This document shows, one piece after another, positions 1 through 64,000 of a stretch of DNA of 64,000 nucleotides. Each line of letters begins with the position of its first letter. Position 1 is the first letter of the stretch. The DNA is taken from the IMG/VR virus record IMGVR_UViG_2799112719_000001. One strand, written 5' to 3'. The translations under genes and the position numbers were made by a program. Below the pieces are notes generated by a model. The model was not told where the DNA came from and searched no databases. It saw only the letters and a list, made by a program, of their open reading frames with translations. This DNA is from a virus.

Positions 1-1362
1 AAGAACCTGGACGAACTGGCTAAGTGGGTCAGCAAGAGTGAGCAGCGTATGAATGAGCTGACTCATAGCAACCATACCGGCGGTTACAATTATGTGCTGA
101 TGTGGAAGTATGACGGCATTTCGTGCTCTATCGTTTATCAGGATGGCGAACTGGTGAGTGCATCGACTCGTGGCGATGGTAGGGTAGGGCAGGACATCAC
201 CGAGCATGTGAAGATGATGGGTAGTGTGCCCCAGCAGCTTTCAAAGATTTATTATGGTGAGGGCTTTTCTCTCAAAGGTCGTATCGAAGTGCGTGGCGAG
301 ATCTGTTGCAGTAAGAAGAATCTGCCGTTGCTCTCTCAGAAGTACACCGACTGCCGTACTGCCGCCAGCAGCTTGTGCAACCAGGCCGTGCCCGATGAGT
401 ACGACATGGCTATGCTCGACTTCATTCCCTGGGATGCTATAATTGACGAACAGATCAGCTGCCAGCGTTACCTTTGTCCTACGCCGTTGGGTTATCCTTG
501 GCATAAGCTCTCATTCCTGGAGAACCTGGGTTTCGTGCATCGTGCAGAGACTTTCTCGCCTCATGGCTACGAAGCCTGTGCTGCCTGCATTGCAGAGCGT
601 GAGAAGGAGCGTGACGCTTATCCATGGCCTGTTGACGGTGTGGTTATACGCATTACGCATGATGACTACTTCCAGATGTTCGGTGCCACTGAGCACCATC
701 CTCATGGCTCTATTGCCTATAAGTTTGCACCGGCTAAGACCATTACCCGCTGCACTCGCATTGAGGTGACTGTCGGTAAGACCGGCAAGCGTACTCCCGT
801 CGTACACTTCGAGCCTGTCACCATTATGGGCCGTACCGTCCGTAAGGCCAGCGTGGGCAGTGAGGCCACTCTCCAGCGTCTTGGTGTGGTCATGGGTAGC
901 ACCATTGAGGTAGGACTTGCTAACGATGTCCGTCCGACTGTCTATCGCGTTATAGAGGATGCAGAAAATCAGGCTCCCGAAGTTACGGAAAATGACCCCT
1001 TAGAGGGTATCGACTTCCCTGGTGAAGAGAGTCCTGTATGTAGCAACATTGTTGCTGCCTCTGAAGAGGAACAGCCCGAAGAGCCTTGGTTGGCTCCGTC
1101 GTTTGCAGATCTCTATCCTGAGACGCAGGTACTTCACGAGGCACCTACGCCTCCAGTAGTGGAGCCTGCTGTCGTTCCTGTCAGTGAGGATGATGGCCAG
1201 CAGTCGCCTGGTGGCTCTGTTGCTGCTCCTAACGGTAAGCATAAGATTCTGGCTGCCGTGGCCACTCTCTGCGTGGCTCTGGCCGTTGTGTGTGGTGCTG
1301 CCGTGCTCCTGGGTGCTCTGGCCTTTGCGCTGCCTGTGCTCAATGGAACACTTCGCGCATAA
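1..1362 (+). CDS. ligA: NAD+-dependent DNA ligase-like protein (adenylation + OB domains only), 5' end cut by window edge, C-terminal hydrophobic helix
   Basis: Frame is open from nt 1. KYDG adenylation motif, STRGDGRVGQDIT, EVRGE, VDGVVI and AYKF..GKTGKRTPV match the LigA NTase/OB core. No Zn-finger/HhH/BRCT region. Ends with a Pro/acidic linker plus ILAAVATLCVALAVVCGAAVLLGALAFALPVL. Confidence 0.85.
   Translation, partial: KNLDELAKWVSKSEQRMNELTHSNHTGGYNYVLMWKYDGISCSIVYQDGELVSASTRGDGRVGQDITEHVKMMGSVPQQLSKIYYGEGFSLKGRIEVRGEICCSKKNLPLLSQKYTDCRTAASSLCNQAVPDEYDMAMLDFIPWDAIIDEQISCQRYLCPTPLGYPWHKLSFLENLGFVHRAETFSPHGYEACAACIAEREKERDAYPWPVDGVVIRITHDDYFQMFGATEHHPHGSIAYKFAPAKTITRCTRIEVTVGKTGKRTPVVHFEPVTIMGRTVRKASVGSEATLQRLGVVMGSTIEVGLANDVRPTVYRVIEDAENQAPEVTENDPLEGIDFPGEESPVCSNIVAASEEEQPEEPWLAPSFADLYPETQVLHEAPTPPVVEPAVVPVSEDDGQQSPGGSVAAPNGKHKILAAVATLCVALAVVCGAAVLLGALAFALPVLNGTLRA
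982..1000. repeat. Iteron-like 19-mer inside the ligase ORF
   Basis: GTTACGGAAAATGACCCCT is identical to 3704-3722 in the origin region. Confidence 0.6.
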
Positions 1363-1406
1363 TCATCAATTCATAGATTCATAAATTCATAAAATCATTA
1401 TAGTAT

Positions 1407-2234
1407 ATGTCAGAAATCAGAGAAAATCAAGTAAGACCACTCCCTATATGGGATGGTGAACTATCACAGTACAGTCAGCACTTTATGACTGGTATGCAGT
1501 TTCATGGCCCATTCATCGTGACGGCTTCACAAGCTCGTAATGACCTTGGCCAGTGTATCATCAGCACTCGATCGCCACACCTGGTATGTAAGATTCATGC
1601 TTTCAAAACCAAAATGGGCGAGGGTGGAAATGAGAAAGCTCGCGCACAGGAAAAGCGTGAGGAAATGGCACGGATGGCATGGCTTCAGCAACGTGCAGAC
1701 GCTTTCGACAATGAGCGTGAGGCATTGCGTCAGGGCATAACCATCCGCGACTATATCGAGCAGAAGGGTAGGGTGTATGACGAAGAGTTTGACCAGCCGC
1801 GTATCGTGGTAAAGGTGCCTGGACTCTCGGCCTATCTGGAACTGCTTGGGTGCCTCGATTCGTTGAATGAGGGTGAAATAGATGCTATCGACTGGACGGG
1901 TGAGCATGGTATATTGGCTACGCTTGACAGCATGGCACAGTGGGCACAGAATATCTGGGATCGAAAAGACCGCCGCTACCGTGCTTCATCGACACTCGAC
2001 ATGCAGCCGTTACCTGAATGGCAGGCTGATGCCTACGACCCAGAACTGCGTCCCTGGATGCCTAAGAAGCGTGGCCTCGGTCATACCTATATCGACCCCA
2101 GCCGTCGCCCAGAACTGTTGCACTCGAAGGCTCCGCAAGGCTCTGCCGACTATGGCATGATACGCGACTTGAAACGTGCGACTGCCGACAATGCAGCTGT
2201 TGGCATGGCTCCTGAAAACTATGGTGATGAATAA
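1407..2234 (+). CDS. hypothetical protein
   Basis: 275-aa ORF preceded by the TCATnAA-type AT-rich leader. No recognisable motif. Confidence 0.6.
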   Translation: MSEIRENQVRPLPIWDGELSQYSQHFMTGMQFHGPFIVTASQARNDLGQCIISTRSPHLVCKIHAFKTKMGEGGNEKARAQEKREEMARMAWLQQRADAFDNEREALRQGITIRDYIEQKGRVYDEEFDQPRIVVKVPGLSAYLELLGCLDSLNEGEIDAIDWTGEHGILATLDSMAQWAQNIWDRKDRRYRASSTLDMQPLPEWQADAYDPELRPWMPKKRGLGHTYIDPSRRPELLHSKAPQGSADYGMIRDLKRATADNAAVGMAPENYGDE

Positions 2235-2336
2235 TGGTCCTGTATGTGGTTATGTTATAACGACTCTGAAAAATCACAGTTTTCATAAATTCATTAACTC
2301 ATATTTTCATAAATTCATAAAATAATGACGATTTTA

Positions 2337-2368
2337 TTTTGTCAATTCAAAGTTTTATAGTACATTTG
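2337..2368 (+). promoter_or_regulatory. Bacteroidota-type promoter upstream of parA
   Basis: TTTG (2337-2340) and TAcaTTTG (2361-2368) with 20-nt spacing. Shares ATTTTGTCAATTCAA with 40607-40621. Confidence 0.5.
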
Positions 2369-2392
2369 CACCAAATTAAAATAATATAGGTT

Positions 2393-3256
2393 ATGGAAAG
2401 ACTGAAAGAAGTTTTGGCTTTTGCCAACAACAAGGGTGGGGTAGCGAAGACTACCACCGTGCAGAACGTGGCTGCCGGAATGCTGAGACGTGATCCGTCG
2501 CTGCGCATCCTCTGCATTGACCTGGACCCGCAAGGGAATCTCTCATCGCTCCTGGGATGGAGGGAAAAGATGAAACAGTATCACGAGCAGAAGCACTCGA
2601 CGCTGACGGTGGCCGACGCTCTGAGGGATGGCGATAACAATCACCTGCCAGTGTATCAGAGCCGCGAGGGGCTGTTCTATGTGCCTGCATCGCCCATGCT
2701 GGCCGAGATAGATCCTGACCTGCACCGCCAGATGCAGCCGAAGCTGGTGCTGGCCTCGCTGTTTGGTAACGACATTCACTACATGGATAACCTCTACATG
2801 GAGGCAGAGCGACTGGATGGAGACTACATAGAGGACTGCTTCGACTATGTGCTGATAGACTGTGCTCCTGCGCTGTCAGAACTGACCTACAACGCCCTGG
2901 GTGCCGCTACGGGTGTAATCATACCCGTGCAGCTGGGTTCGCTCAGTGTGGACGGCATAGGGCGCATGATGGAGGCTTACAAGGCGGTTAAGCGGAAACT
3001 AAACAACGACCTGGATATGCGGGGCCTGCTGATAGTGATGGCCGATGAGCGCACTAACCTGGCACGAGAGACCAGCGACTTCCTGCGCGACACCTACGAT
3101 GCCGACATGTTCAAGACGCGCATCCGTCAGTGTGTGAAGGTGGGTGAAAGCCAGTTCCAGCATCAGGACATCTTCGACTATGCGCCTGACTGTACCGCTG
3201 CCCGCGACTACGACGATTTTATCACGGAATTGTTGAACAATGATAATGAGGAATAA
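2393..3256 (+). CDS. parA: ParA/Soj-family partition ATPase
   Basis: Deviant Walker A NNKGGVAKTT at the N-terminus, plus LIDCAP and ParA-like length. Confidence 0.9.
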   Translation: MERLKEVLAFANNKGGVAKTTTVQNVAAGMLRRDPSLRILCIDLDPQGNLSSLLGWREKMKQYHEQKHSTLTVADALRDGDNNHLPVYQSREGLFYVPASPMLAEIDPDLHRQMQPKLVLASLFGNDIHYMDNLYMEAERLDGDYIEDCFDYVLIDCAPALSELTYNALGAATGVIIPVQLGSLSVDGIGRMMEAYKAVKRKLNNDLDMRGLLIVMADERTNLARETSDFLRDTYDADMFKTRIRQCVKVGESQFQHQDIFDYAPDCTAARDYDDFITELLNNDNEE

Positions 3257-3258
3257 CT

Positions 3259-3600
3259 ATGGCTACAAAATCGTATAAGAAAAAGAGTATCGTGGCTGGA
3301 TCACCTGCCATTCAGGAACACGAGGCCATGATGCAGGAGGTGATGAATGAGCAGCCTGTCAACGACACGCCAGCCGTTCCGACGGCCAGTGTGCCAACAG
3401 GTAAGGGCGTGAAGCCTACGGGTGTGTTCTCGCAGTATGCTACTGGCATGACGAAGAATGTGCAGACGCGCATCCCCTTTGACATGTACCAGCGTTTGCT
3501 TGCCCTGAAGATGCAGAGTGAGCAGCGGGATAAGAAACTGAAACTCTCCATCGGCGACCTGGTGCTTCAGGCCATCGACGAATATCTGCAACGGCATTGA
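3259..3600 (+). CDS. Ribbon-helix-helix DNA-binding protein, ParG-like partition partner
   Basis: Starts 3 nt after parA. The C-terminal RIPFDMYQRLLALK...IGDLVLQAIDEYLQRH fits a beta-helix-helix (CopG/ParG) pattern behind a disordered N-terminal tail. Confidence 0.6.
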   Translation: MATKSYKKKSIVAGSPAIQEHEAMMQEVMNEQPVNDTPAVPTASVPTGKGVKPTGVFSQYATGMTKNVQTRIPFDMYQRLLALKMQSEQRDKKLKLSIGDLVLQAIDEYLQRH

Positions 3601-3601
3601 G

Positions 3602-3725
3602 GTTACGTCCTCATACCCCTTACTTAAAGGCTATGCAGGAAATCACCGATTTTGGAGAGTTACCGAATTTGACCCCTAAATTTACGACCCCGCACCCCTG
3701 AAGGTTACGGAAAATGACCCCTAAA
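3602..3725. repeat. Iteron cluster, orientation 1 (GTTACnnnnnnnnACCCCTAA), 3-4 copies
   Basis: Copies at 3602, 3659, 3681 (degenerate) and 3704, about 22 nt apart. Followed by an AT-rich stretch at 3727-3852. Confidence 0.8.
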
Positions 3726-3852
3726 TGAAGCATTTTCTTTATTTATTATATAGTATTGAGAATTTTCTTTTATGGATTTAGAAAAGATATATAATTATAA
3801 CGGTATGAAAATAGCCGGAAAAGCCTTTATACAAAGGGTTTCCGCTCTTTGC

Positions 3853-4036
3853 AGGGTGCAAATGTCCGTAACTTTCGGTGCAAATGTTCGTAACATAAGG
3901 GTAATTATCCGTAACCGTAGGGGATATTCTCTGGAACCCTTTTGTTTAGGGGTAAAACAGCGTAACCTATCGCTGAATATGGTGGAAGATTTAGGGGTAA
4001 AATCCCGTAACCTGTTTAGGGGTAAAACTTCGTAAC
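3853..4036. repeat. Iteron cluster, orientation 2 (TAGGGGTAAAAnnnCGTAAC), about 7 copies
   Basis: Copies start at 3853, 3875, 3897, 3918, 3947, 3992 and 4017. They are the reverse complement of the 3602-3725 set and lie directly upstream of the Rep-like gene. Confidence 0.8.
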
Positions 4037-4070
4037 TTTGAGTCGATACTAAGTTTCAACTTATAAAGAA

Positions 4071-5540
4071 ATGACTATGGCAAAGAAAAACAAAGACGAT
4101 AAGATGCAGGCACTCATCAAGAGCGACAATGCCATTATCCGTGAGCTGCGCGATCAGAAGTGGATTTATAATCCCAAGGTGTTCGCACAGGTGGCTGGTG
4201 ACTTCTCGCTGATGCACCAAAGGGTTCTGTTGGGTGTGCTCGAAAAGCTGCAAGACCGTATAGCCTATTCTGCTTCTGAGCATCAGAAGAATCAGCAGCT
4301 TTGGCTCCCGCTCTTCTCGCCGGACGAAATGAATACGTCGGTGGACTTCGAGATAGACCCAAGAGATATTGGTGTGACTCCTGGCCACTATCCTGAGTTG
4401 GCACAGGCTTTGTCAGATCTGATAGGTCTGAAGATGGGTTGGCCGAAGCGTAAGGGTAATAAGACGGTGTATCAGTTTGTGTCATTCTTCAGTCGCCTGG
4501 AAATGCCGATGACTGAAAGCGGATGGCGCACAGGAAAGATCCGCGTAAAGATGGATAAGGAGAATGTCAACGACTTCTTATCCATGGAGCGTGGCTATAC
4601 TGACCACATCGCTAAGATTGCTCAGTTCTCGAAGAAACAGCGTACTCCCAGACTGTATATCTACCTTTCGACGTTCAAATATAAGAAGCGTGACGAAGTA
4701 GAGTACCCAGAACTGTGCGAGTTCCTTGGCATTGATGATGAAAGTTATGTGGAGTCGCATAAGGCAGAGAATCCTAATGTGAAGCCTACGGATAATCCTT
4801 TTCATAAGTTCTCGAAGGTGAAGAAACTGATTCTGGACCCATCGAAGCAGGAAATGGATAAGTTCTCGGCTGAGAAGAAAATCGACTTCACGTTTACTTA
4901 CGAGCCGATGTATAAGGATGGCCGTAAGAAGGGTAATCCTACGCATATTGAGTTTGTCATCGTTCCAGGACCGCTGGGAATTGAGCGTGAACAGGACCGC
5001 AAACGTCATGGGCAGGTGCAGAGTGTCATCAGTTCGCTTACGAAATGGTGTCCTGACATCAAACCTTACGAGGTGGTGGAACTGGCCAAGGAGGTGCAGG
5101 ATGACTGGCTGGATGACTTCTGTAACTTTGCCTACGACGATGTGCGCCATCAGGTAGAGAAGACTCAGCCAGACCATGTGGCAGAATATGTCATTACGAT
5201 GCTCTCTAACTGGATTAAGGATCGTCAGATGGCCGCAGAGCGTAAGCGTATAGAGGACCAGAGACAGTATGAGCTATTTGAGCGTCAGGAGGCAGAAAGT
5301 AAGTGGCCTGCTTGCTTTGCTGAGATCTCGGCATCTATACCTGTCACTTCCAGTCAGCTTTATTTCTGTGACTATGGGAATGCAGAGATAAAAGGGGTGG
5401 TTAGAAAGACCATCACTTTGTGGATAGTGAATGAGGCATTTATATCGGTGATTGAAAGCAAAGAGAATCTGCCGGCCTATGAGGGTGCTATCCGTAAATA
5501 TTATGGTCAAATAGCCGTTCAATACAAATTGATAAGGTAA
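4071..5540 (+). CDS. Replication initiator, Rep_3/RepB-like
   Basis: N-terminal IKSDNAIIRE...FSLMHQRVLLGVLEKL resembles the Rep_3 signature (xSNxLIea..ltl.EqRlll). Flanked by iterons on both sides. Confidence 0.6.
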   Translation: MTMAKKNKDDKMQALIKSDNAIIRELRDQKWIYNPKVFAQVAGDFSLMHQRVLLGVLEKLQDRIAYSASEHQKNQQLWLPLFSPDEMNTSVDFEIDPRDIGVTPGHYPELAQALSDLIGLKMGWPKRKGNKTVYQFVSFFSRLEMPMTESGWRTGKIRVKMDKENVNDFLSMERGYTDHIAKIAQFSKKQRTPRLYIYLSTFKYKKRDEVEYPELCEFLGIDDESYVESHKAENPNVKPTDNPFHKFSKVKKLILDPSKQEMDKFSAEKKIDFTFTYEPMYKDGRKKGNPTHIEFVIVPGPLGIEREQDRKRHGQVQSVISSLTKWCPDIKPYEVVELAKEVQDDWLDDFCNFAYDDVRHQVEKTQPDHVAEYVITMLSNWIKDRQMAAERKRIEDQRQYELFERQEAESKWPACFAEISASIPVTSSQLYFCDYGNAEIKGVVRKTITLWIVNEAFISVIESKENLPAYEGAIRKYYGQIAVQYKLIR

Positions 5541-5541
5541 G

Positions 5542-5564
5542 GTTACGGAAAATACCCCCTAAAT
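5542..5564. repeat. Isolated iteron copy just after the rep stop codon
   Basis: GTTACGGAAAATACCCCCTAAAT. Confidence 0.65.
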
Positions 5565-5592
5565 TTGTCTCACATTTTTCATTTGATAGAAG

Positions 5593-5627
5593 TACCTTTG
5601 GCGTAGTATTCACCAAAGGTATTTTTA
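5593..5627 (+). terminator. Hairpin plus T-tract terminator after rep
   Basis: TACCTTTGG / CCAAAGGTA 9-bp stem followed by TTTTT. Confidence 0.6.
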
Positions 5628-5631
5628 TTGT

Positions 5632-6234
5632 ATGAGAAAAAAATCACTGCTTTTCTGTTTTTTGTGTTGCTATATCATAGCAGCCTTATCCTCGTGTTCT
5701 GCTACTCAGACTACCATCGACCACTCAGAGAGCCACCATATAGATAGCAGCTTTGTGCAGATGCAGTTGCAGCAGTTGGTCAGTCAGCAGCAGGCCCGTT
5801 ACGACTCTCTGATGCGTGTGGTGCAGCAGCGTGACTCGATTTCCCAGAATATCAACGAGCAGGAGCGTGAGCACATCACCGAAACGGTTACGTCGTGGAT
5901 CGACTCGCTGGGGCGCAAGGTGACTCAGGAGGCCCGTACCATCGACCGCCAGCGTGACCGATCAGAGGAACTGCGTCAGCAGCGTATCATCAATGAGCAG
6001 GAGCAACGCATCCAGTCGTGCCAGGAGCGCATCGACTCGCTCTATAATCTCTTACTCGAAAAGACGGCTCTGGAGGTAAACGACACAACCAATTACCACA
6101 AAGAGGTCATCAAACCGGCACACACGCCATCGTTCCTACAACGTGTGCATGACTTCTTTACTACCTTGGTCAATGTCATCGTCTTTGCTGCTATCTTCGC
6201 CTTTATCATTCGCTGGAAACGCCGTAAGTCGTAA
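5632..6234 (+). CDS. Lipoprotein with coiled-coil region and C-terminal TM helix
   Basis: Signal peptide with lipobox (AALSSC), a Q/E/R-rich coiled coil, and C-terminal VIVFAAIFAFII. Confidence 0.65.
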   Translation: MRKKSLLFCFLCCYIIAALSSCSATQTTIDHSESHHIDSSFVQMQLQQLVSQQQARYDSLMRVVQQRDSISQNINEQEREHITETVTSWIDSLGRKVTQEARTIDRQRDRSEELRQQRIINEQEQRIQSCQERIDSLYNLLLEKTALEVNDTTNYHKEVIKPAHTPSFLQRVHDFFTTLVNVIVFAAIFAFIIRWKRRKS

Positions 6235-7215
6235 GATACTCCCTACACCTGAAGCCTTTTCGTGGCTCAAACTCTTCAAAGGAATGGGCTACGAAATGGG
6301 CTTTTTTGTTGACCCATCCTGCCATGTCCTTTTGCCATTGTGGAATGATATGGTGTGGGTTGTTAGGATCACGGTAGGGCTGGGCATGTGGATAGACATA
6401 GCGGCCCTGATGTGAGGCCCGCGTCTCTTGTGTACGATGCCACCAATAGGTGATGCGCTCGTAGCACTCCCTGAAGTCTGAGGTGAGCATGGTGTATAGG
6501 AAGTATTGCCCTGTGAAGCCGTAGCGGTTGATCATATTCATGGCCCGCTCACATTCTGCTATCTGTCCGTGTGTGTCACAGCCGAAGCGGATGCGGTTGT
6601 TATCGAGCCACTTCACTTTTGCCAGCAGCTGTGCTATCTCATCCGTTACCAGTCGTGCATCGAGGGCCTGATTGAAGTCCACTCGGTAGCCTCTTTCTAT
6701 AATCTTTTGCAGCTGCTGTATGCAGTAGTCGCCAGCAGCCAGAATATTGTTATCCATCAGCACTAACTTACGACGGCCCTCAATGGCTATTTCGTCCACA
6801 TCCATATATGGCCGGATGGCTCCCTCTTTCTTGGGCACCACACACCAACGGCATTTGTTAGGACAGCCGCGAGTGAGGAATCCGTAGGCAGTATCTTTCG
6901 GGATGTTAGGATAGATGGAGTAGTCTGGCTGCAAACGGTCTATTTCGTCGGGCAACTGGCTCAGAGGATCATAGCCGGTGCCTCCTTTGATGATTTTGTC
7001 TGCATCGTAGATATAAGTATCGTCTGGGGAAAAGTTAAACACTTTCGACATATACACAATGTCGTAGTGCTCCATGGGGCTTGCCCATGAGATTTGCCCC
7101 CCCCCCTATTACGCCAGTATCTCGCAATCTTAGCGAGTGCGAGATTGGGGTAAATCGTGGCTCCCCACTTTTTTTTCTTGGCGTGTCCGTCCACGTCCAC
7201 AAGTCCTATCTTCAT
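6206..7215 (-). CDS. Radical SAM protein, split by a G10 tract (7097-7106)
   Basis: TRGCPNKCRWC is a CxxxCxxC cluster. The N-terminal 84-aa ORF (MKIGLVDVDG...IARYWRNRGG) joins MEHYDIV... if the tract is 8 or 11 nt. Confidence 0.75.
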
Positions 7216-7310
7216 ATATTAAGCATGTTTGAACAGTCTTATTTTGCAGAAATCTGTCACATTAAGCAGGTTTGAAACTTCTTAATTTACAGATACCCGT
7301 CAAATTCTAA

Positions 7311-7553
7311 TCAATTCTTACCTTTACTCTGTTGTGCCATGGCCATCAGTTTACGCTCTTCGTCGGTGGTGGTGTCAAGCGTGATTTGTTTGAAGTCTGG
7401 GTATTTCTCCCATATCAGATCAGAGGCTTCAAGAGCCTTTGATACGGTGTCTTTTATCAAGTCCTGAAATCCGTCCAGGTTCTTAATCTCGTTGGTCTCA
7501 GGTTCAATGCGGAAAGTTCTGTCATTGATGCCCTGTGCTAATATAATTTTCAT
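7311..7553 (-). CDS. hypothetical protein
   Basis: 80-aa ORF with the TCATnAA leader directly upstream. Confidence 0.55.
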   Translation of the reverse strand: MKIILAQGINDRTFRIEPETNEIKNLDGFQDLIKDTVSKALEASDLIWEKYPDFKQITLDTTTDEERKLMAMAQQSKGKN

Positions 7554-7581
7554 AATTTAATGAATTGATGAATTACTTAAA

Positions 7582-7722
7582 TCATTTATTTTTCTTGTGA
7601 AGAATGACCCTGTTATACGTTTCCTCAATAGCTTTATATTCCTGTATTGTCATTGGTATAGGTGGGGTCATAGGACGTAACATTGGACGTTTTTTAGGCA
7701 ATGAGTATTTTTTGTTTGACAT
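7582..7722 (-). CDS. small hypothetical protein (46 aa)
   Basis: Hand-translated as MSNKKYSLPKKRPMLRPMTPPIPMTIQEYKAIEETYNRVILHKKNK. Fills the gap between neighbouring genes. Confidence 0.3.
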   Translation of the reverse strand: MSNKKYSLPKKRPMLRPMTPPIPMTIQEYKAIEETYNRVILHKKNK

Positions 7723-7737
7723 AATCGTAATCTTTCT

Positions 7738-8551
7738 TCATATCTCGAAATCTAATGTTAGCTGTCTGCTTGCTTCTCTGATGCGTTTTTTAGCAACCTT
7801 GAAATACTTTGGGTCTTTCTCGATGCCGATATACTGCCTTTTCTCCATGATGGCCGCTACACAGGTGGTGCCGCTTCCCATCGTATTGTCTAAAATTACC
7901 CCCCCCCATTTGGCTATAAGTCCTTATCAGGTAGCGTAGCAGATCCACGGGCTTTTGTGTCGGATGGAACACAGTGGTCTCATGCTCTTTCTGAATATGG
8001 ATGATGCTCTGAGGAAATTTCTCGTTGGGTCGGGTAGGGGCCACCTTGCGTATTTGCTTATCGTAGTCATACGTTCTGCCGGTCTTGAACTGTCCGTAAC
8101 AGTTGTTAGTCCTGGGGTGCTCCAACTTCCCCTGGGAATGGTTTGGCTCTCCGATGCCCATCTGAGGGTTATAGACAGGCAGCTGCTTATAGAACACACA
8201 AATATCCTCATGGCAACGCATGGGCATACGGTTGGCATTCAGAAAGCCGGTGCCGCGTCCTTTATCCCATATCAGATTGTATCTCCAGAGCTTCCTATTG
8301 CTTTGCATGAGGTCGCTGGTAAACATTCCCTGGGCAAAGAGTATAATTGCACCATTGGGCTTAATAATGCGCTCATATTGCGCCCAAAGTGGCTGGAACG
8401 GAATTATTCGGTCCCATTGCGCATTAGGGTTGTCTTTGTGAAGCACCTGGTATGGCAGATCGCAGATGATGGCATCAATGCTTTCGTCTGCTATCCCTGT
8501 CATCAGGTCCAGGCAGTCGCCTAAGTATATGTTGTTTGGCTCTACGTTCAT
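7738..8551 (-). CDS. N6/N4 DNA methyltransferase (beta class), frameshifted at a G9 tract (7899-7907)
   Basis: DLPY (motif IV) and HPTQKPVDLLRYLI. After the tract the -1 frame reads VILDNTMGSGTTCVAAIMEKRQYIGIEKD (motif I). In frame if the tract is 8 nt. Confidence 0.85.
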
Positions 8552-9168
8552 TTCGTTTCTATTGAGTTTCCATCGTTTGTGACCTTCAGGCGAAACATCT
8601 TCAGGCGGTCATCACCATCTGAGAGGTTGGCATTGAGCCAGGCCATGATGTTCTCGCCCACGAACTCCATGATATCCTTTGTGTCGTAGGTGTCGCAGGA
8701 TGGATAGGTCATTTCCACTTCGATCGTCAGCTTCTTATAGGGCTTCGGATAATTGAGCATCTGGTGTTTCCATTTCTCCATGTCCTCGAAAGATGGTTTG
8801 AATTGGGGAAAGATGATCTTATCAGGGATAGAGCCTAATGTGCTCTTTGGAGCAGGCACACTCTTTACCTCTTCCAACGCCTGAAAGAAAGCCTCGAAGG
8901 GTAGTCTGTGAAAGCCTAACTCATCCTGTGGATGCAATTCGGCATATTGCTTATCGAAGAGAGACACGATGCTTGGTACTGGTCTGCCGCTAATGATACA
9001 TATCATTCTTGCTGAGTATTTGATATGGCGGTGCTTGGTGCCTCGTGCCAGTTTTACGCCTGGTATTGGCGTATCGTCGTAGATGATAGTCGTATCGAAG
9101 TCGTACACCTGTCCTACTTCAAACTTCGCTCCTTCGATTTCCAGTCCTATAATACACTTCGCTTTCAT
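8548..9168 (-). CDS. hypothetical protein
   Basis: 206-aa ORF. Its start overlaps the upstream gene's stop codon by 4 nt. Confidence 0.6.
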   Translation of the reverse strand: MKAKCIIGLEIEGAKFEVGQVYDFDTTIIYDDTPIPGVKLARGTKHRHIKYSARMICIISGRPVPSIVSLFDKQYAELHPQDELGFHRLPFEAFFQALEEVKSVPAPKSTLGSIPDKIIFPQFKPSFEDMEKWKHQMLNYPKPYKKLTIEVEMTYPSCDTYDTKDIMEFVGENIMAWLNANLSDGDDRLKMFRLKVTNDGNSIETK

Positions 9169-9187
9169 AATTTAATGAATTTATGAA

Positions 9188-9673
9188 TCAAAACTTTTTC
9201 CATTCATCTTCGCATGGTAGCAGTTCTGGGTTGTCGATGACATTGCCGATGACTGTCAGCGAACTGTCTTTCAGATCTTCGCTCGGTATGCTGCTGGGAG
9301 CAAGTTTCCAGGGTGCCAATGGTCCATACTTTCCACATCTACTGATGAAGAAACCATCAATGCCCCATTTTATCAGTCCATGAGTGGTGTGGCTTCCGGC
9401 ACTCCAGGCATCCACAATGTCGCCCTCATAGACTCGCTTCCCTGTCTTATCCTTGGTGCCGACATATTGCCCGACGGTGTTAGGATCTACGGTGTGCCAG
9501 TAGCCACCTTTGCTACGTTCTCCTGGCTCATCGTTGAAAATGCTGGGTATCTCTTTGAAGCCAGTCACTTCGTCGTGGTTATCAGTCATAGCGATATGGA
9601 GTGGGGCATAGAATCCTTTTATCCATTCGCCGGTCTTGATGTCTTTACCTCTAAATCGAATTTCTCTTCTCAT
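9188..9673 (-). CDS. YopX-family protein
   Basis: MRREIRFRGK...GQYVGTKDKTGKRVYEGDIV is a typical YopX motif. Start moved to M16 so it does not overlap the upstream Zn-ribbon ORF. Confidence 0.7.
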   Translation of the reverse strand: MRREIRFRGKDIKTGEWIKGFYAPLHIAMTDNHDEVTGFKEIPSIFNDEPGERSKGGYWHTVDPNTVGQYVGTKDKTGKRVYEGDIVDAWSAGSHTTHGLIKWGIDGFFISRCGKYGPLAPWKLAPSSIPSEDLKDSSLTVIGNVIDNPELLPCEDEWKKF

Positions 9674-9678
9674 AGTTA

Positions 9679-9846
9679 TTACTTTTTGATTAGTTCGTGC
9701 GCGTCGTAGCCGCACCATGTGCAGATGCCGAGAGCGACGTTAGGCGCATAGTTTTCTTTGCCACATTTGGGGCAGCGGATGAGCAGTAGGGTGTCTGTGT
9801 CCTCGTAGTGCTCAACACCAGGTGCTAAAATCTTTGGCTTACTCAT
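9679..9846 (-). CDS. small Zn-ribbon protein (55 aa)
   Basis: Hand-translated as MSKPKILAPGVEHYEDTDTLLLIRCPKCGKENYAPNVALGICTWCGYDAHELIKK, with two CxxC pairs. Confidence 0.5.
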   Translation of the reverse strand: MSKPKILAPGVEHYEDTDTLLLIRCPKCGKENYAPNVALGICTWCGYDAHELIKK

Positions 9847-9858
9847 AATTTGATGAAT

Positions 9859-10113
9859 TTATAAAAACCAGTGATGAAGTTGACTCTCCATGATAACGTC
9901 TCGCAGTCCGTCGATATATACATAGACACCAGCAGCTGTAACTTTGCGGATGGTGGCCGTCATGCCATTGTCTGAATGAATGACATCGCCAGGCTTCAGA
10001 TCATCGACTGTGAGCGGTGTATGTTCCACCTCTGCAATATTTATCATCGGTGGCTCACTGTTTGTCTTTATCGGCTCTTGGTAGAGCTGGGTGATAATCA
10101 ACTTCTTTGTCAT
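9859..10113 (-). CDS. hypothetical protein
   Basis: 84-aa ORF with the TCATnAA leader. Confidence 0.55.
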   Translation of the reverse strand: MTKKLIITQLYQEPIKTNSEPPMINIAEVEHTPLTVDDLKPGDVIHSDNGMTATIRKVTAAGVYVYIDGLRDVIMESQLHHWFL

Positions 10114-10124
10114 AAATTGATGAA

Positions 10125-10634
10125 TTATTGAATTGATGGAATACCTGCGCTTCTGAGTGCGCTGGCGGTCATGCGCCGGTAGTCATTTTCTAAGAGTCGT
10201 TTAACGACGCGATACGCCTTCCAGAACCATTTAGTACGAGGATAGCCGCCGTGGGTTGTTATCTTATAGATGAAGTCTATCTGATAGTTTACCATACGTT
10301 TCTCTTTGTCCTCATCGAAATGCGTCTCAGGATCGTAGTTGATGACCTCGATGTGCTTAAACACTTTCTTGATCTTACGAGGGTAGCGTGTCTTTGGAAA
10401 CATTTTCTTGCGTATCTTTTTGAACTGTTGTTTTGTTACCTCCTGAGTAAAAGAGGCTGTCATGTGGAATCCGTTGTTAGGCTGCCACTCTCCTGGCTGT
10501 GAGTAGTCGTGTTCGTCTGCACTTACAAGATGAATGTGGTCGGGAATTTTGTCCGGCACCAAAATCATTCGTTTTGTCTCGGCAATCTTCACTACCTGCT
10601 CCCTGGGTATTATGTAAACCTTATGTTCGCTCAT
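10125..10634 (-). CDS. hypothetical protein
   Basis: 169-aa ORF, tightly packed in the operon. Confidence 0.6.
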   Translation of the reverse strand: MSEHKVYIIPREQVVKIAETKRMILVPDKIPDHIHLVSADEHDYSQPGEWQPNNGFHMTASFTQEVTKQQFKKIRKKMFPKTRYPRKIKKVFKHIEVINYDPETHFDEDKEKRMVNYQIDFIYKITTHGGYPRTKWFWKAYRVVKRLLENDYRRMTASALRSAGIPSIQ

Positions 10635-10858
10635 AATTTATTTTTTTTGTATTCAATACCGGCATTGATGCCAGTGGATAAGAGCCTTTTCACGAAGGCT
10701 TTGAACTCTGTTTCTTCCATGAGGCAAACAGTATGGAAACCTTTGTGTTGGTTTCCTCTCTTGGTGCCGATGGCCTCTATCATATTCCACTCGCTGTTTG
10801 TGACATGTTCAACGTCCTCTTCCAGTTCCTTTGGTATGATGATTTCTTCCTTTGCCAT
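10631..10858 (-). CDS. hypothetical protein
   Basis: 75-aa ORF with a 4-nt overlap to the next gene. Its start codon lies inside the 111-bp repeat. Confidence 0.5.
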   Translation of the reverse strand: MAKEEIIIPKELEEDVEHVTNSEWNMIEAIGTKRGNQHKGFHTVCLMEETEFKAFVKRLLSTGINAGIEYKKNKL

Positions 10859-10961
10859 ATCGTTTCACTTTATACTTGGTTTTACCTTTTAGATGTCGGT
10901 AGTACCTGTAATCAGCAGGTATTTCAAATTCCTTTGAGCGGAAGTAGTCTATTGCAATCAT
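10809..10961 (-). CDS. small basic ORF, copy 1 (50 aa)
   Basis: MIAIDYFRSKEFEIPADYRYYRHLKGKTKYKVKRYGK... has an ATGA overlap with the upstream stop. Its first 37 codons are duplicated at 12842-12952. Confidence 0.35.
   Translation of the reverse strand: MIAIDYFRSKEFEIPADYRYYRHLKGKTKYKVKRYGKGRNHHTKGTGRGR
10851..10961. repeat. 111-bp direct repeat, copy 1
   Basis: 103/111 identical to 12842-12952. Confidence 0.85.
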
Positions 10962-11452
10962 GGGCAAATCATTCTTTTTAGATGGTCTAATGCTGCATTG
11001 ATTTCGTGGATGTTGTCATTATTGCTTTCCCCATACATACGCAGCAGCTCTTTCACACGCTGTTTGAAGGCTCTGTTTGGATGGTGAATCACTTTCATTT
11101 CGCTTCCGTCGGTTCCTTTCTCTACGACGATGTGCAGGCCGGAAATGATCTCTGCCAGTTCCTCTTTCGACACTTCACGCACAAAGATGCCGGCAATCTC
11201 GGTATAGCGGTATGTGTTGCCGTTTTCAATGACTGTCACGTTCCACTCAGGGCAGCAGCCTGGCTTTGATGGTGGGTACTTGAAAATCTGTTTGATGGTA
11301 ACAACATTGCTGAAGATGTCAACAACCTTTTGGCCTACCTCAAAGAGAAACGGTTTTACGCTTGTAATGGCGTAGTCCTCTTCTTTATTCCATTTGTCCC
11401 TGGCAATTACTGCACTGCCATCTTCTCGGACGTTTATTGAGTATTCTAACAT
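10958..11452 (-). CDS. hypothetical protein
   Basis: 164-aa ORF. Confidence 0.6.
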   Translation of the reverse strand: MLEYSINVREDGSAVIARDKWNKEEDYAITSVKPFLFEVGQKVVDIFSNVVTIKQIFKYPPSKPGCCPEWNVTVIENGNTYRYTEIAGIFVREVSKEELAEIISGLHIVVEKGTDGSEMKVIHHPNRAFKQRVKELLRMYGESNNDNIHEINAALDHLKRMICP

Positions 11453-11463
11453 GAATTTATGAG

Positions 11464-11892
11464 TTAATGATTCTTTTTTACATCGCGGGTCTGATAACTA
11501 CGGATGCCTGTGTAGATGGTTCCGAGTTGGTCTTTCCCTATTTTATTGCGGAGATATTCTTTTGATAGTTGTACGATATAGCAGCCGCAATGGTTTTCGT
11601 TGGCTTTTATTTCTGTAATGCTGAATCCCCATCGACGCAATAAGCGTAAGGCGATATTGAGATTCTTCTGACTATTGAATCGTATTCCGCAAGTTGGATC
11701 AAGTACGATTTTTCCTGCATAGTCTGGATTGAGAATGATGTTTTGTATAAACACTATTCCATGTTTGGAAAAATCCTCTACGAGCATTTGCCTAAACTCA
11801 GAGACAGGAAACAGCTCTCTTTTTTGTTGCATCCTTGCCCTGAAGCATTCATCCATTAAATAGGTGTTCATAATTACTATTCTTTTAACCAT
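11464..11892 (-). CDS. hypothetical protein
   Basis: 142-aa ORF. An alternative start at 11871 would avoid overlapping the GNAT gene. Confidence 0.55.
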   Translation of the reverse strand: MVKRIVIMNTYLMDECFRARMQQKRELFPVSEFRQMLVEDFSKHGIVFIQNIILNPDYAGKIVLDPTCGIRFNSQKNLNIALRLLRRWGFSITEIKANENHCGCYIVQLSKEYLRNKIGKDQLGTIYTGIRSYQTRDVKKNH

Positions 11893-12233
11893 TTACACAT
11901 AGCTACACATTTGCCTTTGGTGTGTTCGCAGTTATCGTTGTAGATGTTGAAACCGAGTCTGCGATACCAGTCAATAAGGAATGTCCCTTTGCGGGCATCG
12001 AGATAGATGCTACCCAAGTCCAACTTGCGGGCAAAGGCTTCCACCTCTTTCATCAGAGCGGTACCAATGCCCTGTTGTCTGTCGGTCTCGAATACCATGA
12101 GCGAATTGATATATCCGGCGCGAGGGGTTTCGTCATCGAGTGACAACTTGACCATCGCCCTGCCGTCCGATGTGATGAAGGTATAGCTCTTTCCCCACCA
12201 CCAAAGATTTTCGTGTAGTATTATTTCCTTCAT
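11877..12233 (-). CDS. GNAT-family N-acetyltransferase
   Basis: RQQGIGTALMKEVEAFARKL matches the acetyl-CoA binding motif Q/RxxGxG/A. Confidence 0.7.
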   Translation of the reverse strand: MKEIILHENLWWWGKSYTFITSDGRAMVKLSLDDETPRAGYINSLMVFETDRQQGIGTALMKEVEAFARKLDLGSIYLDARKGTFLIDWYRRLGFNIYNDNCEHTKGKCVAMCKWLKE

Positions 12234-12640
12234 TCTTCTTCCTTATTTACTTTGGACCTAAAATCTAATGGGTTTAGTTTACGAGGTTTTTTTAGAGCCA
12301 GAATGAGATCATCGGCGTATGAGACTGCATCCTGTGCTATACACTGCCCCATGGTCTTGAATCCCTCTCGATATGCTCTTTGGTGCATTTGTTCCAGGAG
12401 TTGTGTATTGATGCAGCAGGCATTCAGGATGGCTTGCATGGCTTTTCCAGCAAATTGAGGGCGATACTGATCATAGTCTATATTGTCTATCAATTCCACT
12501 TCGTCAGGGGATAATGGCTCTCCCATGCCTTCCAGCAGCACACGTCCATCTTCCAGAATTTTCTTCACAGGCATGGTAATGCCGGAGCTGATGATGCGCC
12601 CCTTCAGTGGTTCGTCGTAAAAGTTTAACGTATTAGTCAT
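12230..12640 (-). CDS. hypothetical protein
   Basis: 136-aa ORF with 4-nt overlaps at both ends. Confidence 0.6.
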   Translation of the reverse strand: MTNTLNFYDEPLKGRIISSGITMPVKKILEDGRVLLEGMGEPLSPDEVELIDNIDYDQYRPQFAGKAMQAILNACCINTQLLEQMHQRAYREGFKTMGQCIAQDAVSYADDLILALKKPRKLNPLDFRSKVNKEEE

Positions 12641-12849
12641 AATCCTATAGTTATTTGTTCATGTTTCTTTTTCAGTTCATCTTCTTTTCTTAGTCTTCGA
12701 GGCAGGTCCACGTTGTAAATGGTGGTTGCAACTTCTGATAATGGCAGCATCAGGTTTCGGGCTGTTTGTTCAATATCTCTGCATCGACGATACTCTGAGC
12801 ATATCTTGCCTATCCATCTTTCAGCGGACGTTCTTTTTCGCTTTGCCAT
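12637..12849 (-). CDS. hypothetical protein
   Basis: 70-aa basic ORF. Its start codon lies inside copy 2 of the 111-bp repeat. Confidence 0.5.
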   Translation of the reverse strand: MAKRKRTSAERWIGKICSEYRRCRDIEQTARNLMLPLSEVATTIYNVDLPRRLRKEDELKKKHEQITIGL

Positions 12850-12952
12850 ATCGTTTTACTTTATACTTGGTTTTACCATTCAGATGTTTGTAGTACCTGT
12901 AATCAGCAGGCTTTTCAAATTCCTTTGAGCGGAAATAGTCTATTGCAATCAT
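12821..12952 (-). CDS. small basic ORF, copy 2 (43 aa)
   Basis: MIAIDYFRSKEFEKPADYRYYKHLNGKTKYKVKRYGKAKKNVR, with an ATGA overlap to the upstream stop. Confidence 0.35.
   Translation of the reverse strand: MIAIDYFRSKEFEKPADYRYYKHLNGKTKYKVKRYGKAKKNVR
12842..12952. repeat. 111-bp direct repeat, copy 2
   Basis: 103/111 identical to 10851-10961. Confidence 0.85.
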
Positions 12953-13362
12953 TCCTGTTCGTTTTCGCAGTTAATCTGTCTGATACGCTCTTCGCAGATA
13001 TGGATGATCTTCTCGTAGTCGAGCAGACGGCTTTCACCCTGTTTGGTACGGAGCACGCGCTTTACGATGTCTGCATCCCAGGGGTTCAGGTTCCAGTCAA
13101 TCCATATCGACCAGGGCTGAATGACATGCTGGCTGTAGTCGCTATTGCCACGATTGTAGGCCCGTACACTGGTATTCAGTATGCCGACACGCGCCAGTTT
13201 CTTATATTCCTCCCAACTGATAATCTTGTGTTCGGGATGACTATCGAGCAGTTCAGCAGCTATCTCCAGAGCAATCTTTATGTCCTGGTCGCTACATTTA
13301 CTCTTTCCGTCTTCATACAGGACAGATGTCCTGATAATCTGTGCAGCTTCTTTGTTTGTCAT
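12949..13362 (-). CDS. DUF3310-like protein
   Basis: VIQPWSIWIDWNLNPWDADIVKRVLRTK resembles the DUF3310 signature (IxP.d.i....l.f..gnviKYv.R). Confidence 0.5.
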   Translation of the reverse strand: MTNKEAAQIIRTSVLYEDGKSKCSDQDIKIALEIAAELLDSHPEHKIISWEEYKKLARVGILNTSVRAYNRGNSDYSQHVIQPWSIWIDWNLNPWDADIVKRVLRTKQGESRLLDYEKIIHICEERIRQINCENEQE

Positions 13363-13365
13363 AAT

Positions 13366-13704
13366 CTATTTTGCTTCAATGATGATACGTTTTACATTTC
13401 CTTTTTTGTCCTTTTCGCAATGATAGGTAAGTTCGCATTCTTCATACAGCCATCGGCGCATGTTCTCTTTACTCTCCAGCAGGAAACGAATCATGGCATA
13501 GCCTGCCAACTTGCGATATTGCGCTTCCAAGGGGAAATAGTCGTAGTGCTCCTGGCCGTCATCAAGTGCCGGATTCTTTGGCTTGCATCCACGTTTAACG
13601 GCAGGGGTAATGGAAAAAGCCCAATCGTGTTGCAGCTTTTCCAATACCTTCCTGGCACCGTTAATCTCGAATGATTCTATCAGTAGTTGGTTCATTCTTT
13701 CCAT
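13366..13704 (-). CDS. hypothetical protein
   Basis: 112-aa ORF. Confidence 0.6.
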   Translation of the reverse strand: MERMNQLLIESFEINGARKVLEKLQHDWAFSITPAVKRGCKPKNPALDDGQEHYDYFPLEAQYRKLAGYAMIRFLLESKENMRRWLYEECELTYHCEKDKKGNVKRIIIEAK

Positions 13705-14417
13705 TCTTTAATATGAAACCCGTCTGCTATCAGGTTACGCTCGAATATCTCAGCTCGCTCGGTATCTTTGTCATAATAGATGTTATACCGTTCACCACCT
13801 TGCTCTGAGCAGTCTGTCATCAGAATATATCCGCGACGCAGGGCATTGTAGCGGTGGGATGTCTGACTCTTAGTGTACTTACACATGACGATGTGTAGTT
13901 TGGTCTTACGGTCCAGTCCGTAGGTCACTCTCAGTATCTCCTTACGATGAGCCTCTTTTCTGGACTGACTTTTTCGCTGCATCCATTGGCGGTATTTCTT
14001 GGGATTCTCCCGTGCCATAATCCGTGCAGGATGCTCACGCTTGCCTTCGCGTATCTCTTGCCACATTTGGGCGGTAGCTCTCTTGCAGGCATCGCTTGGC
14101 TGTTTGCCCTTCAGTGAGGCGTAGTAGCCGTTACGTTTGCATACTTTCTTTACCTGTGCTGCCTGTCGCCTCTTGATGCCCTGGAGTCCTTTCTCGCTCT
14201 TTTGCAGTCCCATTTCACGGGCAAAGCGGTGGAGCGTCGAATGGCTTAGTCCGCTGGCCTGCATGATGCAGGAGTTTTCTATCTCAGGAAACCATTTGCG
14301 TAGCCATGCCGTTTGTGCTTCATTCAGCACAATCTTTTTGGTGATACCGGCCATGTTGCGCCCCGATGGGACGGTCTGCATGGTGATGGTGCCTGGGAAT
14401 GGTTCTATCTTTTTCAT
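13692..14417 (-). CDS. putative HTH DNA-binding protein
   Basis: 241 aa, very basic, with the HTH-like segment ASGLSHSTLHRFAREMGL. Confidence 0.5.
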   Translation of the reverse strand: MKKIEPFPGTITMQTVPSGRNMAGITKKIVLNEAQTAWLRKWFPEIENSCIMQASGLSHSTLHRFAREMGLQKSEKGLQGIKRRQAAQVKKVCKRNGYYASLKGKQPSDACKRATAQMWQEIREGKREHPARIMARENPKKYRQWMQRKSQSRKEAHRKEILRVTYGLDRKTKLHIVMCKYTKSQTSHRYNALRRGYILMTDCSEQGGERYNIYYDKDTERAEIFERNLIADGFHIKEWKE

Positions 14418-14476
14418 TGTCGGTTATCAAAATGGGGTAGGTCAGCAGCGCGTGACAGAGGTACTGATGAGTTGTT

Positions 14477-14899
14477 TTAATACTCTGGCAAATTCCCAAT
14501 GATAACATCCATTTCTTCTGAGATAAGGCGTTTTTCCTCTTCGTCACCTGTGCAGATGGCCTTAGTCATGTTACATTGAACTTCCGTAAGGTGCAGGATG
14601 GCTGTCTTTATCTCTTCAATAGGATCTTCTTCGTATGGATTTGGAAAGTCCCATCTGACAACAATCGTGTCTTTGATGTTTTCATTCACTTTGAATCCCT
14701 GTTTACTCAGGAAGAAAACGAGGCGCATGTAGTTCTCATCAATGTTCTCAGCAGGGGTGCCGATGAGATTGATTTCACATTCTGTTTCACCTTTGGCAGC
14801 AGCATCTTTTATCTGCTGGATGATGTTCTTTACCCAATCCTGTTTGCTAATGGCAATGCAGGTCATTTCTTGAATCTCTTGTAAATTGAAAGTTTCCAT
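14477..14899 (-). CDS. hypothetical acidic protein
   Basis: 140-aa ORF with the TCATnAA leader. Confidence 0.6.
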   Translation of the reverse strand: METFNLQEIQEMTCIAISKQDWVKNIIQQIKDAAAKGETECEINLIGTPAENIDENYMRLVFFLSKQGFKVNENIKDTIVVRWDFPNPYEEDPIEEIKTAILHLTEVQCNMTKAICTGDEEEKRLISEEMDVIIGNLPEY

Positions 14900-14918
14900 A
14901 ATTTTATGAATTTATGAG

Positions 14919-15155
14919 TTAATGAGTTTTCTTACAGGGGCAATTAGCATAGTGCTCATAAGTCCAGTTGCTATATAGCCCTGGGCGTGAAGCCATATAG
15001 AGGTGCCCATTCTTTTTTGCTATGCAGTAGGTGTTGTATTCCTCTACAATCTCGAAGCCGTCATGTTCGAGGTCGTATTCTTCGCAGTGTTGTAAAACTA
15101 CTGCCAGAATAACCAGGAAGGCGATAACCATAATGACTTTGACAATCTTATCCAT
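14919..15155 (-). CDS. small membrane protein
   Basis: N-terminal TM helix VIMVIAFLVILAVVL. Confidence 0.5.
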   Translation of the reverse strand: MDKIVKVIMVIAFLVILAVVLQHCEEYDLEHDGFEIVEEYNTYCIAKKNGHLYMASRPGLYSNWTYEHYANCPCKKTH

Positions 15156-15167
15156 GCTGATGTATAT

Positions 15168-15626
15168 TTATGGTATAACACACAAATCTATGCCCATTGG
15201 GTCATGTTCATCGCAATATGCTTTGCATTCTTCGAGAGTGCCGCTGAATGGATATTCGTGTTCGTGGTGATTCCAGACAGCGTGAGTCTTTGCCTTGGCC
15301 AGTTTATCCTTAAAATCCTGACTGTTTACGTCCATGTAAGCACGAAGTTTTAGTGCATCGTGAGGATTAAAGTGTAATGATGGCGTTTTGTCGATGATTT
15401 CTTTCATCACGGCCCAATAGGTGTTTTGTTCCCATTTGTTAGCAGGACGTGCGCGACCATCTGCACGGGTTACAGCCTTGCGCTCTACGATGTCAATGCC
15501 ATTAAAGGAAAAGATCTGCTTATTGTTTCTTGGATTCAGTCCGAGAGACATAAATACACAGTTGCTTCCCTGTATTCTCATCAGAGTGCCAGGGCGATAT
15601 ATTCGCTTGTAATTTCTATTCTTCAT
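15168..15626 (-). CDS. hypothetical protein
   Basis: Start moved to MKNRNYKRIY, which follows the TCATnAA leader and the upstream stop. Confidence 0.55.
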   Translation of the reverse strand: MKNRNYKRIYRPGTLMRIQGSNCVFMSLGLNPRNNKQIFSFNGIDIVERKAVTRADGRARPANKWEQNTYWAVMKEIIDKTPSLHFNPHDALKLRAYMDVNSQDFKDKLAKAKTHAVWNHHEHEYPFSGTLEECKAYCDEHDPMGIDLCVIP

Positions 15627-15630
15627 AAAT

Positions 15631-16194
15631 TTATGAATTGATGATTTCCTCAATAGGTTTGTCACTCTTTACACCGACGATGATCTCAGCGGTCACGGTG
15701 TCCTGGTGAACATCCTCGAAGTCGTGGTGAATCTCTACCAGTTCGGTGTCTCTGATGCTTTCCATGAGTTCCTGTTTGGCCACCGTTTCCATGTAGTGAA
15801 GGCGACGGTTACGCTCCATTTCGTCGAATCCCGTCAGGAATGACTTTTCTCTCTTCATCGTACTTCTGAGGATTTCCATACGGACGTGTTGACCGTTAAT
15901 CTGAATCATGGGATTGTTACGGAATGGATCTTGCATTTCAGTGAGTTCCCTGGTTAGCTTCGCATTCTGCTCTACCAGCACTTTGCCACCCTCGTAAAGT
16001 GATTCATTCTCCTGCTTCAGCCGTCTGTTCCAAACTCTGAAAGCAAAGTTTGACAGGATAATCAGGAAATAGAGTAGGTCGAGAATGGTGTGATAGGTGT
16101 CGCCCTTGATATAGGCTGCCACCGATATAGCCAACAGTCCTACGATAAGCAGGATGTTGAACGTCCAGAAGCAAATAGTCTTTACTCTCTTCAT
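15631..16194 (-). CDS. membrane protein with coiled-coil domain
   Basis: Start moved to MKRVKTICFW, after the upstream stop at 16200. Two TM helices followed by a coiled coil. Confidence 0.55.
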   Translation of the reverse strand: MKRVKTICFWTFNILLIVGLLAISVAAYIKGDTYHTILDLLYFLIILSNFAFRVWNRRLKQENESLYEGGKVLVEQNAKLTRELTEMQDPFRNNPMIQINGQHVRMEILRSTMKREKSFLTGFDEMERNRRLHYMETVAKQELMESIRDTELVEIHHDFEDVHQDTVTAEIIVGVKSDKPIEEIINS

Positions 16195-16199
16195 AATGA

Positions 16200-16676
16200 T
16201 TACTTGATGATAGGTTTCTCTACTGTGCGCCACCATACTTTTTCAAACTCCGGCTCACAGATAATTTCTTCTGCACCTTCATAGTCCCAGACATGGAAGA
16301 ATGGGGCCTTGATGCCTTTGCTCTTGATATGGTCGTTACTGACAAACTTTCCGTAACGGATGGTGTCATCCTCTTCTGTATAGACAGCAACGCGATCACC
16401 TACCGTCGGTGGTAGCTCTGATGCTTTCATCCATGGCCAGTGGTGGATAGGTCGCTTGATCTGAATGTCGGTGCCGGCTGTCGGGCCTCCGTCGGCATCA
16501 CAGGTGTAACGCTGGCTCTTATCGCCCTCGCTAACTATCATGTGGACTTTTGAGCGGTGCCAGTGCTCGATGCAGCTCTTTGCCCAATCCTCTACGAAAG
16601 CCTGCTGTTGCTGTGCATCGGCGGCTTCCTCATTGTCTTCATACCAGGTGGTAGTTCTTAATTCGTACTTTGCCAT
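16200..16676 (-). CDS. hypothetical protein
   Basis: 158-aa ORF. Confidence 0.6.
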   Translation of the reverse strand: MAKYELRTTTWYEDNEEAADAQQQQAFVEDWAKSCIEHWHRSKVHMIVSEGDKSQRYTCDADGGPTAGTDIQIKRPIHHWPWMKASELPPTVGDRVAVYTEEDDTIRYGKFVSNDHIKSKGIKAPFFHVWDYEGAEEIICEPEFEKVWWRTVEKPIIK

Positions 16677-16678
16677 AA

Positions 16679-16870
16679 TTATAGGTGTCTTTTGGTCATC
16701 TGTTTCTCCAGACGTTCTTTCATGGCTTTGGCCGTTACAACAGCCCTGTCATGTTCTTTGGGGTCACGAAGCAGCTTGCAGATGCGGTTTACCTGTTGGG
16801 GTGTCACCACCATTTCCGTAGCGGTGTTGATGGTAACACTCCCGCCAGTGATAGGATATTCTTTTTGCAT
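16679..16870 (-). CDS. hypothetical protein
   Basis: 63-aa ORF with the TCATnAA leader. Confidence 0.5.
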   Translation of the reverse strand: MQKEYPITGGSVTINTATEMVVTPQQVNRICKLLRDPKEHDRAVVTAKAMKERLEKQMTKRHL

Positions 16871-16897
16871 TTAATGAATTGATGAATCTATGAATGA

Positions 16898-18565
16898 TTA
16901 CCCGAAGTCGAGCATGGAATTTTTCTGCTTCTGCTGATATTCCTCGTGGTACATCTGCCAGATGTCACGGTAATGGTTGATGTCATCCATCAGTTTGCCA
17001 CGCATCTGCTTGGTGACATTCTTCTGCTCGTTGATGGCAGCCTGTCGGTTGTCGGCACTGAGCATCTGACGCAGGCAGTGGCCTACGATGGTACGAGTGC
17101 CCCAGCCACCGAAGCTGAGGTTACTCTCAGGACAGATAATCGTATCTCCACAATAGGAGTACCAGATGTTATCCTCGATGGTGTAGAAGTTGACGGCATC
17201 CTCACCAATAACCATCAGTACGTCGGGCGCATCCTTATAGATGGCGGCACAGAGGGCAACACCTTTCCAGGTCTCTAACTTCACAAACAGCATGTCATCC
17301 AATAGCTGCTGGTCGCGCAACAGGTCAATGAGCTGCTCATTGCTGGAGTCAGCACATCCGCGCTCATCGAAATGGAGTTTCAACTGATCGCCGTTATTGC
17401 CACCGTAGAGCCATGTAAGGTAGGCATGGAGAATCTTATCATTCCAGGATGGGAGCATCTGGCGCACCTCTTCCTGGTCTGCTTTGTCGAATACCAGTTT
17501 GGTAAGGTCAAACTCAATGCAGTTGGCCCAATCTCTGAGGTAGGGTTCAGGTGACAGGCGCACACAGTTGCTTTCCAGTCCTAACAGCTCGTGTGTCTGT
17601 GTGCCAAACTCCTTTTGGAACTCATCGAATACCTTGTTGGTGATGTTGGCAAAGACAGGACCTAATAGGTCAAAACGAGCCTCGAAGGTGTCGATGCGCT
17701 CTGCCAGTGTTGGCTCTTTCACTTCTGCCAGTTCCACCGTCATGTCACCATCGGCATCCCTCTGCTCCTGAGTCTTCAGGAAGGTGTCGAGCATCTGCTG
17801 GCGACGCTTCAAATCATCTTCGGCCATCATCAAACGGATTTTGTCTGAGGTGGCTCTGTCGGGCTTCTGGCCAGGCTTCAGCTCGTTTAGTTTACTTTGG
17901 TAGAATTGTTCCAGTGTGATGGCCTTTACCTGATACTGCTTGGCCAAAGCAGAAAAGTTTTTCAGCGAATTATTCTGCTGATAAAACTCCACCACGGCAC
18001 AAAGGTACTCGTGGAATTTCTTTAATCTCTGTTCGTTCATATATAAATTGATTTTAGGGGTTATAGTGTCCTGTGCCTTTTCCGTAGGCAGTGGCTTTGC
18101 AGCTGCTTCTTTCTTCTCGGCCTTCTGGCGTTTCTTCTGCTCTGCTTCCTCTTGTAAGGCTTGCTGACGCTCTGCCTCACGTCGTTTCTGCTCGGCGATC
18201 TTCTCTTCACGAAGCTGCTGGGCGCGTTCCTTTTCCTCGGCCTCGCGCTGGCGGTTCTCTTCGTCGATCTTTTCCTGGGCCACTTTCAGCTGCTCTTTCC
18301 ATGCCTCCAGTTTTTCCTCGGCGGCCTTTGCTTTGGCATCTGCTTTCTCGGCCCGTTCACTCCATCCAAAGGGAGCACCCACCAAACGATTCTCTTTCAC
18401 CATTCGACGGGCTACGCAGGGATTTATACTGCTGCTCGATGCTGGGATAGTCCTGCCGTCAGGATGTTTCCAGATCTGATGCTTGGTGGTACGGTCGAGT
18501 ACAAAGCCATTCTTTTTCAATAGCCGCTCCCAATCTTTCTTGCTGATGTTATGTAAACCTCCCAT
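16898..18565 (-). CDS. HicA-like N-terminal domain fused to a long coiled-coil protein
   Basis: From MGGLHNISKKDWERLLKKNGFVLDRTTKHQIWKHPDGRTIPASSSS (HicA/YcfA-like), then a KE-rich coiled coil and a roughly 300-aa C-terminal domain. Confidence 0.5.
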   Translation of the reverse strand: MGGLHNISKKDWERLLKKNGFVLDRTTKHQIWKHPDGRTIPASSSSINPCVARRMVKENRLVGAPFGWSERAEKADAKAKAAEEKLEAWKEQLKVAQEKIDEENRQREAEEKERAQQLREEKIAEQKRREAERQQALQEEAEQKKRQKAEKKEAAAKPLPTEKAQDTITPKINLYMNEQRLKKFHEYLCAVVEFYQQNNSLKNFSALAKQYQVKAITLEQFYQSKLNELKPGQKPDRATSDKIRLMMAEDDLKRRQQMLDTFLKTQEQRDADGDMTVELAEVKEPTLAERIDTFEARFDLLGPVFANITNKVFDEFQKEFGTQTHELLGLESNCVRLSPEPYLRDWANCIEFDLTKLVFDKADQEEVRQMLPSWNDKILHAYLTWLYGGNNGDQLKLHFDERGCADSSNEQLIDLLRDQQLLDDMLFVKLETWKGVALCAAIYKDAPDVLMVIGEDAVNFYTIEDNIWYSYCGDTIICPESNLSFGGWGTRTIVGHCLRQMLSADNRQAAINEQKNVTKQMRGKLMDDINHYRDIWQMYHEEYQQKQKNSMLDFG

Positions 18566-18567
18566 AA

Positions 18568-18701
18568 TTATTCTGCATGAATAAAACAGTCTCTCGTTTC
18601 TTCGTCGCAATGCTCAATAGTCTGGATGTCTCTGCTGGGGCAGAAGGCACCGTATTGGTCGAATCGCTCACAGATGCTTGCTAAACCGCAGTTTACGCCG
18701 T
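18568..18701 (-). CDS. small Cys-rich protein (44 aa)
   Basis: Hand-translated as MKCHGVNCGLASICERFDQYGAFCPSRDIQTIEHCDEETRDCFIHAE. Confidence 0.35.
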
Positions 18702-18728
18702 GACATTTCATAGTTATTTGTTGTTTGC

Positions 18729-19745
18729 TCATAGGTTAATAGTAATAGTTACAATGCCTTCTTTCACTTTGATTTCGCCCGTCCATCCTCTGCGCTGCAA
18801 TTCCAGTGCAAGCTCTTTGTCGGTAAAACCGTCAAGTGTAATCTTTTGTTCCAGGGTAGGTGATGTTTTGCCCTGGGTGCTTGTGATATGGCCTCTATCC
18901 ATCAGCAAAGGTAACTCCTGCTCTGCTGGTGTGGCCTCTGGTTCCTTTTCGGCCTCCGTTTTTGGAGCGTCGGCTTTGGGATTCTTTACTTTCTCCGCTT
19001 TTTCCTTTGGTTTCTCCTTCTTTCTCGCTGGCAATGGTCTTGCTGTCGCGTTTGCTTTCGCCCCGCGCCCCCGCATATCATCCGCAGGATTAAAGGTGTC
19101 AATGTCTTGCTCATCGCACCAATAGAAGCCACCGGCGGGACGGCCTTTCAGGATGGCACGGTCAATGTTCCAAATCCCAAGCTCTTTCTCAGCAGCACCT
19201 TTCTTGGGCCAAATCTTAATCACCTCCAGTGTGCTCATGTCGATCTGAGCAACTGGTCTCGGCGCACGGTTCCGGCTGCGCCCCAGTCTGTCAACATCCT
19301 GTTTCATATCGTTATTGATTTTTGGAATTTTTTGGTCTGTTTTTGGCAATTCTTGTGTCGTTTCTGGAAATTTTTGTTCCAAAATAGGCTCTTTCCGTTC
19401 CATTTTTAACAATTTCCGTTCTGAAAAGTTCCTTTTTTGTTCCGAATGTCCCGTATGCTGTGATATCGTCACATCCTTATCTCTTGTCAGGTCGCTATAC
19501 TCAAATCCTGGTTTCACGCCTGCGAACTTCAACACATGCACTACCACACTGGCACCTTTTACCTTATCGCTGAATCCAAGCATAGCCTTGCTGATGGCCT
19601 CCCTCAGTATATCCTTGGTCAGCTTTTCGCATGGCTCATCGTAGAGCGTCTTGAAAAGGCGATCGAATATCCAGCGCGTCTTAGTGGCAAAAGCCTTGAT
19701 GTTTTCCTGCTGGCTCCAACTTGTATGTGCTTCCTTCAGTGTCAT
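18729..19745 (-). CDS. hypothetical protein with putative HTH (NUMOD1-like) segment
   Basis: 338 aa. KGAAEKELGIWNIDRAILKGRPAGGFYW resembles NUMOD1-type HTH. A K/E/P-rich linker follows. Confidence 0.45.
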   Translation of the reverse strand: MTLKEAHTSWSQQENIKAFATKTRWIFDRLFKTLYDEPCEKLTKDILREAISKAMLGFSDKVKGASVVVHVLKFAGVKPGFEYSDLTRDKDVTISQHTGHSEQKRNFSERKLLKMERKEPILEQKFPETTQELPKTDQKIPKINNDMKQDVDRLGRSRNRAPRPVAQIDMSTLEVIKIWPKKGAAEKELGIWNIDRAILKGRPAGGFYWCDEQDIDTFNPADDMRGRGAKANATARPLPARKKEKPKEKAEKVKNPKADAPKTEAEKEPEATPAEQELPLLMDRGHITSTQGKTSPTLEQKITLDGFTDKELALELQRRGWTGEIKVKEGIVTITINL

Positions 19746-20179
19746 GCCTGATTTCTCCTATATCCTAATGCCCGCATCAATGCCTGTGTCTCTTTGATGC
19801 CAGGAATGTGGGCGTACTCGGTGCTCACGTCTAAGATCTCCACCTGTCGCAGACTGTAACGGGTGGTGCAGTATTCTGTGCGCCACATGCCGGCCACATC
19901 GTCGGCATTTGTTGGCAGTCCATCGGGTAAGTCTTTCTCAGGATCACGATACCAGGCCCGTGTCTTCCTGAAGGCTCCATCCTGCACTTCCATCTTTACG
20001 CAAACATCCGTGTCGATGTTGCCACTGAGCCAGTGGATAGCCTGTGCCGGTTCATCGGGTGTAAAGCAGAAGCCACGGCTCTCTGTGCGAAAGCCTTTAT
20101 GTTTGCTCTCGTTGATGAGCGTCTGCCCTGCTTTCAGTCGCCGCAGTTCCTCGCGGCTCATAAATCGGTAAAGTATCAT
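19742..20179 (-). CDS. hypothetical protein (first gene of the leftward operon)
   Basis: 145-aa ORF downstream of the minus-strand promoter. Confidence 0.6.
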   Translation of the reverse strand: MILYRFMSREELRRLKAGQTLINESKHKGFRTESRGFCFTPDEPAQAIHWLSGNIDTDVCVKMEVQDGAFRKTRAWYRDPEKDLPDGLPTNADDVAGMWRTEYCTTRYSLRQVEILDVSTEYAHIPGIKETQALMRALGYRRNQA

Positions 20180-20226
20180 TTCGTGTTCAGCAGATTAAAA
20201 CCTTCTTATACTACAAATCTCGCTTG

Positions 20227-20258
20227 CAAAGATACGAATAAAACCCCGATTTGACAAA
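20227..20258 (-). promoter_or_regulatory. Bacteroidota-type promoter for the leftward operon
   Basis: The minus strand reads TTTGTCAAAT-N-TAtcTTTG with 20-nt spacing. Confidence 0.5.
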
Positions 20259-20382
20259 TTAAAACAGAGTTAATTTAGTAAAAAGAAACAATTTTTGCAT
20301 TTTTACCAAGATTTTTAATCAGATTTCCCCTAAAATTCATTATCTTTGCAACCGAAATCCGATTTTTAATCTGTTCCCAAAA

Positions 20383-21195
20383 ATGGCAAAGCAATATTAT
20401 TACTACAAATGTGATGAGTATAGCAAGGTAGGCCGTGCCCTTGGTAAGTTCTGGCGCAAGGTCGTTCAGGCTGCCTATCGTGCCGATGCCTATGCTAAGA
20501 AGTATGGTGCCTGTAACTATGAGCAGCCCGTCCAGTTCTTTGAGGGCGGTGTTGACTATCTGATTTTTGAGACTACACCTGATGAGCGTGTTTGGCGTAA
20601 GAAACTGGTGGCAAAGGATGGTACGGCTCTCTATGAGCCTAACTGTATGTACCGTGCAGACATCCTGGTGATTCCTGATGACCGTTTCCATCCGTCGAAT
20701 ACCTGGAATAAGATCTACTCAAAGAAGCACCTGACATGGGAACAGGCAAAGCCACAGAAGACGTTAGACCAGTGGGCGGCCATCGCTAAGATGAAGCGTA
20801 CCGATGACCGCGAGAAGGATGCAAAGGCTCTCGATGAGCGTATGTCCCGTTACTCCTTTGTGTCGTATCTGGAGTTTTATGGTGATGAGTCTGTGCCTCG
20901 CAATATGAGCAAGGCCGACTGTCCGGCATGGCTTCGTCGTGCCATCCGTGCAGAACAGGACCGCCAGGCATTGCCGGTGGTAGAAGTTTATCCGCTTTTT
21001 GCTTTGCTGGATATGAAGCCAGAAGGTGAAGGCGTAGTAAACATGTCGGTAACACCTAATTTCTTCCTGTATGGTGACAGTTACTATATCTGTGCTGAAT
21101 ACCCCTGCTTTGCAGAGGGCTTGCATACCATTATGGAGGGGCTATATACCTATAAGCAGAATATGGCTCTTCGTCAGGAGAAAGCAGAGTCTTAA
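20383..21195 (+). CDS. hypothetical protein
   Basis: 270-aa ORF. TAtcTTTG box at 20341-20348. Confidence 0.6.
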   Translation: MAKQYYYYKCDEYSKVGRALGKFWRKVVQAAYRADAYAKKYGACNYEQPVQFFEGGVDYLIFETTPDERVWRKKLVAKDGTALYEPNCMYRADILVIPDDRFHPSNTWNKIYSKKHLTWEQAKPQKTLDQWAAIAKMKRTDDREKDAKALDERMSRYSFVSYLEFYGDESVPRNMSKADCPAWLRRAIRAEQDRQALPVVEVYPLFALLDMKPEGEGVVNMSVTPNFFLYGDSYYICAEYPCFAEGLHTIMEGLYTYKQNMALRQEKAES

Positions 21196-21217
21196 CCTCT
21201 ATATATAATAATAATGT

Positions 21218-21547
21218 ATGGGTAAAAAGAAGAAAAAGGACGTTTACGAGGAAGCAGAGCGAGAGGGCACCACCATTGAGGATTATATCATTCCTCAGAA
21301 GGTGCAGGCGTTCATAGATGCCTACGAGCCTGTAGAGCAACAGAAGTTTGCTACGACCATTTTTGATGAAACCAAGCTCCGTGCTTTCTTCAAGGCGTAC
21401 ATTACGACGCTGGGCGATCCGCTCGTGGTCTATCTGACCCGTCTTGAAAATGCAGGCTTTAAGATGCAGGTATCTACTCAGAATGAGCCTGCTATCTTCG
21501 TTACAGAGAAAGCCGTCGGTGGCTTCTCTATGCTGGAAGAGTTGTAA
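21218..21547 (+). CDS. hypothetical protein
   Basis: 109-aa ORF. Confidence 0.55.
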   Translation: MGKKKKKDVYEEAEREGTTIEDYIIPQKVQAFIDAYEPVEQQKFATTIFDETKLRAFFKAYITTLGDPLVVYLTRLENAGFKMQVSTQNEPAIFVTEKAVGGFSMLEEL

Positions 21548-21705
21548 CTGATGAATTGTTTTTCATACGAGATTTGTTTTAGTAGATTAGTTATTAAGTA
21601 GTTTGTTTGGTACAGCGGTATCTCAGAAAATCAAAGGTAATTCATGGTATTAGATTTAAGGTTGGCCACCCGTCCCGTCGTGATGACGTGACAGGTGGTT
21701 TTTGG

Positions 21706-22464
21706 TTACTTATGGTCAGGTTCATCGGCTGCTATCCACATGGCCTCTTTTTGTTCGCGTCCCTGCTGGTAGAACTTTGACAGCTCCGCATTCTGCCGCT
21801 CGATGATATCCATCAGCCGATTGCGCTCTGCGTCGAAGCTGGCCTGGCAGTCACGCCTTATCCTGTCCTCACGCTCATGGTGTTCTCGCTCCGTAGCCCG
21901 CATTTCGTTGGCGTGTTCCAACTGCATCCGAAGGATGGTCTCTACCAAGTTCTGCTGTCCTGCCGTGTTGTCTGCTGCTTTCTCGCTGGTCTCTTCCGCT
22001 TCTGGCAGTGGCCTGCCCGCGTCTGTCCGTTGCTCCAGCTGCATCAGTGCTTCGTCGCGCCGGTGCTGTTGCTCACTCTGCCTGGCAAGTCCCTCGGCAA
22101 CGACGGTGGCCTGTGCCTGTGAACTGATCTGCCGCTCAGTAATCCGCGTTTCCACGATGCCCCTGCCGCGTCCCTCCTTGATGCCGTAGCCGTCAACGGG
22201 TAGCGTCTGACTGTTGCTGTCGGGTAGGGTAGGGCGTATCTCTGCTGGCATACCGTCACCGTCAAAGAAGAATCCGTCTAACGGAATGTTGTAGTAGTTG
22301 CAGAAACGCAACATTGCAGTCACATGGACGGGAACCTTCCCATCCAGCCATTTGTTTAGTGACACATAGTCACCACACCCCAGGGCTTCCAGCAAGTCCT
22401 TTTTGGCGAGTTTGTGGCTATCCATGAATTGCTGGAGATAGCCGTAGTTGTACGAGTAATCCAT
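21706..22464 (-). CDS. XRE-family HTH repressor-like protein with C-terminal coiled coil
   Basis: LAKKDLLEALGCGDYVSLNKWLDGKVPVHVTAMLRFCNYYNI is an HTH_3-like segment. Divergent from the rightward operon. Confidence 0.7.
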   Translation of the reverse strand: MDYSYNYGYLQQFMDSHKLAKKDLLEALGCGDYVSLNKWLDGKVPVHVTAMLRFCNYYNIPLDGFFFDGDGMPAEIRPTLPDSNSQTLPVDGYGIKEGRGRGIVETRITERQISSQAQATVVAEGLARQSEQQHRRDEALMQLEQRTDAGRPLPEAEETSEKAADNTAGQQNLVETILRMQLEHANEMRATEREHHEREDRIRRDCQASFDAERNRLMDIIERQNAELSKFYQQGREQKEAMWIAADEPDHK

Positions 22465-22642
22465 ACTGTTTGCAATTATATTTATTTAACACTAAAATGA
22501 TACTCAACTGCGATTAAAGCCTTTATATTAAAACCTTTCCGAACTTATTAAAAACATACCCTTAAAACATTAAAACTTGGTTAAAATGTTAAATCTCGAA
22601 AGAAAAACCGATTAAAACCTTGTTTTTACAAAAATAATTCCT

Positions 22643-22650
22643 TACCTTTG
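22643..22650 (+). promoter_or_regulatory. -7 box (TAccTTTG) of the rightward early promoter
   Basis: Lies 34 nt upstream of the ATG at 22684, within an AT-rich region carrying TTAAAAC repeats. Confidence 0.45.
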
Positions 22651-22683
22651 CGCAAAAATACAAAAAATCATCCGAATATCAAC

Positions 22684-23172
22684 ATGATTATCGAGAAATT
22701 AACACAACCAGGAGCGCATTTGAACTGCGACGATTTGACTCCTAATCAGAAGAAACTCCTTTGGGAGATAATGAAACGGCATGGTGCATCACAGGGATTC
22801 GCCTACGACCGCTTCTTTAAGGAGGGCTTTGCCCTTTGGGAGCTGAAAGGTATCGACACTATAAAACGTCAGTTCCTTTCTGACCGCTTTTCTGAACTCT
22901 TCCCAGACCAGACCACCATGCCTGAAGCATTGGCTTTGGGTGCCATTCTTGATACCGTAGTGGCCACGAATGGTGAGTTTTATCGTACCCTCGGACGTAC
23001 CTTTGGTATGAAAAAGGTGTTTACCGATCTTATGGGGACGCTGGGCATGGGTAGTAACTCGGTCCTCAATAAGTTTTCCACTGACGATTGGAAAGACTAT
23101 GAGCGTATCGGTGTGCAGGCTGTGATGCAGGAATTTGAAACGGAAGTAGCGACACTGGATAATGGCGACTAA
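22684..23172 (+). CDS. hypothetical protein
   Basis: Start moved to the ATG (MIIEKLTQ), because the TTG at 22648 lies inside the -7 box. Confidence 0.55.
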   Translation: MIIEKLTQPGAHLNCDDLTPNQKKLLWEIMKRHGASQGFAYDRFFKEGFALWELKGIDTIKRQFLSDRFSELFPDQTTMPEALALGAILDTVVATNGEFYRTLGRTFGMKKVFTDLMGTLGMGSNSVLNKFSTDDWKDYERIGVQAVMQEFETEVATLDNGD

Positions 23173-23567
23173 TGCAGCAGCGACACTTCGAGAAACGGAA
23201 ACGTGGACGGCCATTGAAAGACCGTCGAAAGCACCTTCAGATAGCAGCGACTATTGACTATCGGGGTACTGACGATGACGTGCTGACCTTTGTTTTTCGT
23301 GGTGCCGGCCAGCAGCTGATTACTAAAGTTTTCCAATATCTCGTAGGCCATTCTCACGGCATTGCCCGTGAAGCTGTCGTTACTGAGGAACATGACATTA
23401 TCCGTCGCAACGGAAAAGGCTACTGGCGCATAGCAGCAGAGATACACGATCCTAACTATCACTTTGCATCGTTAGACGATATGCAGCTGCTCATTGAAGC
23501 CACCCTGCACCGCCTCCATCCCTGCACCGTCCACTGGATGCCCATCGAGAAGTTCTTGAATGTTTAG
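23172..23567 (+). CDS. hypothetical protein
   Basis: 131-aa ORF with an ATGA-type overlap to the upstream stop. Confidence 0.5.
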   Translation: MQQRHFEKRKRGRPLKDRRKHLQIAATIDYRGTDDDVLTFVFRGAGQQLITKVFQYLVGHSHGIAREAVVTEEHDIIRRNGKGYWRIAAEIHDPNYHFASLDDMQLLIEATLHRLHPCTVHWMPIEKFLNV

Positions 23568-23605
23568 CATGTGGCTATGGTATAGCCACTAAAAGAAAAG
23601 AAGAT

Positions 23606-24244
23606 ATGAAGATAATTGATGTTACTATCGACCTTGAAACTTGCTCACTCGCTGCGAATGCTGCCGTGATGCAAGTGTCTGCCGTGGCGTGGAATAGACA
23701 TGCCACCGCTGCCGACGAACTGTTTGTAAAGAATATCCCCGCCTTTGATGCCCGTGTCGATCTGCGCTCGTGCGTCATGGATGGTTTCGACTTCGACCGC
23801 GAGACGATCAAGTGGTGGAGCAATAAGCCCCAGGAACTCAAAGATGAGATTACCAATGGCGACTGCTACCCCATCAAGGAGGTGTTTGAACAGTTTGCTC
23901 AATGGATGACTGAGGCCAAGGAATACAGCCAGGCTGATGTAGTATGCCTCTGGGCACAGGGTGCCGACTTCGACATTGCCATCCTGCGCCATGTGCTCAA
24001 TAAGTATGGTATCAAGTTGCCTATCGGCTACCGTGACTTCCGCGATGCCCGCACCTTTATTGCAGAGGTGGGTAGTCGCATGTTACTGGAGGATCATGTC
24101 GATGGCATTGCCGACCATGGTAAGGTATATGCAATGTTACCCGATTTTCCAGAAAAGGCAGATGTGCATAATGCGCTCTTCGATGCCAAACGCACCACAT
24201 GGTCACTCTGGCATGTAATCTCTTCTATCCCCGACCGTCAATGA
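23606..24244 (+). CDS. DEDD-family 3'-5' exonuclease
   Basis: IDVTIDLETCS (ExoI), WAQGADFDIAIL (ExoII), HNALFDA (ExoIII, DEDDh). Confidence 0.75.
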   Translation: MKIIDVTIDLETCSLAANAAVMQVSAVAWNRHATAADELFVKNIPAFDARVDLRSCVMDGFDFDRETIKWWSNKPQELKDEITNGDCYPIKEVFEQFAQWMTEAKEYSQADVVCLWAQGADFDIAILRHVLNKYGIKLPIGYRDFRDARTFIAEVGSRMLLEDHVDGIADHGKVYAMLPDFPEKADVHNALFDAKRTTWSLWHVISSIPDRQ

Positions 24245-24251
24245 TGCGCGT

Positions 24252-27200
24252 ATGATTTACGACCCATTGATAGATGAATTGGCTGCGCTGCCGCTAAACC
24301 TTCTCGTGACTCCTGCCGACCAGCAGACAGAGGAAGGCCAGACGGCGTGTTGGTGCCCGTTCTGTAAGGGTAATGCCGGCTCCACTCCACACTTCATTAT
24401 CTACAACCGTAAGCGTGGTGGACTGTACGGCAAACCCGTAGAACACTGGTTCTGCACCAAGACAAAGCGAGGTGGCTATGGTGCCATCGAACTCTATGCC
24501 GCAATGAAGGGGCTGGGGTACTGGTGGCGCAAGGATAGTCACTCAGCACAGACATTCATCTGTGTGGGTGAAGATCTGCGTCAGGCTTGCTTGCAGCTGG
24601 CTATGCTGGCCGGTCACACCAAGGAAGAGGTGGGCGAGAAATGGCCACAACTGCTGAAACGTGACTACCGAGAGACGGCTATCCGTCCCCAGGAGCGTGT
24701 TACCTTTGAACCGAAGACTGGTTTTACACCGCAGGACCTTGCAGCACTCGGCTGTACTACCTGGCTTGACTACGACGGTGTGGAGCATTACGGTTTTGAG
24801 ACGGGTAATAAGGATGCTGGTTGGCATTTCGACCCTGCCGACATCCAGCGCGACTTTAAGATCTCAGCTGTCGGTAAGGTGACGCTGCCCGCCGTCAGTC
24901 GTAAGGGCGAGCCGGTATCAGAGGTATTGGTGAGCACACCATGGAATCCTATCTTTGTGGCTCTCGTGGATGATGAGACTGAGGATAGCGGCTCTATTTT
25001 CTTCCCTGCCCTGGGCATACCGCCTATGGTGTTCTGCAATACTGATGAGCACACATCGGCCAAGGTGAGCAGATGGTTGGCAGGCGATAAGGTGTTTGTT
25101 CGTGCATTAGAACTGAAGACCTCAGAGAATACGGGTGTCCGTAAGGCCATCCAGGAACTCGACCCAGAAGAGCGTGTCACCGAGGTTAAGCAGGAGTGGC
25201 AGGAGTCTTCAGATAAGAATGGTAACGTGAAGATGGAGTTGGTGGATGTGCCGCTTCGTGATAAAGACATCAAGGCAAAGGCGATTATCTATTGTCCGTC
25301 GGCTCCTGATGCCGTGGCCACCTATTATCACATGAAGGCTTTGCGCCATACCTACCCCAAGCAGTTTGGTTCTCGTTGGTATCATGTGTGTTTCCCCTAT
25401 GGTGCCGTGCCGTTCTCTCCCGTGCATTATAATAAGATGCACCGTTTTGCGGATAATATCTACACCCTTTTCCCGTCGGCTACCAAGCAGACATTGAAAG
25501 CGCGTGACATCAGCTGCCGCTATCGTGACGTGCTCCGTGCCGAACTGCCTGAGACCATCGGCGACCGTGCGCACCTCTATTTCCCGCGTCTCTATTGCCA
25601 TCCTGTGCAGACGGTCAGTGAGTTTTTCCTGGCCTATCAGATGTTACCCCGCGAGGCATACCAGAATGACGAAGACATCAACCGCCTCTTTTCATCATGT
25701 ATTACGTCGGCTCTCAGCAGCGACCCCTTTGAGCGCAAAGAGAAAAGGGATAAGAATGGCATGGTGAAAGAGGTGTATTACACCATCAATCCTGCTACCC
25801 TTTGGGAGTTTATGGCCAGTGCTGGCTATGCCCGTGATGTGCGACCCGATGAGCCGGATAAGATAGGCCGCTATGTGCATATCGACGGCCCATTTGCCGA
25901 TGAACTGGAACCGTCATCAATGGTGCAGGCCACCATTGAGCAACTGAAGGCGTATGCCCGACAACTCAATGATTCACGCCCTGGTATGCCGGATGAGTAC
26001 GAGCTGATGGTGCAGGCCGTGCTTCGTGCCAATAAGGAGATCAACGAGAAGACCATTGCCTCGTTGCCCAGCGTGAAACTCAACTATGCCGATGGCTATG
26101 GCCGTCATGTTGAGCATTTCTTCTATGACAATGGGGCCTTGCGCATTACGGAGAATGAGATTTCTATGCAGCCCTACGACCGCATCGACTTCAATGTTGA
26201 ACGTGCCGAACTGCTGCATTGGAATATGACACCGATTAAGAACCTGCCTTTTGAGATCTCCGAGAATCCTGAGTACCGCACCCGTCTGGAGGCTATCAAG
26301 AATAAGCGTGAGCAGAAAGATGACAACGGCAAACCGCTCTATACTTTACAGCAGCTGGCACAGGATGACAACGACCTGGCACTTTGGGCACAGAGCCACC
26401 GATGGATAGTGGACTGGAAAGGCAAGAATGAAAATGAAATGTGGCCTGCTCTGCGTGTCATTCGTGGCTTCGCTAATGAGGAATGGGAACAGGAGCAACG
26501 ACTGTTGCACGATGGTAAGCAATTCTCAGTAGAGGAACAGATGGAACTCGACTGTCGCTTTGCTAACCTGATATTCTGCCTTGGTCGTATGCTTTGGCGT
26601 TACCGTGACAGTAAGAGTAACTGCATCAGTTATCTTATCGAAAACGTGGTGTCTGCTGCCAACCGTGCTGAAGGTGGCTCTGGTAAGTCAACATTCGTGC
26701 GCGTGTTTGCTGGCTGTGCCGCCCACATCCTGAATATCAATGGTCGTGACCTGGTGAGTAACAAGGAGTTTTCGGCTAACCTCGCAGAATATCAGCACCA
26801 CAAACACCGTGTAGTGCATTGGGAGGATGTCGATGCCAGTCTTGACTTCGGAAAGCTCTACAACCTGACAACAGGTGATTTCTCCGTGCGTTATATGTAT
26901 AAGGATAGAATCACCATCCCATTGTCTGAGGGTCCTGGACATGTGGTGACTTCCAACTATCCCTTGCATGATCTTGATGACTCTACCATGCGCCGTGTGT
27001 GTCTGGGTGGTTTCTCACACCGTTTCTGTGGCCAGAACATTATGAAGAATAAGGCAGCGCGTTATATCTCTGACATTATGCCGGACTTTAACGCTGTGTC
27101 GCCTGAAAAACTCTCTGCATCGTCACGCAACCAGATAGCCATGATCTGTGCGCTGGCGGTGCAGTTTGTTATGCGCTACGATGAAAAGGTTGATGCCCAG

Positions 27201-27893
27201 AAGAAATACATGGAAGAGCGTACCCTTACGCAGACGCTTACGCCTCAGTTCCTACGCTTTGCCCGTGTGTTCTTTGCCCAGGAGCATGTCTATGGTGTGC
27301 CTATCGACCTCGATTCCATGCTGGAGGAATACAAGGCCGACTTTGCAGAAGCCAGCAAGAGCCGTGATGATTCCTTCTCGCCAAAACGCTTTAAGGAGCG
27401 TGTGCTGTCCTACTGTGAGACGGCTGGCATTCAGATGAACCCGCCGCAACTCTTCAAGAAAGCAGATGGTAAGGTGCTGAAGAAAGCAGAACAGACCAAC
27501 TACTTTGCTCATCAGGCATGGCGTACCCGTCGCTACTTTGATGGGCGAGAGTGGGAGGATGACCAGACTATCCAGCCGAAACAGATACGCGAACTGACCC
27601 GTACAGAACATGCGGTATATTTCTATCGTATTGGTAAGGACCAGATACCGGCCAATAACGACGAATTGATGAAACAGTATGCCGTCTTTATCACTCAGCC
27701 CGACCCAGCACCGATTACTGACGATAACGGTAATATCGTGACACTGACAGAAGAGGAACAGGCCCGCTGGCGTTCTTATCTGGATTCCCGTCAGCGTAAG
27801 CGTGTGGCTGGTGGCTCTGCCGTACCTACGGCTGCCACCGCAACCGATGGCTCTCCGTCGGCTCCACCCCAGGAAGAGGATCTGCCCTTCTAA
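24252..27893 (+). CDS. Primase-helicase (Zn-finger N-terminus, P-loop SF3/D5-like C-terminal half)
   Basis: CWCPFCKGNAGSTPHFIIY resembles the CHC2 primase zinc finger. Walker A is EGGSGKST and Walker B is VVHWEDVD. The C-terminus ends EEDLPF. Confidence 0.8.
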   Translation: MIYDPLIDELAALPLNLLVTPADQQTEEGQTACWCPFCKGNAGSTPHFIIYNRKRGGLYGKPVEHWFCTKTKRGGYGAIELYAAMKGLGYWWRKDSHSAQTFICVGEDLRQACLQLAMLAGHTKEEVGEKWPQLLKRDYRETAIRPQERVTFEPKTGFTPQDLAALGCTTWLDYDGVEHYGFETGNKDAGWHFDPADIQRDFKISAVGKVTLPAVSRKGEPVSEVLVSTPWNPIFVALVDDETEDSGSIFFPALGIPPMVFCNTDEHTSAKVSRWLAGDKVFVRALELKTSENTGVRKAIQELDPEERVTEVKQEWQESSDKNGNVKMELVDVPLRDKDIKAKAIIYCPSAPDAVATYYHMKALRHTYPKQFGSRWYHVCFPYGAVPFSPVHYNKMHRFADNIYTLFPSATKQTLKARDISCRYRDVLRAELPETIGDRAHLYFPRLYCHPVQTVSEFFLAYQMLPREAYQNDEDINRLFSSCITSALSSDPFERKEKRDKNGMVKEVYYTINPATLWEFMASAGYARDVRPDEPDKIGRYVHIDGPFADELEPSSMVQATIEQLKAYARQLNDSRPGMPDEYELMVQAVLRANKEINEKTIASLPSVKLNYADGYGRHVEHFFYDNGALRITENEISMQPYDRIDFNVERAELLHWNMTPIKNLPFEISENPEYRTRLEAIKNKREQKDDNGKPLYTLQQLAQDDNDLALWAQSHRWIVDWKGKNENEMWPALRVIRGFANEEWEQEQRLLHDGKQFSVEEQMELDCRFANLIFCLGRMLWRYRDSKSNCISYLIENVVSAANRAEGGSGKSTFVRVFAGCAAHILNINGRDLVSNKEFSANLAEYQHHKHRVVHWEDVDASLDFGKLYNLTTGDFSVRYMYKDRITIPLSEGPGHVVTSNYPLHDLDDSTMRRVCLGGFSHRFCGQNIMKNKAARYISDIMPDFNAVSPEKLSASSRNQIAMICALAVQFVMRYDEKVDAQKKYMEERTLTQTLTPQFLRFARVFFAQEHVYGVPIDLDSMLEEYKADFAEASKSRDDSFSPKRFKERVLSYCETAGIQMNPPQLFKKADGKVLKKAEQTNYFAHQAWRTRRYFDGREWEDDQTIQPKQIRELTRTEHAVYFYRIGKDQIPANNDELMKQYAVFITQPDPAPITDDNGNIVTLTEEEQARWRSYLDSRQRKRVAGGSAVPTAATATDGSPSAPPQEEDLPF

Positions 27894-27941
27894 ACTCGAA
27901 ATAACGTAATAACGTAATAACAACAAAAAACAAAAAAGATT

Positions 27942-28544
27942 ATGGCTCGTTACAGATTTTCTATCGACGCAGGCACCTTCATTGGTGCAAGGTTTTTGAA
28001 CTTAACACTTACCGAGGGTGGCAAACCCATCCCTGGCATTTTCATTCCTGCCGGCATCAATGGTATTGAGGTGCAGACTGACAACCGCGATGAGGGTAAG
28101 CGTAATCCATCAGGCATCCGTGCCTTCCTGAACTTCCAGCAGCGTATTTGTAACAACAAGTACATCGAGGCTGTGAAGCAGTCACTCATGCGTAAGGGTG
28201 AGGAAATTACCCTCTACAATGTGCCCGCCTATCAGGTGGCTTACACACTGCCGGAAGAGAAGCGTAAGCCTATCCGTGAGGCATTGAAGAAACGCATCCT
28301 GGCCGAACATCCTGAGTGGAAGGATCAGACTGACACACAGGGCACAGACCTCTCTCGTGCTATCTCTACGCTGATGCCCTATCAGGTGGGCGACTCTTAT
28401 CTCATGGAAGAGCAAAACGCACAGCAGCAGCCGCGTAATGCTTCTGCACCTGTCTCGCAGGCTGTCACCGGCTACTCCGCTCCTACCTCTAACGACTATG
28501 ACCCCTTCGGTGGTGAACAGGCTCCAGATGATCTCCCATTCTAA
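27942..28544 (+). CDS. putative ssDNA-binding protein (SSB-type acidic tip)
   Basis: Sits between the helicase and the clamp. Has a Q/P/G-rich disordered tail ending in DDLPF, like bacterial SSB C-termini. The N-terminal domain was not recognised. Confidence 0.45.
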   Translation: MARYRFSIDAGTFIGARFLNLTLTEGGKPIPGIFIPAGINGIEVQTDNRDEGKRNPSGIRAFLNFQQRICNNKYIEAVKQSLMRKGEEITLYNVPAYQVAYTLPEEKRKPIREALKKRILAEHPEWKDQTDTQGTDLSRAISTLMPYQVGDSYLMEEQNAQQQPRNASAPVSQAVTGYSAPTSNDYDPFGGEQAPDDLPF

Positions 28545-28563
28545 ACCATAAATTCGTAAAGAT

Positions 28564-29715
28564 ATGAAATTTAGTGTTTCCTCCCGTGAGCTGCTGCGCA
28601 TCCTGAAGGCTACTGGTGCAGTCATCCTCCGTAAGAACAGCCTTCCCATTCTGGCCGACCACCTCTTTACCCGTGATGGCGATAAATTCTTCATCACTGG
28701 CTCTTCACAGGAAAATTCGTTGACGATGCCTATTGGTATTACGCTCGACAATGGTAGCGACTTCCAGCCGTTCTGTTTGTTGGCCGTTGACATTATCCCG
28801 CTGCTGGGTGCTCTTCCTGAACAGCCGATAACGGTAGAAGTGGATATGAGCAACCATATTGCTAAGATCATCTACCAGAGTGGTCAGGTGTCGGTGCCTG
28901 TTGAAGACAGTGCCGAATATCCGCGTGTGTCCGATGTAAAGGAGCCAAAGACTTCTTTCGACATCGAGGCCAATATTTTCTTCCCTGCTGTGAAAGCGGC
29001 CAACGGCTGTACGGCTATTGACAGTACGCTGCGCCCTCAGATGTCTGCCGTTGCTCTTGACGTACAGGATGAGGGTGTGGTATTTGTTGGCTCTGATGGC
29101 CACTCGCTCTATAAGTATTCCTATCAGCATGGCGCACCGTTCCTGACTGGCAGTAAGGTGGTTATCCTTATTCCCAACACCATTGCAGGACAGCTTCAGG
29201 CTCCCTTTGCCGGTGTTGAGACGCTGACCATCCAGCATGACGGTAAGCATGTGTGCCTGAAGGCTGGTGATATCACCTTTACCATCCGCGACATTGAACA
29301 GAAGTACCCCAACTACAACTCTGTCATTCCAAAGAACAGCCCCTATCATGCCACCCTGCCTGTGGCTGCTCTCGCTGGTGCAGTGAAGCGTGTGCAACTG
29401 ATGGCCAGTGATGCGTCAAACATGGTGAAACTCTCCAAGGAAGGTATGTTCCTGAACCTGTCGGCTGAAGACTACGATTTCTCGAAGACGGCATCAGAGA
29501 ACCTGGTGCTGGCAGAGGTGGATAATCCGCTGACCATCCCAGATGGCTTTGCTATCGGCTTCAAGGCTTCGTCGTTGCTGATGCTTCTGGGTAATATCTC
29601 TACCGACAATGTGACGTTGCAGCTGTCTGAACCCTCTCGCGCTATTCTGGTCCTGGAGGATGCTCCTAACAGTGCTCTCGTGGAATTGTTGATGCCTATG
29701 CAGCTGAATGCCTAA
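28564..29715 (+). CDS. dnaN: DNA polymerase III beta sliding clamp
   Basis: 383 aa. MKFSVSSRELLRILKATGAVI...LPIL is a typical DnaN N-terminus, and the length fits three domains. Confidence 0.85.
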   Translation: MKFSVSSRELLRILKATGAVILRKNSLPILADHLFTRDGDKFFITGSSQENSLTMPIGITLDNGSDFQPFCLLAVDIIPLLGALPEQPITVEVDMSNHIAKIIYQSGQVSVPVEDSAEYPRVSDVKEPKTSFDIEANIFFPAVKAANGCTAIDSTLRPQMSAVALDVQDEGVVFVGSDGHSLYKYSYQHGAPFLTGSKVVILIPNTIAGQLQAPFAGVETLTIQHDGKHVCLKAGDITFTIRDIEQKYPNYNSVIPKNSPYHATLPVAALAGAVKRVQLMASDASNMVKLSKEGMFLNLSAEDYDFSKTASENLVLAEVDNPLTIPDGFAIGFKASSLLMLLGNISTDNVTLQLSEPSRAILVLEDAPNSALVELLMPMQLNA

Positions 29716-29716
29716 T

Positions 29717-29743
29717 ACTGTGCCCAGCGGTTTTCCGCTGGGT
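29717..29743 (+). terminator. Conserved hairpin, family copy 1
   Basis: ACTGTGCCCAGCGG-TTTT-CCGCTGGGT. Confidence 0.6.
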
Positions 29744-29759
29744 CTAATCTCTCTCATCT

Positions 29760-30080
29760 ATGAAATCTATCTGTCAATGTTTCTATCAGACGGTAGGCCA
29801 CACCTTCTACTACATCTTCAATGATGGCACCGTGCGCTCTACGCGCAATGTCCTGTCAGATCCTAAGACGTGGAAGGTGATAGCCTCTTACAATGGTAAG
29901 GGCTACCGTCGCATCCGCATAGATGGTAAGACGTTCAAGGTGCATCGTCTTGTGGCTACGGCCTTTGTGCCTAACCCAGATAATCTGCCTTACGTTCTTC
30001 ATATTGATGGCGACCGCGAGAATAACCACTACACCAACTTGAAATGGTCAGCAACGCAGAGCAACCATGAAGTTAAGTAG
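29760..30080 (+). CDS. HNH homing-endonuclease-like protein
   Basis: KVHRLVATAFVPNPDNLPYVLHIDGDRENNHYTNLKW matches the HNH_3 pattern. Confidence 0.75.
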   Translation: MKSICQCFYQTVGHTFYYIFNDGTVRSTRNVLSDPKTWKVIASYNGKGYRRIRIDGKTFKVHRLVATAFVPNPDNLPYVLHIDGDRENNHYTNLKWSATQSNHEVK

Positions 30081-30383
30081 AGTTTTGTATCATCACAATC
30101 GGCATGGTGGCTTGTGCCACAACTCACCTCGCCTGCATCGTGTCATCCGTAATGTCTGTATCACTGCTGGTGATTGTGGTGGGTGGTATCATCCCATCCA
30201 CCCCTCAGACATAGGGCTGAATATCCTGCGCATCCTCTCCGTGGATCCTTTCGACCTTTATACGTCACTCCCCGCACCCCAAGGTAAGGATAGCAATTCA
30301 TACATTCGTGGTGACATCCGCTTTCGCCTCTCCCTGCTCCAGCAGCTACTAATGTTAATTCTAATCGTGTTATTATCTGTCTT

Positions 30384-30827
30384 ATGAAAAAGTTAAAAGT
30401 AAAAGTAATCAATAAGTCTCACCATCCGCTGCCAGCCTATGCTACCGCACTTTCTGCTGGCATGGATCTCCGTGCTAATCTCGATGAGCCTATTACGTTG
30501 GAACCTTTGTGTCGCAAACTGGTGCCAACAGGTTTATTTATCGCTCTGCCTCCTGGCTATGAGGCACAGGTACGCCCTCGCTCCGGCCTTGCTCTGAAGC
30601 ATGGTATCACTTGCATCAATACGCATGGTACTGTCGATGCCGACTACAGAGGCGAAGTTGGCGTGTTGCTCGTGAACCTCGGCAATACTCCGTTTGTCAT
30701 CAATGATGGTGAACGTATTGCTCAGATGGTCGTTGCCCGTCACGAACAGGTGGCTTTCGAGTCAGTCGATGTCCTGGATGAAACAGAACGTGGTGATGGT
30801 GGCTATGGTCATTCAGGCGTAAAGTAA
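30384..30827 (+). CDS. dut: dUTP diphosphatase
   Basis: All five dUTPase motifs are present: [35 protein letters not shown]. Confidence 0.95.
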
Positions 30828-30828
30828 G

Positions 30829-30982
30829 ATGGTAGCACAGTCCCCTATTGTCCTCGGTCAATATTCTCCGTCTCAGAATGGCATAGTGGTGTCGCCTTTT
30901 GGCCCATCACTATGTGTTTCTGGGGGGGGGCAATGGCCATGATACAGACAAACCCAAAATACTTATAGAGTATGACCTGTAG
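30829..30982 (+). CDS. C5-MTase TRD-like mini-ORF A (out of frame at G9, 30922-30930)
   Basis: MVAQSPIVLGQYSPSQNGIVVSPFGPSLCVSGGG/NGHDTDKPKILIEYDL. Contiguous only if the tract is 8 nt. Confidence 0.6.
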
Positions 30983-31134
30983 GCATTCTGTTACGACAAC
31001 TCTCATTAACCCTGACAGGGGGGGGGCAAATCGCTCGTACCATCAAGTATCAGTATTATAAAACCAGCCTGGCTAACTTTCTGCTGAAAACACAGCGTGG
31101 AGCAACCGGCGTATTGATAGAGTATGATTTTTAG
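30972..31134 (+). CDS. TRD-like mini-ORF B (out of frame at G9, 31018-31026)
   Basis: The ATG is nested in the TATGAC (Y-D) codons of ORF A. MTCRHSVTTTLINPDRGG/QIARTIKYQYYKTSLANFLLKTQRGATGVLIEYDF. In frame at G8. Confidence 0.55.
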
Positions 31135-31311
31135 AGTAACCAATGTGGGGAAACCCAAGCAGATTAGGGGGGGCAAATCCGACCTATCAATGTTACGCAA
31201 GATCTTTGCGCTGCCACTCTCACTACCCGCTACGATGCTGTTGGGCCTACTAATATTATCACATTGGCCCATTACCCGATGACAGTTGTATTGATAGAAC
31301 ATGATCTATAA
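31124..31311 (+). CDS. TRD-like mini-ORF C (out of frame at G7, 31167-31173)
   Basis: The ATG is nested in the Y-D codons of B. MIFRVTNVGKPKQIRGG/QIRPINVTQDLCAATLTTRYDAVGPTNIITLAHYPMTVVLIEHDL. In frame at G8. Confidence 0.55.
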
Positions 31312-31479
31312 GGCAATAGGTTGGACTCGCTCTGCTTCTGGACGTGGTGACGTTACTCGTTACCATTTGAAGAATGTTTGCAATACCATCACCTCATTTT
31401 CAGGGGGGGCATTGGCAAAGATTCCACAACAGGAATGTATAACACCACTCCTTATATCTTAGTTGAGCACGAACTGTAA
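31301..31479 (+). CDS. TRD-like mini-ORF D (out of frame at G7, 31403-31409)
   Basis: The ATG is nested in the H-D codons of C. MIYKAIGWTRSASGRGDVTRYHLKNVCNTITSFSGG/GIGKDSTTGMYNTTPYILVEHEL. In frame at G8. Confidence 0.55.
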
Positions 31480-31490
31480 TAAGAAAAAAT

Positions 31491-32944
31491 ATGATTGCAA
31501 AGATTTATCCAGACAACCACCCTGAACTTCAGGGCAAAAAGGATCCGAAGCACCCTGTGAGGTACTTCGATATCCGAAAACTCACCCCCCCGAATGCTAT
31601 ACGCTCATGGGCGTTCCAAGCCCATACATCGACGTGCTGATGAGTACCGAACAGCGACCTTATACGGCTTTTGTCGGTGTTGATAATCAGCTGGCAGTAT
31701 TCGGACTTGAACCGACGGCAACGATGAAAGAAGTAGAGGAAGCCTACCGTGAGGCCCTGGAAAGCCTTGAAGCTCCTATTCCCGATGATGAAGAGAATGA
31801 TGATGAAGTCCCCGTTTCCGAAGATGAAGACGATGCCGAAGAGATTTCCCTTATGCGCCAGAACTACGAACTGGCCTACAACACTATTCTGAAAGCACCG
31901 ACTGAAGAAAAGTTTGGCCCTGTGCAGATCATCAGTAATAGCAACCACTATAAACTCGCTGGCAACTCCATCGTCTGTGATGTTTTGATGTATATCTATG
32001 AGGAAATTTTCTATCCTACTGGCCGTCGTTTGCCTGCCGAACAGCAGGATATGTTTGCACTGCCTCAGTTCCAGCTTTCCCGTAACTGGAAAAAGCAACC
32101 TCTAAAACTCGTTACTTTGTGTTCTGGCTATGATTCGCAAGCGATTGCATTCGATATGTTGAAAGAGCGTTATCCTGATTTCGATTATAGATTGATGGCT
32201 TGGGCAGAGTTTGACCCTGAAAGTAAACGTGCCCTTGATGAGCAGCCTGCCGTTGTTGCTCATAATCTTCTTTTTCCAGATGCAAAAGACCTCAATCGTG
32301 GCGACATGACAAAGGCTGACTGGAGCGACCTTGCAGATGAAGGAATCGACTTCCTGACTTATTCTACTCCATGTCAGAGTATTTCACAGGCTGGCAAACG
32401 AGAGGGCATCAAAAAAGGCTCTGGCACCCGTTCTGCCGTACTGTGGCATACTGAGGATGCCGTAAAGGTGATGCACCCAAAGATCCTTCTGCAAGAGAAT
32501 GTCCGTGCGCTGATTAACAGCGTCAATATGCCCGACTTCCGCGAGTGGTGTCAACTGTTGGAAAAGTATGGATATGTCAACTTCCTGGCACCGTCATTCC
32601 CGACACCATGGGGAGAAACGAAACGTGATAAGAAGACTATACCAGGCATTCTGAATAGTAAGCATTATGGTGTGCCGCAAAATCGTGAGCGTGTCTATAT
32701 GATTTCTGTCCGTAAGGATGTGCTTGACGATACGCAATATGAGTTTCCGCGTCCATTCCCATTGGAAAAGTGCATTGCAGATATCCTGGAAGATAATGTC
32801 GATGAGCGTTTCTTCCTGAAGCCCGATTCAGTAATCAAATTCCTTACAGTGAATGAGAGTGACCAGCAGGCTCAGATATTCTATATTGTCACAGATCATA
32901 AACTCTCTGATGAAGAGATAGCAAAGGCTCGTGCCGGTCAATAG
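31491..32944 (+). CDS. DNA (cytosine-5) methyltransferase core, circularly permuted (motifs IX-X-I-IV-VI-VIII), frameshifted at C7 (31585-31591)
   Basis: VRYFDIRKLTP(P)ECYTLMGVP is motif IX and KLAGNSIVCDV is motif X. LVTLCSGYDSQ is motif I, TYSTPCQSISQAG motif IV, QENV motif VI and GVPQNRERVYMIS motif VIII. The protein stops inside the variable region. In frame at C8. Confidence 0.85.
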
Positions 32945-32946
32945 AT

Positions 32947-33159
32947 ATGATGTACTTGCGTGATAGAGACCCAGCCAGTTCTAATGACTCTGTGAGAGTA
33001 TGCTCCAGTGTAAACCGTGACCTCGATTGCATCAGTTTTCGTGGTGCCCATGCTGACAGAAACTTTCATCAGGTCATAGAACTTGGCTCTTCTCGCGTCA
33101 CGAATACAATAACGTCCGTTCAAAAAGATAACCTCGTATGGATAGAGAGAATGATATAA
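32947..33159 (+). CDS. TRD-like mini-ORF E (no homopolymer)
   Basis: 70 aa, ending ...LGSSRVTNTITSVQKDNLVWIERMI. Starts 3 nt after the core stop codon. Confidence 0.5.
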   Translation: MMYLRDRDPASSNDSVRVCSSVNRDLDCISFRGAHADRNFHQVIELGSSRVTNTITSVQKDNLVWIERMI

Positions 33160-33344
33160 AAACCACTCCCGCCACCGTGCCCGATGAGTCAGCAGCGGGT
33201 GCCCCTGTCGGAAAGCCGTTGGGTATTATCCGTTACCCTCACGGCAAGTTTCGTGGTGGCATACGTCCGGCTGATATTCTCCCTCCATTAACCAATTCCG
33301 ATTTTCAAAACAACAACTTTGTCATTATCGAATATGACCTCTAA
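33138..33344 (+). CDS. TRD-like mini-ORF F (Gly-Gly encoded GGT GGC, no homopolymer)
   Basis: 68 aa: ...KFRGGIRPADILPPLTNSDFQNNNFVIIEYDL. Confidence 0.55.
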   Translation: MDRENDIKTTPATVPDESAAGAPVGKPLGIIRYPHGKFRGGIRPADILPPLTNSDFQNNNFVIIEYDL

Positions 33345-33596
33345 ATCCGCTGTAAGGCATTATATCCCCAGCCGTCCATTCCTCTCGACCGCTACGAGGG
33401 GGGGCAATTCGTGTTGCAAGTCAGACAGGCAACCGAACTGGGCTATATCGAGTGTGTCAGCGGTGGGTGTTTCGATATGGCTTACCCATCCTCTCAGCTT
33501 CGACGCTCCCGTGTCAAAGAGGATGGGCGTGTTGCTTCCGTCCTGATGTCTGGTGAAACGTCTCAATGTGTGTTTATAGAATATGACTTTGATTAA
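33334..33596 (+). CDS. TRD-like mini-ORF G (out of frame at G7, 33398-33404)
   Basis: The ATG is nested in the Y-D codons of F. MTSKSAVRHYIPSRPFLSTATRGG/QFVLQVRQ...RVASVLMSGETSQCVFIEYDFD. In frame at G8. Confidence 0.55.
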
Positions 33597-33783
33597 GCTG
33601 TCGCATACAACCTCCGCACCTCCAAAACCCTTACAGGGGGGGGTACTTCTTCCCATTAACACAGCATCCGGCGGTATCTGTTGCACCCTTAACACCCGTT
33701 ACGACGGTATGCAACTCCCCGAAGACATCCTCAGTCTCGCACATTATCCCAAGACGGTCATCCTTATTGAGCACTATCTATGA
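33583..33783 (+). CDS. TRD-like mini-ORF H (G8 tract 33636-33643, intact)
   Basis: The ATG is nested in the Y-D codons of G. MTLIKLSHTTSAPPKPLQGGVLLPINTASGGICCTLNTRYDGMQLPEDILSLAHYPKTVILIEHYL. Confidence 0.6.
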   Translation: MTLIKLSHTTSAPPKPLQGGVLLPINTASGGICCTLNTRYDGMQLPEDILSLAHYPKTVILIEHYL

Positions 33784-33898
33784 GGGTAGAATCAATGTTT
33801 CGCAGGATGGTTTAATTATTTCTCCTTTTGGCATTTCTCCTACTCATACCGCTGGCCACGGTAATTGTCCCAAAATCCTAATAGAGTACGATTTGTAG
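33780..33898 (+). CDS. TRD-like mini-ORF I (start unclear; nested ATG is out of frame at a GGG run)
   Basis: Reading frame GRINVSQDGLIISPFGISPTHTAGHGNCPKILIEYDL. The ATG at 33780 joins this frame only with one extra G at 33784-33786. A TTG at 33767 is in frame. Confidence 0.4.
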
Positions 33899-33930
33899 CC
33901 ACTGTGCCCGCTGGTTATCCAGCGGGTTTT
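33899..33930 (+). terminator. Conserved hairpin, family copy 2
   Basis: CCACTGTGCCCGCTGG-TTAT-CCAGCGGGTTTT (stem arms swapped relative to the other copies). Confidence 0.6.
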
Positions 33931-33933
33931 CTC

Positions 33934-33970
33934 TTTGTCCCTACCTCCCGCTATTTCTGCACTATCTTTG
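33934..33970 (+). promoter_or_regulatory. Late-type promoter upstream of the tape measure gene
   Basis: TTTGTCCCTACCTCC...CTATCTTTGC, near-identical in architecture to 60587-60623. Confidence 0.45.
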
Positions 33971-33992
33971 CCTAAAATAAACGTGATTTTAT

Positions 33993-36900
33993 ATGGCAGA
34001 TACAAAGAAATCCGAGGTAGTCATTACCTGTAACGCCCAACAGCCAAAGGCCGCTGTCCGTGCTATGGAAACGGAGCTGAAACGTCTTCAGGCTGCATAC
34101 AAGCAACTCTCCGACGCTGGTAAGGCCGGCACAGAGAGGGCAAAACAGATGGCTCACGAAATCAAGGAACTCTCCATCGCCGTGAAGGAGGGTAAGGCCA
34201 ACATGGATAAGATTGTTACCGTGACAAACAATCTTTCCAACTCTTCCCTGTCACAGCTGCAACGTGCTTTGCGCCAGGTGAAGAAAGAAATGGGCCGTGT
34301 CAGTACCGATTCGCCTAAACTCGATGACCTGCGCCAGAAATACAAGGCCATCACCGACCAAATCAAAATCCTTCAGGGTGAAATGGTCAACATCCAGAAG
34401 CACATGGGCAATTTCTCCCAGACTTCTGACGCATGGCTCTCTCGTGCCATCAATCAGCAGAAGCAACTCGTGGCTCAGACTGACAAAACGAATAGTGGCT
34501 ATCAGCGTCAGGTGGATATTCTGCATCAGCTTCAGGCCGAACAGCAGAATAGGGCAATGGCTACCGTATTGAATGGTGGTGCTACTGCTGATGATCTCCG
34601 TGCCGCTCGTGCCTCTATCACGTCTTACCGTGACCAGTTAGGTAAAGGTGGTATTATGCCTGTTGGTGGTGACGTGGCACGGGAAATTGAAGCCTGTAAT
34701 GTCGCTCTGAAGAAATGTGATGAGCAGTTGGATGTTATTGCCGGTAAGGAGAAACAGATTGAGCCGACCGTGCAGGAGATAGAGCAGGATATCACGAAAT
34801 TGGTTGGTAGTCTGGCTAACGCCTCTCCTGAACAGCTCCGTAAGGGTTTGGAGCAATGCCGTAACCAACTGGATAAGATGGCTGCAAACGACCCCAACCG
34901 TCAGAAGTGGGTTACTTGGGCAAAGCAGCTGAAAACGGCTCTCGAAGGTGTGGACCGTGAAGCCGTTGACATCGACAAAGTGATGCGTAACCTCAAAAAA
35001 GAGCCATTGGAGAATCTTCGTAAGGCTGCAAAGCAGTTGGAAGAGGAAATGGTGAAACTGAATCGTGAGGATGCAAAATATAAGGATCGCCAGAAACAAC
35101 TACAAAAGATTCGTGGTGAGATAGACAGTGTTACGCGCTCTATCAATAATCAGGCTTCTGCATGGAGTACGACGTTTAGAAATATCTCCATGTACTTTGG
35201 TGTGTTCCAGCTCTTCTCGATGGCACAGCAGAAGCTCCAAGAAATGCTCCGTAGTAACCTGGCTTACTCCGACCAGTTGGCAGACATCCGTAAGGTGACT
35301 GGACTGGCCACTAAGGATGTGAACGAATTGGCTGAAAGCATAGCAAAACTTGATACGCGCACAAGCATTCAGGAGTTGTCAGATTTGGCGTACCAAGGCG
35401 GTAAGATGGGATTTGGAAAATACGGTGTGGAAGGCATGGTCGAATTTGTCCGTGCTGCCGATCAAGTTAAGGTTGCTCTTTCCGATGACCTCGGCGAAGA
35501 CAGCCTCTTGCAGATTTCAAAGCTCATTGATACGATGGGCCTCATTCCGAAACTCGGTGTCGAAAAATCCATGCTGTCTGTAGGATCTGCCATTAACCAG
35601 CTTGCGGCCACTTCTACTGCCAGTGGTACGCATATCGTGGACTTCTCGAAACGCCTTACAGGTTTGTCGCGTATTACAGGAATTACTACGCCGGAGCTTT
35701 TGGCATTGGGAAGTGCAGCGGATGCTTTAGGGCAGGCTCCTGAAGTTGCAGCCACGGCCTTTGGTAAACTCTTCACGTCTTTGCAGACCAATCACAATCT
35801 GATTGAACAGCAGCTAAACATGGAGAAAGGTACTATCAATAACCTTTTCTCACAGGGTAAGGCTATGGAGGCCATTCTGCAAATCATGGAAAAGATGCGT
35901 GATAAGGGTAACATGAATGCGCTGGGTAACATCTGGAAAGATCTTGGTTCTGAGGGTCAACGCTTGATAGGTGTGATGGCCACCATGTCGAAGAATGTAG
36001 ATACTGTACGCGCACATGTAGAGGAAGCTAACGAGGCTTTTGAAGAGGCAACATCGCTGACCACGGAGTATGCCATGAAGCAGGAAACGGCTAATGCCAT
36101 TCTTGAACGTGCCAACCAACTTTGGGTAAGAACATTCGTGAACCCAGAGGGTGTTGACACCGTGAAGGAGCTGTCGCAGGCTTGGTATGACATGAGCCAA
36201 AAGCTGACCTCTTCGGCTCTCTACATGGGTCAAATAAGACTCGTGCTGACAATGATTATTGCTGCCGTGAAGCTGCTGGTGGTTCTGTTGCCTACGCTTA
36301 TCCAGTTCCTGTTGTTCAAGGGTGCTTATATGGGCGTGATGGCTCTCTATCGTGGCTTCGTGGCAATGAAGACTGCCATTATCGGTGCTATGGTGGCACA
36401 GCAGGGCCTTAACACGGCTATGAAGGCTAACATCTTCGGACTGATAATCTCCCTGATAGCTTCTGCCGTCGTTTGGCTAACAAACTATGGCAATGCTGCC
36501 GATGATGCTGCCAACAAGCAGAAGACGATGAACGAGTACATCAAGGAGGCTGCTGCTGAGATCGACAAAGAGACTCGTAAACTGGAATCCTATAAGCGTG
36601 TCCTGGAAGACGCGAACACGTCACAGGCACAGCGTGAGCGCATCCTGAGACAGTTTAACCGTACTTACGGCACCTATCTGAATAAACTCGGCATCGAGGT
36701 TAATTCGGTGGATGACCTGCGTAAGCATTACGCGCTCTTGAATGATGAACTGCGCAAAAAAATATATTACCAGACGAAGCAACGCGCTTACGATCAGGAG
36801 TTGGGCGATAAGGCTGGAGAGTTGGGCAAAAAGGCTCGTGCTTTCTCTGACCTGACGGTAAATAATTCGCGTGATGGCTCTTTTGCTGCCTACGATACCA

Positions 36901-39632
36901 AATGGCTTGAAGATCAGATAAACCAGAATCAGAACACTTATGGTAGTGTAAACTGGGTTTCCATCTATTCTGACATGGTGCAGAGCCGTTTCGGTAGGCG
37001 TACTGATGGTAGAAGTGGCTTTAATAACGACTATTCGGTATTTACCGATATGGCTGGTACTGAGCATAATGTAGCAGCTTATGGCAAGGCTATTCGTGAA
37101 TATGTGGATGCCTGGCAGGAGTATAACAAGACGAAAAAGAGTATTGATGCAGCTCTTGACCCGCTCATCGGCGACTACGATCCGTTTGCTGAGACTCCAG
37201 GCGAACTGACGAATGATGCTGTTGACAAAGAAGCTGAGAAGCGTCGCCGTGCAGAGGAAGCAGCCCGTCGCAAGGCTCTTCGTGCTGAAATGCGCGAGGA
37301 ACAGGATAAGGCCAAGGCTATCATCGACAATGTAAAGAACTACTACGAGCGTCAGATTGCTGCCATTACGGAAATGGCTACCCGTACCGGCATGGATTCA
37401 GAGCTTCAGAAGAAACTCGTGGATGGTATGACGGTACGCATGAATAGCGCATTGGCCAATGTTCGCCAGGCTATTGCCGGCACAGAAAACGAATGGGCTG
37501 ATTTCCGTCAGTCGATGATGGATGATCTCTACGAGCCGCTTTCTGCCGATGGCACCAACCAGTCAACGAAGTTGCTCGACAATATCATTCACAATGACAT
37601 CGACCAGCTGAAAAAGATGATTGAAACGCTCTCTAAGGAGCTGGGGCAGAATGGTTCCGTATTGCTCGATCAGATATGGCGTAAGGCTACTGAGAATGAG
37701 TTGGCCAATGCAAAACAGGCAAATACGGCATACCAGGCCCGCCAAAAGGTGTTGTTGGAAAAGAACTATACCGGCAAAGTAAACCGTGACTATGAGGGTC
37801 AGATGGAGCAGTTGGGCGTGGCCGAGCTGACTTCCAACCAGTCGAAACAACTGATGCAATGGTCTCAGGAAGGTAAGTCTGAGGACATTCAAAACTTCGT
37901 TAATAGTCGCTCTCAGTTGTGGCAACAGGCATTCTTGAAAGCTCGTGAGCATATTGTGGATGTCTTTGCTGCTGATGTCTCTACTGAAGATGGCCAGAAG
38001 GCTATGCTTACGTTGCTCTTTGGCGAGGACTACAATGGTACGTTATCCGGCTCTGCCTTGGAGTCTATGCTGAATATGGACTTGCAGCAGTGGCAGGTGT
38101 TCTATCAGAAGCTCATCGAAATGTCCGACGCTTACACCGATGCCCAGAAGAAAGCCTATGACGAAGCAAAGCGCCGTGCTGACTTCGTGTTTAACAACCG
38201 TCCTGACATCCAGGGCATCGACAAAGCCACACAGGATCTTTCGACTATCAATAGCGACCAGCAGCGTTTCGGCTCTGATAAGAACTTCACACAGCAGCTT
38301 GGAATGTCCTGGGATATGGATTCTGACCCAGAGATACTGCGCTATCGCCTGCTGTCGGAAAAGGCCCGTCTCTACTATCAGGAAATGAAGTCGCTCCGTG
38401 AGCAGGATAAGATCAGCGAACAGCAGTTGACCGATGCTAAACGTCAGATGATGGAGGCACAGACGGCCATGGCCGATAAGGTGGCCGCTAAGTTCAATGA
38501 GCGTGTTCAACTGTTGCAGTCATTCAGCGAACCGATGGCGACCTTTGCCGAAGGGGTAGGGGAGTACCTGGAAAGCCTCTCTGATGATGCGGAGGATTCT
38601 AACGAGAAGATGAAGAACATGGCTAAGACCATGCTCAAAGCCTACGCCAAGATGACGCTTCAGCTGATGGCCGAAGACCTGACTCGCCGCGTCACCAAGC
38701 AGCTATACCATCGTCAGGAGGAAGCCGACGAAACGCTGCATCAGCAGACATTGCTCCAGATACAACAGATGTACCAGGCACTCATGCTGACAGCACAGCA
38801 GACGGGCGACGCTGCACGTCTCACACAGCATTCGACATCTAACGCTGCCGAACTGTCTGAGGAAGCAACGGCCACAACGGGTAAGGTGGGACTTGGTATT
38901 GCCGGTGGTGCTGCTAAGATCATTGGCACCTTGGGCTTCTGGGGTATTCCGCTCATCGCTGTTATCACAGCCTTGCTGATGGGCTTGCTCTCATGGGCTA
39001 TCTCTGCTGCCTTTGGCGGTAGTGACAGTGGCGGTGCTGATTCTGGTCCTAACGTAAAGCTGGCCACGGGTATGCTGACATACGACGGTGGTAACGTGCA
39101 GTCTGTTGGTGGCGGTTCCACTCCATCCGGCGACACTACAAGCCCTGTCCTCGGTACAGATGGCAAGGTGTATAACGCTAAACAGGTAGGTAAACTTCAG
39201 ACGGGCATTGTTACACAGCCTATCGCTACCATGGTCAACGGCCAGCCGTCTCTCGTGGGCGAGAAAGGCCCTGAAATGGTAATTGGTAGGGAAACAACAG
39301 CAGCTATGCAAATGGCGCGTCCTGACCTTATCAATGAGATTGTGAAGTTCGATAAAAACTTCTCAGGGCGTGGATTCCGCACTTATGACGATGGCAACCT
39401 GTCCGACTTCACGGTGCCCGATGCGTCAGCAGCGGGTGAAAACATGCTCACCTCTGATGACATCCAGGGATTCCGTGATACGATGGCAGAGTTTACGGCC
39501 ATGATGTTGTTACTCCAGAAGAATGGCCTGCACGTCAACAAATTCGGACGTGGAAGCGTCACTCAGGAGTCTGCCGACGGTGCCGCATTCATGCGTCGTA
39601 ACTCCGGCGATCGTCTGTGGCGTAAGGGCTAA
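33993..39632 (+). CDS. Tail tape measure protein
   Basis: 1879 aa. Extended coiled coils, a central hydrophobic block (LVLTMIIAAVKLLVVLLPTLIQFLLF...) and a second TM cluster near residue 1640. Confidence 0.85.
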   Translation: MADTKKSEVVITCNAQQPKAAVRAMETELKRLQAAYKQLSDAGKAGTERAKQMAHEIKELSIAVKEGKANMDKIVTVTNNLSNSSLSQLQRALRQVKKEMGRVSTDSPKLDDLRQKYKAITDQIKILQGEMVNIQKHMGNFSQTSDAWLSRAINQQKQLVAQTDKTNSGYQRQVDILHQLQAEQQNRAMATVLNGGATADDLRAARASITSYRDQLGKGGIMPVGGDVAREIEACNVALKKCDEQLDVIAGKEKQIEPTVQEIEQDITKLVGSLANASPEQLRKGLEQCRNQLDKMAANDPNRQKWVTWAKQLKTALEGVDREAVDIDKVMRNLKKEPLENLRKAAKQLEEEMVKLNREDAKYKDRQKQLQKIRGEIDSVTRSINNQASAWSTTFRNISMYFGVFQLFSMAQQKLQEMLRSNLAYSDQLADIRKVTGLATKDVNELAESIAKLDTRTSIQELSDLAYQGGKMGFGKYGVEGMVEFVRAADQVKVALSDDLGEDSLLQISKLIDTMGLIPKLGVEKSMLSVGSAINQLAATSTASGTHIVDFSKRLTGLSRITGITTPELLALGSAADALGQAPEVAATAFGKLFTSLQTNHNLIEQQLNMEKGTINNLFSQGKAMEAILQIMEKMRDKGNMNALGNIWKDLGSEGQRLIGVMATMSKNVDTVRAHVEEANEAFEEATSLTTEYAMKQETANAILERANQLWVRTFVNPEGVDTVKELSQAWYDMSQKLTSSALYMGQIRLVLTMIIAAVKLLVVLLPTLIQFLLFKGAYMGVMALYRGFVAMKTAIIGAMVAQQGLNTAMKANIFGLIISLIASAVVWLTNYGNAADDAANKQKTMNEYIKEAAAEIDKETRKLESYKRVLEDANTSQAQRERILRQFNRTYGTYLNKLGIEVNSVDDLRKHYALLNDELRKKIYYQTKQRAYDQELGDKAGELGKKARAFSDLTVNNSRDGSFAAYDTKWLEDQINQNQNTYGSVNWVSIYSDMVQSRFGRRTDGRSGFNNDYSVFTDMAGTEHNVAAYGKAIREYVDAWQEYNKTKKSIDAALDPLIGDYDPFAETPGELTNDAVDKEAEKRRRAEEAARRKALRAEMREEQDKAKAIIDNVKNYYERQIAAITEMATRTGMDSELQKKLVDGMTVRMNSALANVRQAIAGTENEWADFRQSMMDDLYEPLSADGTNQSTKLLDNIIHNDIDQLKKMIETLSKELGQNGSVLLDQIWRKATENELANAKQANTAYQARQKVLLEKNYTGKVNRDYEGQMEQLGVAELTSNQSKQLMQWSQEGKSEDIQNFVNSRSQLWQQAFLKAREHIVDVFAADVSTEDGQKAMLTLLFGEDYNGTLSGSALESMLNMDLQQWQVFYQKLIEMSDAYTDAQKKAYDEAKRRADFVFNNRPDIQGIDKATQDLSTINSDQQRFGSDKNFTQQLGMSWDMDSDPEILRYRLLSEKARLYYQEMKSLREQDKISEQQLTDAKRQMMEAQTAMADKVAAKFNERVQLLQSFSEPMATFAEGVGEYLESLSDDAEDSNEKMKNMAKTMLKAYAKMTLQLMAEDLTRRVTKQLYHRQEEADETLHQQTLLQIQQMYQALMLTAQQTGDAARLTQHSTSNAAELSEEATATTGKVGLGIAGGAAKIIGTLGFWGIPLIAVITALLMGLLSWAISAAFGGSDSGGADSGPNVKLATGMLTYDGGNVQSVGGGSTPSGDTTSPVLGTDGKVYNAKQVGKLQTGIVTQPIATMVNGQPSLVGEKGPEMVIGRETTAAMQMARPDLINEIVKFDKNFSGRGFRTYDDGNLSDFTVPDASAAGENMLTSDDIQGFRDTMAEFTAMMLLLQKNGLHVNKFGRGSVTQESADGAAFMRRNSGDRLWRKG

Positions 39633-39660
39633 CCACTGTACCCAGCCGTTCTCGGCTGGT
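39633..39660 (+). terminator. Conserved hairpin, family copy 3
   Basis: CCACTGTACCCAGCCG-TTCT-CGGCTGGT. Confidence 0.6.
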
Positions 39661-39707
39661 AACTATTGACATTGATTCTTGTACTACATACTGTTTATGT
39701 AATTTTT

Positions 39708-39737
39708 CGGTGGTCACGCTGTGAAGCGTGGCCACCG
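39708..39737. other. Strong 12-bp hairpin in the non-coding region
   Basis: CGGTGGTCACGC-TGTGAA-GCGTGGCCACCG, with one G-U pair. Confidence 0.5.
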
Positions 39738-39805
39738 CCTGTGTAATTAAAGGCGTGGGCTATTCTCGCGCTGAAGGTAATCAGAATATCGCGCTGGCTC
39801 CGCTC

Positions 39806-39859
39806 TTGGGGTAATATCACAGCCTTTATATATGTGATTTTAAGCACATATTACCCCAA
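39806..39859. other. Perfect 12-bp inverted repeat separated by 30 nt
   Basis: TTGGGGTAATAT ... ATATTACCCCAA. Confidence 0.6.
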
Positions 39860-39950
39860 TTTAATTACGCTGCAAATTTACGAATTTTCCGCGACATGGC
39901 CAAATGTTTTGGCGATTATTTTCTAATTATTTTCGCGCTCCTGTCGGTAT

Positions 39951-39976
39951 TGTTCCCAGCGGTTTATCCGCTGGGT
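39951..39976 (+). terminator. Conserved hairpin, family copy 4 (not after a gene)
   Basis: TGTTCCCAGCGG-TTTAT-CCGCTGGGT. Confidence 0.45.
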
Positions 39977-40609
39977 CTTCCTGGCTATCCCCGCACCCCT
40001 CAGTGGCGGTCAAAGGATGAGCAAGTGTTGGCACTATCATTCCCTGAAACGCCCTTAGATACTACTTTCTGGCCGCTTTTTAGGCTCCAAAAAGTTGAAA
40101 AAGTCATTTTCTGGCGTACCCTTACTATTATTTTGCGAAAATTCTTTCTCGATAATTCTCAAATTTCCGCACCTTAAAATGTAATGAGCAATAATGCGAA
40201 AGCTCTGCTTTCTCTTTTGATAATCAATGAGTTGTGGAGGAACGGGGGAGGGCAGTTAAGCGGAGAAAACGGGATTTTTTCGTTCTAATTCCATATTTCT
40301 GTTTTTCTCCTGTATGCGTAATAGTTTGTGAAAAAGAGGTAAAAATAACTTTTTACCTTAGTATTAGGTATGAGAATCAACAAGTTAGCACTAAGTGTTT
40401 TCATCCTTTTTCAAACTTTTCTCATCCTTAAAAAACTTTTTTCCCCGAAAATGACATTAGGCTTCGTGGTAGATGTGGCTGCAAAAAGTTATTTTAGGGT
40501 TTGAGGGTGGTTTTGTCACTGAGAGGGGGAGAAATCGGGCGAAAACAGAATAAAACCCTCATAAAAGTGTTAAATTTTGGGGGAAATAAGAATAAAACCC
40601 GAATTATAT

Positions 40610-40640
40610 TTTGTCAATTCAAGAAAGTTTCTTATTTTTG
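40610..40640 (+). promoter_or_regulatory. Bacteroidota-type promoter for the 40.7-49 kb operon
   Basis: TTTG (40610-40613) and TAttTTTG (40633-40640) with 19-nt spacing. Shares ATTTTGTCAATTCAA with the parA promoter. Confidence 0.5.
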
Positions 40641-40690
40641 CATCGAAAATCAGACTAAGAACTGATTAAAACCATAATAATATATAAGGT

Positions 40691-41074
40691 ATGAAAGTAT
40701 ATCTCGTCATCCTGAATTGGGTCCTTGCAAGCGCACTGGTGAGTTGTGCGCTGTGGCTGGCTCCCCTCGTTGGGGGCTGGCCACTACCTGTTGGTATGTT
40801 CATCGGTTGCATGATGACTGCCGGCATGGTGTCGTGGCAGTATTACAAAGACCAGTCGCCGGAAAAGGAATGGAAGTGGCGTAAAAACTACTTCAAAAAG
40901 GACTATCGTATCGAGATCATGGCGCAAGTGGCCATCACCGCCATATTGTACGGTCTCTCGTGTCTGTTTTGGCAGGGATTCTTCCTGCTGTTGGCCGGAT
41001 TCTTTGCTGCATGGATCCTGAACATCCTCGTGGAATGGCTCTGGGCGGCCATACATCCACACTACCGTCGCTAA
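40691..41074 (+). CDS. integral membrane protein (about 4 TM helices)
   Basis: 127 aa, hydrophobic throughout. Confidence 0.6.
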   Translation: MKVYLVILNWVLASALVSCALWLAPLVGGWPLPVGMFIGCMMTAGMVSWQYYKDQSPEKEWKWRKNYFKKDYRIEIMAQVAITAILYGLSCLFWQGFFLLLAGFFAAWILNILVEWLWAAIHPHYRR

Positions 41075-41084
41075 AAAGAAAAGT

Positions 41085-42095
41085 ATGTTTGACCAACTCT
41101 GTTCTGTATATAGCGACTCCCACGATAACTGTGGCCGTTTCGTTGACCGCGAGACGGGCGAGATTATCCAGCAGATGACCATCCGCGAGTTCTGTCTGAC
41201 CGACCGCTGGAAGCCAGTGGTTGATCAGCTTCGCGCTATGGTGGCAGAGTATGGCGAGAAAGCGGCCAAGGCGCGTGATGACTACCGCGAAATGAAGACG
41301 CTGCTGCCTGGTGCTACTCTGTCGGGCCTCTTTGAGCTGCGTGAGGTTGACGTGGAGAAAACCAATCATCGTACAGGTGAGAAGTTCATCGTCAGGGAAA
41401 TGGTGTCACGCCGTCAGGCACACCTCTTGCAGCATACAGGTTTCCTGTGTATCGACATCGACCGCCAGGATAACCAGTCGCTCCAGGATATGAAGGTCAT
41501 CCTGCGCACATTGCGCCATCGGCCAGAGGTGGCACTGTGCATGAAGTCGTGTTCTGGCACAGGTTACTTCGTGCTTATTCCGTTGGCTTATCCTCAGTAT
41601 CATCGTCAGCAGTTTGCGGCCTTGCTCCGCGAGTATGCAGCCCTGGGCATCGTCATCGACCGTAAGTGTGCCGATGTGACGCGCATCCGTTTCGCGTCCT
41701 ACGATGATAAGCCGTTTATCAATAACAACGCTATTCCCTATTCAGGGGTGGACCTCGGCGAGCAGATGCTGGCACCCAAGGCTGCTGTCTATACACAGCG
41801 TAGTGAGACATCCGACGAACTGGTGCAAAAGGTGGAGATCCTGGTGCAGAAGCTCGAAACGACGCATACCGATATTACCAATGACTATGACGTATGGATC
41901 CGCATAGGCATGTCGCTGGCATGTCTGCCGGAGCCTTGGGGCAGTCAGTTCTTTCATCGAGTGTCTTCTATCAGCAATAAGTACAATGCTTCTGACTGTC
42001 AAAAGAAGTTTGAGTACAACAGTAATCCAACGACTATATCAATAAATTACTTCTTTGCCCGTTGCAAGGAAGCAGGAATCACATTAAGGTATTAA
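41085..42095 (+). CDS. Primase-like protein (VirE/BT4734-like N-domain plus PriCT-like C-domain)
   Basis: FLCIDIDRQDN, GYFVLIPLAYP and DVTRIRFASYDDKPFIN, then DYDVWIRIGMSLA...SDCQKKFE. Confidence 0.55.
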   Translation: MFDQLCSVYSDSHDNCGRFVDRETGEIIQQMTIREFCLTDRWKPVVDQLRAMVAEYGEKAAKARDDYREMKTLLPGATLSGLFELREVDVEKTNHRTGEKFIVREMVSRRQAHLLQHTGFLCIDIDRQDNQSLQDMKVILRTLRHRPEVALCMKSCSGTGYFVLIPLAYPQYHRQQFAALLREYAALGIVIDRKCADVTRIRFASYDDKPFINNNAIPYSGVDLGEQMLAPKAAVYTQRSETSDELVQKVEILVQKLETTHTDITNDYDVWIRIGMSLACLPEPWGSQFFHRVSSISNKYNASDCQKKFEYNSNPTTISINYFFARCKEAGITLRY

Positions 42096-42099
42096 CAAT

Positions 42100-43002
42100 A
42101 TGTATCTCATCAAACCATCAGTAGAATTATGGCCTGCGCCAGAGCAGTGGCAGGAACAGGTGGCTCGTGCTGCCCGTCTGTGCTATGCCTCTGAAGGTGG
42201 GCAGAAGAGTGCCGAGGACTTCTGCGAAATGCTGAAGAAACGTAATCACCTCTCGATGTTCCGGCATGGATCACGCTATTTCGTGGTGCCTAACGTGCAG
42301 CACTCTGAGGAAGCCGATAAAGAACATTTCCCGTTGTGGATGTTTACGGCTCTGAATAACTCGCCCTATGTGGGCATCGTCTATCACAAGGATAAGAAGG
42401 CTAAGACGCGCAACTACTTTGTCTCTACCAACCTTCAGTATCTCATGGATAACCCTCGCATTGAGTCACAGCTGGTGCCTTACGAGGTGACACTCCAGCA
42501 GTTTGTGGGAAAGGCCAATGAACTGAACTTTGTCACGGCATTGGCTCTGGTTCGTTATACGGTATGTGTGACAACGCAGATCAGTACCAGCCGCGAACTG
42601 AACCGCACTTCGCCTAACAACATTGCGGAGCAGAGCACCCGCTATGTCAACTTCGGCAAAAAGGGTGGCATCACCATCTGTTTGCCTCACTGGTATAACT
42701 GTGCTCACTGGACGAAGAAACTGATGGCCCGCACGTTCTGGAAGTGTAGCGAGTGGGCATATAAGCTGGGGCTTCGCCTCGGACTGCCTGCACAGGATGC
42801 GCGTGGTTTCCTGGCTCTTGATACGGCTACCCGTGTGGCCTATACCTACAATGTCTTCGAGTGGAAAGCCATTATGCGCTTGCGTCTCACTGGTGAAACA
42901 GGCAAGCCACATCCCAATGCACAGATCGCTGCACAGCAGATTCACGATGCCATTCTGCCTCAGATGCGTGTCTATGGTGGCGAAAGCGCGACTTTAGTGT
43001 AA
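42100..43002 (+). CDS. ThyX-like (flavin-dependent thymidylate synthase fold) protein with divergent signature motif
   Basis: NHLSMFRHGSRYF and SRELNRTSPNNIAEQSTRYV align with the ThyX blocks, but the RHR..S signature reads RTS..N. Confidence 0.5.
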   Translation: MYLIKPSVELWPAPEQWQEQVARAARLCYASEGGQKSAEDFCEMLKKRNHLSMFRHGSRYFVVPNVQHSEEADKEHFPLWMFTALNNSPYVGIVYHKDKKAKTRNYFVSTNLQYLMDNPRIESQLVPYEVTLQQFVGKANELNFVTALALVRYTVCVTTQISTSRELNRTSPNNIAEQSTRYVNFGKKGGITICLPHWYNCAHWTKKLMARTFWKCSEWAYKLGLRLGLPAQDARGFLALDTATRVAYTYNVFEWKAIMRLRLTGETGKPHPNAQIAAQQIHDAILPQMRVYGGESATLV

Positions 43003-43037
43003 TAACTCATATTTTTTTAACTTAAAAGTAAATTTTC

Positions 43038-43481
43038 ATGGAAAAAACTTTGAATTACCCCCCCCTGGAAGAGCTGAAGACGCTCACGGAGGAAGAGGTC
43101 AGAGCATGGTTTGGAAAAGTCCGTATCTGGCGTGATGAGCACATCGACGAACTGCGTCATCAACAAGAGACGGCCATCTTTAACATCAGGACTGAGCAAA
43201 AGGTGGAACGTAACCGTATTATCTGCCTGATTGAACTGAAACGCTCTCAACTGCCGACTGGTGGCAATACAGATGAGCGTGAGCGAACACTGACACTGCG
43301 TAACGAGATTCATAATCTCGATTACGAAATGCAGACGAATGACATCAACAGCCGTAAAAAAATTGCGGATATCAAGTATGAGTCTAAACGGGCCATCAAT
43401 GACATTCAGCGTCAATGGGAAACCGCTACGGGAACCTTGAAACAAGCCCTCGCTTTCGTCTGCAATAAGACTGAGGACTAA
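43038..43481 (+). CDS. coiled-coil protein
   Basis: 147-aa ORF containing an in-frame C8 tract (43058-43065). Confidence 0.55.
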   Translation: MEKTLNYPPLEELKTLTEEEVRAWFGKVRIWRDEHIDELRHQQETAIFNIRTEQKVERNRIICLIELKRSQLPTGGNTDERERTLTLRNEIHNLDYEMQTNDINSRKKIADIKYESKRAINDIQRQWETATGTLKQALAFVCNKTED

Positions 43482-43513
43482 GTTACTATAATTATAATTA
43501 TGATAAATAAACA

Positions 43514-44296
43514 ATGAAACGACCACTCGCCCACACTGCGATATACAAGCCTGAAGGCCCTGCACAGGAGTATGCTGTCTGGGGATGCAATCTCTATAAG
43601 GGATGCGTCCATCAGTGTACCTATTGCTATCTCCGTCGTGGCCCGATGGCAAAGCAGCTCGGCGGTGCTGTGCCTGAGATAGAGAAAAAAGTGGGTGGTA
43701 CGGAAGAGAAGGCTTACCGACGCTTCTGTATGGAAGTGGATGCTTACCATGAGTTGTTTAGGGCTGATGGTGGCATTTTCTTCTCTTTCAGTACCGACCC
43801 AATGCTTCGTGAGACGTATGCACTGACCATAAAGTGTGCTATCTATGCCATGGAGCACCATGTGCCGGTGTATATTCTCACGAAAGCGACATGGTGGGTA
43901 CAGAATACTGAGATTATCCAGCAGCTCTTTCCGTACCGCTATTATCTGCATATCGGCTTCACACTGACAGGCTTTGACTATATGGAGCCAAACGCTCCAA
44001 AGAACAGTAACCGCCAGGTGGCAATGATCATGCTGGAGAGCATGAATTTCAAGTGCTGGGCTTCGATGGAGCCAGTCATTGACTTTGCTATGTCGTTGGC
44101 TATCATTGAGACCGTAAAGGATGTGTGCCGTGAGTTCCGCATCGGCCTCCTGTCGCCCTACTCTGCCAAACGGTATGATTGGAATGAGTGTGACCGATTC
44201 ATGCAGCATGTCGAAAAACTATCAAACGAGTATGAGTTTAAGGTCGTTTGGAAGGAATCTATCAAGAAATTTTACCGAGAAGAAAAACCTGAATAA
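43514..44296 (+). CDS. Radical SAM protein (SplB/photolyase-like class)
   Basis: NLYKGCVHQCTYCY is a CxxxCxxC cluster near the N-terminus. Confidence 0.7.
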   Translation: MKRPLAHTAIYKPEGPAQEYAVWGCNLYKGCVHQCTYCYLRRGPMAKQLGGAVPEIEKKVGGTEEKAYRRFCMEVDAYHELFRADGGIFFSFSTDPMLRETYALTIKCAIYAMEHHVPVYILTKATWWVQNTEIIQQLFPYRYYLHIGFTLTGFDYMEPNAPKNSNRQVAMIMLESMNFKCWASMEPVIDFAMSLAIIETVKDVCREFRIGLLSPYSAKRYDWNECDRFMQHVEKLSNEYEFKVVWKESIKKFYREEKPE

Positions 44297-44787
44297 TGGC
44301 AAACAGAACACAGCAGAATCCAGTAGTCAGCTCCGATGAGTGGTACACCCCTCGTTGGGTTGTGGACGAACTCGGCCCGTTTGACCTTGATCCATGTGCG
44401 CCTATGCAACCTCCATACGAGATTGCGCCGTTGTCGTTCAATAAGGAGCAGGATGGATTGAGTCAGACGTGGCCGGACGCTGCTGTTGTGTTTATGAATC
44501 CACCTTATAGCCGTCCGCTGCTGCGTCCGTTTGTTGAGAAGCTGGCAGAGCATGGCAATGGTATCGCATTGCTGAAGAATCAGGTGGATAATCTGCTGTT
44601 CCAGGAAGTCGTTTTTGCTCGTGCCACCTCGATGCTCTTCATGCGTCATCGCATCAAGTTCATTACACCTGATGGCACCACCGGCTCCCCGTTCTTTGGC
44701 TCGGTGCTTGTGGCTTTTGGCCATGAATGTGACCGCCGCTTGCGCCGATCTTCCATCCCAGGAAAGTATGTTGTATTAAATATGTAA
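44296..44787 (+). CDS. Phage Dam-like DNA N6-adenine methyltransferase
   Basis: DEWYTP, FDLDPCA and the FMNPPYS catalytic motif. Confidence 0.8.
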   Translation: MANRTQQNPVVSSDEWYTPRWVVDELGPFDLDPCAPMQPPYEIAPLSFNKEQDGLSQTWPDAAVVFMNPPYSRPLLRPFVEKLAEHGNGIALLKNQVDNLLFQEVVFARATSMLFMRHRIKFITPDGTTGSPFFGSVLVAFGHECDRRLRRSSIPGKYVVLNM

Positions 44788-44812
44788 TTGTATTAACAAA
44801 ATTGTTTTAATT

Positions 44813-45211
44813 ATGGAAGCATTTGATTTTATCAAAAAAGAGTTGCCAGACGTATTACTGGCTAAATTGGATTTTGACGTAGTTCTTTCAAAGCGTCAAG
44901 TGGTCGAGAAAATCTCGGCATTGGAGCCTACTTTTGGAGGCATGGCCGTCCATTACGAAAACCATGGGCGTAGAGTAGAAATTATTTGGAGCAAGGCACT
45001 CCAGGAGAAATGGGCCGACCGTCTGAATGCCGGTCAAAAGGTGCGCTACATTCAAAAGAATAGCAAAGGACAGGTTATGAAACCCCAATGCCGTGATGGT
45101 GTTCTTTCTGAGTCTGGTGTCTTCTGGGTTGGCACAGATCGTTGTGTGTATGCTGATTTTGGCGAAGGCTCTGAAGCCTACGACATTACTCATATAGAAC
45201 CAGCTGAATAG
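44813..45211 (+). CDS. hypothetical protein
   Basis: 132-aa ORF. Confidence 0.55.
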   Translation: MEAFDFIKKELPDVLLAKLDFDVVLSKRQVVEKISALEPTFGGMAVHYENHGRRVEIIWSKALQEKWADRLNAGQKVRYIQKNSKGQVMKPQCRDGVLSESGVFWVGTDRCVYADFGEGSEAYDITHIEPAE

Positions 45212-45213
45212 TT

Positions 45214-45537
45214 ATGCCCTACGGAGTCTGTAAAGTTTGTGGATGCACAGACAATGATCCGTGTCACAATCCGTCGCACGGTAATTGCTGGTGGGTGGAT
45301 GATTCCCATGAGCTGTGTAGCCATTGTGCTGATAAGACGATTGCGGATGATCCTGCAACTCAGCATTGCATCAACAGCAAGGGCTTTGACCCCTACCCTG
45401 GTATTGATCGTAAAGACCTTGCATCCCTCGGCTGTCCTTTTCCTGATGATACTGGAGATATGTGTAGTGAATGCTCTCACATGAGTTTTTCCAGCGTGTT
45501 TACAGGAGAATGTGATTTAGGTATAAAAATTAGATAA
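45214..45537 (+). CDS. Cys-rich (probable Zn-binding) protein
   Basis: CKVCGCTDNDPCHNPSHGNCWW...LCSHC, plus a second CSEC pair. Confidence 0.55.
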   Translation: MPYGVCKVCGCTDNDPCHNPSHGNCWWVDDSHELCSHCADKTIADDPATQHCINSKGFDPYPGIDRKDLASLGCPFPDDTGDMCSECSHMSFSSVFTGECDLGIKIR

Positions 45538-45554
45538 TTAAAGAATATCAGGTA

Positions 45555-46370
45555 ATGAATAGATATATTTGTCGTGCAAAGGCCGTTGAAGATGGCCGTT
45601 GGGTGGTAGGTGAGCCGCATATCATGTCCTTACAACCGCACATCCATATTTCACCTTTGGAGTCTGTCAGGATAGATCCTAATACGCTTGGAAGGTTTAC
45701 AGAATGGCGTGATAAGAACGGTAAGCCTATCTTTGAGGGTGATATCCTGTCACTAATACTTCCTGATGGTAGTGGCCGTTTGTTTATCGTAGAATGGCAA
45801 CGTCAGATTAGACATTTGGAGTCTTTGAAAGACTTTGAGCCAGACGGTAATCCCGTAGAGATTAGCGGATGGTGTTTCACCTGGGGTAAGCATCGACTAT
45901 TGCCATCGTATATCGGCGAGGTGCCCGACTATAAGCGTATGGAGATCGTCGGCAATATCCATGATAACAGTGACATGCTGACTGATGAAAACGAGGCTAA
46001 GATTACTGGTCAGCGTGAACTCATCGGTAATACTTGCTGTCTCTCAAACAAACCTGGTGTGCAGGTCTTCATGTATGACCTGAAGGATGACAATGGCAGT
46101 TGGTTGGCCCGTTGTTTCCTCACTTCTGATGGTGTCTATATGTCCTACTCTGAATGGGGTAATTTCTTCCACTACTTTATGGCTCCTGGTAAGGATGGTA
46201 TTCGTAAGTTTATGCTTGGTATTAGCGACGGCTACTTTGCCAACAAGCTCTGTGAAGTGGAATGGAATACGGCACCGACAAAGGTAGCTGCTGCTGCCAA
46301 GCGTCATGCAAAGTATGTCCTGCCGGTACTCCAGCAGGCTATTCGTGAACAGTTGGAACAGGAAGGGTGA
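45555..46370 (+). CDS. YopX-domain protein with C-terminal extension
   Basis: LGRFTEWRDKNGKPIFEGDILS...IVGNIHDN. Confidence 0.65.
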   Translation: MNRYICRAKAVEDGRWVVGEPHIMSLQPHIHISPLESVRIDPNTLGRFTEWRDKNGKPIFEGDILSLILPDGSGRLFIVEWQRQIRHLESLKDFEPDGNPVEISGWCFTWGKHRLLPSYIGEVPDYKRMEIVGNIHDNSDMLTDENEAKITGQRELIGNTCCLSNKPGVQVFMYDLKDDNGSWLARCFLTSDGVYMSYSEWGNFFHYFMAPGKDGIRKFMLGISDGYFANKLCEVEWNTAPTKVAAAAKRHAKYVLPVLQQAIREQLEQEG

Positions 46371-46374
46371 CTAT

Positions 46375-46650
46375 ATGGTAGAAGAATCTCTTTGGGGTGT
46401 GTCGCTCTCAATGGCAGCAAAAGAGTTGCCGATGACTGAGAGTGTTCTGGCACAGACGATACAGAGTATGCGGATCTGTCAGCAGAAGTATAAGGAGGAT
46501 GAGCCTGAGTTCGACCGTCTGAATCATTTGATAACAATGGTTGGTGGTATCTCCTATATGATGCAGGGAGTTGAAGCAGCTTTGAATGCTATGGTGATTG
46601 ATATGCTGAAAGAGTATAAACAGATGAAAGAGAAAGTATCTCACGAATGA
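46375..46650 (+). CDS. hypothetical protein
   Basis: Start placed at the ATG (MVEESLWG), 5 nt after the upstream stop. Confidence 0.5.
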   Translation: MVEESLWGVSLSMAAKELPMTESVLAQTIQSMRICQQKYKEDEPEFDRLNHLITMVGGISYMMQGVEAALNAMVIDMLKEYKQMKEKVSHE

Positions 46651-46907
46651 TGGATCAACTGGTTTATATAGTAGTAGTTTACGGCTATCTGTTGCCGACA
46701 ATCATTTTGTTTGTCGATTTCCTTTGGCATGTCTGCTGTAAGGTGAAAAAGGGCGAGAGATTTTATAGTGGTTATATGAAGAAACAGATGATGATGTTTG
46801 TTCCCTGTTTCAACTACTTCTGGGCGTTATTTACTCTCCTTGATTGGCTTGATGCCATTGGTCGTTTCTTACAAAAATATCTTCCAGGACTAAAAAATAT
46901 AAACTGA
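46647..46907 (+). CDS. small membrane protein
   Basis: Two hydrophobic helices and a 4-nt overlap with the upstream gene. Confidence 0.5.
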   Translation: MMDQLVYIVVVYGYLLPTIILFVDFLWHVCCKVKKGERFYSGYMKKQMMMFVPCFNYFWALFTLLDWLDAIGRFLQKYLPGLKNIN

Positions 46908-46916
46908 ATTTTAATT

Positions 46917-47474
46917 ATGTCTGAGACTAAAAAACATTATCGTGTCTATATGGCCCTGGACCTCGTGACAGAGGATGAGGGCAGGACATTGGCCATGGTG
47001 AATGTTATGCGTATGTCGAATGAACCGGCACCATTGCCTATGATGACACAGTTCATGGGTGGCATGTCAAACCTGGCTCCAAAGGTGATGGTGGTGCAGC
47101 AGCCTACGCATGGCAAAACAAACCAGCGTACAGGTGTTGATCCTGACCTTGATTGTGATGACTTTGAACGTGGAGAGCCTGAAGGCTATTGTGATGGTAT
47201 GGGACATTACCATTGTGATGAATGTAAGTGGCGTAGTCAGGAGTCGATTAACCAAAAGCACGAGGACTTCATGCGTCATCAGAACCATAAAAAGGAATGG
47301 CCGAAGATTAAAGCCATTGTTATTGATTCTGGCGAAGAGGTAATGGTCGATGACCATGCTATTGATTTCTTTGGAACCAGTTATTATAACATGTGGCATA
47401 ATACAGCAAATGGTATGACATACCATGACGATGACCTGGAATTTATCGACGAAAGACTGCAAAAAACAACATGA
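46917..47474 (+). CDS. hypothetical protein (Cys/His-rich centre)
   Basis: 185 aa. CDDFERGEPEGYCDGMGHYHCDECKW. Confidence 0.55.
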   Translation: MSETKKHYRVYMALDLVTEDEGRTLAMVNVMRMSNEPAPLPMMTQFMGGMSNLAPKVMVVQQPTHGKTNQRTGVDPDLDCDDFERGEPEGYCDGMGHYHCDECKWRSQESINQKHEDFMRHQNHKKEWPKIKAIVIDSGEEVMVDDHAIDFFGTSYYNMWHNTANGMTYHDDDLEFIDERLQKTT

Positions 47475-47709
47475 CTATGAATCAGTATAATGTATCGGGG
47501 GGGTAAAATCGCCCTTCAGAGGGAATGGACTAAGCCGTACTGCTATGCTCTTTAAGATAGCAACATTGGCAGGTCATAAGTTGACTGTTCCCGAAATGAA
47601 TAAGTTTAAGAATGTCAATCCTCGGAGTCTTGAACGTGTGTATAACGAAGTGATCCGCATGGGTGATTCTGGTAATGCCATGTTTGCCCTACGATTGATA
47701 CTGAAATAA
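47471..47709 (+). CDS. small hypothetical protein, out of frame at G7 (47497-47503)
   Basis: MTMNQYNVSGG/VKSPFRGNGLSRTAMLFKIATLAGHKLTVPEMNKFKNVNPRSLERVYNEVIRMGDSGNAMFALRLILK. In frame at G8. ATGA overlap with the upstream stop. Confidence 0.45.
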
Positions 47710-47717
47710 AAAATGAA

Positions 47718-48344
47718 ATGAAACGTAAACGTATATATATTTCTGGTCCTATCACTGGCACAACGGATTATAAAGAGCGTTTTGCTGCCGCTGCTGACTT
47801 TCTCCGTAAAGGTGGTTATAAACCCGTGAATCCTACGACGATGTTCGGATGGTTCCAGTTTATCTTTGAGAAGTGTCCCTATCGGCTTCAGGTGCTCATT
47901 GACTGTCTCGTGCTTTCTACTTGTAAGGGAATTTACTTGATGAATAATTGGCGGTCATCGGCTGGGGCAACGCTTGAAAAAGCTGTGGCAGATTTTTTAA
48001 TGCTGGAATTGAATACACAGACTTCTGTAAGATACCCAGGTTTACAATCTCCAGTTTCCGTTTCTCCTTCTGAGGTTTTTAAGGGTGAGACTCTTCATGT
48101 TTTTATTGATGACTTCAGAATTTGGATGGGGATGGATGACGCATGGCATTTGCGCATAAATATGTGTGCGCATGAGGTGCGAGAAAACAATCCTGTTACT
48201 TTCGTTGTCCGTTGTGATGATTATCCTTATATTACTGATATGTTGAAGCAAATAGCAAAGAAGCATGAGGGTGAAGGTTTCCTTCCATTTCGTGCAGAGA
48301 TACGATACACTGGCTCTGATTATTACTTCTATACTGAAATATGA
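47718..48344 (+). CDS. DUF4406 / nucleoside 2-deoxyribosyltransferase-like N-domain protein
   Basis: RIYISGPITGTTDYKERFAAAADFLRKGGYKPVNP matches the DUF4406 pattern. Confidence 0.5.
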   Translation: MKRKRIYISGPITGTTDYKERFAAAADFLRKGGYKPVNPTTMFGWFQFIFEKCPYRLQVLIDCLVLSTCKGIYLMNNWRSSAGATLEKAVADFLMLELNTQTSVRYPGLQSPVSVSPSEVFKGETLHVFIDDFRIWMGMDDAWHLRINMCAHEVRENNPVTFVVRCDDYPYITDMLKQIAKKHEGEGFLPFRAEIRYTGSDYYFYTEI

Positions 48345-48529
48345 CAAAATATAGTAGCAAAGATATTCTTCGGCTTCATAAGAAGTCTGTTGACAAAGCC
48401 ATCCGTGATATCTATAACATACGGCCTACTGGTGATCCTAACAAGGATTTCGACGGCTTTCATACTATCATTGAAAAAGATATAGCAGAAAATGAAAATC
48501 TCTATCCTGCATCTGGTCCTGAAGTGTAA
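48341..48529 (+). CDS. hypothetical protein
   Basis: 62-aa ORF with a 4-nt overlap. Confidence 0.45.
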   Translation: MTKYSSKDILRLHKKSVDKAIRDIYNIRPTGDPNKDFDGFHTIIEKDIAENENLYPASGPEV

Positions 48530-48788
48530 GTGGTACGACATGATAGCTGCTGGCATCAAGACAGAAGAGTATCGTGCCATGACTCCATATTGGAAGAAAC
48601 GCCTCGCAAAACATTATACGCACGTTTGTTTCCATCGGGCCTATACATCTACGACTATATATGTAGAACTGAATGGTATCACTGAGGGTTATGGTAAACC
48701 TGAATGGGGTGCAAAGAATGAGGTTACACACATTTTGCACCTCGGTAAGCAGGAATCTTGTATCTGGAAATATATCAATCATCAATAA
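48492..48788 (+). CDS. ASCH-domain-like protein
   Basis: LVLKCKWYDMIAAGIKTEEYR resembles the ASCH N-terminal strand-helix motif. Confidence 0.45.
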   Translation: MKISILHLVLKCKWYDMIAAGIKTEEYRAMTPYWKKRLAKHYTHVCFHRAYTSTTIYVELNGITEGYGKPEWGAKNEVTHILHLGKQESCIWKYINHQ

Positions 48789-48801
48789 AAAGAAAAAAAC
48801 T

Positions 48802-49701
48802 ATGGCAAAATTTCAAGATGTAATCGAATGTCTGAAAAAGGGTGGTTCTGCCCGTCGTATTTCGTGGACTGATAACTGCGAAATCATCCGTCAAATTCCG
48901 CAGTGTATCTCAAAGGACATCGTGCCTAAGATGACCTCATTGCCTGCAAGTATCAAACCAAAAATCAGCACTGTTGGCTCTGGTGAAATCTCATACCATG
49001 ACCAGGTAATCGTCATTACATTTGTCGATGATGAAAAGACTCCTGCCAGTGCCACATACTTCATCCCCACATGGGAAGATATCTTTGCTGAAGACTGGTC
49101 CTGTCTGACACCTGCCGATGAGCCTGAAACGGAAGAAAAAACCCCTGTGCTTGAAGCGTCAGCTTCGAGTGAAGACCAGCAGCCGGTCATCGACACCTCT
49201 ATTCCCGTCACTATGCGCATCAAGACTTACGAGGATGCCTTTAATGAGGTAAACATCCGTGCCATGCAGGGTGATAAGGTGGCCGAAAAACTCATTAAGG
49301 ATTTGCAGTTCAATTCGCCTTACACAGACGATCTGCTGGCATACATCAAGCTCCGCATTATCACCTATGCCATCAATGAGGGCTGGGAACCTCAGTTCGT
49401 TGTTGATGAGTATCGCTACTGGCCTTGGTTCTGGCTCTATACACAGCAGGAGATAGACGCTATGAACGAAGCGGAGCGTTCTAAGCTGCTGCTCGTCGGG
49501 GGTGCCGCGGATAGCGGTGCGCTTTGCGGTCTCGCTTTTGCGATCTCGAATCGCGCTTTCTCGGGCTCGCACACGTTCATCGGTGCTCGCCTGGCCTTCA
49601 AGTCTCGTGAACTTGCAGAGTATGCTGGTCGCCAGTTTATTGAGCTTTGGGCGGCTTTCTCATTCAAACCTGTTGTGAATGGCCATGGCAAAGGAAAATA
49701 A
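48802..49701 (+). CDS. DUF2829/Tad2-like N-domain fused to a C-terminal lectin-like domain carrying a DGR-type variable cassette
   Basis: Start at MAKFQDVIECLKKGGSARRISW...ISYHDQVIVI...IPTWEDIFAEDW (DUF2829 pattern). The C-terminus LLLVGGAADSGALCGLAFAISNRAFSGSHTFIGARLAF is paralogous to 63801-63916. Confidence 0.6.
   Translation: MAKFQDVIECLKKGGSARRISWTDNCEIIRQIPQCISKDIVPKMTSLPASIKPKISTVGSGEISYHDQVIVITFVDDEKTPASATYFIPTWEDIFAEDWSCLTPADEPETEEKTPVLEASASSEDQQPVIDTSIPVTMRIKTYEDAFNEVNIRAMQGDKVAEKLIKDLQFNSPYTDDLLAYIKLRIITYAINEGWEPQFVVDEYRYWPWFWLYTQQEIDAMNEAERSKLLLVGGAADSGALCGLAFAISNRAFSGSHTFIGARLAFKSRELAEYAGRQFIELWAAFSFKPVVNGHGKGK
49484..49599 (+). repeat. 116-nt variable-region-like cassette, copy 1
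   Basis: 100/116 identical to 63801-63916, with no similarity in the flanks. Rich in GCG/TCG/CTC codons. Confidence 0.8.
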
Positions 49702-49945
49702 ACCGTCGCTTGATCCCAAGGGGATGTTGCTCTTGCAAATCACTCAGCTGTTTCAGAAAAACAATATCGACCCGAATTTATCGGTGGAGGTGATGGCTGA
49801 AATGCTGATGCAGTTGTTTGTCGGAATGCAGGTGCTCACAACGGAAGACATTAACCCGCAGGTCCAGGCTTTCTTTGACAGAATGAAAGCAAAGGCCGCT
49901 GAAGTGTTACCTAAAATAGTTGCTGAGAGAAACAAAGCATCGTAA
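49679..49945 (+). CDS. hypothetical protein
   Basis: 88-aa ORF. Confidence 0.5.
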   Translation: MAMAKENKPSLDPKGMLLLQITQLFQKNNIDPNLSVEVMAEMLMQLFVGMQVLTTEDINPQVQAFFDRMKAKAAEVLPKIVAERNKAS

Positions 49946-49959
49946 TAAAATTATCTGTT

Positions 49960-50796
49960 ATGTTGAGAAAAGACTATATCAAAAAGAAGGTGGCCCCAAA
50001 GGAGGGCATCGGCATGTTCCTGGCAGAGCGTGTACTGAAGACCTGGCATGAGGACTTCGTGGATCAGGACACCCAGGAAATAGTGAGCATAGAACGTAAC
50101 GAAGTGCTCTATGACCGTGACAAGAAAGTGGACTCTAAGATGGCAAAGGACATTGAAGAGTATGGCATCACTGAGATCTGCGTCACCAACACCCCTGGCC
50201 GTGCAGAGGAACTAAGAACTTTCTGCCGTCTCGGTCATGTAAAGGTGACGATGAAGGGTATCACAAAGACGGGTGTGGTCATCTGTCGTGCAGAGTCCAT
50301 TCGTCAGGCTATGGACCTTGCAGCCGATTATACAGAGGGAGCCACCGAGGAAGTGTTTGGCGAGCATTGCAGTAATTTCCATATTACCGATGTGGAGATT
50401 CTTAATGACATTACCTTTATCGGACGCACAGCAGCCGACATCAAGGCAGAACAGGAAGCCTTGGAAAAGGATAAGGATGCACCCGTAAAGATGCCGTTTA
50501 AGGTGCTGGCTACCTATGCCCGTGCTGAAGAGTGGATTGAGAATACCAGCAACAAGGATGCCTGGGTCAAGAAACGTAAGTTTGTGGCATGGGCACATGA
50601 TATTAAGGATGCGCGTAACATTGTTACGGCATGGATTAAGAAGGATGTTGAAACAGAGGTAGGCGAAAACAATCGTGAGACGCTGGTCATCGTGGCCGCT
50701 ACACCATTCACCGTGCATACCTATCTGCCGGCATCTGTTTGTAATGAGTATATCGAACATCCAGAGCTTCGTCTATCTACCGAGGCTGAAGAGTAG
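49960..50796 (+). CDS. hypothetical protein
   Basis: 278-aa ORF. Confidence 0.6.
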   Translation: MLRKDYIKKKVAPKEGIGMFLAERVLKTWHEDFVDQDTQEIVSIERNEVLYDRDKKVDSKMAKDIEEYGITEICVTNTPGRAEELRTFCRLGHVKVTMKGITKTGVVICRAESIRQAMDLAADYTEGATEEVFGEHCSNFHITDVEILNDITFIGRTAADIKAEQEALEKDKDAPVKMPFKVLATYARAEEWIENTSNKDAWVKKRKFVAWAHDIKDARNIVTAWIKKDVETEVGENNRETLVIVAATPFTVHTYLPASVCNEYIEHPELRLSTEAEE

Positions 50797-50808
50797 TATC
50801 TTTGCACT

Positions 50809-51546
50809 ATGGCTAACATCTATTTACGCACGTCACGTTATGTCGCCGCATTTATGCGGGCTACTGGTGATGGAAACTCGTTACCAATGACAACACCCAT
50901 TGAGTTTTCACCATATACTCCTGAGTATGTGGTGTTGACCAATGGGCTGCGTATCATACCTGAGAAACAACAGCATCGTGCATCGTGCTACTCACAGTCA
51001 GCATGGCAGAACATGCTCCGTGGCCGTCTGCCGAATGGTGGTAAACCGATCATTGTCCGTGACCCATCGGAGTATCTGACCTATGCCGAGGTGTGTACGC
51101 TGGAGGCTTTGACCAACAAAACGAAGACAGATGCCTACGAGTTCCTATGTATTGCTACTCCGCGAGAGATCTGCATCGACGGCCATGTGCAGCGCGTCTA
51201 TAAGTCGCATACGCTCGATACCAGGGCCGCACAGCAGCTTCGGGAACTGTTGCGAAATACATTCATTCGTACTTTCCTCGATTTCTCTACCCGCAACAAA
51301 GTGTTTGCACAGTCTAACGGTATTCACCGTTCAAACATTGAGGTGCTGGAGCGTTTTCTCATGGCATACGATATTCCCGTGTCGCATGATAAGAATGAGC
51401 GTAGTACCCTGCGCCGACTCATACAACGATGGAAAAAGGAGGCTGAATATATGGCAAAGTCACCGGCCATTATCAATGATGAGCTGGTGACGCGCATCGA
51501 CAAACACGAAATATACGGTGGACTACCCAAATATGATGATGATTAA
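50809..51546 (+). CDS. hypothetical protein
   Basis: 245-aa ORF. Confidence 0.6.
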   Translation: MANIYLRTSRYVAAFMRATGDGNSLPMTTPIEFSPYTPEYVVLTNGLRIIPEKQQHRASCYSQSAWQNMLRGRLPNGGKPIIVRDPSEYLTYAEVCTLEALTNKTKTDAYEFLCIATPREICIDGHVQRVYKSHTLDTRAAQQLRELLRNTFIRTFLDFSTRNKVFAQSNGIHRSNIEVLERFLMAYDIPVSHDKNERSTLRRLIQRWKKEAEYMAKSPAIINDELVTRIDKHEIYGGLPKYDDD

Positions 51547-51734
51547 CGATGATAATTAACAATGAAAGGAAAGTATATAAAAAGTAGAAATCACTTGTTA
51601 AAATATGATAAATAATGAGGTATTTTCGCGTTTTTTATGGTCACAGCGTGTCCGCGTCTATTTCGTCACTTTCGCCAGTCCAGTGTGCTGTCATTATATG
51701 ACAGCCCCTATAAATCAATAAAACCCAAAGAGAT

Positions 51735-52226
51735 ATGAATAATCAAGAATGCAAAGAATTGATGCTCGATGCCATTGTCCGCGTCGATGTCTATCTGGCG
51801 AGTCAGTGTAACATCACACTGCCGCCATCTGTTTCGTTGGCCAGTTTGAACATGACGGTTTCTACTTTCGGTACAGCTGCTTTTTCTGCTGCACTGTCTG
51901 ACAGTGCGGTTGTGATGTTGAAAGAAGAGCCGTCGTTAAAGGTGAAAAATGGCCGTCAGGCCGCTGGAAACGTCTATACACATGAGCTGCAAGTGCCTGT
52001 GTTAGTGGAGCGTGATAGAGCAGAAGCCCTGGTGCAGACGCTTTTAGGTCAGGACTTCCATGTGGTCTATACTCGTGCTGATGGCTCAAAGGATTTTTCT
52101 TTCTCCCTCCCTGGTGCTGCCACCTGCGACATAGAGGAAAGCCATTCTACTGCGACTTCGACAACGCTAAAATTCAAAATCCTGTCTTCGAGCCAAACTA
52201 TCAAGCTCATTCCTCCTTCTGCTTAA
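51735..52226 (+). CDS. hypothetical structural-module protein
   Basis: 163-aa ORF followed by a hairpin terminator. Confidence 0.55.
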   Translation: MNNQECKELMLDAIVRVDVYLASQCNITLPPSVSLASLNMTVSTFGTAAFSAALSDSAVVMLKEEPSLKVKNGRQAAGNVYTHELQVPVLVERDRAEALVQTLLGQDFHVVYTRADGSKDFSFSLPGAATCDIEESHSTATSTTLKFKILSSSQTIKLIPPSA

Positions 52227-52256
52227 TATATATAATAAGGTATAGCCCTATCTCTT

Positions 52257-52286
52257 ATGCCCGCTGGTTTCCCCAGCGGGTTTTTT
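52257..52286 (+). terminator. Conserved hairpin, family copy 5, with T-tract
   Basis: ATGCCCGCTGG-TTTCC-CCAGCGGGTTTTTT. Confidence 0.65.
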
Positions 52287-52348
52287 GTTTCCCCGAAATC
52301 GCGTTTTACAGCGAGAAATAGCGTCCATTCCCTATCCTCTGTGTTATC

Positions 52349-52356
52349 TACCTTTG
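52349..52356 (+). promoter_or_regulatory. -7 box TAccTTTG upstream of the protease gene
   Basis: Lies 27 nt upstream of the ATG at 52383. Confidence 0.4.
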
Positions 52357-52382
52357 CGAGTAGAATAAAATTCGCAAAAGAT

Positions 52383-54020
52383 ATGAATGGACTTCTCGAA
52401 CTTCTGACAACAAAGCTGTGGATGATTATGCCTGAATACGTCCACGGCTCTCGTGCTATTTGGGAGCAAAACCTGAATGGCCGCATAGCACTCGATCTTC
52501 AGCAGAAGAAAAAGCCCTATGCCATGCAGATACAGGATGGCCAGGCTGTCGGTGTCATCAATGAGTACCAGGTGACAGAAAACGGTAAGACTACCTCCCG
52601 TTGGTGGATGGACGAAATGGATGCTCCTTTTGTCAATGTCATGCCGGTGGATGGTCCTATCACTCGTGAAGGTGGTGCTTGCTCCTATGGCTCGATGGAT
52701 TTGCGCGACTGGATGATGGAGGCTGCAAATAATGAGTTCTGTCAGGCACACATCTTTGTTATTAACTCTCCTGGTGGTTCTGCATGGGCTATCAATGATT
52801 TCAAGCAGGCTATCGACTATGCCCATGAGCATGGTCAGAAGGTATATGCTTTCGTGGATGGCCTCTGTGCCTCTGCTGCTATGTACCTGGCCAGCGTATG
52901 TGATGAAGTGTACTACATGCACCCCAAGGATATGTTTGGATCCATCGGTGTGATGGCCGCTTTCTATACTGAAAAGAATGGCACCACCAATCAGTACACC
53001 AATGAGACTTACCATGAGCTGTACGATCCTGAGTCTTACGACAAAAACAAGTGGTATCGTGACATTGCTGAGAATAGCAAGAATGATAAGAAGCTGATGG
53101 ATGACCTGAAAAAGACGGGCGTAGAGTTCCGCGCTGACATCCAAAAGTCTTTCCCTGCTGCTACTGAGAAGCATATCCATGGTGCGCTCTTCGAGGCACA
53201 GGAGGTCACAGGCATTCTCTGTGATGGCCAGATGACTCTCGGAGAGGTCGTTGCCCGTGCCTTTGAGGTAGCCAACGGTTCTGCTACTCCCATTGAGCGC
53301 GTCGCTCCTGTTAAGCCGGAGGATGACGTGCCAGAGGATGATCCAGCTCCCGCCGCTTCTGCAAAAGCAACCACTACTGAAGCATCCGCTTCGGGTGAAA
53401 AGAATAACCCCTTAAACAAAGAGAATATGAAACAGTACGAAAAGATTGCCACCGCTTGCGGTGTAGAAGAGCTTATCGTCAACGAAGAAGGTGCCCACTT
53501 CGTGCCCTCTATGTTGGATGCGCTCAATCAGACGCTCGAACAGCAGGCTTCCGATAAGGCTGCCGCTGATGAGCAGGTACAGACTCTTCAGACCCAGCTC
53601 TCTGAGGCAGAGAATGCCAAGACTGAGGCCGTCAACGCCAAGGAGCAGGAACTGAATGACTCTCACGAGAAGGCTATGGGCGAGTTGAAGACCGCTCACG
53701 AGCAGGAGATTAACAACATGAAGCAGCAGCACGAAGAGCAGCTGAATGCCGAGAAGGAAGCCAAGGGTAAGGTCGAGCAGGAGCTGGCAGAGGTGAAGGA
53801 AAGCCTGGCCACTGCCGAGCAGCAGTTGAAAGACCGCGAAGCTCAGATTGAGACCTTGAAGGGCAAGCCTGGTGATCAGCAGGAGGGTTCGCCTGCCAAC
53901 AATGGCACTGGTGCTGAGTCTCACGAAGCTACCTGTGGTATGCCGGACTACGACCACAACAAGACCCCGCTGGAGAATGCCCGCATCCGCAAGGAGTACA
54001 TGGAATCTCTGCAAAAGTAA
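52383..54020 (+). CDS. Prohead serine protease (S49/ClpP-like) fused to a coiled-coil scaffold domain
   Basis: VINSPGGSAWAINDF...VDGLCASAAMYLASVCDEVYY matches the S49 pattern. The C-terminal 200 aa are an E/Q/K-rich coiled coil. Start moved out of the terminator hairpin. Confidence 0.75.
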   Translation: MNGLLELLTTKLWMIMPEYVHGSRAIWEQNLNGRIALDLQQKKKPYAMQIQDGQAVGVINEYQVTENGKTTSRWWMDEMDAPFVNVMPVDGPITREGGACSYGSMDLRDWMMEAANNEFCQAHIFVINSPGGSAWAINDFKQAIDYAHEHGQKVYAFVDGLCASAAMYLASVCDEVYYMHPKDMFGSIGVMAAFYTEKNGTTNQYTNETYHELYDPESYDKNKWYRDIAENSKNDKKLMDDLKKTGVEFRADIQKSFPAATEKHIHGALFEAQEVTGILCDGQMTLGEVVARAFEVANGSATPIERVAPVKPEDDVPEDDPAPAASAKATTTEASASGEKNNPLNKENMKQYEKIATACGVEELIVNEEGAHFVPSMLDALNQTLEQQASDKAAADEQVQTLQTQLSEAENAKTEAVNAKEQELNDSHEKAMGELKTAHEQEINNMKQQHEEQLNAEKEAKGKVEQELAEVKESLATAEQQLKDREAQIETLKGKPGDQQEGSPANNGTGAESHEATCGMPDYDHNKTPLENARIRKEYMESLQK

Positions 54021-54062
54021 TCAAGTTCACTTAGTAATAACCCCTTAAAAACAAAAAGAATT

Positions 54063-55343
54063 ATGGCTGAAAACAAAGCACCAGAGTTCATCGGTCGTGA
54101 GGCTCTTACTCATGTGGCCGAGCAGGTAGGTAAGCAGATCGTGATGGGTCCTGCCTACGAAGATCCCGAATTGCTCGATCGTCTGGGCATTCAGGTTATT
54201 AGTGGTGTGCAGTTCAAGAAGACTGACCATCTGCTTGTTCGTAAGGGTGGCACTACCCGTCGTAAGAAGGTTGGTACACCTGTCGAGAACAAGATTGGTT
54301 TCCTGAAGGAGCGCACCTTGGTTGCCAAGCTCACCTGGAACCGCTACAAAGACAACATCGACAACTATGTTGAGACTGTCTTCGGTACCGACGGTAAGGC
54401 TGGTGGCGACTATCCTCTCTCTACTGTTGCTGTCGAAGCTATCCTGAAGTCTTATGCCGAGGATTTGAAGAGCAATCTGTTCTTCGGCAAGATGGCCTAC
54501 GAGGACAGCGAGGACGAAGCAAAGCAGAAGCTCTCTCTCTACGACGGTTTCCATACCGACATTGAGCAGGACATCGAAGATGGTATTATCTCTGCCGAGA
54601 ATGGCAACCTGATTGCCTGTGATGCTATCTCTGTGCCTTCTGATGCACATGACAGCACTCCGTTTGACACGGTGCTGGAGTGGTACACCAAGTGGGATGC
54701 CCGTCTGCGCCAGCAGAAGGTGATCAAGCTCCACTGTGACGTGCTCCGTGGTCTCTACATCGCACAGGGCTATGCCAACAAGTATCATGGCAATACCAAG
54801 GTGAACTACCTGCCCAACGGCAACTTCACCGTGCCCGAAATGCCTCGCGTAGAGTTCTGTCCCTCTGATGCCTGGGGTGTTGGTACACGCCTGATGGCCA
54901 CTATCCCCAACAACCTCCAGTATGGAGTTGACTCTGAGAACAATCAGACCTTCGTTAAGACACAGTTTGGCACCGATGAGGATGCACAGGATGTGGTATT
55001 CCAGATCCAGTCTATCCAGGGCACCCGTGTCTTCAATCCGTTGGCTTCTGCATTCGTTATCAGTGACGGCTCGATTGCTGAGAATGTCATCAATGGTGAC
55101 TACGAGAACTCGAAGCTGGTCATCACACTGGATGGCGGTGGCTCCGGCGCAAAGGTAACTGTCAACGGCGAGGACTACGATGAGGTTCAGGAGTTTGCTC
55201 CTAACACCATCCTCACGCTGGTGGCTGTGCCTGGTACTGGTAAGGCTTTCGATCGTTGGTCTAACGGTAAGACCACCGCAACGATCAATGTGACCGCTAC
55301 GGGTATGCCGATGGCTCTGACCGCATTCTTCAAGAATGCCTAA
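54063..55343 (+). CDS. Major capsid protein (putative), with C-terminal Ig-like repeat
   Basis: Sits directly after the protease/scaffold gene and is 426 aa. The C-terminal VTVNGEDYDEVQEFAPNTILTLVAVPGTGKAFDRWSNG resembles the Listeria-Bacteroides (Flg_new) repeat. Confidence 0.6.
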   Translation: MAENKAPEFIGREALTHVAEQVGKQIVMGPAYEDPELLDRLGIQVISGVQFKKTDHLLVRKGGTTRRKKVGTPVENKIGFLKERTLVAKLTWNRYKDNIDNYVETVFGTDGKAGGDYPLSTVAVEAILKSYAEDLKSNLFFGKMAYEDSEDEAKQKLSLYDGFHTDIEQDIEDGIISAENGNLIACDAISVPSDAHDSTPFDTVLEWYTKWDARLRQQKVIKLHCDVLRGLYIAQGYANKYHGNTKVNYLPNGNFTVPEMPRVEFCPSDAWGVGTRLMATIPNNLQYGVDSENNQTFVKTQFGTDEDAQDVVFQIQSIQGTRVFNPLASAFVISDGSIAENVINGDYENSKLVITLDGGGSGAKVTVNGEDYDEVQEFAPNTILTLVAVPGTGKAFDRWSNGKTTATINVTATGMPMALTAFFKNA

Positions 55344-55351
55344 ACCTAATT

Positions 55352-55382
55352 CCGCACAGGGCGGTTCGCCGCCCTGATGCGG
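55352..55382 (+). terminator. GC-rich hairpin after the capsid gene
   Basis: CCGCACAGGGCGG-TTCG-CCGCCCTGATGCGG. Confidence 0.6.
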
Positions 55383-55443
55383 TAACGGTTTCCCTGAGAA
55401 CAGTTCTGCAAAAAAGTAACAACCCTAAAAATTAGAAAAGAAT

Positions 55444-56001
55444 ATGGCTGATACAGTATCTTGTCCCGCTCTCGATCATTTCCTGAACGCTGACAACTGC
55501 TTTGAAAACATTGGTGGCACATCGGCTGTGGCTTACTACTTCGTCAAAGATGACCTGTCGGCTCCCCTGGAATTGACTGGCAATGTGTACTCTACACCTG
55601 CCTTTAAGACTGGTAAGGGCCTCTATCGCATCGACCTGAAGGATGAAACCCAGCAGATTAAGGGTGACGGCCAGGGCAACAACAAGGGCTATAATCTGAC
55701 TTACAACGCCGTCATCGACGCTGTGAATAAGAAGGTGAGCCTCTTGTCTCGTGCTCTCCAGAACCTTGACATCGGTATCATCGTTCCTGATGGCCAGACG
55801 GGTGACACTCAAATTATGTACGACCCCTACAAGCGTGTTAAGGTTGAGCAGGGTGGTATTTCGTCTGATACGGGTGCCGCTTCTGGTGATGATCGTCAGA
55901 CCTCACTGGAGTTCCACCTCAATGGTGTGCTCTACGACAACCTCTACGTCACACCTCCCCAGACTGGTGGTTGGGATGGCCTGATGGTTGCAAGTTCTTA
56001 A
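55444..56001 (+). CDS. hypothetical head-associated protein
   Basis: 185-aa ORF between two terminator hairpins. Confidence 0.55.
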   Translation: MADTVSCPALDHFLNADNCFENIGGTSAVAYYFVKDDLSAPLELTGNVYSTPAFKTGKGLYRIDLKDETQQIKGDGQGNNKGYNLTYNAVIDAVNKKVSLLSRALQNLDIGIIVPDGQTGDTQIMYDPYKRVKVEQGGISSDTGAASGDDRQTSLEFHLNGVLYDNLYVTPPQTGGWDGLMVASS

Positions 56002-56023
56002 CCGACTATTCCCCTATCATTGC

Positions 56024-56059
56024 GCCCGCATCGCTGTTATCCCGATGCGGGCCTTTTTT
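56024..56059 (+). terminator. Hairpin plus T-tract terminator
   Basis: GCCCGCATCG...CGATGCGGGC followed by TTTTTT. Confidence 0.65.
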
Positions 56060-56066
56060 ATCCCCT

Positions 56067-56107
56067 GTTTTCTGTCCCACCCTTTTACCCTGTTTCCCCT
56101 AAATTTG
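56067..56107 (+). promoter_or_regulatory. Late-type promoter
   Basis: TTTTCTGTCCCACCC...CCCCTAAATTTGC, related to 33934-33970 and 60587-60623. Confidence 0.4.
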
Positions 56108-56168
56108 CTCCTGTCAATAATTGTTCCGTTTGCTGCAATACCGTTGCAGCCCTAAAAATTTAAGTACA

Positions 56169-57347
56169 ATGGATAAAAAACTTTTCACTGAAATGTCGCT
56201 TGATGAGCGCAAGGAATGGTTGGCAGAGTTCCAGCCGTGGTACGCTGAGAAGTTGCCTGTCATTGAATCGGGCAAATTCTCCCATAAGGATTTTGAACAG
56301 GGTCTTTCCCTGATTGCTGTGTTCCCCTTTACCCGCTCTTTTGTCCGTGAGGCTTTGCGCTTCCGTGATTATGCGTCCCGTAAGCGTTTGCTCCGCAACT
56401 ATTCTGACAAAGCACTTTCTGATGCAAAGGCTGCACTGGCCATTGCTGTTGACCTGACCGATCCTGCCTTGCTGGTGCCGCATGTTGGCCGTCCCACTAA
56501 GGATGAAGCTGCTGCCCGTGCGCTGAAGGCTGAGAATGACCGCAAGGAGGCAGAGGCAAAAGAAGAAACGCTTTTCGGTCCTAAGTCCGAGATTCCTACC
56601 ATCGACGCTGCCGCTCCTGGCACAGTGTCCGGCTCACTGAATGGTGGCACACTGTTGCACCTGGACCAGTTGAAGTGGCTCTTCTCTCCTGAATTGCAAG
56701 AGGCTGTAGAGACTGTCCGCGATTTGCGCTCTCGTGCAGAGGAAGCAGCAACGACGGCCAAGGTGCTTGCAGAAGCCGGTAAGCCTGAATCAGAAGTAGA
56801 GCCTTATAGCCAGGAGGCCGTCAAATGCACAGAGGCTTACGAGGCTATCTACGTCCGTGTAGATAACGAGCTGGCTGTGGTATATGTGCGCCTGAAGGAA
56901 GATACTGCTTTCCGTGCCAGTATCGAAGCTCAGAAGGTGGATCCCCAGCAGCTGCGCACTACCCTGCGCCCCTATTGGGATAAGGTAGAGGATAAGGATG
57001 CTTTCAAGGCCAAGGTCATTGAGGACATCAAGGCCAACGACCCAGAGCAGAAGGCTCTCCGTGAGGCAGAGGAAAAGAAGAAAGAGCAGGTAGATGCTAT
57101 CGTCAAGTACCTCATGCGTAAGGATAAGCCTAATACGCCAAAGCGTATTGAGACCATGACACAACGCTACCAGGCTTTGGTGGAACTGATTGGCGAGGAA
57201 GAGGCAAAGCCTTACCTGGCCGTGCTGAATGCCGCCAAAGAGGATTGCGAGAAGAATGTGGTCCCCGCTGCTGAAGCTCTGAAAGCCGAGAAAGCCGCCG
57301 CCAAGAAAGCAGCCAAGGCCGAAAAGAAATCTGCTAAAAAGAAATAA
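56169..57347 (+). CDS. hypothetical protein with Lys/Ala-rich basic tail
   Basis: Start at the ATG (MDKKLFTEM). The C-terminus reads AEKAAAKKAAKAEKKSAKKK. Confidence 0.55.
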   Translation: MDKKLFTEMSLDERKEWLAEFQPWYAEKLPVIESGKFSHKDFEQGLSLIAVFPFTRSFVREALRFRDYASRKRLLRNYSDKALSDAKAALAIAVDLTDPALLVPHVGRPTKDEAAARALKAENDRKEAEAKEETLFGPKSEIPTIDAAAPGTVSGSLNGGTLLHLDQLKWLFSPELQEAVETVRDLRSRAEEAATTAKVLAEAGKPESEVEPYSQEAVKCTEAYEAIYVRVDNELAVVYVRLKEDTAFRASIEAQKVDPQQLRTTLRPYWDKVEDKDAFKAKVIEDIKANDPEQKALREAEEKKKEQVDAIVKYLMRKDKPNTPKRIETMTQRYQALVELIGEEEAKPYLAVLNAAKEDCEKNVVPAAEALKAEKAAAKKAAKAEKKSAKKK

Positions 57348-57376
57348 CCACTGTGCCCAGCGGTTTTCCGCTGGGT
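57348..57376 (+). terminator. Conserved hairpin, family copy 6
   Basis: CCACTGTGCCCAGCGG-TTTT-CCGCTGGGT. Confidence 0.6.
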
Positions 57377-57424
57377 CCGTCTTCGTGTCTTCATAAAATC
57401 ATTAACTCATAAATTCATAAATAA

Positions 57425-57787
57425 ATGAAAAAGAAAATCCTAACAGCATTGGCAGCTGGTGCAGCTGCTATCGCAGGTGGACTGGTTTCGAGTCCGTCAG
57501 GTCAGCAACTCATGGAACAGGCTGCATCACAGGCGCAAGGCCAGCAGGTGACAGCACAGGCTCCCCAGCGTTACAACAATAATAGCCAGCAGCAGGCTCA
57601 GAACCGTTTGCCTGGCCAGACCGTCCAGCAGTACCTCAGTAATCCCTATGCGCCGATGGGTGGTGGTCGTTACTATGGTAATGGCTATGGAATGTCGCCC
57701 AAGGAGTATGGCGAATATTTGATGCGTACTGGTAAGGATAAGTACAACAAACGTAAGCGCAAGCATATTGCAAAAGGTTTCGCGTAG
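57425..57787 (+). CDS. small secreted or membrane-anchored Q-rich protein
   Basis: N-terminal MKKKILTALAAGAAAIAGGLV, Q-rich middle and basic C-terminus. Confidence 0.5.
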   Translation: MKKKILTALAAGAAAIAGGLVSSPSGQQLMEQAASQAQGQQVTAQAPQRYNNNSQQQAQNRLPGQTVQQYLSNPYAPMGGGRYYGNGYGMSPKEYGEYLMRTGKDKYNKRKRKHIAKGFA

Positions 57788-57832
57788 GCCGGTGGTTTCC
57801 CATCGGCTTATGCCCTCTTAACTCTTCACTCA

Positions 57833-58552
57833 ATGTCAAAACCTTCAGAAAAATACTTCGACAAAGTAGAACGCTGGTTATTGGGTGGCATCACCATCGA
57901 AAAAATGGTGCTGTCGCCTGATCAGCGTTTCCGTGCGCTGCTGGCTTACGAGGCATACCAGATTTGGATTCAGGACAAACAGATACGGCCATCTGACGTG
58001 ATGCGTCGCATTGCTGCCCGTGAATATCCAGTGCTCTTACAGAGAGCCAGCGAGGGCGACACAAAGGCTATGGAGTATGTAGCCGCTATGAATGTGCGTC
58101 CTGGTGTTCCGCGTACACCTACCGAGATATCTAACGACGTGGCTCTCTTCAATCATATCATAGGACGTTTCGATACGCCCATTGACAACATCGAGAAGGC
58201 AAAGGTGCAGGATGCGTCCGACTGGCTTATTCGTGAGGGGATGAAGATGGGCGACCCGCGTAGTGTGAAGTCTGGTGCCGACCTGAAGATGCAGCTCAAT
58301 AACAACTTCCAGGAGAAAGAGGATGTGGCAGGACAGATGCCGTCTTCTGAGATCACCATCACTACTGATGTGTCGGTAGTGAAGCGTGACCGCGTGAATT
58401 ATACCGACGAAGAGCGTAAGAAGATGGCTAAACGCTACGGATTGACCGACAAACAGGTAGTCGATATGATACAAAACTCTGATGGTACATGGCAGATGCC
58501 TGATGAACAGCCGGAGCCAGAACCAGAGAAAGATGTATTTTCAGAAGAGTAG
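57833..58552 (+). CDS. putative terminase small subunit
   Basis: Assigned by position only: immediately upstream of the large terminase with a 4-nt gap, 239 aa. Confidence 0.35.
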   Translation: MSKPSEKYFDKVERWLLGGITIEKMVLSPDQRFRALLAYEAYQIWIQDKQIRPSDVMRRIAAREYPVLLQRASEGDTKAMEYVAAMNVRPGVPRTPTEISNDVALFNHIIGRFDTPIDNIEKAKVQDASDWLIREGMKMGDPRSVKSGADLKMQLNNNFQEKEDVAGQMPSSEITITTDVSVVKRDRVNYTDEERKKMAKRYGLTDKQVVDMIQNSDGTWQMPDEQPEPEPEKDVFSEE

Positions 58553-58555
58553 CCT

Positions 58556-60547
58556 ATGGCAGAGAGAAGAGACGTTTACATGAACCACAAGCAGTACCTG
58601 ATGTACCTGATGAATGTACGAGACGGTCGCTTGCTTGGTAGCCGACGATTTGGTAAGACTGACGGCTCTATCGGGCCTCGCATCTATCGTGTCAGTCAGT
58701 CTATGCCTCGTGCTACGAATATATGGTTGGGAAACTCCAGAAAACAGCTCTATACCCGTACCGTTCCTGGCACCATTGCCGCCATTGAGCGTTTCTTTGG
58801 CATCCGTGAGTCAGTACATTTCGGCTGGGGTAAACCGCCACGATGGGTGCCGAGTCCTATCATCAAACCGAAGACCTGGGATAACTGCATCTGGTTTGCT
58901 AATGGCACCATTTGGCAACTCATTTCAATGGCAGTCACGGGATCGGCCAATTCGCTGACGGTAAACTCCATCGTGGCCGATGAGTGCAAGTTTATGTCGA
59001 AGTCCAAACTGGATGGTGAAGTCATGCCGGCATTGTCAGGTATCGTGCATCCGTTGGGCGACCCGTCTTTCTCTGATGCAAACCCACTTTTCAAATCCAC
59101 TTTCTTTGCCTCTGATGCGAGTCTGACATCAAAGAATAACTGGCTGGAGAATGAGGAAAGCAAACTCGACATGCACCCTGATACGGGGCCATTGACTAAC
59201 AAGACCTATCGGGAGATACAGGCTGAGTTGGAAGACTATGCAGAGCGTGTCATCTTCTACAATGAACTGCTGCGTAATGCCAAGCGTGACGGCTGTGTGC
59301 CTATCCTTTGCCGTCAGGATGAGATAGATGCCATCCGTATCAAGGCACAGGCCATGATGAACCACGAAGGCCCGTTCAAGATCCTGCCGAACTATGGCCA
59401 ACGTATCAATAAGGCCATGCTCGATATGGCTATCAACTATAAACTGATTGATGCAGAGGAAGCGGAATTACTCTATTGCCATAAGTATCTGATTACACCT
59501 GACCAGGACTTTGACATGCAGATGATTCTTAACTCGAAGTCCTACCAGAAGAAAATCCGTACCTTACAGTGTAACGCCTTTGCATTTTGGCGTGTCAGCA
59601 CCTTAGACAATGTAGATATCGTCGGAGAGTCGTACATAGCGAGAATGGCGCGTGACCTTCCTCCTGTCGTGTTTGCCATATCTATTCTTAATAAAAAGGT
59701 GGCAAAGACTAACGACGGTTTCTATTCCAATCTCGATATTGAGAATGTGCATGGCTATATTCCTGATGACTGTCCGGCCATTGACAGCAGCTTCACGAAA
59801 AAGAAAGCTATGACTGTGCTCGGTGGCTCTGCTACTGAAGAAGAGTACGAGACTCCCGACTTTGGCGAGTTACAGCAGATCAAAGACTGCACTCTGGATG
59901 GTGACGTAGTGGACGCGCTGCCTTTGTATATCAGCATGGACTATAACGCTAACATTAACTGGGTGGTGACTGGGCAACTCTATCGCAGGGATAACCAGGA
60001 ATGTCTCAATGTGCTCTCCAGTATGTATGTCAAGAATGAGCGTAAGCTGCGTGAGCTGATGGGCGACTGGCATCACTACTATAAGCCTAAGATGCAGAAA
60101 TGCCGTGAGGTCATCTATTTCTATGATGCAACAGCCAAGTTCAAAGGCTATGCCATCGAGGGTATGGAAGACTTCAAGGATGTGGTCATTAACGAGCTGA
60201 CGAAATACGGTTGGTCTGTACGGCCTGTTGACATGGGATCACCGATGGCCCACGAAATGAAGTATAAGGATATCAACGAGTCGCTGGCTGGTGTGGCCTA
60301 CCCTGCTATCCGCATCAATCGTGAGAATAACGAGGCTCTGATTATTGCCATGCAGAATGCGGAGGTGTCTATCGGCTATAAAGGGTTTAGGAAGAATAAA
60401 GCAGGTGAAAAGCTCTCTGAAGACGCAGACGATGCAGTACGCCTGGAGTACAGAACGGACGGCACCGATGCGTTTGACTCGCTCTATATTGGCTGCCGCT
60501 ATCATCTTACAAACATGTCGGGCATGTGCCTTCCATTAGGTGATTAG
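58556..60547 (+). CDS. terL: Terminase large subunit
   Basis: Walker A-like GSRRFGKT, Walker B-like SIVADE, 663 aa. Confidence 0.65.
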   Translation: MAERRDVYMNHKQYLMYLMNVRDGRLLGSRRFGKTDGSIGPRIYRVSQSMPRATNIWLGNSRKQLYTRTVPGTIAAIERFFGIRESVHFGWGKPPRWVPSPIIKPKTWDNCIWFANGTIWQLISMAVTGSANSLTVNSIVADECKFMSKSKLDGEVMPALSGIVHPLGDPSFSDANPLFKSTFFASDASLTSKNNWLENEESKLDMHPDTGPLTNKTYREIQAELEDYAERVIFYNELLRNAKRDGCVPILCRQDEIDAIRIKAQAMMNHEGPFKILPNYGQRINKAMLDMAINYKLIDAEEAELLYCHKYLITPDQDFDMQMILNSKSYQKKIRTLQCNAFAFWRVSTLDNVDIVGESYIARMARDLPPVVFAISILNKKVAKTNDGFYSNLDIENVHGYIPDDCPAIDSSFTKKKAMTVLGGSATEEEYETPDFGELQQIKDCTLDGDVVDALPLYISMDYNANINWVVTGQLYRRDNQECLNVLSSMYVKNERKLRELMGDWHHYYKPKMQKCREVIYFYDATAKFKGYAIEGMEDFKDVVINELTKYGWSVRPVDMGSPMAHEMKYKDINESLAGVAYPAIRINRENNEALIIAMQNAEVSIGYKGFRKNKAGEKLSEDADDAVRLEYRTDGTDAFDSLYIGCRYHLTNMSGMCLPLGD

Positions 60548-60556
60548 TGTGCTATT

Positions 60557-60585
60557 CCACTGTGCCCAGCGTTTTCCTGCTGGGA
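60557..60585 (+). terminator. Conserved hairpin, family copy 7
   Basis: CCACTGTGCCCAGCG-TTTTCCT-GCTGGGA. Confidence 0.55.
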
Positions 60586-60586
60586 G

Positions 60587-60623
60587 TTTGTCCCTAACTC
60601 CTGCGTCTTTCCCCCTATCTTTG
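60587..60623 (+). promoter_or_regulatory. Late-type promoter
   Basis: TTTGTCCCTAACTCC...CCCCTATCTTTGC. Confidence 0.45.
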
Positions 60624-60658
60624 CTCAAAAATAAATAAAATTCTAAACCCTATTTAGT

Positions 60659-61459
60659 ATGTCACAGTTATCTATCTCCTACCAGCACCCGAAGTATGTC
60701 TCAGACATCTTCGCTGGGAGTGTTATCATTGATTGCACATTCCCGACTGAGGGATTCCACCTCGTAACGGTAGAGTCCAGTAAGGACCAGGAAAACTGGT
60801 CAGTGTTCCAAAGCCAGGTCGTTGACCTTAATCTCTCATTCAAGGTGCTGTCACCGTCTAAGTCGCTTTTCTTCCGTCTTACCATGAGTAAGCAGCCGAC
60901 GGCCATCAATATCGACACGATTATTGATGGCACCACCACTAAGGAGGATATTGAGAATGTCATCGAAGAGAAGTGTGCTGACGTGGCACTCTCTGGCGAG
61001 GCAAAGGATGTGACGCTGACGGCTATCACCGGCCTCGTGGCTACGCAGGTGCAGGCTGCCATTGCAGAGCTGCTGGCAAAGATCATTTCTCTGGGTGCCG
61101 CTATCTCCTATGAGGGACAGGTGGCCGACTATGCTCATCTGCCGTCTTCTGACTTGAAGAAAGGCTACATGTATAACGTGGTAGCGGCTAATGATAAGAT
61201 TCCTGCCGGTACCAACTATGTTTGGAATGGTGAATCATGGGATCCGATGGTAGGTCAGATCGACCTTACGCCGTTCCTCACTTCTACCGATGCTGCAAAC
61301 ACCTACGTTGCCCTTAATGCCAGTGCTACGAATGCCGGTTCTGACATTGTGCGCCTGCTGGGTGTCAACAGCCAGGGTAAGGCTATCTCTATCACGCCGA
61401 AAGCCATTGTCGAATACGTCATCAAGACGCTAATGGATGATGACCTGCTCGCTGTATAG
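60659..61459 (+). CDS. tail-fibre-like protein
   Basis: The segment TGLVATQVQAAIAELLAKI resembles motifs common in phage fibre proteins. Confidence 0.4.
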   Translation: MSQLSISYQHPKYVSDIFAGSVIIDCTFPTEGFHLVTVESSKDQENWSVFQSQVVDLNLSFKVLSPSKSLFFRLTMSKQPTAINIDTIIDGTTTKEDIENVIEEKCADVALSGEAKDVTLTAITGLVATQVQAAIAELLAKIISLGAAISYEGQVADYAHLPSSDLKKGYMYNVVAANDKIPAGTNYVWNGESWDPMVGQIDLTPFLTSTDAANTYVALNASATNAGSDIVRLLGVNSQGKAISITPKAIVEYVIKTLMDDDLLAV

Positions 61460-61470
61460 CATTGTTTAGT

Positions 61471-61498
61471 CACTGTGCCCAGCGGATTTCCGCTGGGA
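61471..61498 (+). terminator. Conserved hairpin, family copy 8
   Basis: CACTGTGCCCAGCGG-ATTT-CCGCTGGGA. Confidence 0.6.
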
Positions 61499-61511
61499 TA
61501 AAGAGTAAAGT

Positions 61512-62696
61512 ATGAAAAGACTGAATAACTCTCAACCGCTGGCAGTCACTACGACCTACAGACCGCTCAACACCGCAATGCACATTGAGGTGCTGGGTGG
61601 CCTGTCAACTGTGCAGTTCTATCGTCAGACGGTGCAGCAGTGGATTCCTGACCATTCTGTTGTGCCTGTTATCGACCAGCACGGCACACAGACAGATGGC
61701 GCATTGCGACTGAAAGCGGTTTATAGTATCATCGACCCCGACAACAACCTGAATACTGATACTCTCGTGCCTCAGATATTCTGGTATGTCAATGGGGTGC
61801 AGGTGACTTCCACCGATTCAACTCAGGACTATTACATTGCCGGTAATATCCTGTATGTCCGAAAGAACTTCACACACCAGCTGGGAGCGAACATCTATTG
61901 TGAGTGCCGCTTTACTGACACCCGCACATCGTCGCCCTTCGTGCTGTCTGATACGCTGCCGCTGTCGGCCATCCTACAGGCTGATGAGCAGTGGAGCATC
62001 AATATCCTGTGTGATCGTACCCGTAAGCACTTCCCGCTTCATGCCGCTACGACTATCTACACATTCGAGGCAGAAGCACGTCAGGGTAGTGCTGACAAAA
62101 CGGATGCGGTAGCATGGTTCTGGGACTATTCTGTTGATAATGGTGTGCATTGGCTGACCATCAATAATGATTGCCTCTGGTATGTCAGCGGAAAGAACAC
62201 GGCTACGCTGTCTATCGACGCAGACTTCATAGACAATCTGATGGTGCGCTGTCGTATCGGTATTGCCGATGGTACGTCAACAGCGGCTCCAGACCTGCCT
62301 AATGAGGCAACGGCCTGCATCGCGTGGCGTTATCCGAAGGTAATACCTACGGTATTCTCTTATGGAGGCGACCGAGTGTTTGCTGAGAACTCCTTTATGA
62401 CCTTTGGCCTGATAGTGCATGTGGCCAAGCATGATGACATGACGCTCGAACAGAAACGTCATTGGCTGATGTGCGATTGGGCGGTACGTCGCCAGGGTAG
62501 TAATGATGATCCTGTGCCGCTGGGTGCCTATGGCCTGGAGGTCGTGGTACCAAGACAGTACATCTACGACAATGCCGGCACTAAGTTCATTGTGGATCCT
62601 CGTTGCTCCATTCGTGGACCCTACGACATCCTGGCTGACCCGTCAGGCGAGGTGTTCCAGTCTGCATCTGGCCATGAACTCGCTGTAAGAACATAG
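61512..62696 (+). CDS. hypothetical structural protein
   Basis: 394-aa ORF between two fibre-like genes. Confidence 0.55.
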   Translation: MKRLNNSQPLAVTTTYRPLNTAMHIEVLGGLSTVQFYRQTVQQWIPDHSVVPVIDQHGTQTDGALRLKAVYSIIDPDNNLNTDTLVPQIFWYVNGVQVTSTDSTQDYYIAGNILYVRKNFTHQLGANIYCECRFTDTRTSSPFVLSDTLPLSAILQADEQWSINILCDRTRKHFPLHAATTIYTFEAEARQGSADKTDAVAWFWDYSVDNGVHWLTINNDCLWYVSGKNTATLSIDADFIDNLMVRCRIGIADGTSTAAPDLPNEATACIAWRYPKVIPTVFSYGGDRVFAENSFMTFGLIVHVAKHDDMTLEQKRHWLMCDWAVRRQGSNDDPVPLGAYGLEVVVPRQYIYDNAGTKFIVDPRCSIRGPYDILADPSGEVFQSASGHELAVRT

Positions 62697-62722
62697 TAAT
62701 AACCCTTTAATATTCACGAAAG

Positions 62723-63970
62723 ATGAAAAAAGCAAAAACTTCTCTTGCGTCTGGTGAAAACATAGCCAAGGTGTTGTGTATGACCAGTCAGGACAATCTC
62801 TACGAGGCTACGCCCGAAGAGGTGAACAACAGTGCCATTCCATCTACTGTTGTTGGTGCGCTTGCTTCCAGCTTCACACTGGAGCAAAACTCTAATCCGG
62901 CCTTTGTGGTCAATAATCGTGGTGCTGCTGAACTCTATCAGTCTCAGATGGGTGGCTATGCCTTCTTTATCAAAGATGGTAAGGTGTATGCTGCAAAGCT
63001 GAATGGTGCTGATTGGACGAAGTTTGCCGATGGCACGGCGTTTACTACTGCACTTGAACAGGTGTGCGAGACGATGGTACATGTACCTGATTGCCACTTC
63101 AAGGGTGAGGGTAAGACGCTGCATTTCGGTGGTACTGTGCCTATCGACGGTGGCAAGGTCTTCGATTCACCTCATTGGGTAGGTGCCTACAAGATCAGCT
63201 ACGATGCCAACAACAAGGCACACAGCCGTCCTGACAAGGCTCCGAAGCACTCACAGACAATGAGCCAGTTCTGGGCTGCCGCTCAGTTGCTCGGTTCTGA
63301 GTGGGGATTGGCTAACTACGGCTTCCATTGCCTGATTAACGCGCTGTTCCAGGCCCGCTATGGCAACCTAAACTCACAGAGCGTCATCGGTGCCGGCTTC
63401 CAGACATCTTCATGGGAGGCTGCGCGTGACGTACCTATGGGCTTGCTGAAGCATTTGGGCGACGGTAGCGGTAATGTGTACTACACTGATACCACTATTG
63501 GCGACCAGTACCCCGTGAAGCTCTTTGGCTTCGAGGATCTTTGGGGAAAGCTCTGGGAGTTCCGTCCTGGCATCCGCTTCTACATGGATGATGATGTCCG
63601 TAAGGCTGTGGTCTATTCTGGCAACCAGGTGAGCAATACGGCTACTGGCCGTGAGTTCGTTTGTTCCGTACAGTCTGCATCAGGTGCTTATGTCAAGAGC
63701 ATGGAGTGCGGAGAGTTCTGGGATATGATTGCTCAGAATGTCACGGGTGGCGGTAGCACTACATACTATTGTGATGGGTACTATGCCGCTACGACTGGTC
63801 AGCTGCTGGTCGTCGGGGGTGGCGCGAATAGCGGTGCGCTATGCGGTCTCGTTTATGCGCGCTCGAATTACGCTTTCTCGAGCTCGATCACGAGCATCGG
63901 CGCTCGCCTGGCCTTCTACGGGGAGCCGGAAATCGTGAGCGGAGCACAGTTGGTGGCCCTGACCGCGTAA
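62723..63970 (+). CDS. Receptor-binding/fibre-like protein with C-terminal DGR-type variable cassette
   Basis: The C-terminus QLLVVGGGANSGALCGLVYARSNYAFSSSITSIGARLAF fits the lectin-fold variable-region pattern and lies 18 codons before the stop. Confidence 0.6.
   Translation: MKKAKTSLASGENIAKVLCMTSQDNLYEATPEEVNNSAIPSTVVGALASSFTLEQNSNPAFVVNNRGAAELYQSQMGGYAFFIKDGKVYAAKLNGADWTKFADGTAFTTALEQVCETMVHVPDCHFKGEGKTLHFGGTVPIDGGKVFDSPHWVGAYKISYDANNKAHSRPDKAPKHSQTMSQFWAAAQLLGSEWGLANYGFHCLINALFQARYGNLNSQSVIGAGFQTSSWEAARDVPMGLLKHLGDGSGNVYYTDTTIGDQYPVKLFGFEDLWGKLWEFRPGIRFYMDDDVRKAVVYSGNQVSNTATGREFVCSVQSASGAYVKSMECGEFWDMIAQNVTGGGSTTYYCDGYYAATTGQLLVVGGGANSGALCGLVYARSNYAFSSSITSIGARLAFYGEPEIVSGAQLVALTA
63801..63916 (+). 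repeat. 116-nt variable-region-like cassette, copy 2
   Basis: 100/116 identical to 49484-49599. Confidence 0.8.
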
Positions 63971-63978
63971 GCGGGTCA

Positions 63979-64000
63979 TGGCCAGCCAGCTTGTGCAGCC
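63979..64000 (+). CDS. start of an ORF cut by the window edge
   Basis: ATG GCC AGC CAG CTT GTG CAG, 8 nt after the upstream stop. Function unknown. Confidence 0.3.

Follow-up and report, generated by a model that had tools for sequence, protein, structure and literature searches.

Diversity-generating retroelements (DGRs), which abound in gut phages, are the one natural means known by which proteins of bacteria and phages undergo targeted hypermutation. Their variable regions (VRs) are found at the 3' ends of target ORFs, and the AAC and AAT codons of the template repeat (TR) constitute a design by which stops are avoided. The residues that vary are displayed in such targets on a C-type lectin or Ig-like fold. 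The reverse transcriptase (RT) of Bordetella requires Avd, an accessory four-helix bundle (PF05635); many catalogued DGRs have no recognisable Avd. The record of Hankyphage (Bacteroides phage p00; Benler et al. 2018, PMC6199706) annotates one VR only, which occupies residues 2188-2225 at the C-terminal end of a large ORF; this phage is temperate and Mu-like and measures 43 kb, and in both respects it differs from the phage described here. In the Quimbyvirus/LoVEphage DGR, a tail target beside the cassette and a remote, non-structural target have already been described (Benler et al. 2021, PMC8008677; PMC12629997). C-type lectin domains were reported in the VR-bearing targets of Hankyphage and Quimbyvirus (Benler et al. 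2018, 2021; PMC6199706, PMC8008677). Second, non-structural DGR targets residing near counter-defence genes have been noted since 2021, in proteins that had no recognisable domains from which to assign a role.

The window analysed here is a stretch of 64,000 nucleotides of viral DNA (IMG/VR record IMGVR_UViG_2799112719_000001). Its last 4 kb (60001-64000) are 100% identical to the ~104 kb public contig L001, the positions of which are converted to window positions by adding 52722. The window very probably holds both target sites of one active DGR of a ~104 kb phage. The parts of the cassette, the divergence at adenines, and the diversification of both VRs in populations beside an invariant TR were observed directly. 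The source is a tailed gut phage of ~104 kb, uncultivated and of a lineage distinct from Hankyphage and Quimbyvirus/LoVEphage. Relatives are binned in Prevotella MAGs (metagenome-assembled genomes), and samples containing the phage include ERZ27279871, ERZ27280626 and SRR6874850. GenBank phages gave no match to the 3' end of the window (megablast) or to the putative capsid protein (tblastn), and no tRNAs were found across the window. A sequence-only reading of the window had pointed to similar elements known in Bacteroides phages. The nearest DGRs are those of Hankyphage and Quimbyvirus/LoVEphage; the phage itself is different.

Two cassettes, at 49484-49599 and 63801-63916, align without gaps and are identical at 100/116 positions (E = 3e-35, BLAST within the window), and the sequences flanking them are unrelated, as the sequence-only reading had reported. 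A third copy was not found inside the window (BLAST, word size 7), nor was an RT (YxDD scan). The 16 mismatches between the cassettes fall, in order, at codon positions 1,2,1,3,2,2,1,2,1,2,1,1,2,1,2,3. The skew toward positions 1-2 (14/16), four codon pairs retaining C in third position (ATC/CGC, CGC/TAC, CAC/ATC, TTC/AGC), and the peptide motif common to both ORFs, GG(G)A(N/D)SGALCGL..A.SN.AFS.S.T.IGARLAF, had all been described, and were recovered as such. The length needs correction, as homology to the template covers 110 nt, not 116 nt. The 116-nt cassettes end 33 (VR1) and 17 (VR2) codons before the stop, the template-homologous 110 nt 35 and 19 codons before it. G+C content is 63-65% in the cassettes versus 48% in the window. 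Three codons had been called atypical for the genome. This holds for GCG (8% of Ala codons genome-wide, yet 3 Ala codons per VR), less so for TCG, only modestly enriched in the cassettes (15% of Ser codons genome-wide), and does not hold for CTC (21% of Leu codons, not unusual).

A template repeat and an RT, predicted to lie past the 3' edge of the window, were both found there (Table 1). The cassette is ordered as VR2, a 343-nt gap, the 110-nt TR, a 274-nt spacer and the 448-aa RT; VR1, VR2, TR and RT are all on the + strand.

Table 1. Position of DGR components and associated features; numbers beyond 64000 are on the window scale
Feature	Position	Strand	Remarks
TR	64313-64422 (L001 11591-11700)	+	110 nt, third copy, non-coding, 313 nt past window end
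VR1	49484-49593	+	110 nt homologous to TR; 14.2 kb upstream of cassette
VR2	63801-63910	+	110 nt homologous to TR; 3' end of tail-protein gene
GCCTTC 3' boundary, VR1	49594-49599	+	IMH-like; TR has AAATTA
GCCTTC 3' boundary, VR2	63911-63916	+	IMH-like; TR has AAATTA
Remote DGR target gene	48802-49701	+	299 aa from gene-caller ATG; upstream ATG at 48673 gives 342 aa
Tad2-like / DUF2829 domain	48802-49110	+	aa 1-103; PF11195, 29.1 bits
C-terminal domain with VR1	49207-49698	+	~165 aa; phrog_11581 at 7e-46
Cassette-adjacent DGR target gene	62723-63970	+	415 aa; phrog_5302 'tail protein', 1.8e-40
Non-coding gap after VR2 gene (start)	63969-64000	+	343 nt in full, continues past window
Structured spacer RNA core	64487-64639		between TR and RT
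RT gene	64697-66043 (L001 11975-13321)	+	single 448-aa ORF, 697 nt past window edge
DUF4376 gene	66121-66783		after RT gene
Strong hairpin after VR2 stop	63969-64027		z = -3.1

VR1 differs from TR at 17 positions, all corresponding to TR adenines (17/17, P = 8e-14). VR2 differs at 14, of which 12 are TR adenines (P = 2e-7) and two non-adenine sites. Adenine had been expected at the variable positions of the template. In two relatives, L023 and L024, VR-TR mismatches are confined to adenines (17/17 and 14/14, respectively). The 26 adenines of TR occupy 8 AAC, 2 AAT and 4 other codons; their mutagenesis can reach no stop codon, and permits ~2e14 peptide variants per target. GCCTTC, the last 6 nt of the 116-nt cassettes, is common to VR1 and VR2 and shows no change in any of the 19 VR copies compared (12 VR1, 7 VR2), in contrast to AAATTA, found in all TRs. 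It is preceded by the 14-nt adenine-free stretch TCGGYGCTCGCCTG. A difference between IMH (VR) and IMH* (TR) is therefore featured, at sequence level, by the 3' boundary. The same boundary pattern is shown by the VRs and TR of LoVEphage (OY725593), which was re-examined and in which 13/13 and 11/11 VR mismatches are at adenines.

The locus resembles the DGR of Bordetella phage BPP-1 (Mtd/Avd/TR/bRT) in the adenine-specific flow of information from TR to VR, a tail-protein gene with a VR at its 3' end, and the conserved TR-RT spacer. The GC-rich A-free stretch followed by a VR-specific boundary is similarly reminiscent of the (G/C)14 and IMH/IMH* elements. In contrast to BPP-1, the RT is 120 aa longer, two targets are present, no Avd gene was found, and no cruciform occurs directly after the VRs.

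The RT matches phrog_1423 (RT) at 3e-68. In PDB, the Bordetella phage DGR RT 8ub7 comes closest (E = 9e-21; group II intron RT, 3e-4); of annotated phage RTs, that of the Hankyphage DGR does (E = 1e-39, with 31% identity covering 92% of the length). Pfam RVT_1 scores 22.3 bits, under the gathering score of 29.6, and the NCBIfam models of group II and retron RTs fall far short of their cut-offs. The RT reads IQ where the DGR-typical motif IGxxxSQ has SQ. By sequence comparison, the RT belongs to the DGR clade. The gene order VR, TR, RT, DUF4376 is the same as in Hankyphage, the TR 3' ends are similar, and similarity of the RTs includes a C-terminal extension of ~110 aa. The DUF4376 gene, present after the RT both here and in Hankyphage, is missing in LoVEphage, and remains for this reason only a lead as a conserved accessory. 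A 161-aa ORF following the DUF4376 gene was considered as the counterpart of a Hankyphage ORF also measuring 161 aa, and proved unrelated.

As in Quimbyvirus/LoVEphage, a single TR serves a pair of VRs: a tail protein beside TR-RT holds the first, and a small non-structural protein amid DNA-modification genes the second. The TR of LoVEphage is visibly homologous to the TR described here. The systems differ in several respects. The RT is distributed there over three overlapping frames, and is here one intact ORF; remote target and cassette occupy opposite strands in the Quimbyvirus type, and share one strand here; the LoVEphage remote target has no N-terminal Tad2-like domain; and the phage is here of an unrelated lineage. 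Shown here, by sequence comparison, is that the remote targets of LoVEphage and of the ~104 kb phage are homologous, as the C-terminal domain of the VR1 protein and the LoVEphage remote-VR protein are 46% identical.

The C-terminal 240 aa of the cassette-adjacent target and the C-terminal end of the Hankyphage DGR target are homologous (E = 3e-15). We infer that the tail protein most likely serves to retune receptor binding.

In the VR1 protein, an acidic linker connects a Tad2-like domain to the C-terminal domain that bears the VR. The N-terminal domain exceeds the cut-off of Pfam PF11195 (29.1 bits versus 25, E = 1.5e-6), and carries motifs that are hallmarks of Tad2, F..V.E.LK.G..A.R..W at the N-terminus and W.P...DI.AEDW at the C-terminus. 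Stand-alone homologs, ~70% identical, carry PF11195 and PF21825. In the structural model, the N-terminal 103 aa fold like SPO1 Tad2 and ModTad2; every one of the top 11 Foldseek matches in PDB is a Tad2 structure (prob 1.0, TMt 0.55-0.70), for a model with pLDDT of just ~40-76 and Foldseek E of ~2e-3. In profile searches the domain matches SptTad2 at E = 0.007, SPO1 Tad2 and AcrIIA7 weakly; similarity to solved Tad2 proteins being this low (E = 0.007-0.3), residue-level mapping is unreliable. Profile, motifs and predicted fold place the domain in the Tad2-like / DUF2829 family. Known Tad2 proteins are stand-alone, and measure ~90-100 aa; in contrast, the domain is joined here, via the acidic linker, to a DGR-diversified domain. 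In 12 contigs, pN/pS is 0.03 in the Tad2-like domain, 2.0 in the linker, 0.03 in the scaffold of the C-terminal domain, 6.0 in the VR and 0.06 downstream of it. The fusion of a remote DGR target to a domain of the Tad2-like anti-defence family, under strong purifying selection, appears to be new; it is seen in one phage lineage, an abundant one.

The C-terminal domain defines a family of 2,710 representatives (E<=1e-3, 50% clustering), usually found as a stand-alone phage protein of ~195 aa. In ten longer members no recognisable N-terminal Pfam domain was found. The VR1 domain matched no Pfam family and no PDB sequence profile; its AF2 model (pLDDT 78, <50 in the VR loop) gave no Foldseek match in PDB. 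The C-type lectin fold, which the sequence-only reading had named for DGR targets in general, was not recovered for the VR1 domain in PDB profile, Foldseek PDB or BFVD searches, and NCBIfam returned nothing for either DGR target.

Domain family and neighbourhood suggest, with much lower confidence than the role of the tail target, that the VR1 protein acts inside the cell in counter-defence. It might be a hypervariable counter-defence protein, in which a conserved Tad2-like immune-signal sponge, or an AcrIIA7-like inhibitor, is coupled to a binding domain diversified by the DGR; we advance this tentatively, as a possible though rather unlikely function. By such coupling the phage would keep re-tuning an intracellular anti-immunity factor, not a receptor-binding protein.

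Alternatively, the DGR is real, and the VR1 protein is a ligand-binding protein involved in adsorption or associated with the virion, the Tad2-like fold being a structural or oligomerisation module. This is a serious contender, which we would still not call probable. Wherever experiments have explained a phage DGR target, it is a receptor-binding protein (cited in PMC8008677, PMC12629997). A head-protease gene, at 52257, is only 2.5 kb downstream of the VR1 gene, and the scaffold of the VR peptide is the same in VR1 and the tail protein. Most members of the C-terminal domain family are small, stand-alone and devoid of an anti-defence domain, and in the close relative L114 the C-terminal domain is found alone at the same locus. 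In contrast, the genes located upstream of VR1 are non-structural, and encode a Dam methylase (44296-44787), YopX, DUF4406, a primase and a thymidylate-synthase-like protein; the LoVEphage homolog sits amid three DNA methyltransferases and a tRNA ligase. DUF2829 members with an assigned function are AcrIIA7 and the Tad2 sponges, which sequester gcADPR, His-ADPR or cyclic nucleotides and inhibit Thoeris, and the strong purifying selection acting on the Tad2-like domain also speaks against a virion-associated role.

Variation was analyzed by cross-sample comparison of contigs and proteins (12 VR1 contigs, 7 VR2 contigs, 111 VR2 protein variants). TR is 99-100% identical across related contigs, VR2 79-87%, the VR2 flanks 95-100%; VR1 is 84% identical between contigs, and its flanks 98%. 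Of the 26 adenine columns, 24 vary in VR1 (12 contigs), and 25 in VR2 (7 contigs), whereas non-A cells of VR1 differ in 14/1008. In the VR2 proteins (111 variants), the 15 A-bearing codons have an entropy of 2.54 bits, and the remaining ones 0.043. TR stays invariant across samples while the VRs are hypervariable, with variation limited to adenine positions; almost none was seen elsewhere, the outcome that the sequence-only reading had anticipated in populations. Its view that the two VRs are served by one template is supported by TR, RT, adenine pattern and populations alike.

That the DGR is a decayed relic, no longer retrohoming, with VR differences inherited as polymorphisms of old date, is very improbable. 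In agreement with decay, no Avd was found, VR2 carries two non-adenine substitutions, and the evidence comes from cross-sample comparison only. But 101 distinct VR peptides occur in 111 VR2 proteins otherwise 92-97% identical, and VR2 is only 80% identical between contigs L005 and L006, in which flanks and TR are 100% identical. Moreover, all relatives retain an intact RT ORF with YCDD, the TR-RT spacer is invariant in 7 contigs, and a T/C polymorphism of TR is matched in VR2 of the same contig in 7/7 cases. That the cassettes are ordinary paralogous domains, kept alike by gene conversion or recombination and owing nothing to a retroelement, as the window alone would allow (two 86%-identical copies, no RT), is refuted by the non-coding third copy with adenine at the variable sites beside a DGR-clade RT, by the 19 VR copies, in which only adenine columns vary, and by a pN/pS that reaches 6 in the VR and is 0.03 in the scaffold.

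We infer the biochemical steps of the active DGR on the model of the Bordetella paradigm. TR and spacer would be transcribed, and the spacer would fold into a conserved structure, presumably recruiting or priming the RT. The RT would then make a cDNA of TR, misincorporating opposite template adenines, and the cDNA would replace either VR. Homing would be directed by the common adenine-free 3' stretch and the VR-specific GCCTTC boundary; since TR has no such boundary, TR itself, we propose, is never overwritten.

An Avd-like ORF had been recommended as a target for search beyond the window; none of 48 small ORFs of window and cassette matched PF05635, ~20-30 kb of the genome lying outside the search, and no + strand ORF longer than 36 aa is found in the VR2-TR interval. 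This RT clade may work without Avd, by means of a clade-specific structured spacer RNA and the C-terminal extension of the RT. In the spacer RNA, pairing is maintained in 100% of 138 cells and 6 compensatory pairs occur, a result reached by 0/500 shuffles. Hairpins include the AGUUGUAC loop and its covarying stem. In place of a long-range helix proposed by RNAalifold (columns 99-102 with 194-197), a local one (99-101 with 150-152) was adopted, which has better covariation. The MFE of TR plus spacer is no better than that of shuffles (z = -0.14), and the structure emerged from comparative data alone. The RNA model has no match in LoVEphage or Hankyphage and no detectable relation to any Rfam family; likewise, an Rfam search of the DGR cassette and the whole window matched no family. 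Covariation supports a clade-specific RNA in the TR-RT spacer, which appears to be new, as does the lack of an Avd gene in the ORFs searched. Spacer RNA and absence of Avd bear on cDNA priming in non-Bordetella DGRs.

The Tad2-like fusion turns an association by neighbourhood into a testable hypothesis, i.e. binding of immune nucleotides or defence proteins, with a specificity changed by the VR. If true, the fusion would provide the first recognisable functional domain on a widespread family of non-structural phage DGR targets, and a direct experimental handle on their role. Should both the counter-defence and the RNA readings fail, a clean, documented active two-target phage DGR would still stand.

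Directly 3' of VR1, no hairpin or cruciform is found (z = 0), and the strong one that follows the VR2 stop is probably a terminator.

Two cassettes of 116 nt, VR1 (the remote target) and VR2 (adjacent to the template), align without gaps at 100/116 identical positions between unrelated flanks. The alignment reproduces the features described in the sequence-only reading: 14 of the 16 differences fall in codon positions 1-2, and the four NNC codon pairs and the common peptide motif are as given there. Three codons had been called atypical for the genome. This holds for GCG (8% of genome Ala codons, enriched in the cassettes) and modestly for TCG, which is slightly enriched; CTC is ordinary. The cassettes have a G+C content of 63-65%, vs 48% for the window. 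Neither a third repeat copy nor a reverse transcriptase (RT) motif was found within the 64,000 nt.

By exact-protein look-up, the VR2 gene was located on locus L001, a metagenomic contig of 104,187 bp. Since L001 is 100% identical to the last 4 kb of the window, window coordinates equal L001 coordinates plus 52722. The third copy, the template (LLNVGGNANNGAQCGLAYANSNNAFSNSNTNIGARL), resides in L001 past the window, and the RT ORF starts 274 nt 3' of it. Over 110 nt, VR1 differs from the template at 17 positions, all template adenines (17/17, hypergeometric P = 8e-14), VR2 at 14, of which 12 are template adenines (P = 2e-7), as anticipated for one template serving both regions. The template features 8 AAC and 2 AAT codons. 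A stop codon is reachable from none of its 26 adenines, and about 2e14 peptides can be reached by mutating them. The last 6 bases of the cassettes are GCCTTC in both VRs vs AAATTA in the template. GCCTTC is invariant across 19 VR copies and preceded by a 14-nt adenine-free stretch, a pattern expected of an IMH/IMH* boundary, the 3' limit of VR vs template.

Coordinates of the features (window numbering unless a locus is named)
Feature	Coordinates	Strand	Remarks
VR1 cassette	49484-49599		
VR1 host ORF	48673/48802-49701	+	VR1 close to ORF end; cassette ends 33 codons before stop
VR1 gene in L017	L017 1624-2523		= window 48802-49701
Structural block	52257-62696		
Putative capsid protein	54063-55343		in structural block
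VR2 cassette	63801-63916		
VR2 host ORF	62723-63970	+	VR2 close to ORF end; cassette ends 17 codons before stop
Inverted repeat	63969-64000, on to about 64027		L001 11247-11305
Template	L001 11591-11700	+	313 nt past window; inside 727-nt stretch without called gene
Structured RNA core of spacer	L001 11765-11917		= window-equivalent 64487-64639, outside window; also in L023-L035
RT C-terminal extension	L001 12992-13318		residues ~340-448
DUF4376 gene	L001 13399-14061		220 aa
DUF4376 gene, Hankyphage	L021 5281-5766		161 aa
Stand-alone C-domain	L114 5989-6495		168 aa; related ~106 kb phage (IMGVR_UViG_3300038345_000087, 106,650 bp)
Tape-measure-like ORF	33993-39632		1,879 aa

Variation was assessed by comparing contigs, seven related ones of ~100 kb for VR2 and twelve for VR1. 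Among the seven, identity is 99-100% in the template and 95-100% in the 300 nt upstream of VR2, but 79-87% in VR2. Two contigs (L005 and L006) share the same flanks and the same template, yet their VR2 sequences are 80% identical. As had been proposed, variation is concentrated at adenine sites: 25/26 adenine columns vary in VR2 and 24/26 in VR1. Substituted cells number 102/182 at adenines vs 7/588 elsewhere in VR2, and 160/312 vs 14/1008 in VR1. A single T/C site supplies 9/14 of the VR1 non-adenine substitutions; the same site is polymorphic in the template, and is mirrored by VR2 of the same contigs. Across 111 variants of the VR2 protein taken from the protein database, which carry 101 distinct VR peptides, entropy reaches 2.54 bits at the 15 template-adenine codons vs 0.043 elsewhere. 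In the VR1 gene, pN/pS measures 0.03 in the Tad2-like domain, 2.0 in the linker, 0.03 in the C-domain scaffold, 6.0 in the VR and 0.06 past it. Adenine-confined variation beside a conserved template indicates that both sites are being rewritten from that one template. Judged by sequence, the element is a genuine, active two-target diversity-generating retroelement (DGR), and the earlier proposal of two VRs in one DGR holds, including where it placed the missing parts.

The RT is a 448-aa protein with a YCDD catalytic motif. It matches phrog_1423 'reverse transcriptase' (3e-68), and Pfam RVT_1 below the gathering score; the group II intron and retron models of NCBIfam fall far short of their cut-offs. 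The closest solved structure is the Bordetella phage DGR RT (8ub7, E = 9e-21), vs 3e-4 for a group II intron RT, and among annotated phage relatives the Hankyphage DGR RT comes closest (31% identity across 92% of length). The DGR-typical IGxxxSQ motif reads IGLFPIQ. The protein is about 120 aa longer than the Bordetella RT (328 aa). A C-terminal extension of ~110 aa, matching phrog_19665 at residues 340-437, is also present in the Hankyphage RT and missing from the Bordetella one. An Avd-like ORF had been named as something to look for, but a search of 48 small ORFs from the window and cassette region gave no PF05635 match, and plus-strand ORFs between VR2 and the template do not exceed 36 aa. 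Because no Avd gene was found, the extension might act as a stand-in for Avd. A DUF4376 gene lies directly 3' of the RT both here and in Hankyphage, although the two RTs are only 31% identical; LoVEphage lacks it by Pfam. Its product may serve as an accessory factor, or may just belong to the tail module.

Immediately 3' of the VR2 stop begins a long GC-rich inverted repeat (DNA fold z = -3.1) with a pyrimidine run behind it, probably the terminator of the tail-gene operon. Downstream of VR1 there is no hairpin. The spacer from template to RT (274 nt) shows no variation across seven contigs. In relatives whose RTs are 55-78% identical (two contigs from MAGs binned as Prevotella/Prevotellaceae, plus contigs from IMG/VR), a core of ~150 nt is kept, with two hairpin insertions of variable length. 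An invariant AGUUGUAC loop is closed by a covarying stem (AUGC/GCAU, AGAC/GUCU, AUAC/GUAU, GUGC/GCAC). In a 15-pair structure, hand-drawn from the same 10 sequences that scored it, 100% of 138 cells are paired and 6 pairs show compensatory changes; 0/500 shuffles reach the observed pairing and covariation, and slid controls are 19-62% paired. The covariance model matches only the RT clade ≥55% identical, with no match in Hankyphage or LoVEphage, or in about 70 DGR loci that are more distant. No Rfam family matched.

The 415-aa product of the VR2 gene matches phrog_5302 'tail protein' at 1.8e-40; homology to the C-terminal end of the DGR target in Hankyphage (E = 3e-15) covers its final 240 residues. 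The obvious reading is that its diversification would retune receptor binding. The VR1 protein (299 aa) is made of three parts. Residues 1-103 match Pfam Tad2-like/DUF2829 above cut-off, and the domain profile weakly matches SptTad2, SPO1 Tad2, ModTad2 and AcrIIA7; the top 11 Foldseek matches of the AlphaFold model are all Tad2 structures (prob 1.0, TMt 0.55-0.70). An acidic, quickly evolving linker follows, and residues ~136-299 form the VR-bearing C-domain (phrog_11581). Members of the C-domain family (2,710 representatives; 50% clustering, E<=1e-3) are mostly stand-alone, of about 195 aa, and no N-terminal domain was recognisable in ten longer ones. The Tad2-like domain looks like a lineage-specific addition, because the related phage L114 carries the C-domain alone at the same locus, between a DUF4406 gene and a homolog of an 88-aa gene. 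In contig L017, a CAG to TAG change at codon 126, in the linker, yields two ORFs, a 125-aa Tad2-like and a 162-aa C-domain protein; the VR of that contig remains unique. The model of the C-domain (pLDDT 78, VR loop left unmodelled) has no match in PDB and matches only uncharacterised phage proteins in BFVD, which leaves a C-type lectin fold unconfirmed.

Two-target DGRs are already known as a kind of system. The Quimbyvirus DGR has one structural target and a remote non-structural one in a counter-defence island, and recognisable domains are scarce in such remote proteins (Benler et al. 2021, PMC8008677). In four Bacteroidota prophage species a distal second VR resides near counter-defence genes (2025 Nature paper, PMC12629997). 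LoVEphage fits the Quimbyvirus description: it has a VR in a tail protein, a template, and overlapping ORFs that encode the RT. Its remote VR, on the opposite strand, belongs to a 194-aa protein encoded among three methyltransferases and a tRNA ligase, and mismatches to the template fall at adenines in both VRs (13/13 and 11/11). The LoVEphage template is homologous to the one described here; its remote target is 46% identical to the C-domain, but lacks the Tad2-like domain. No paper connecting a DGR target with DUF2829 or Tad2 came up in full-text literature searches. The Tad2-like fusion, the clade-specific structured spacer RNA and the apparent lack of Avd deserve follow-up.

The left ~50 kb of the window carry replication and nucleotide metabolism genes (ligase, clamp, DNA methyltransferase, primase, thymidylate-synthase-like, Dam, dUTPase, dCTP deaminase). 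The VR1 gene ends this block, after Dam, YopX and DUF4406, with a head protease 2.5 kb downstream. For the putative capsid protein and most structural proteins, searches of Pfam, PHROG and (by tblastn) 50,697 GenBank phage records gave no match. The lineage is uncultivated and has no sequenced cultured relative among those records. The lineage is frequent in metagenomes (proteins indexed in 300-440 collection blocks) and also found in IMG/VR. Two whole-phage-sized contigs with the same cassette, L023 (JAFTQG010000025.1, 104,715 bp; binned in a roe-deer Prevotella MAG) and L024 (ONMN01000004.1, 93,576 bp; Prevotellaceae assembly RUG443), show that it is also present in animal guts, and their binning hints weakly at a Prevotella-type host. 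Gene order is unusual: an ORF with tape-measure-like PHROG matches is surrounded by replication genes, a long way from the block of head and tail genes at 52-64 kb.
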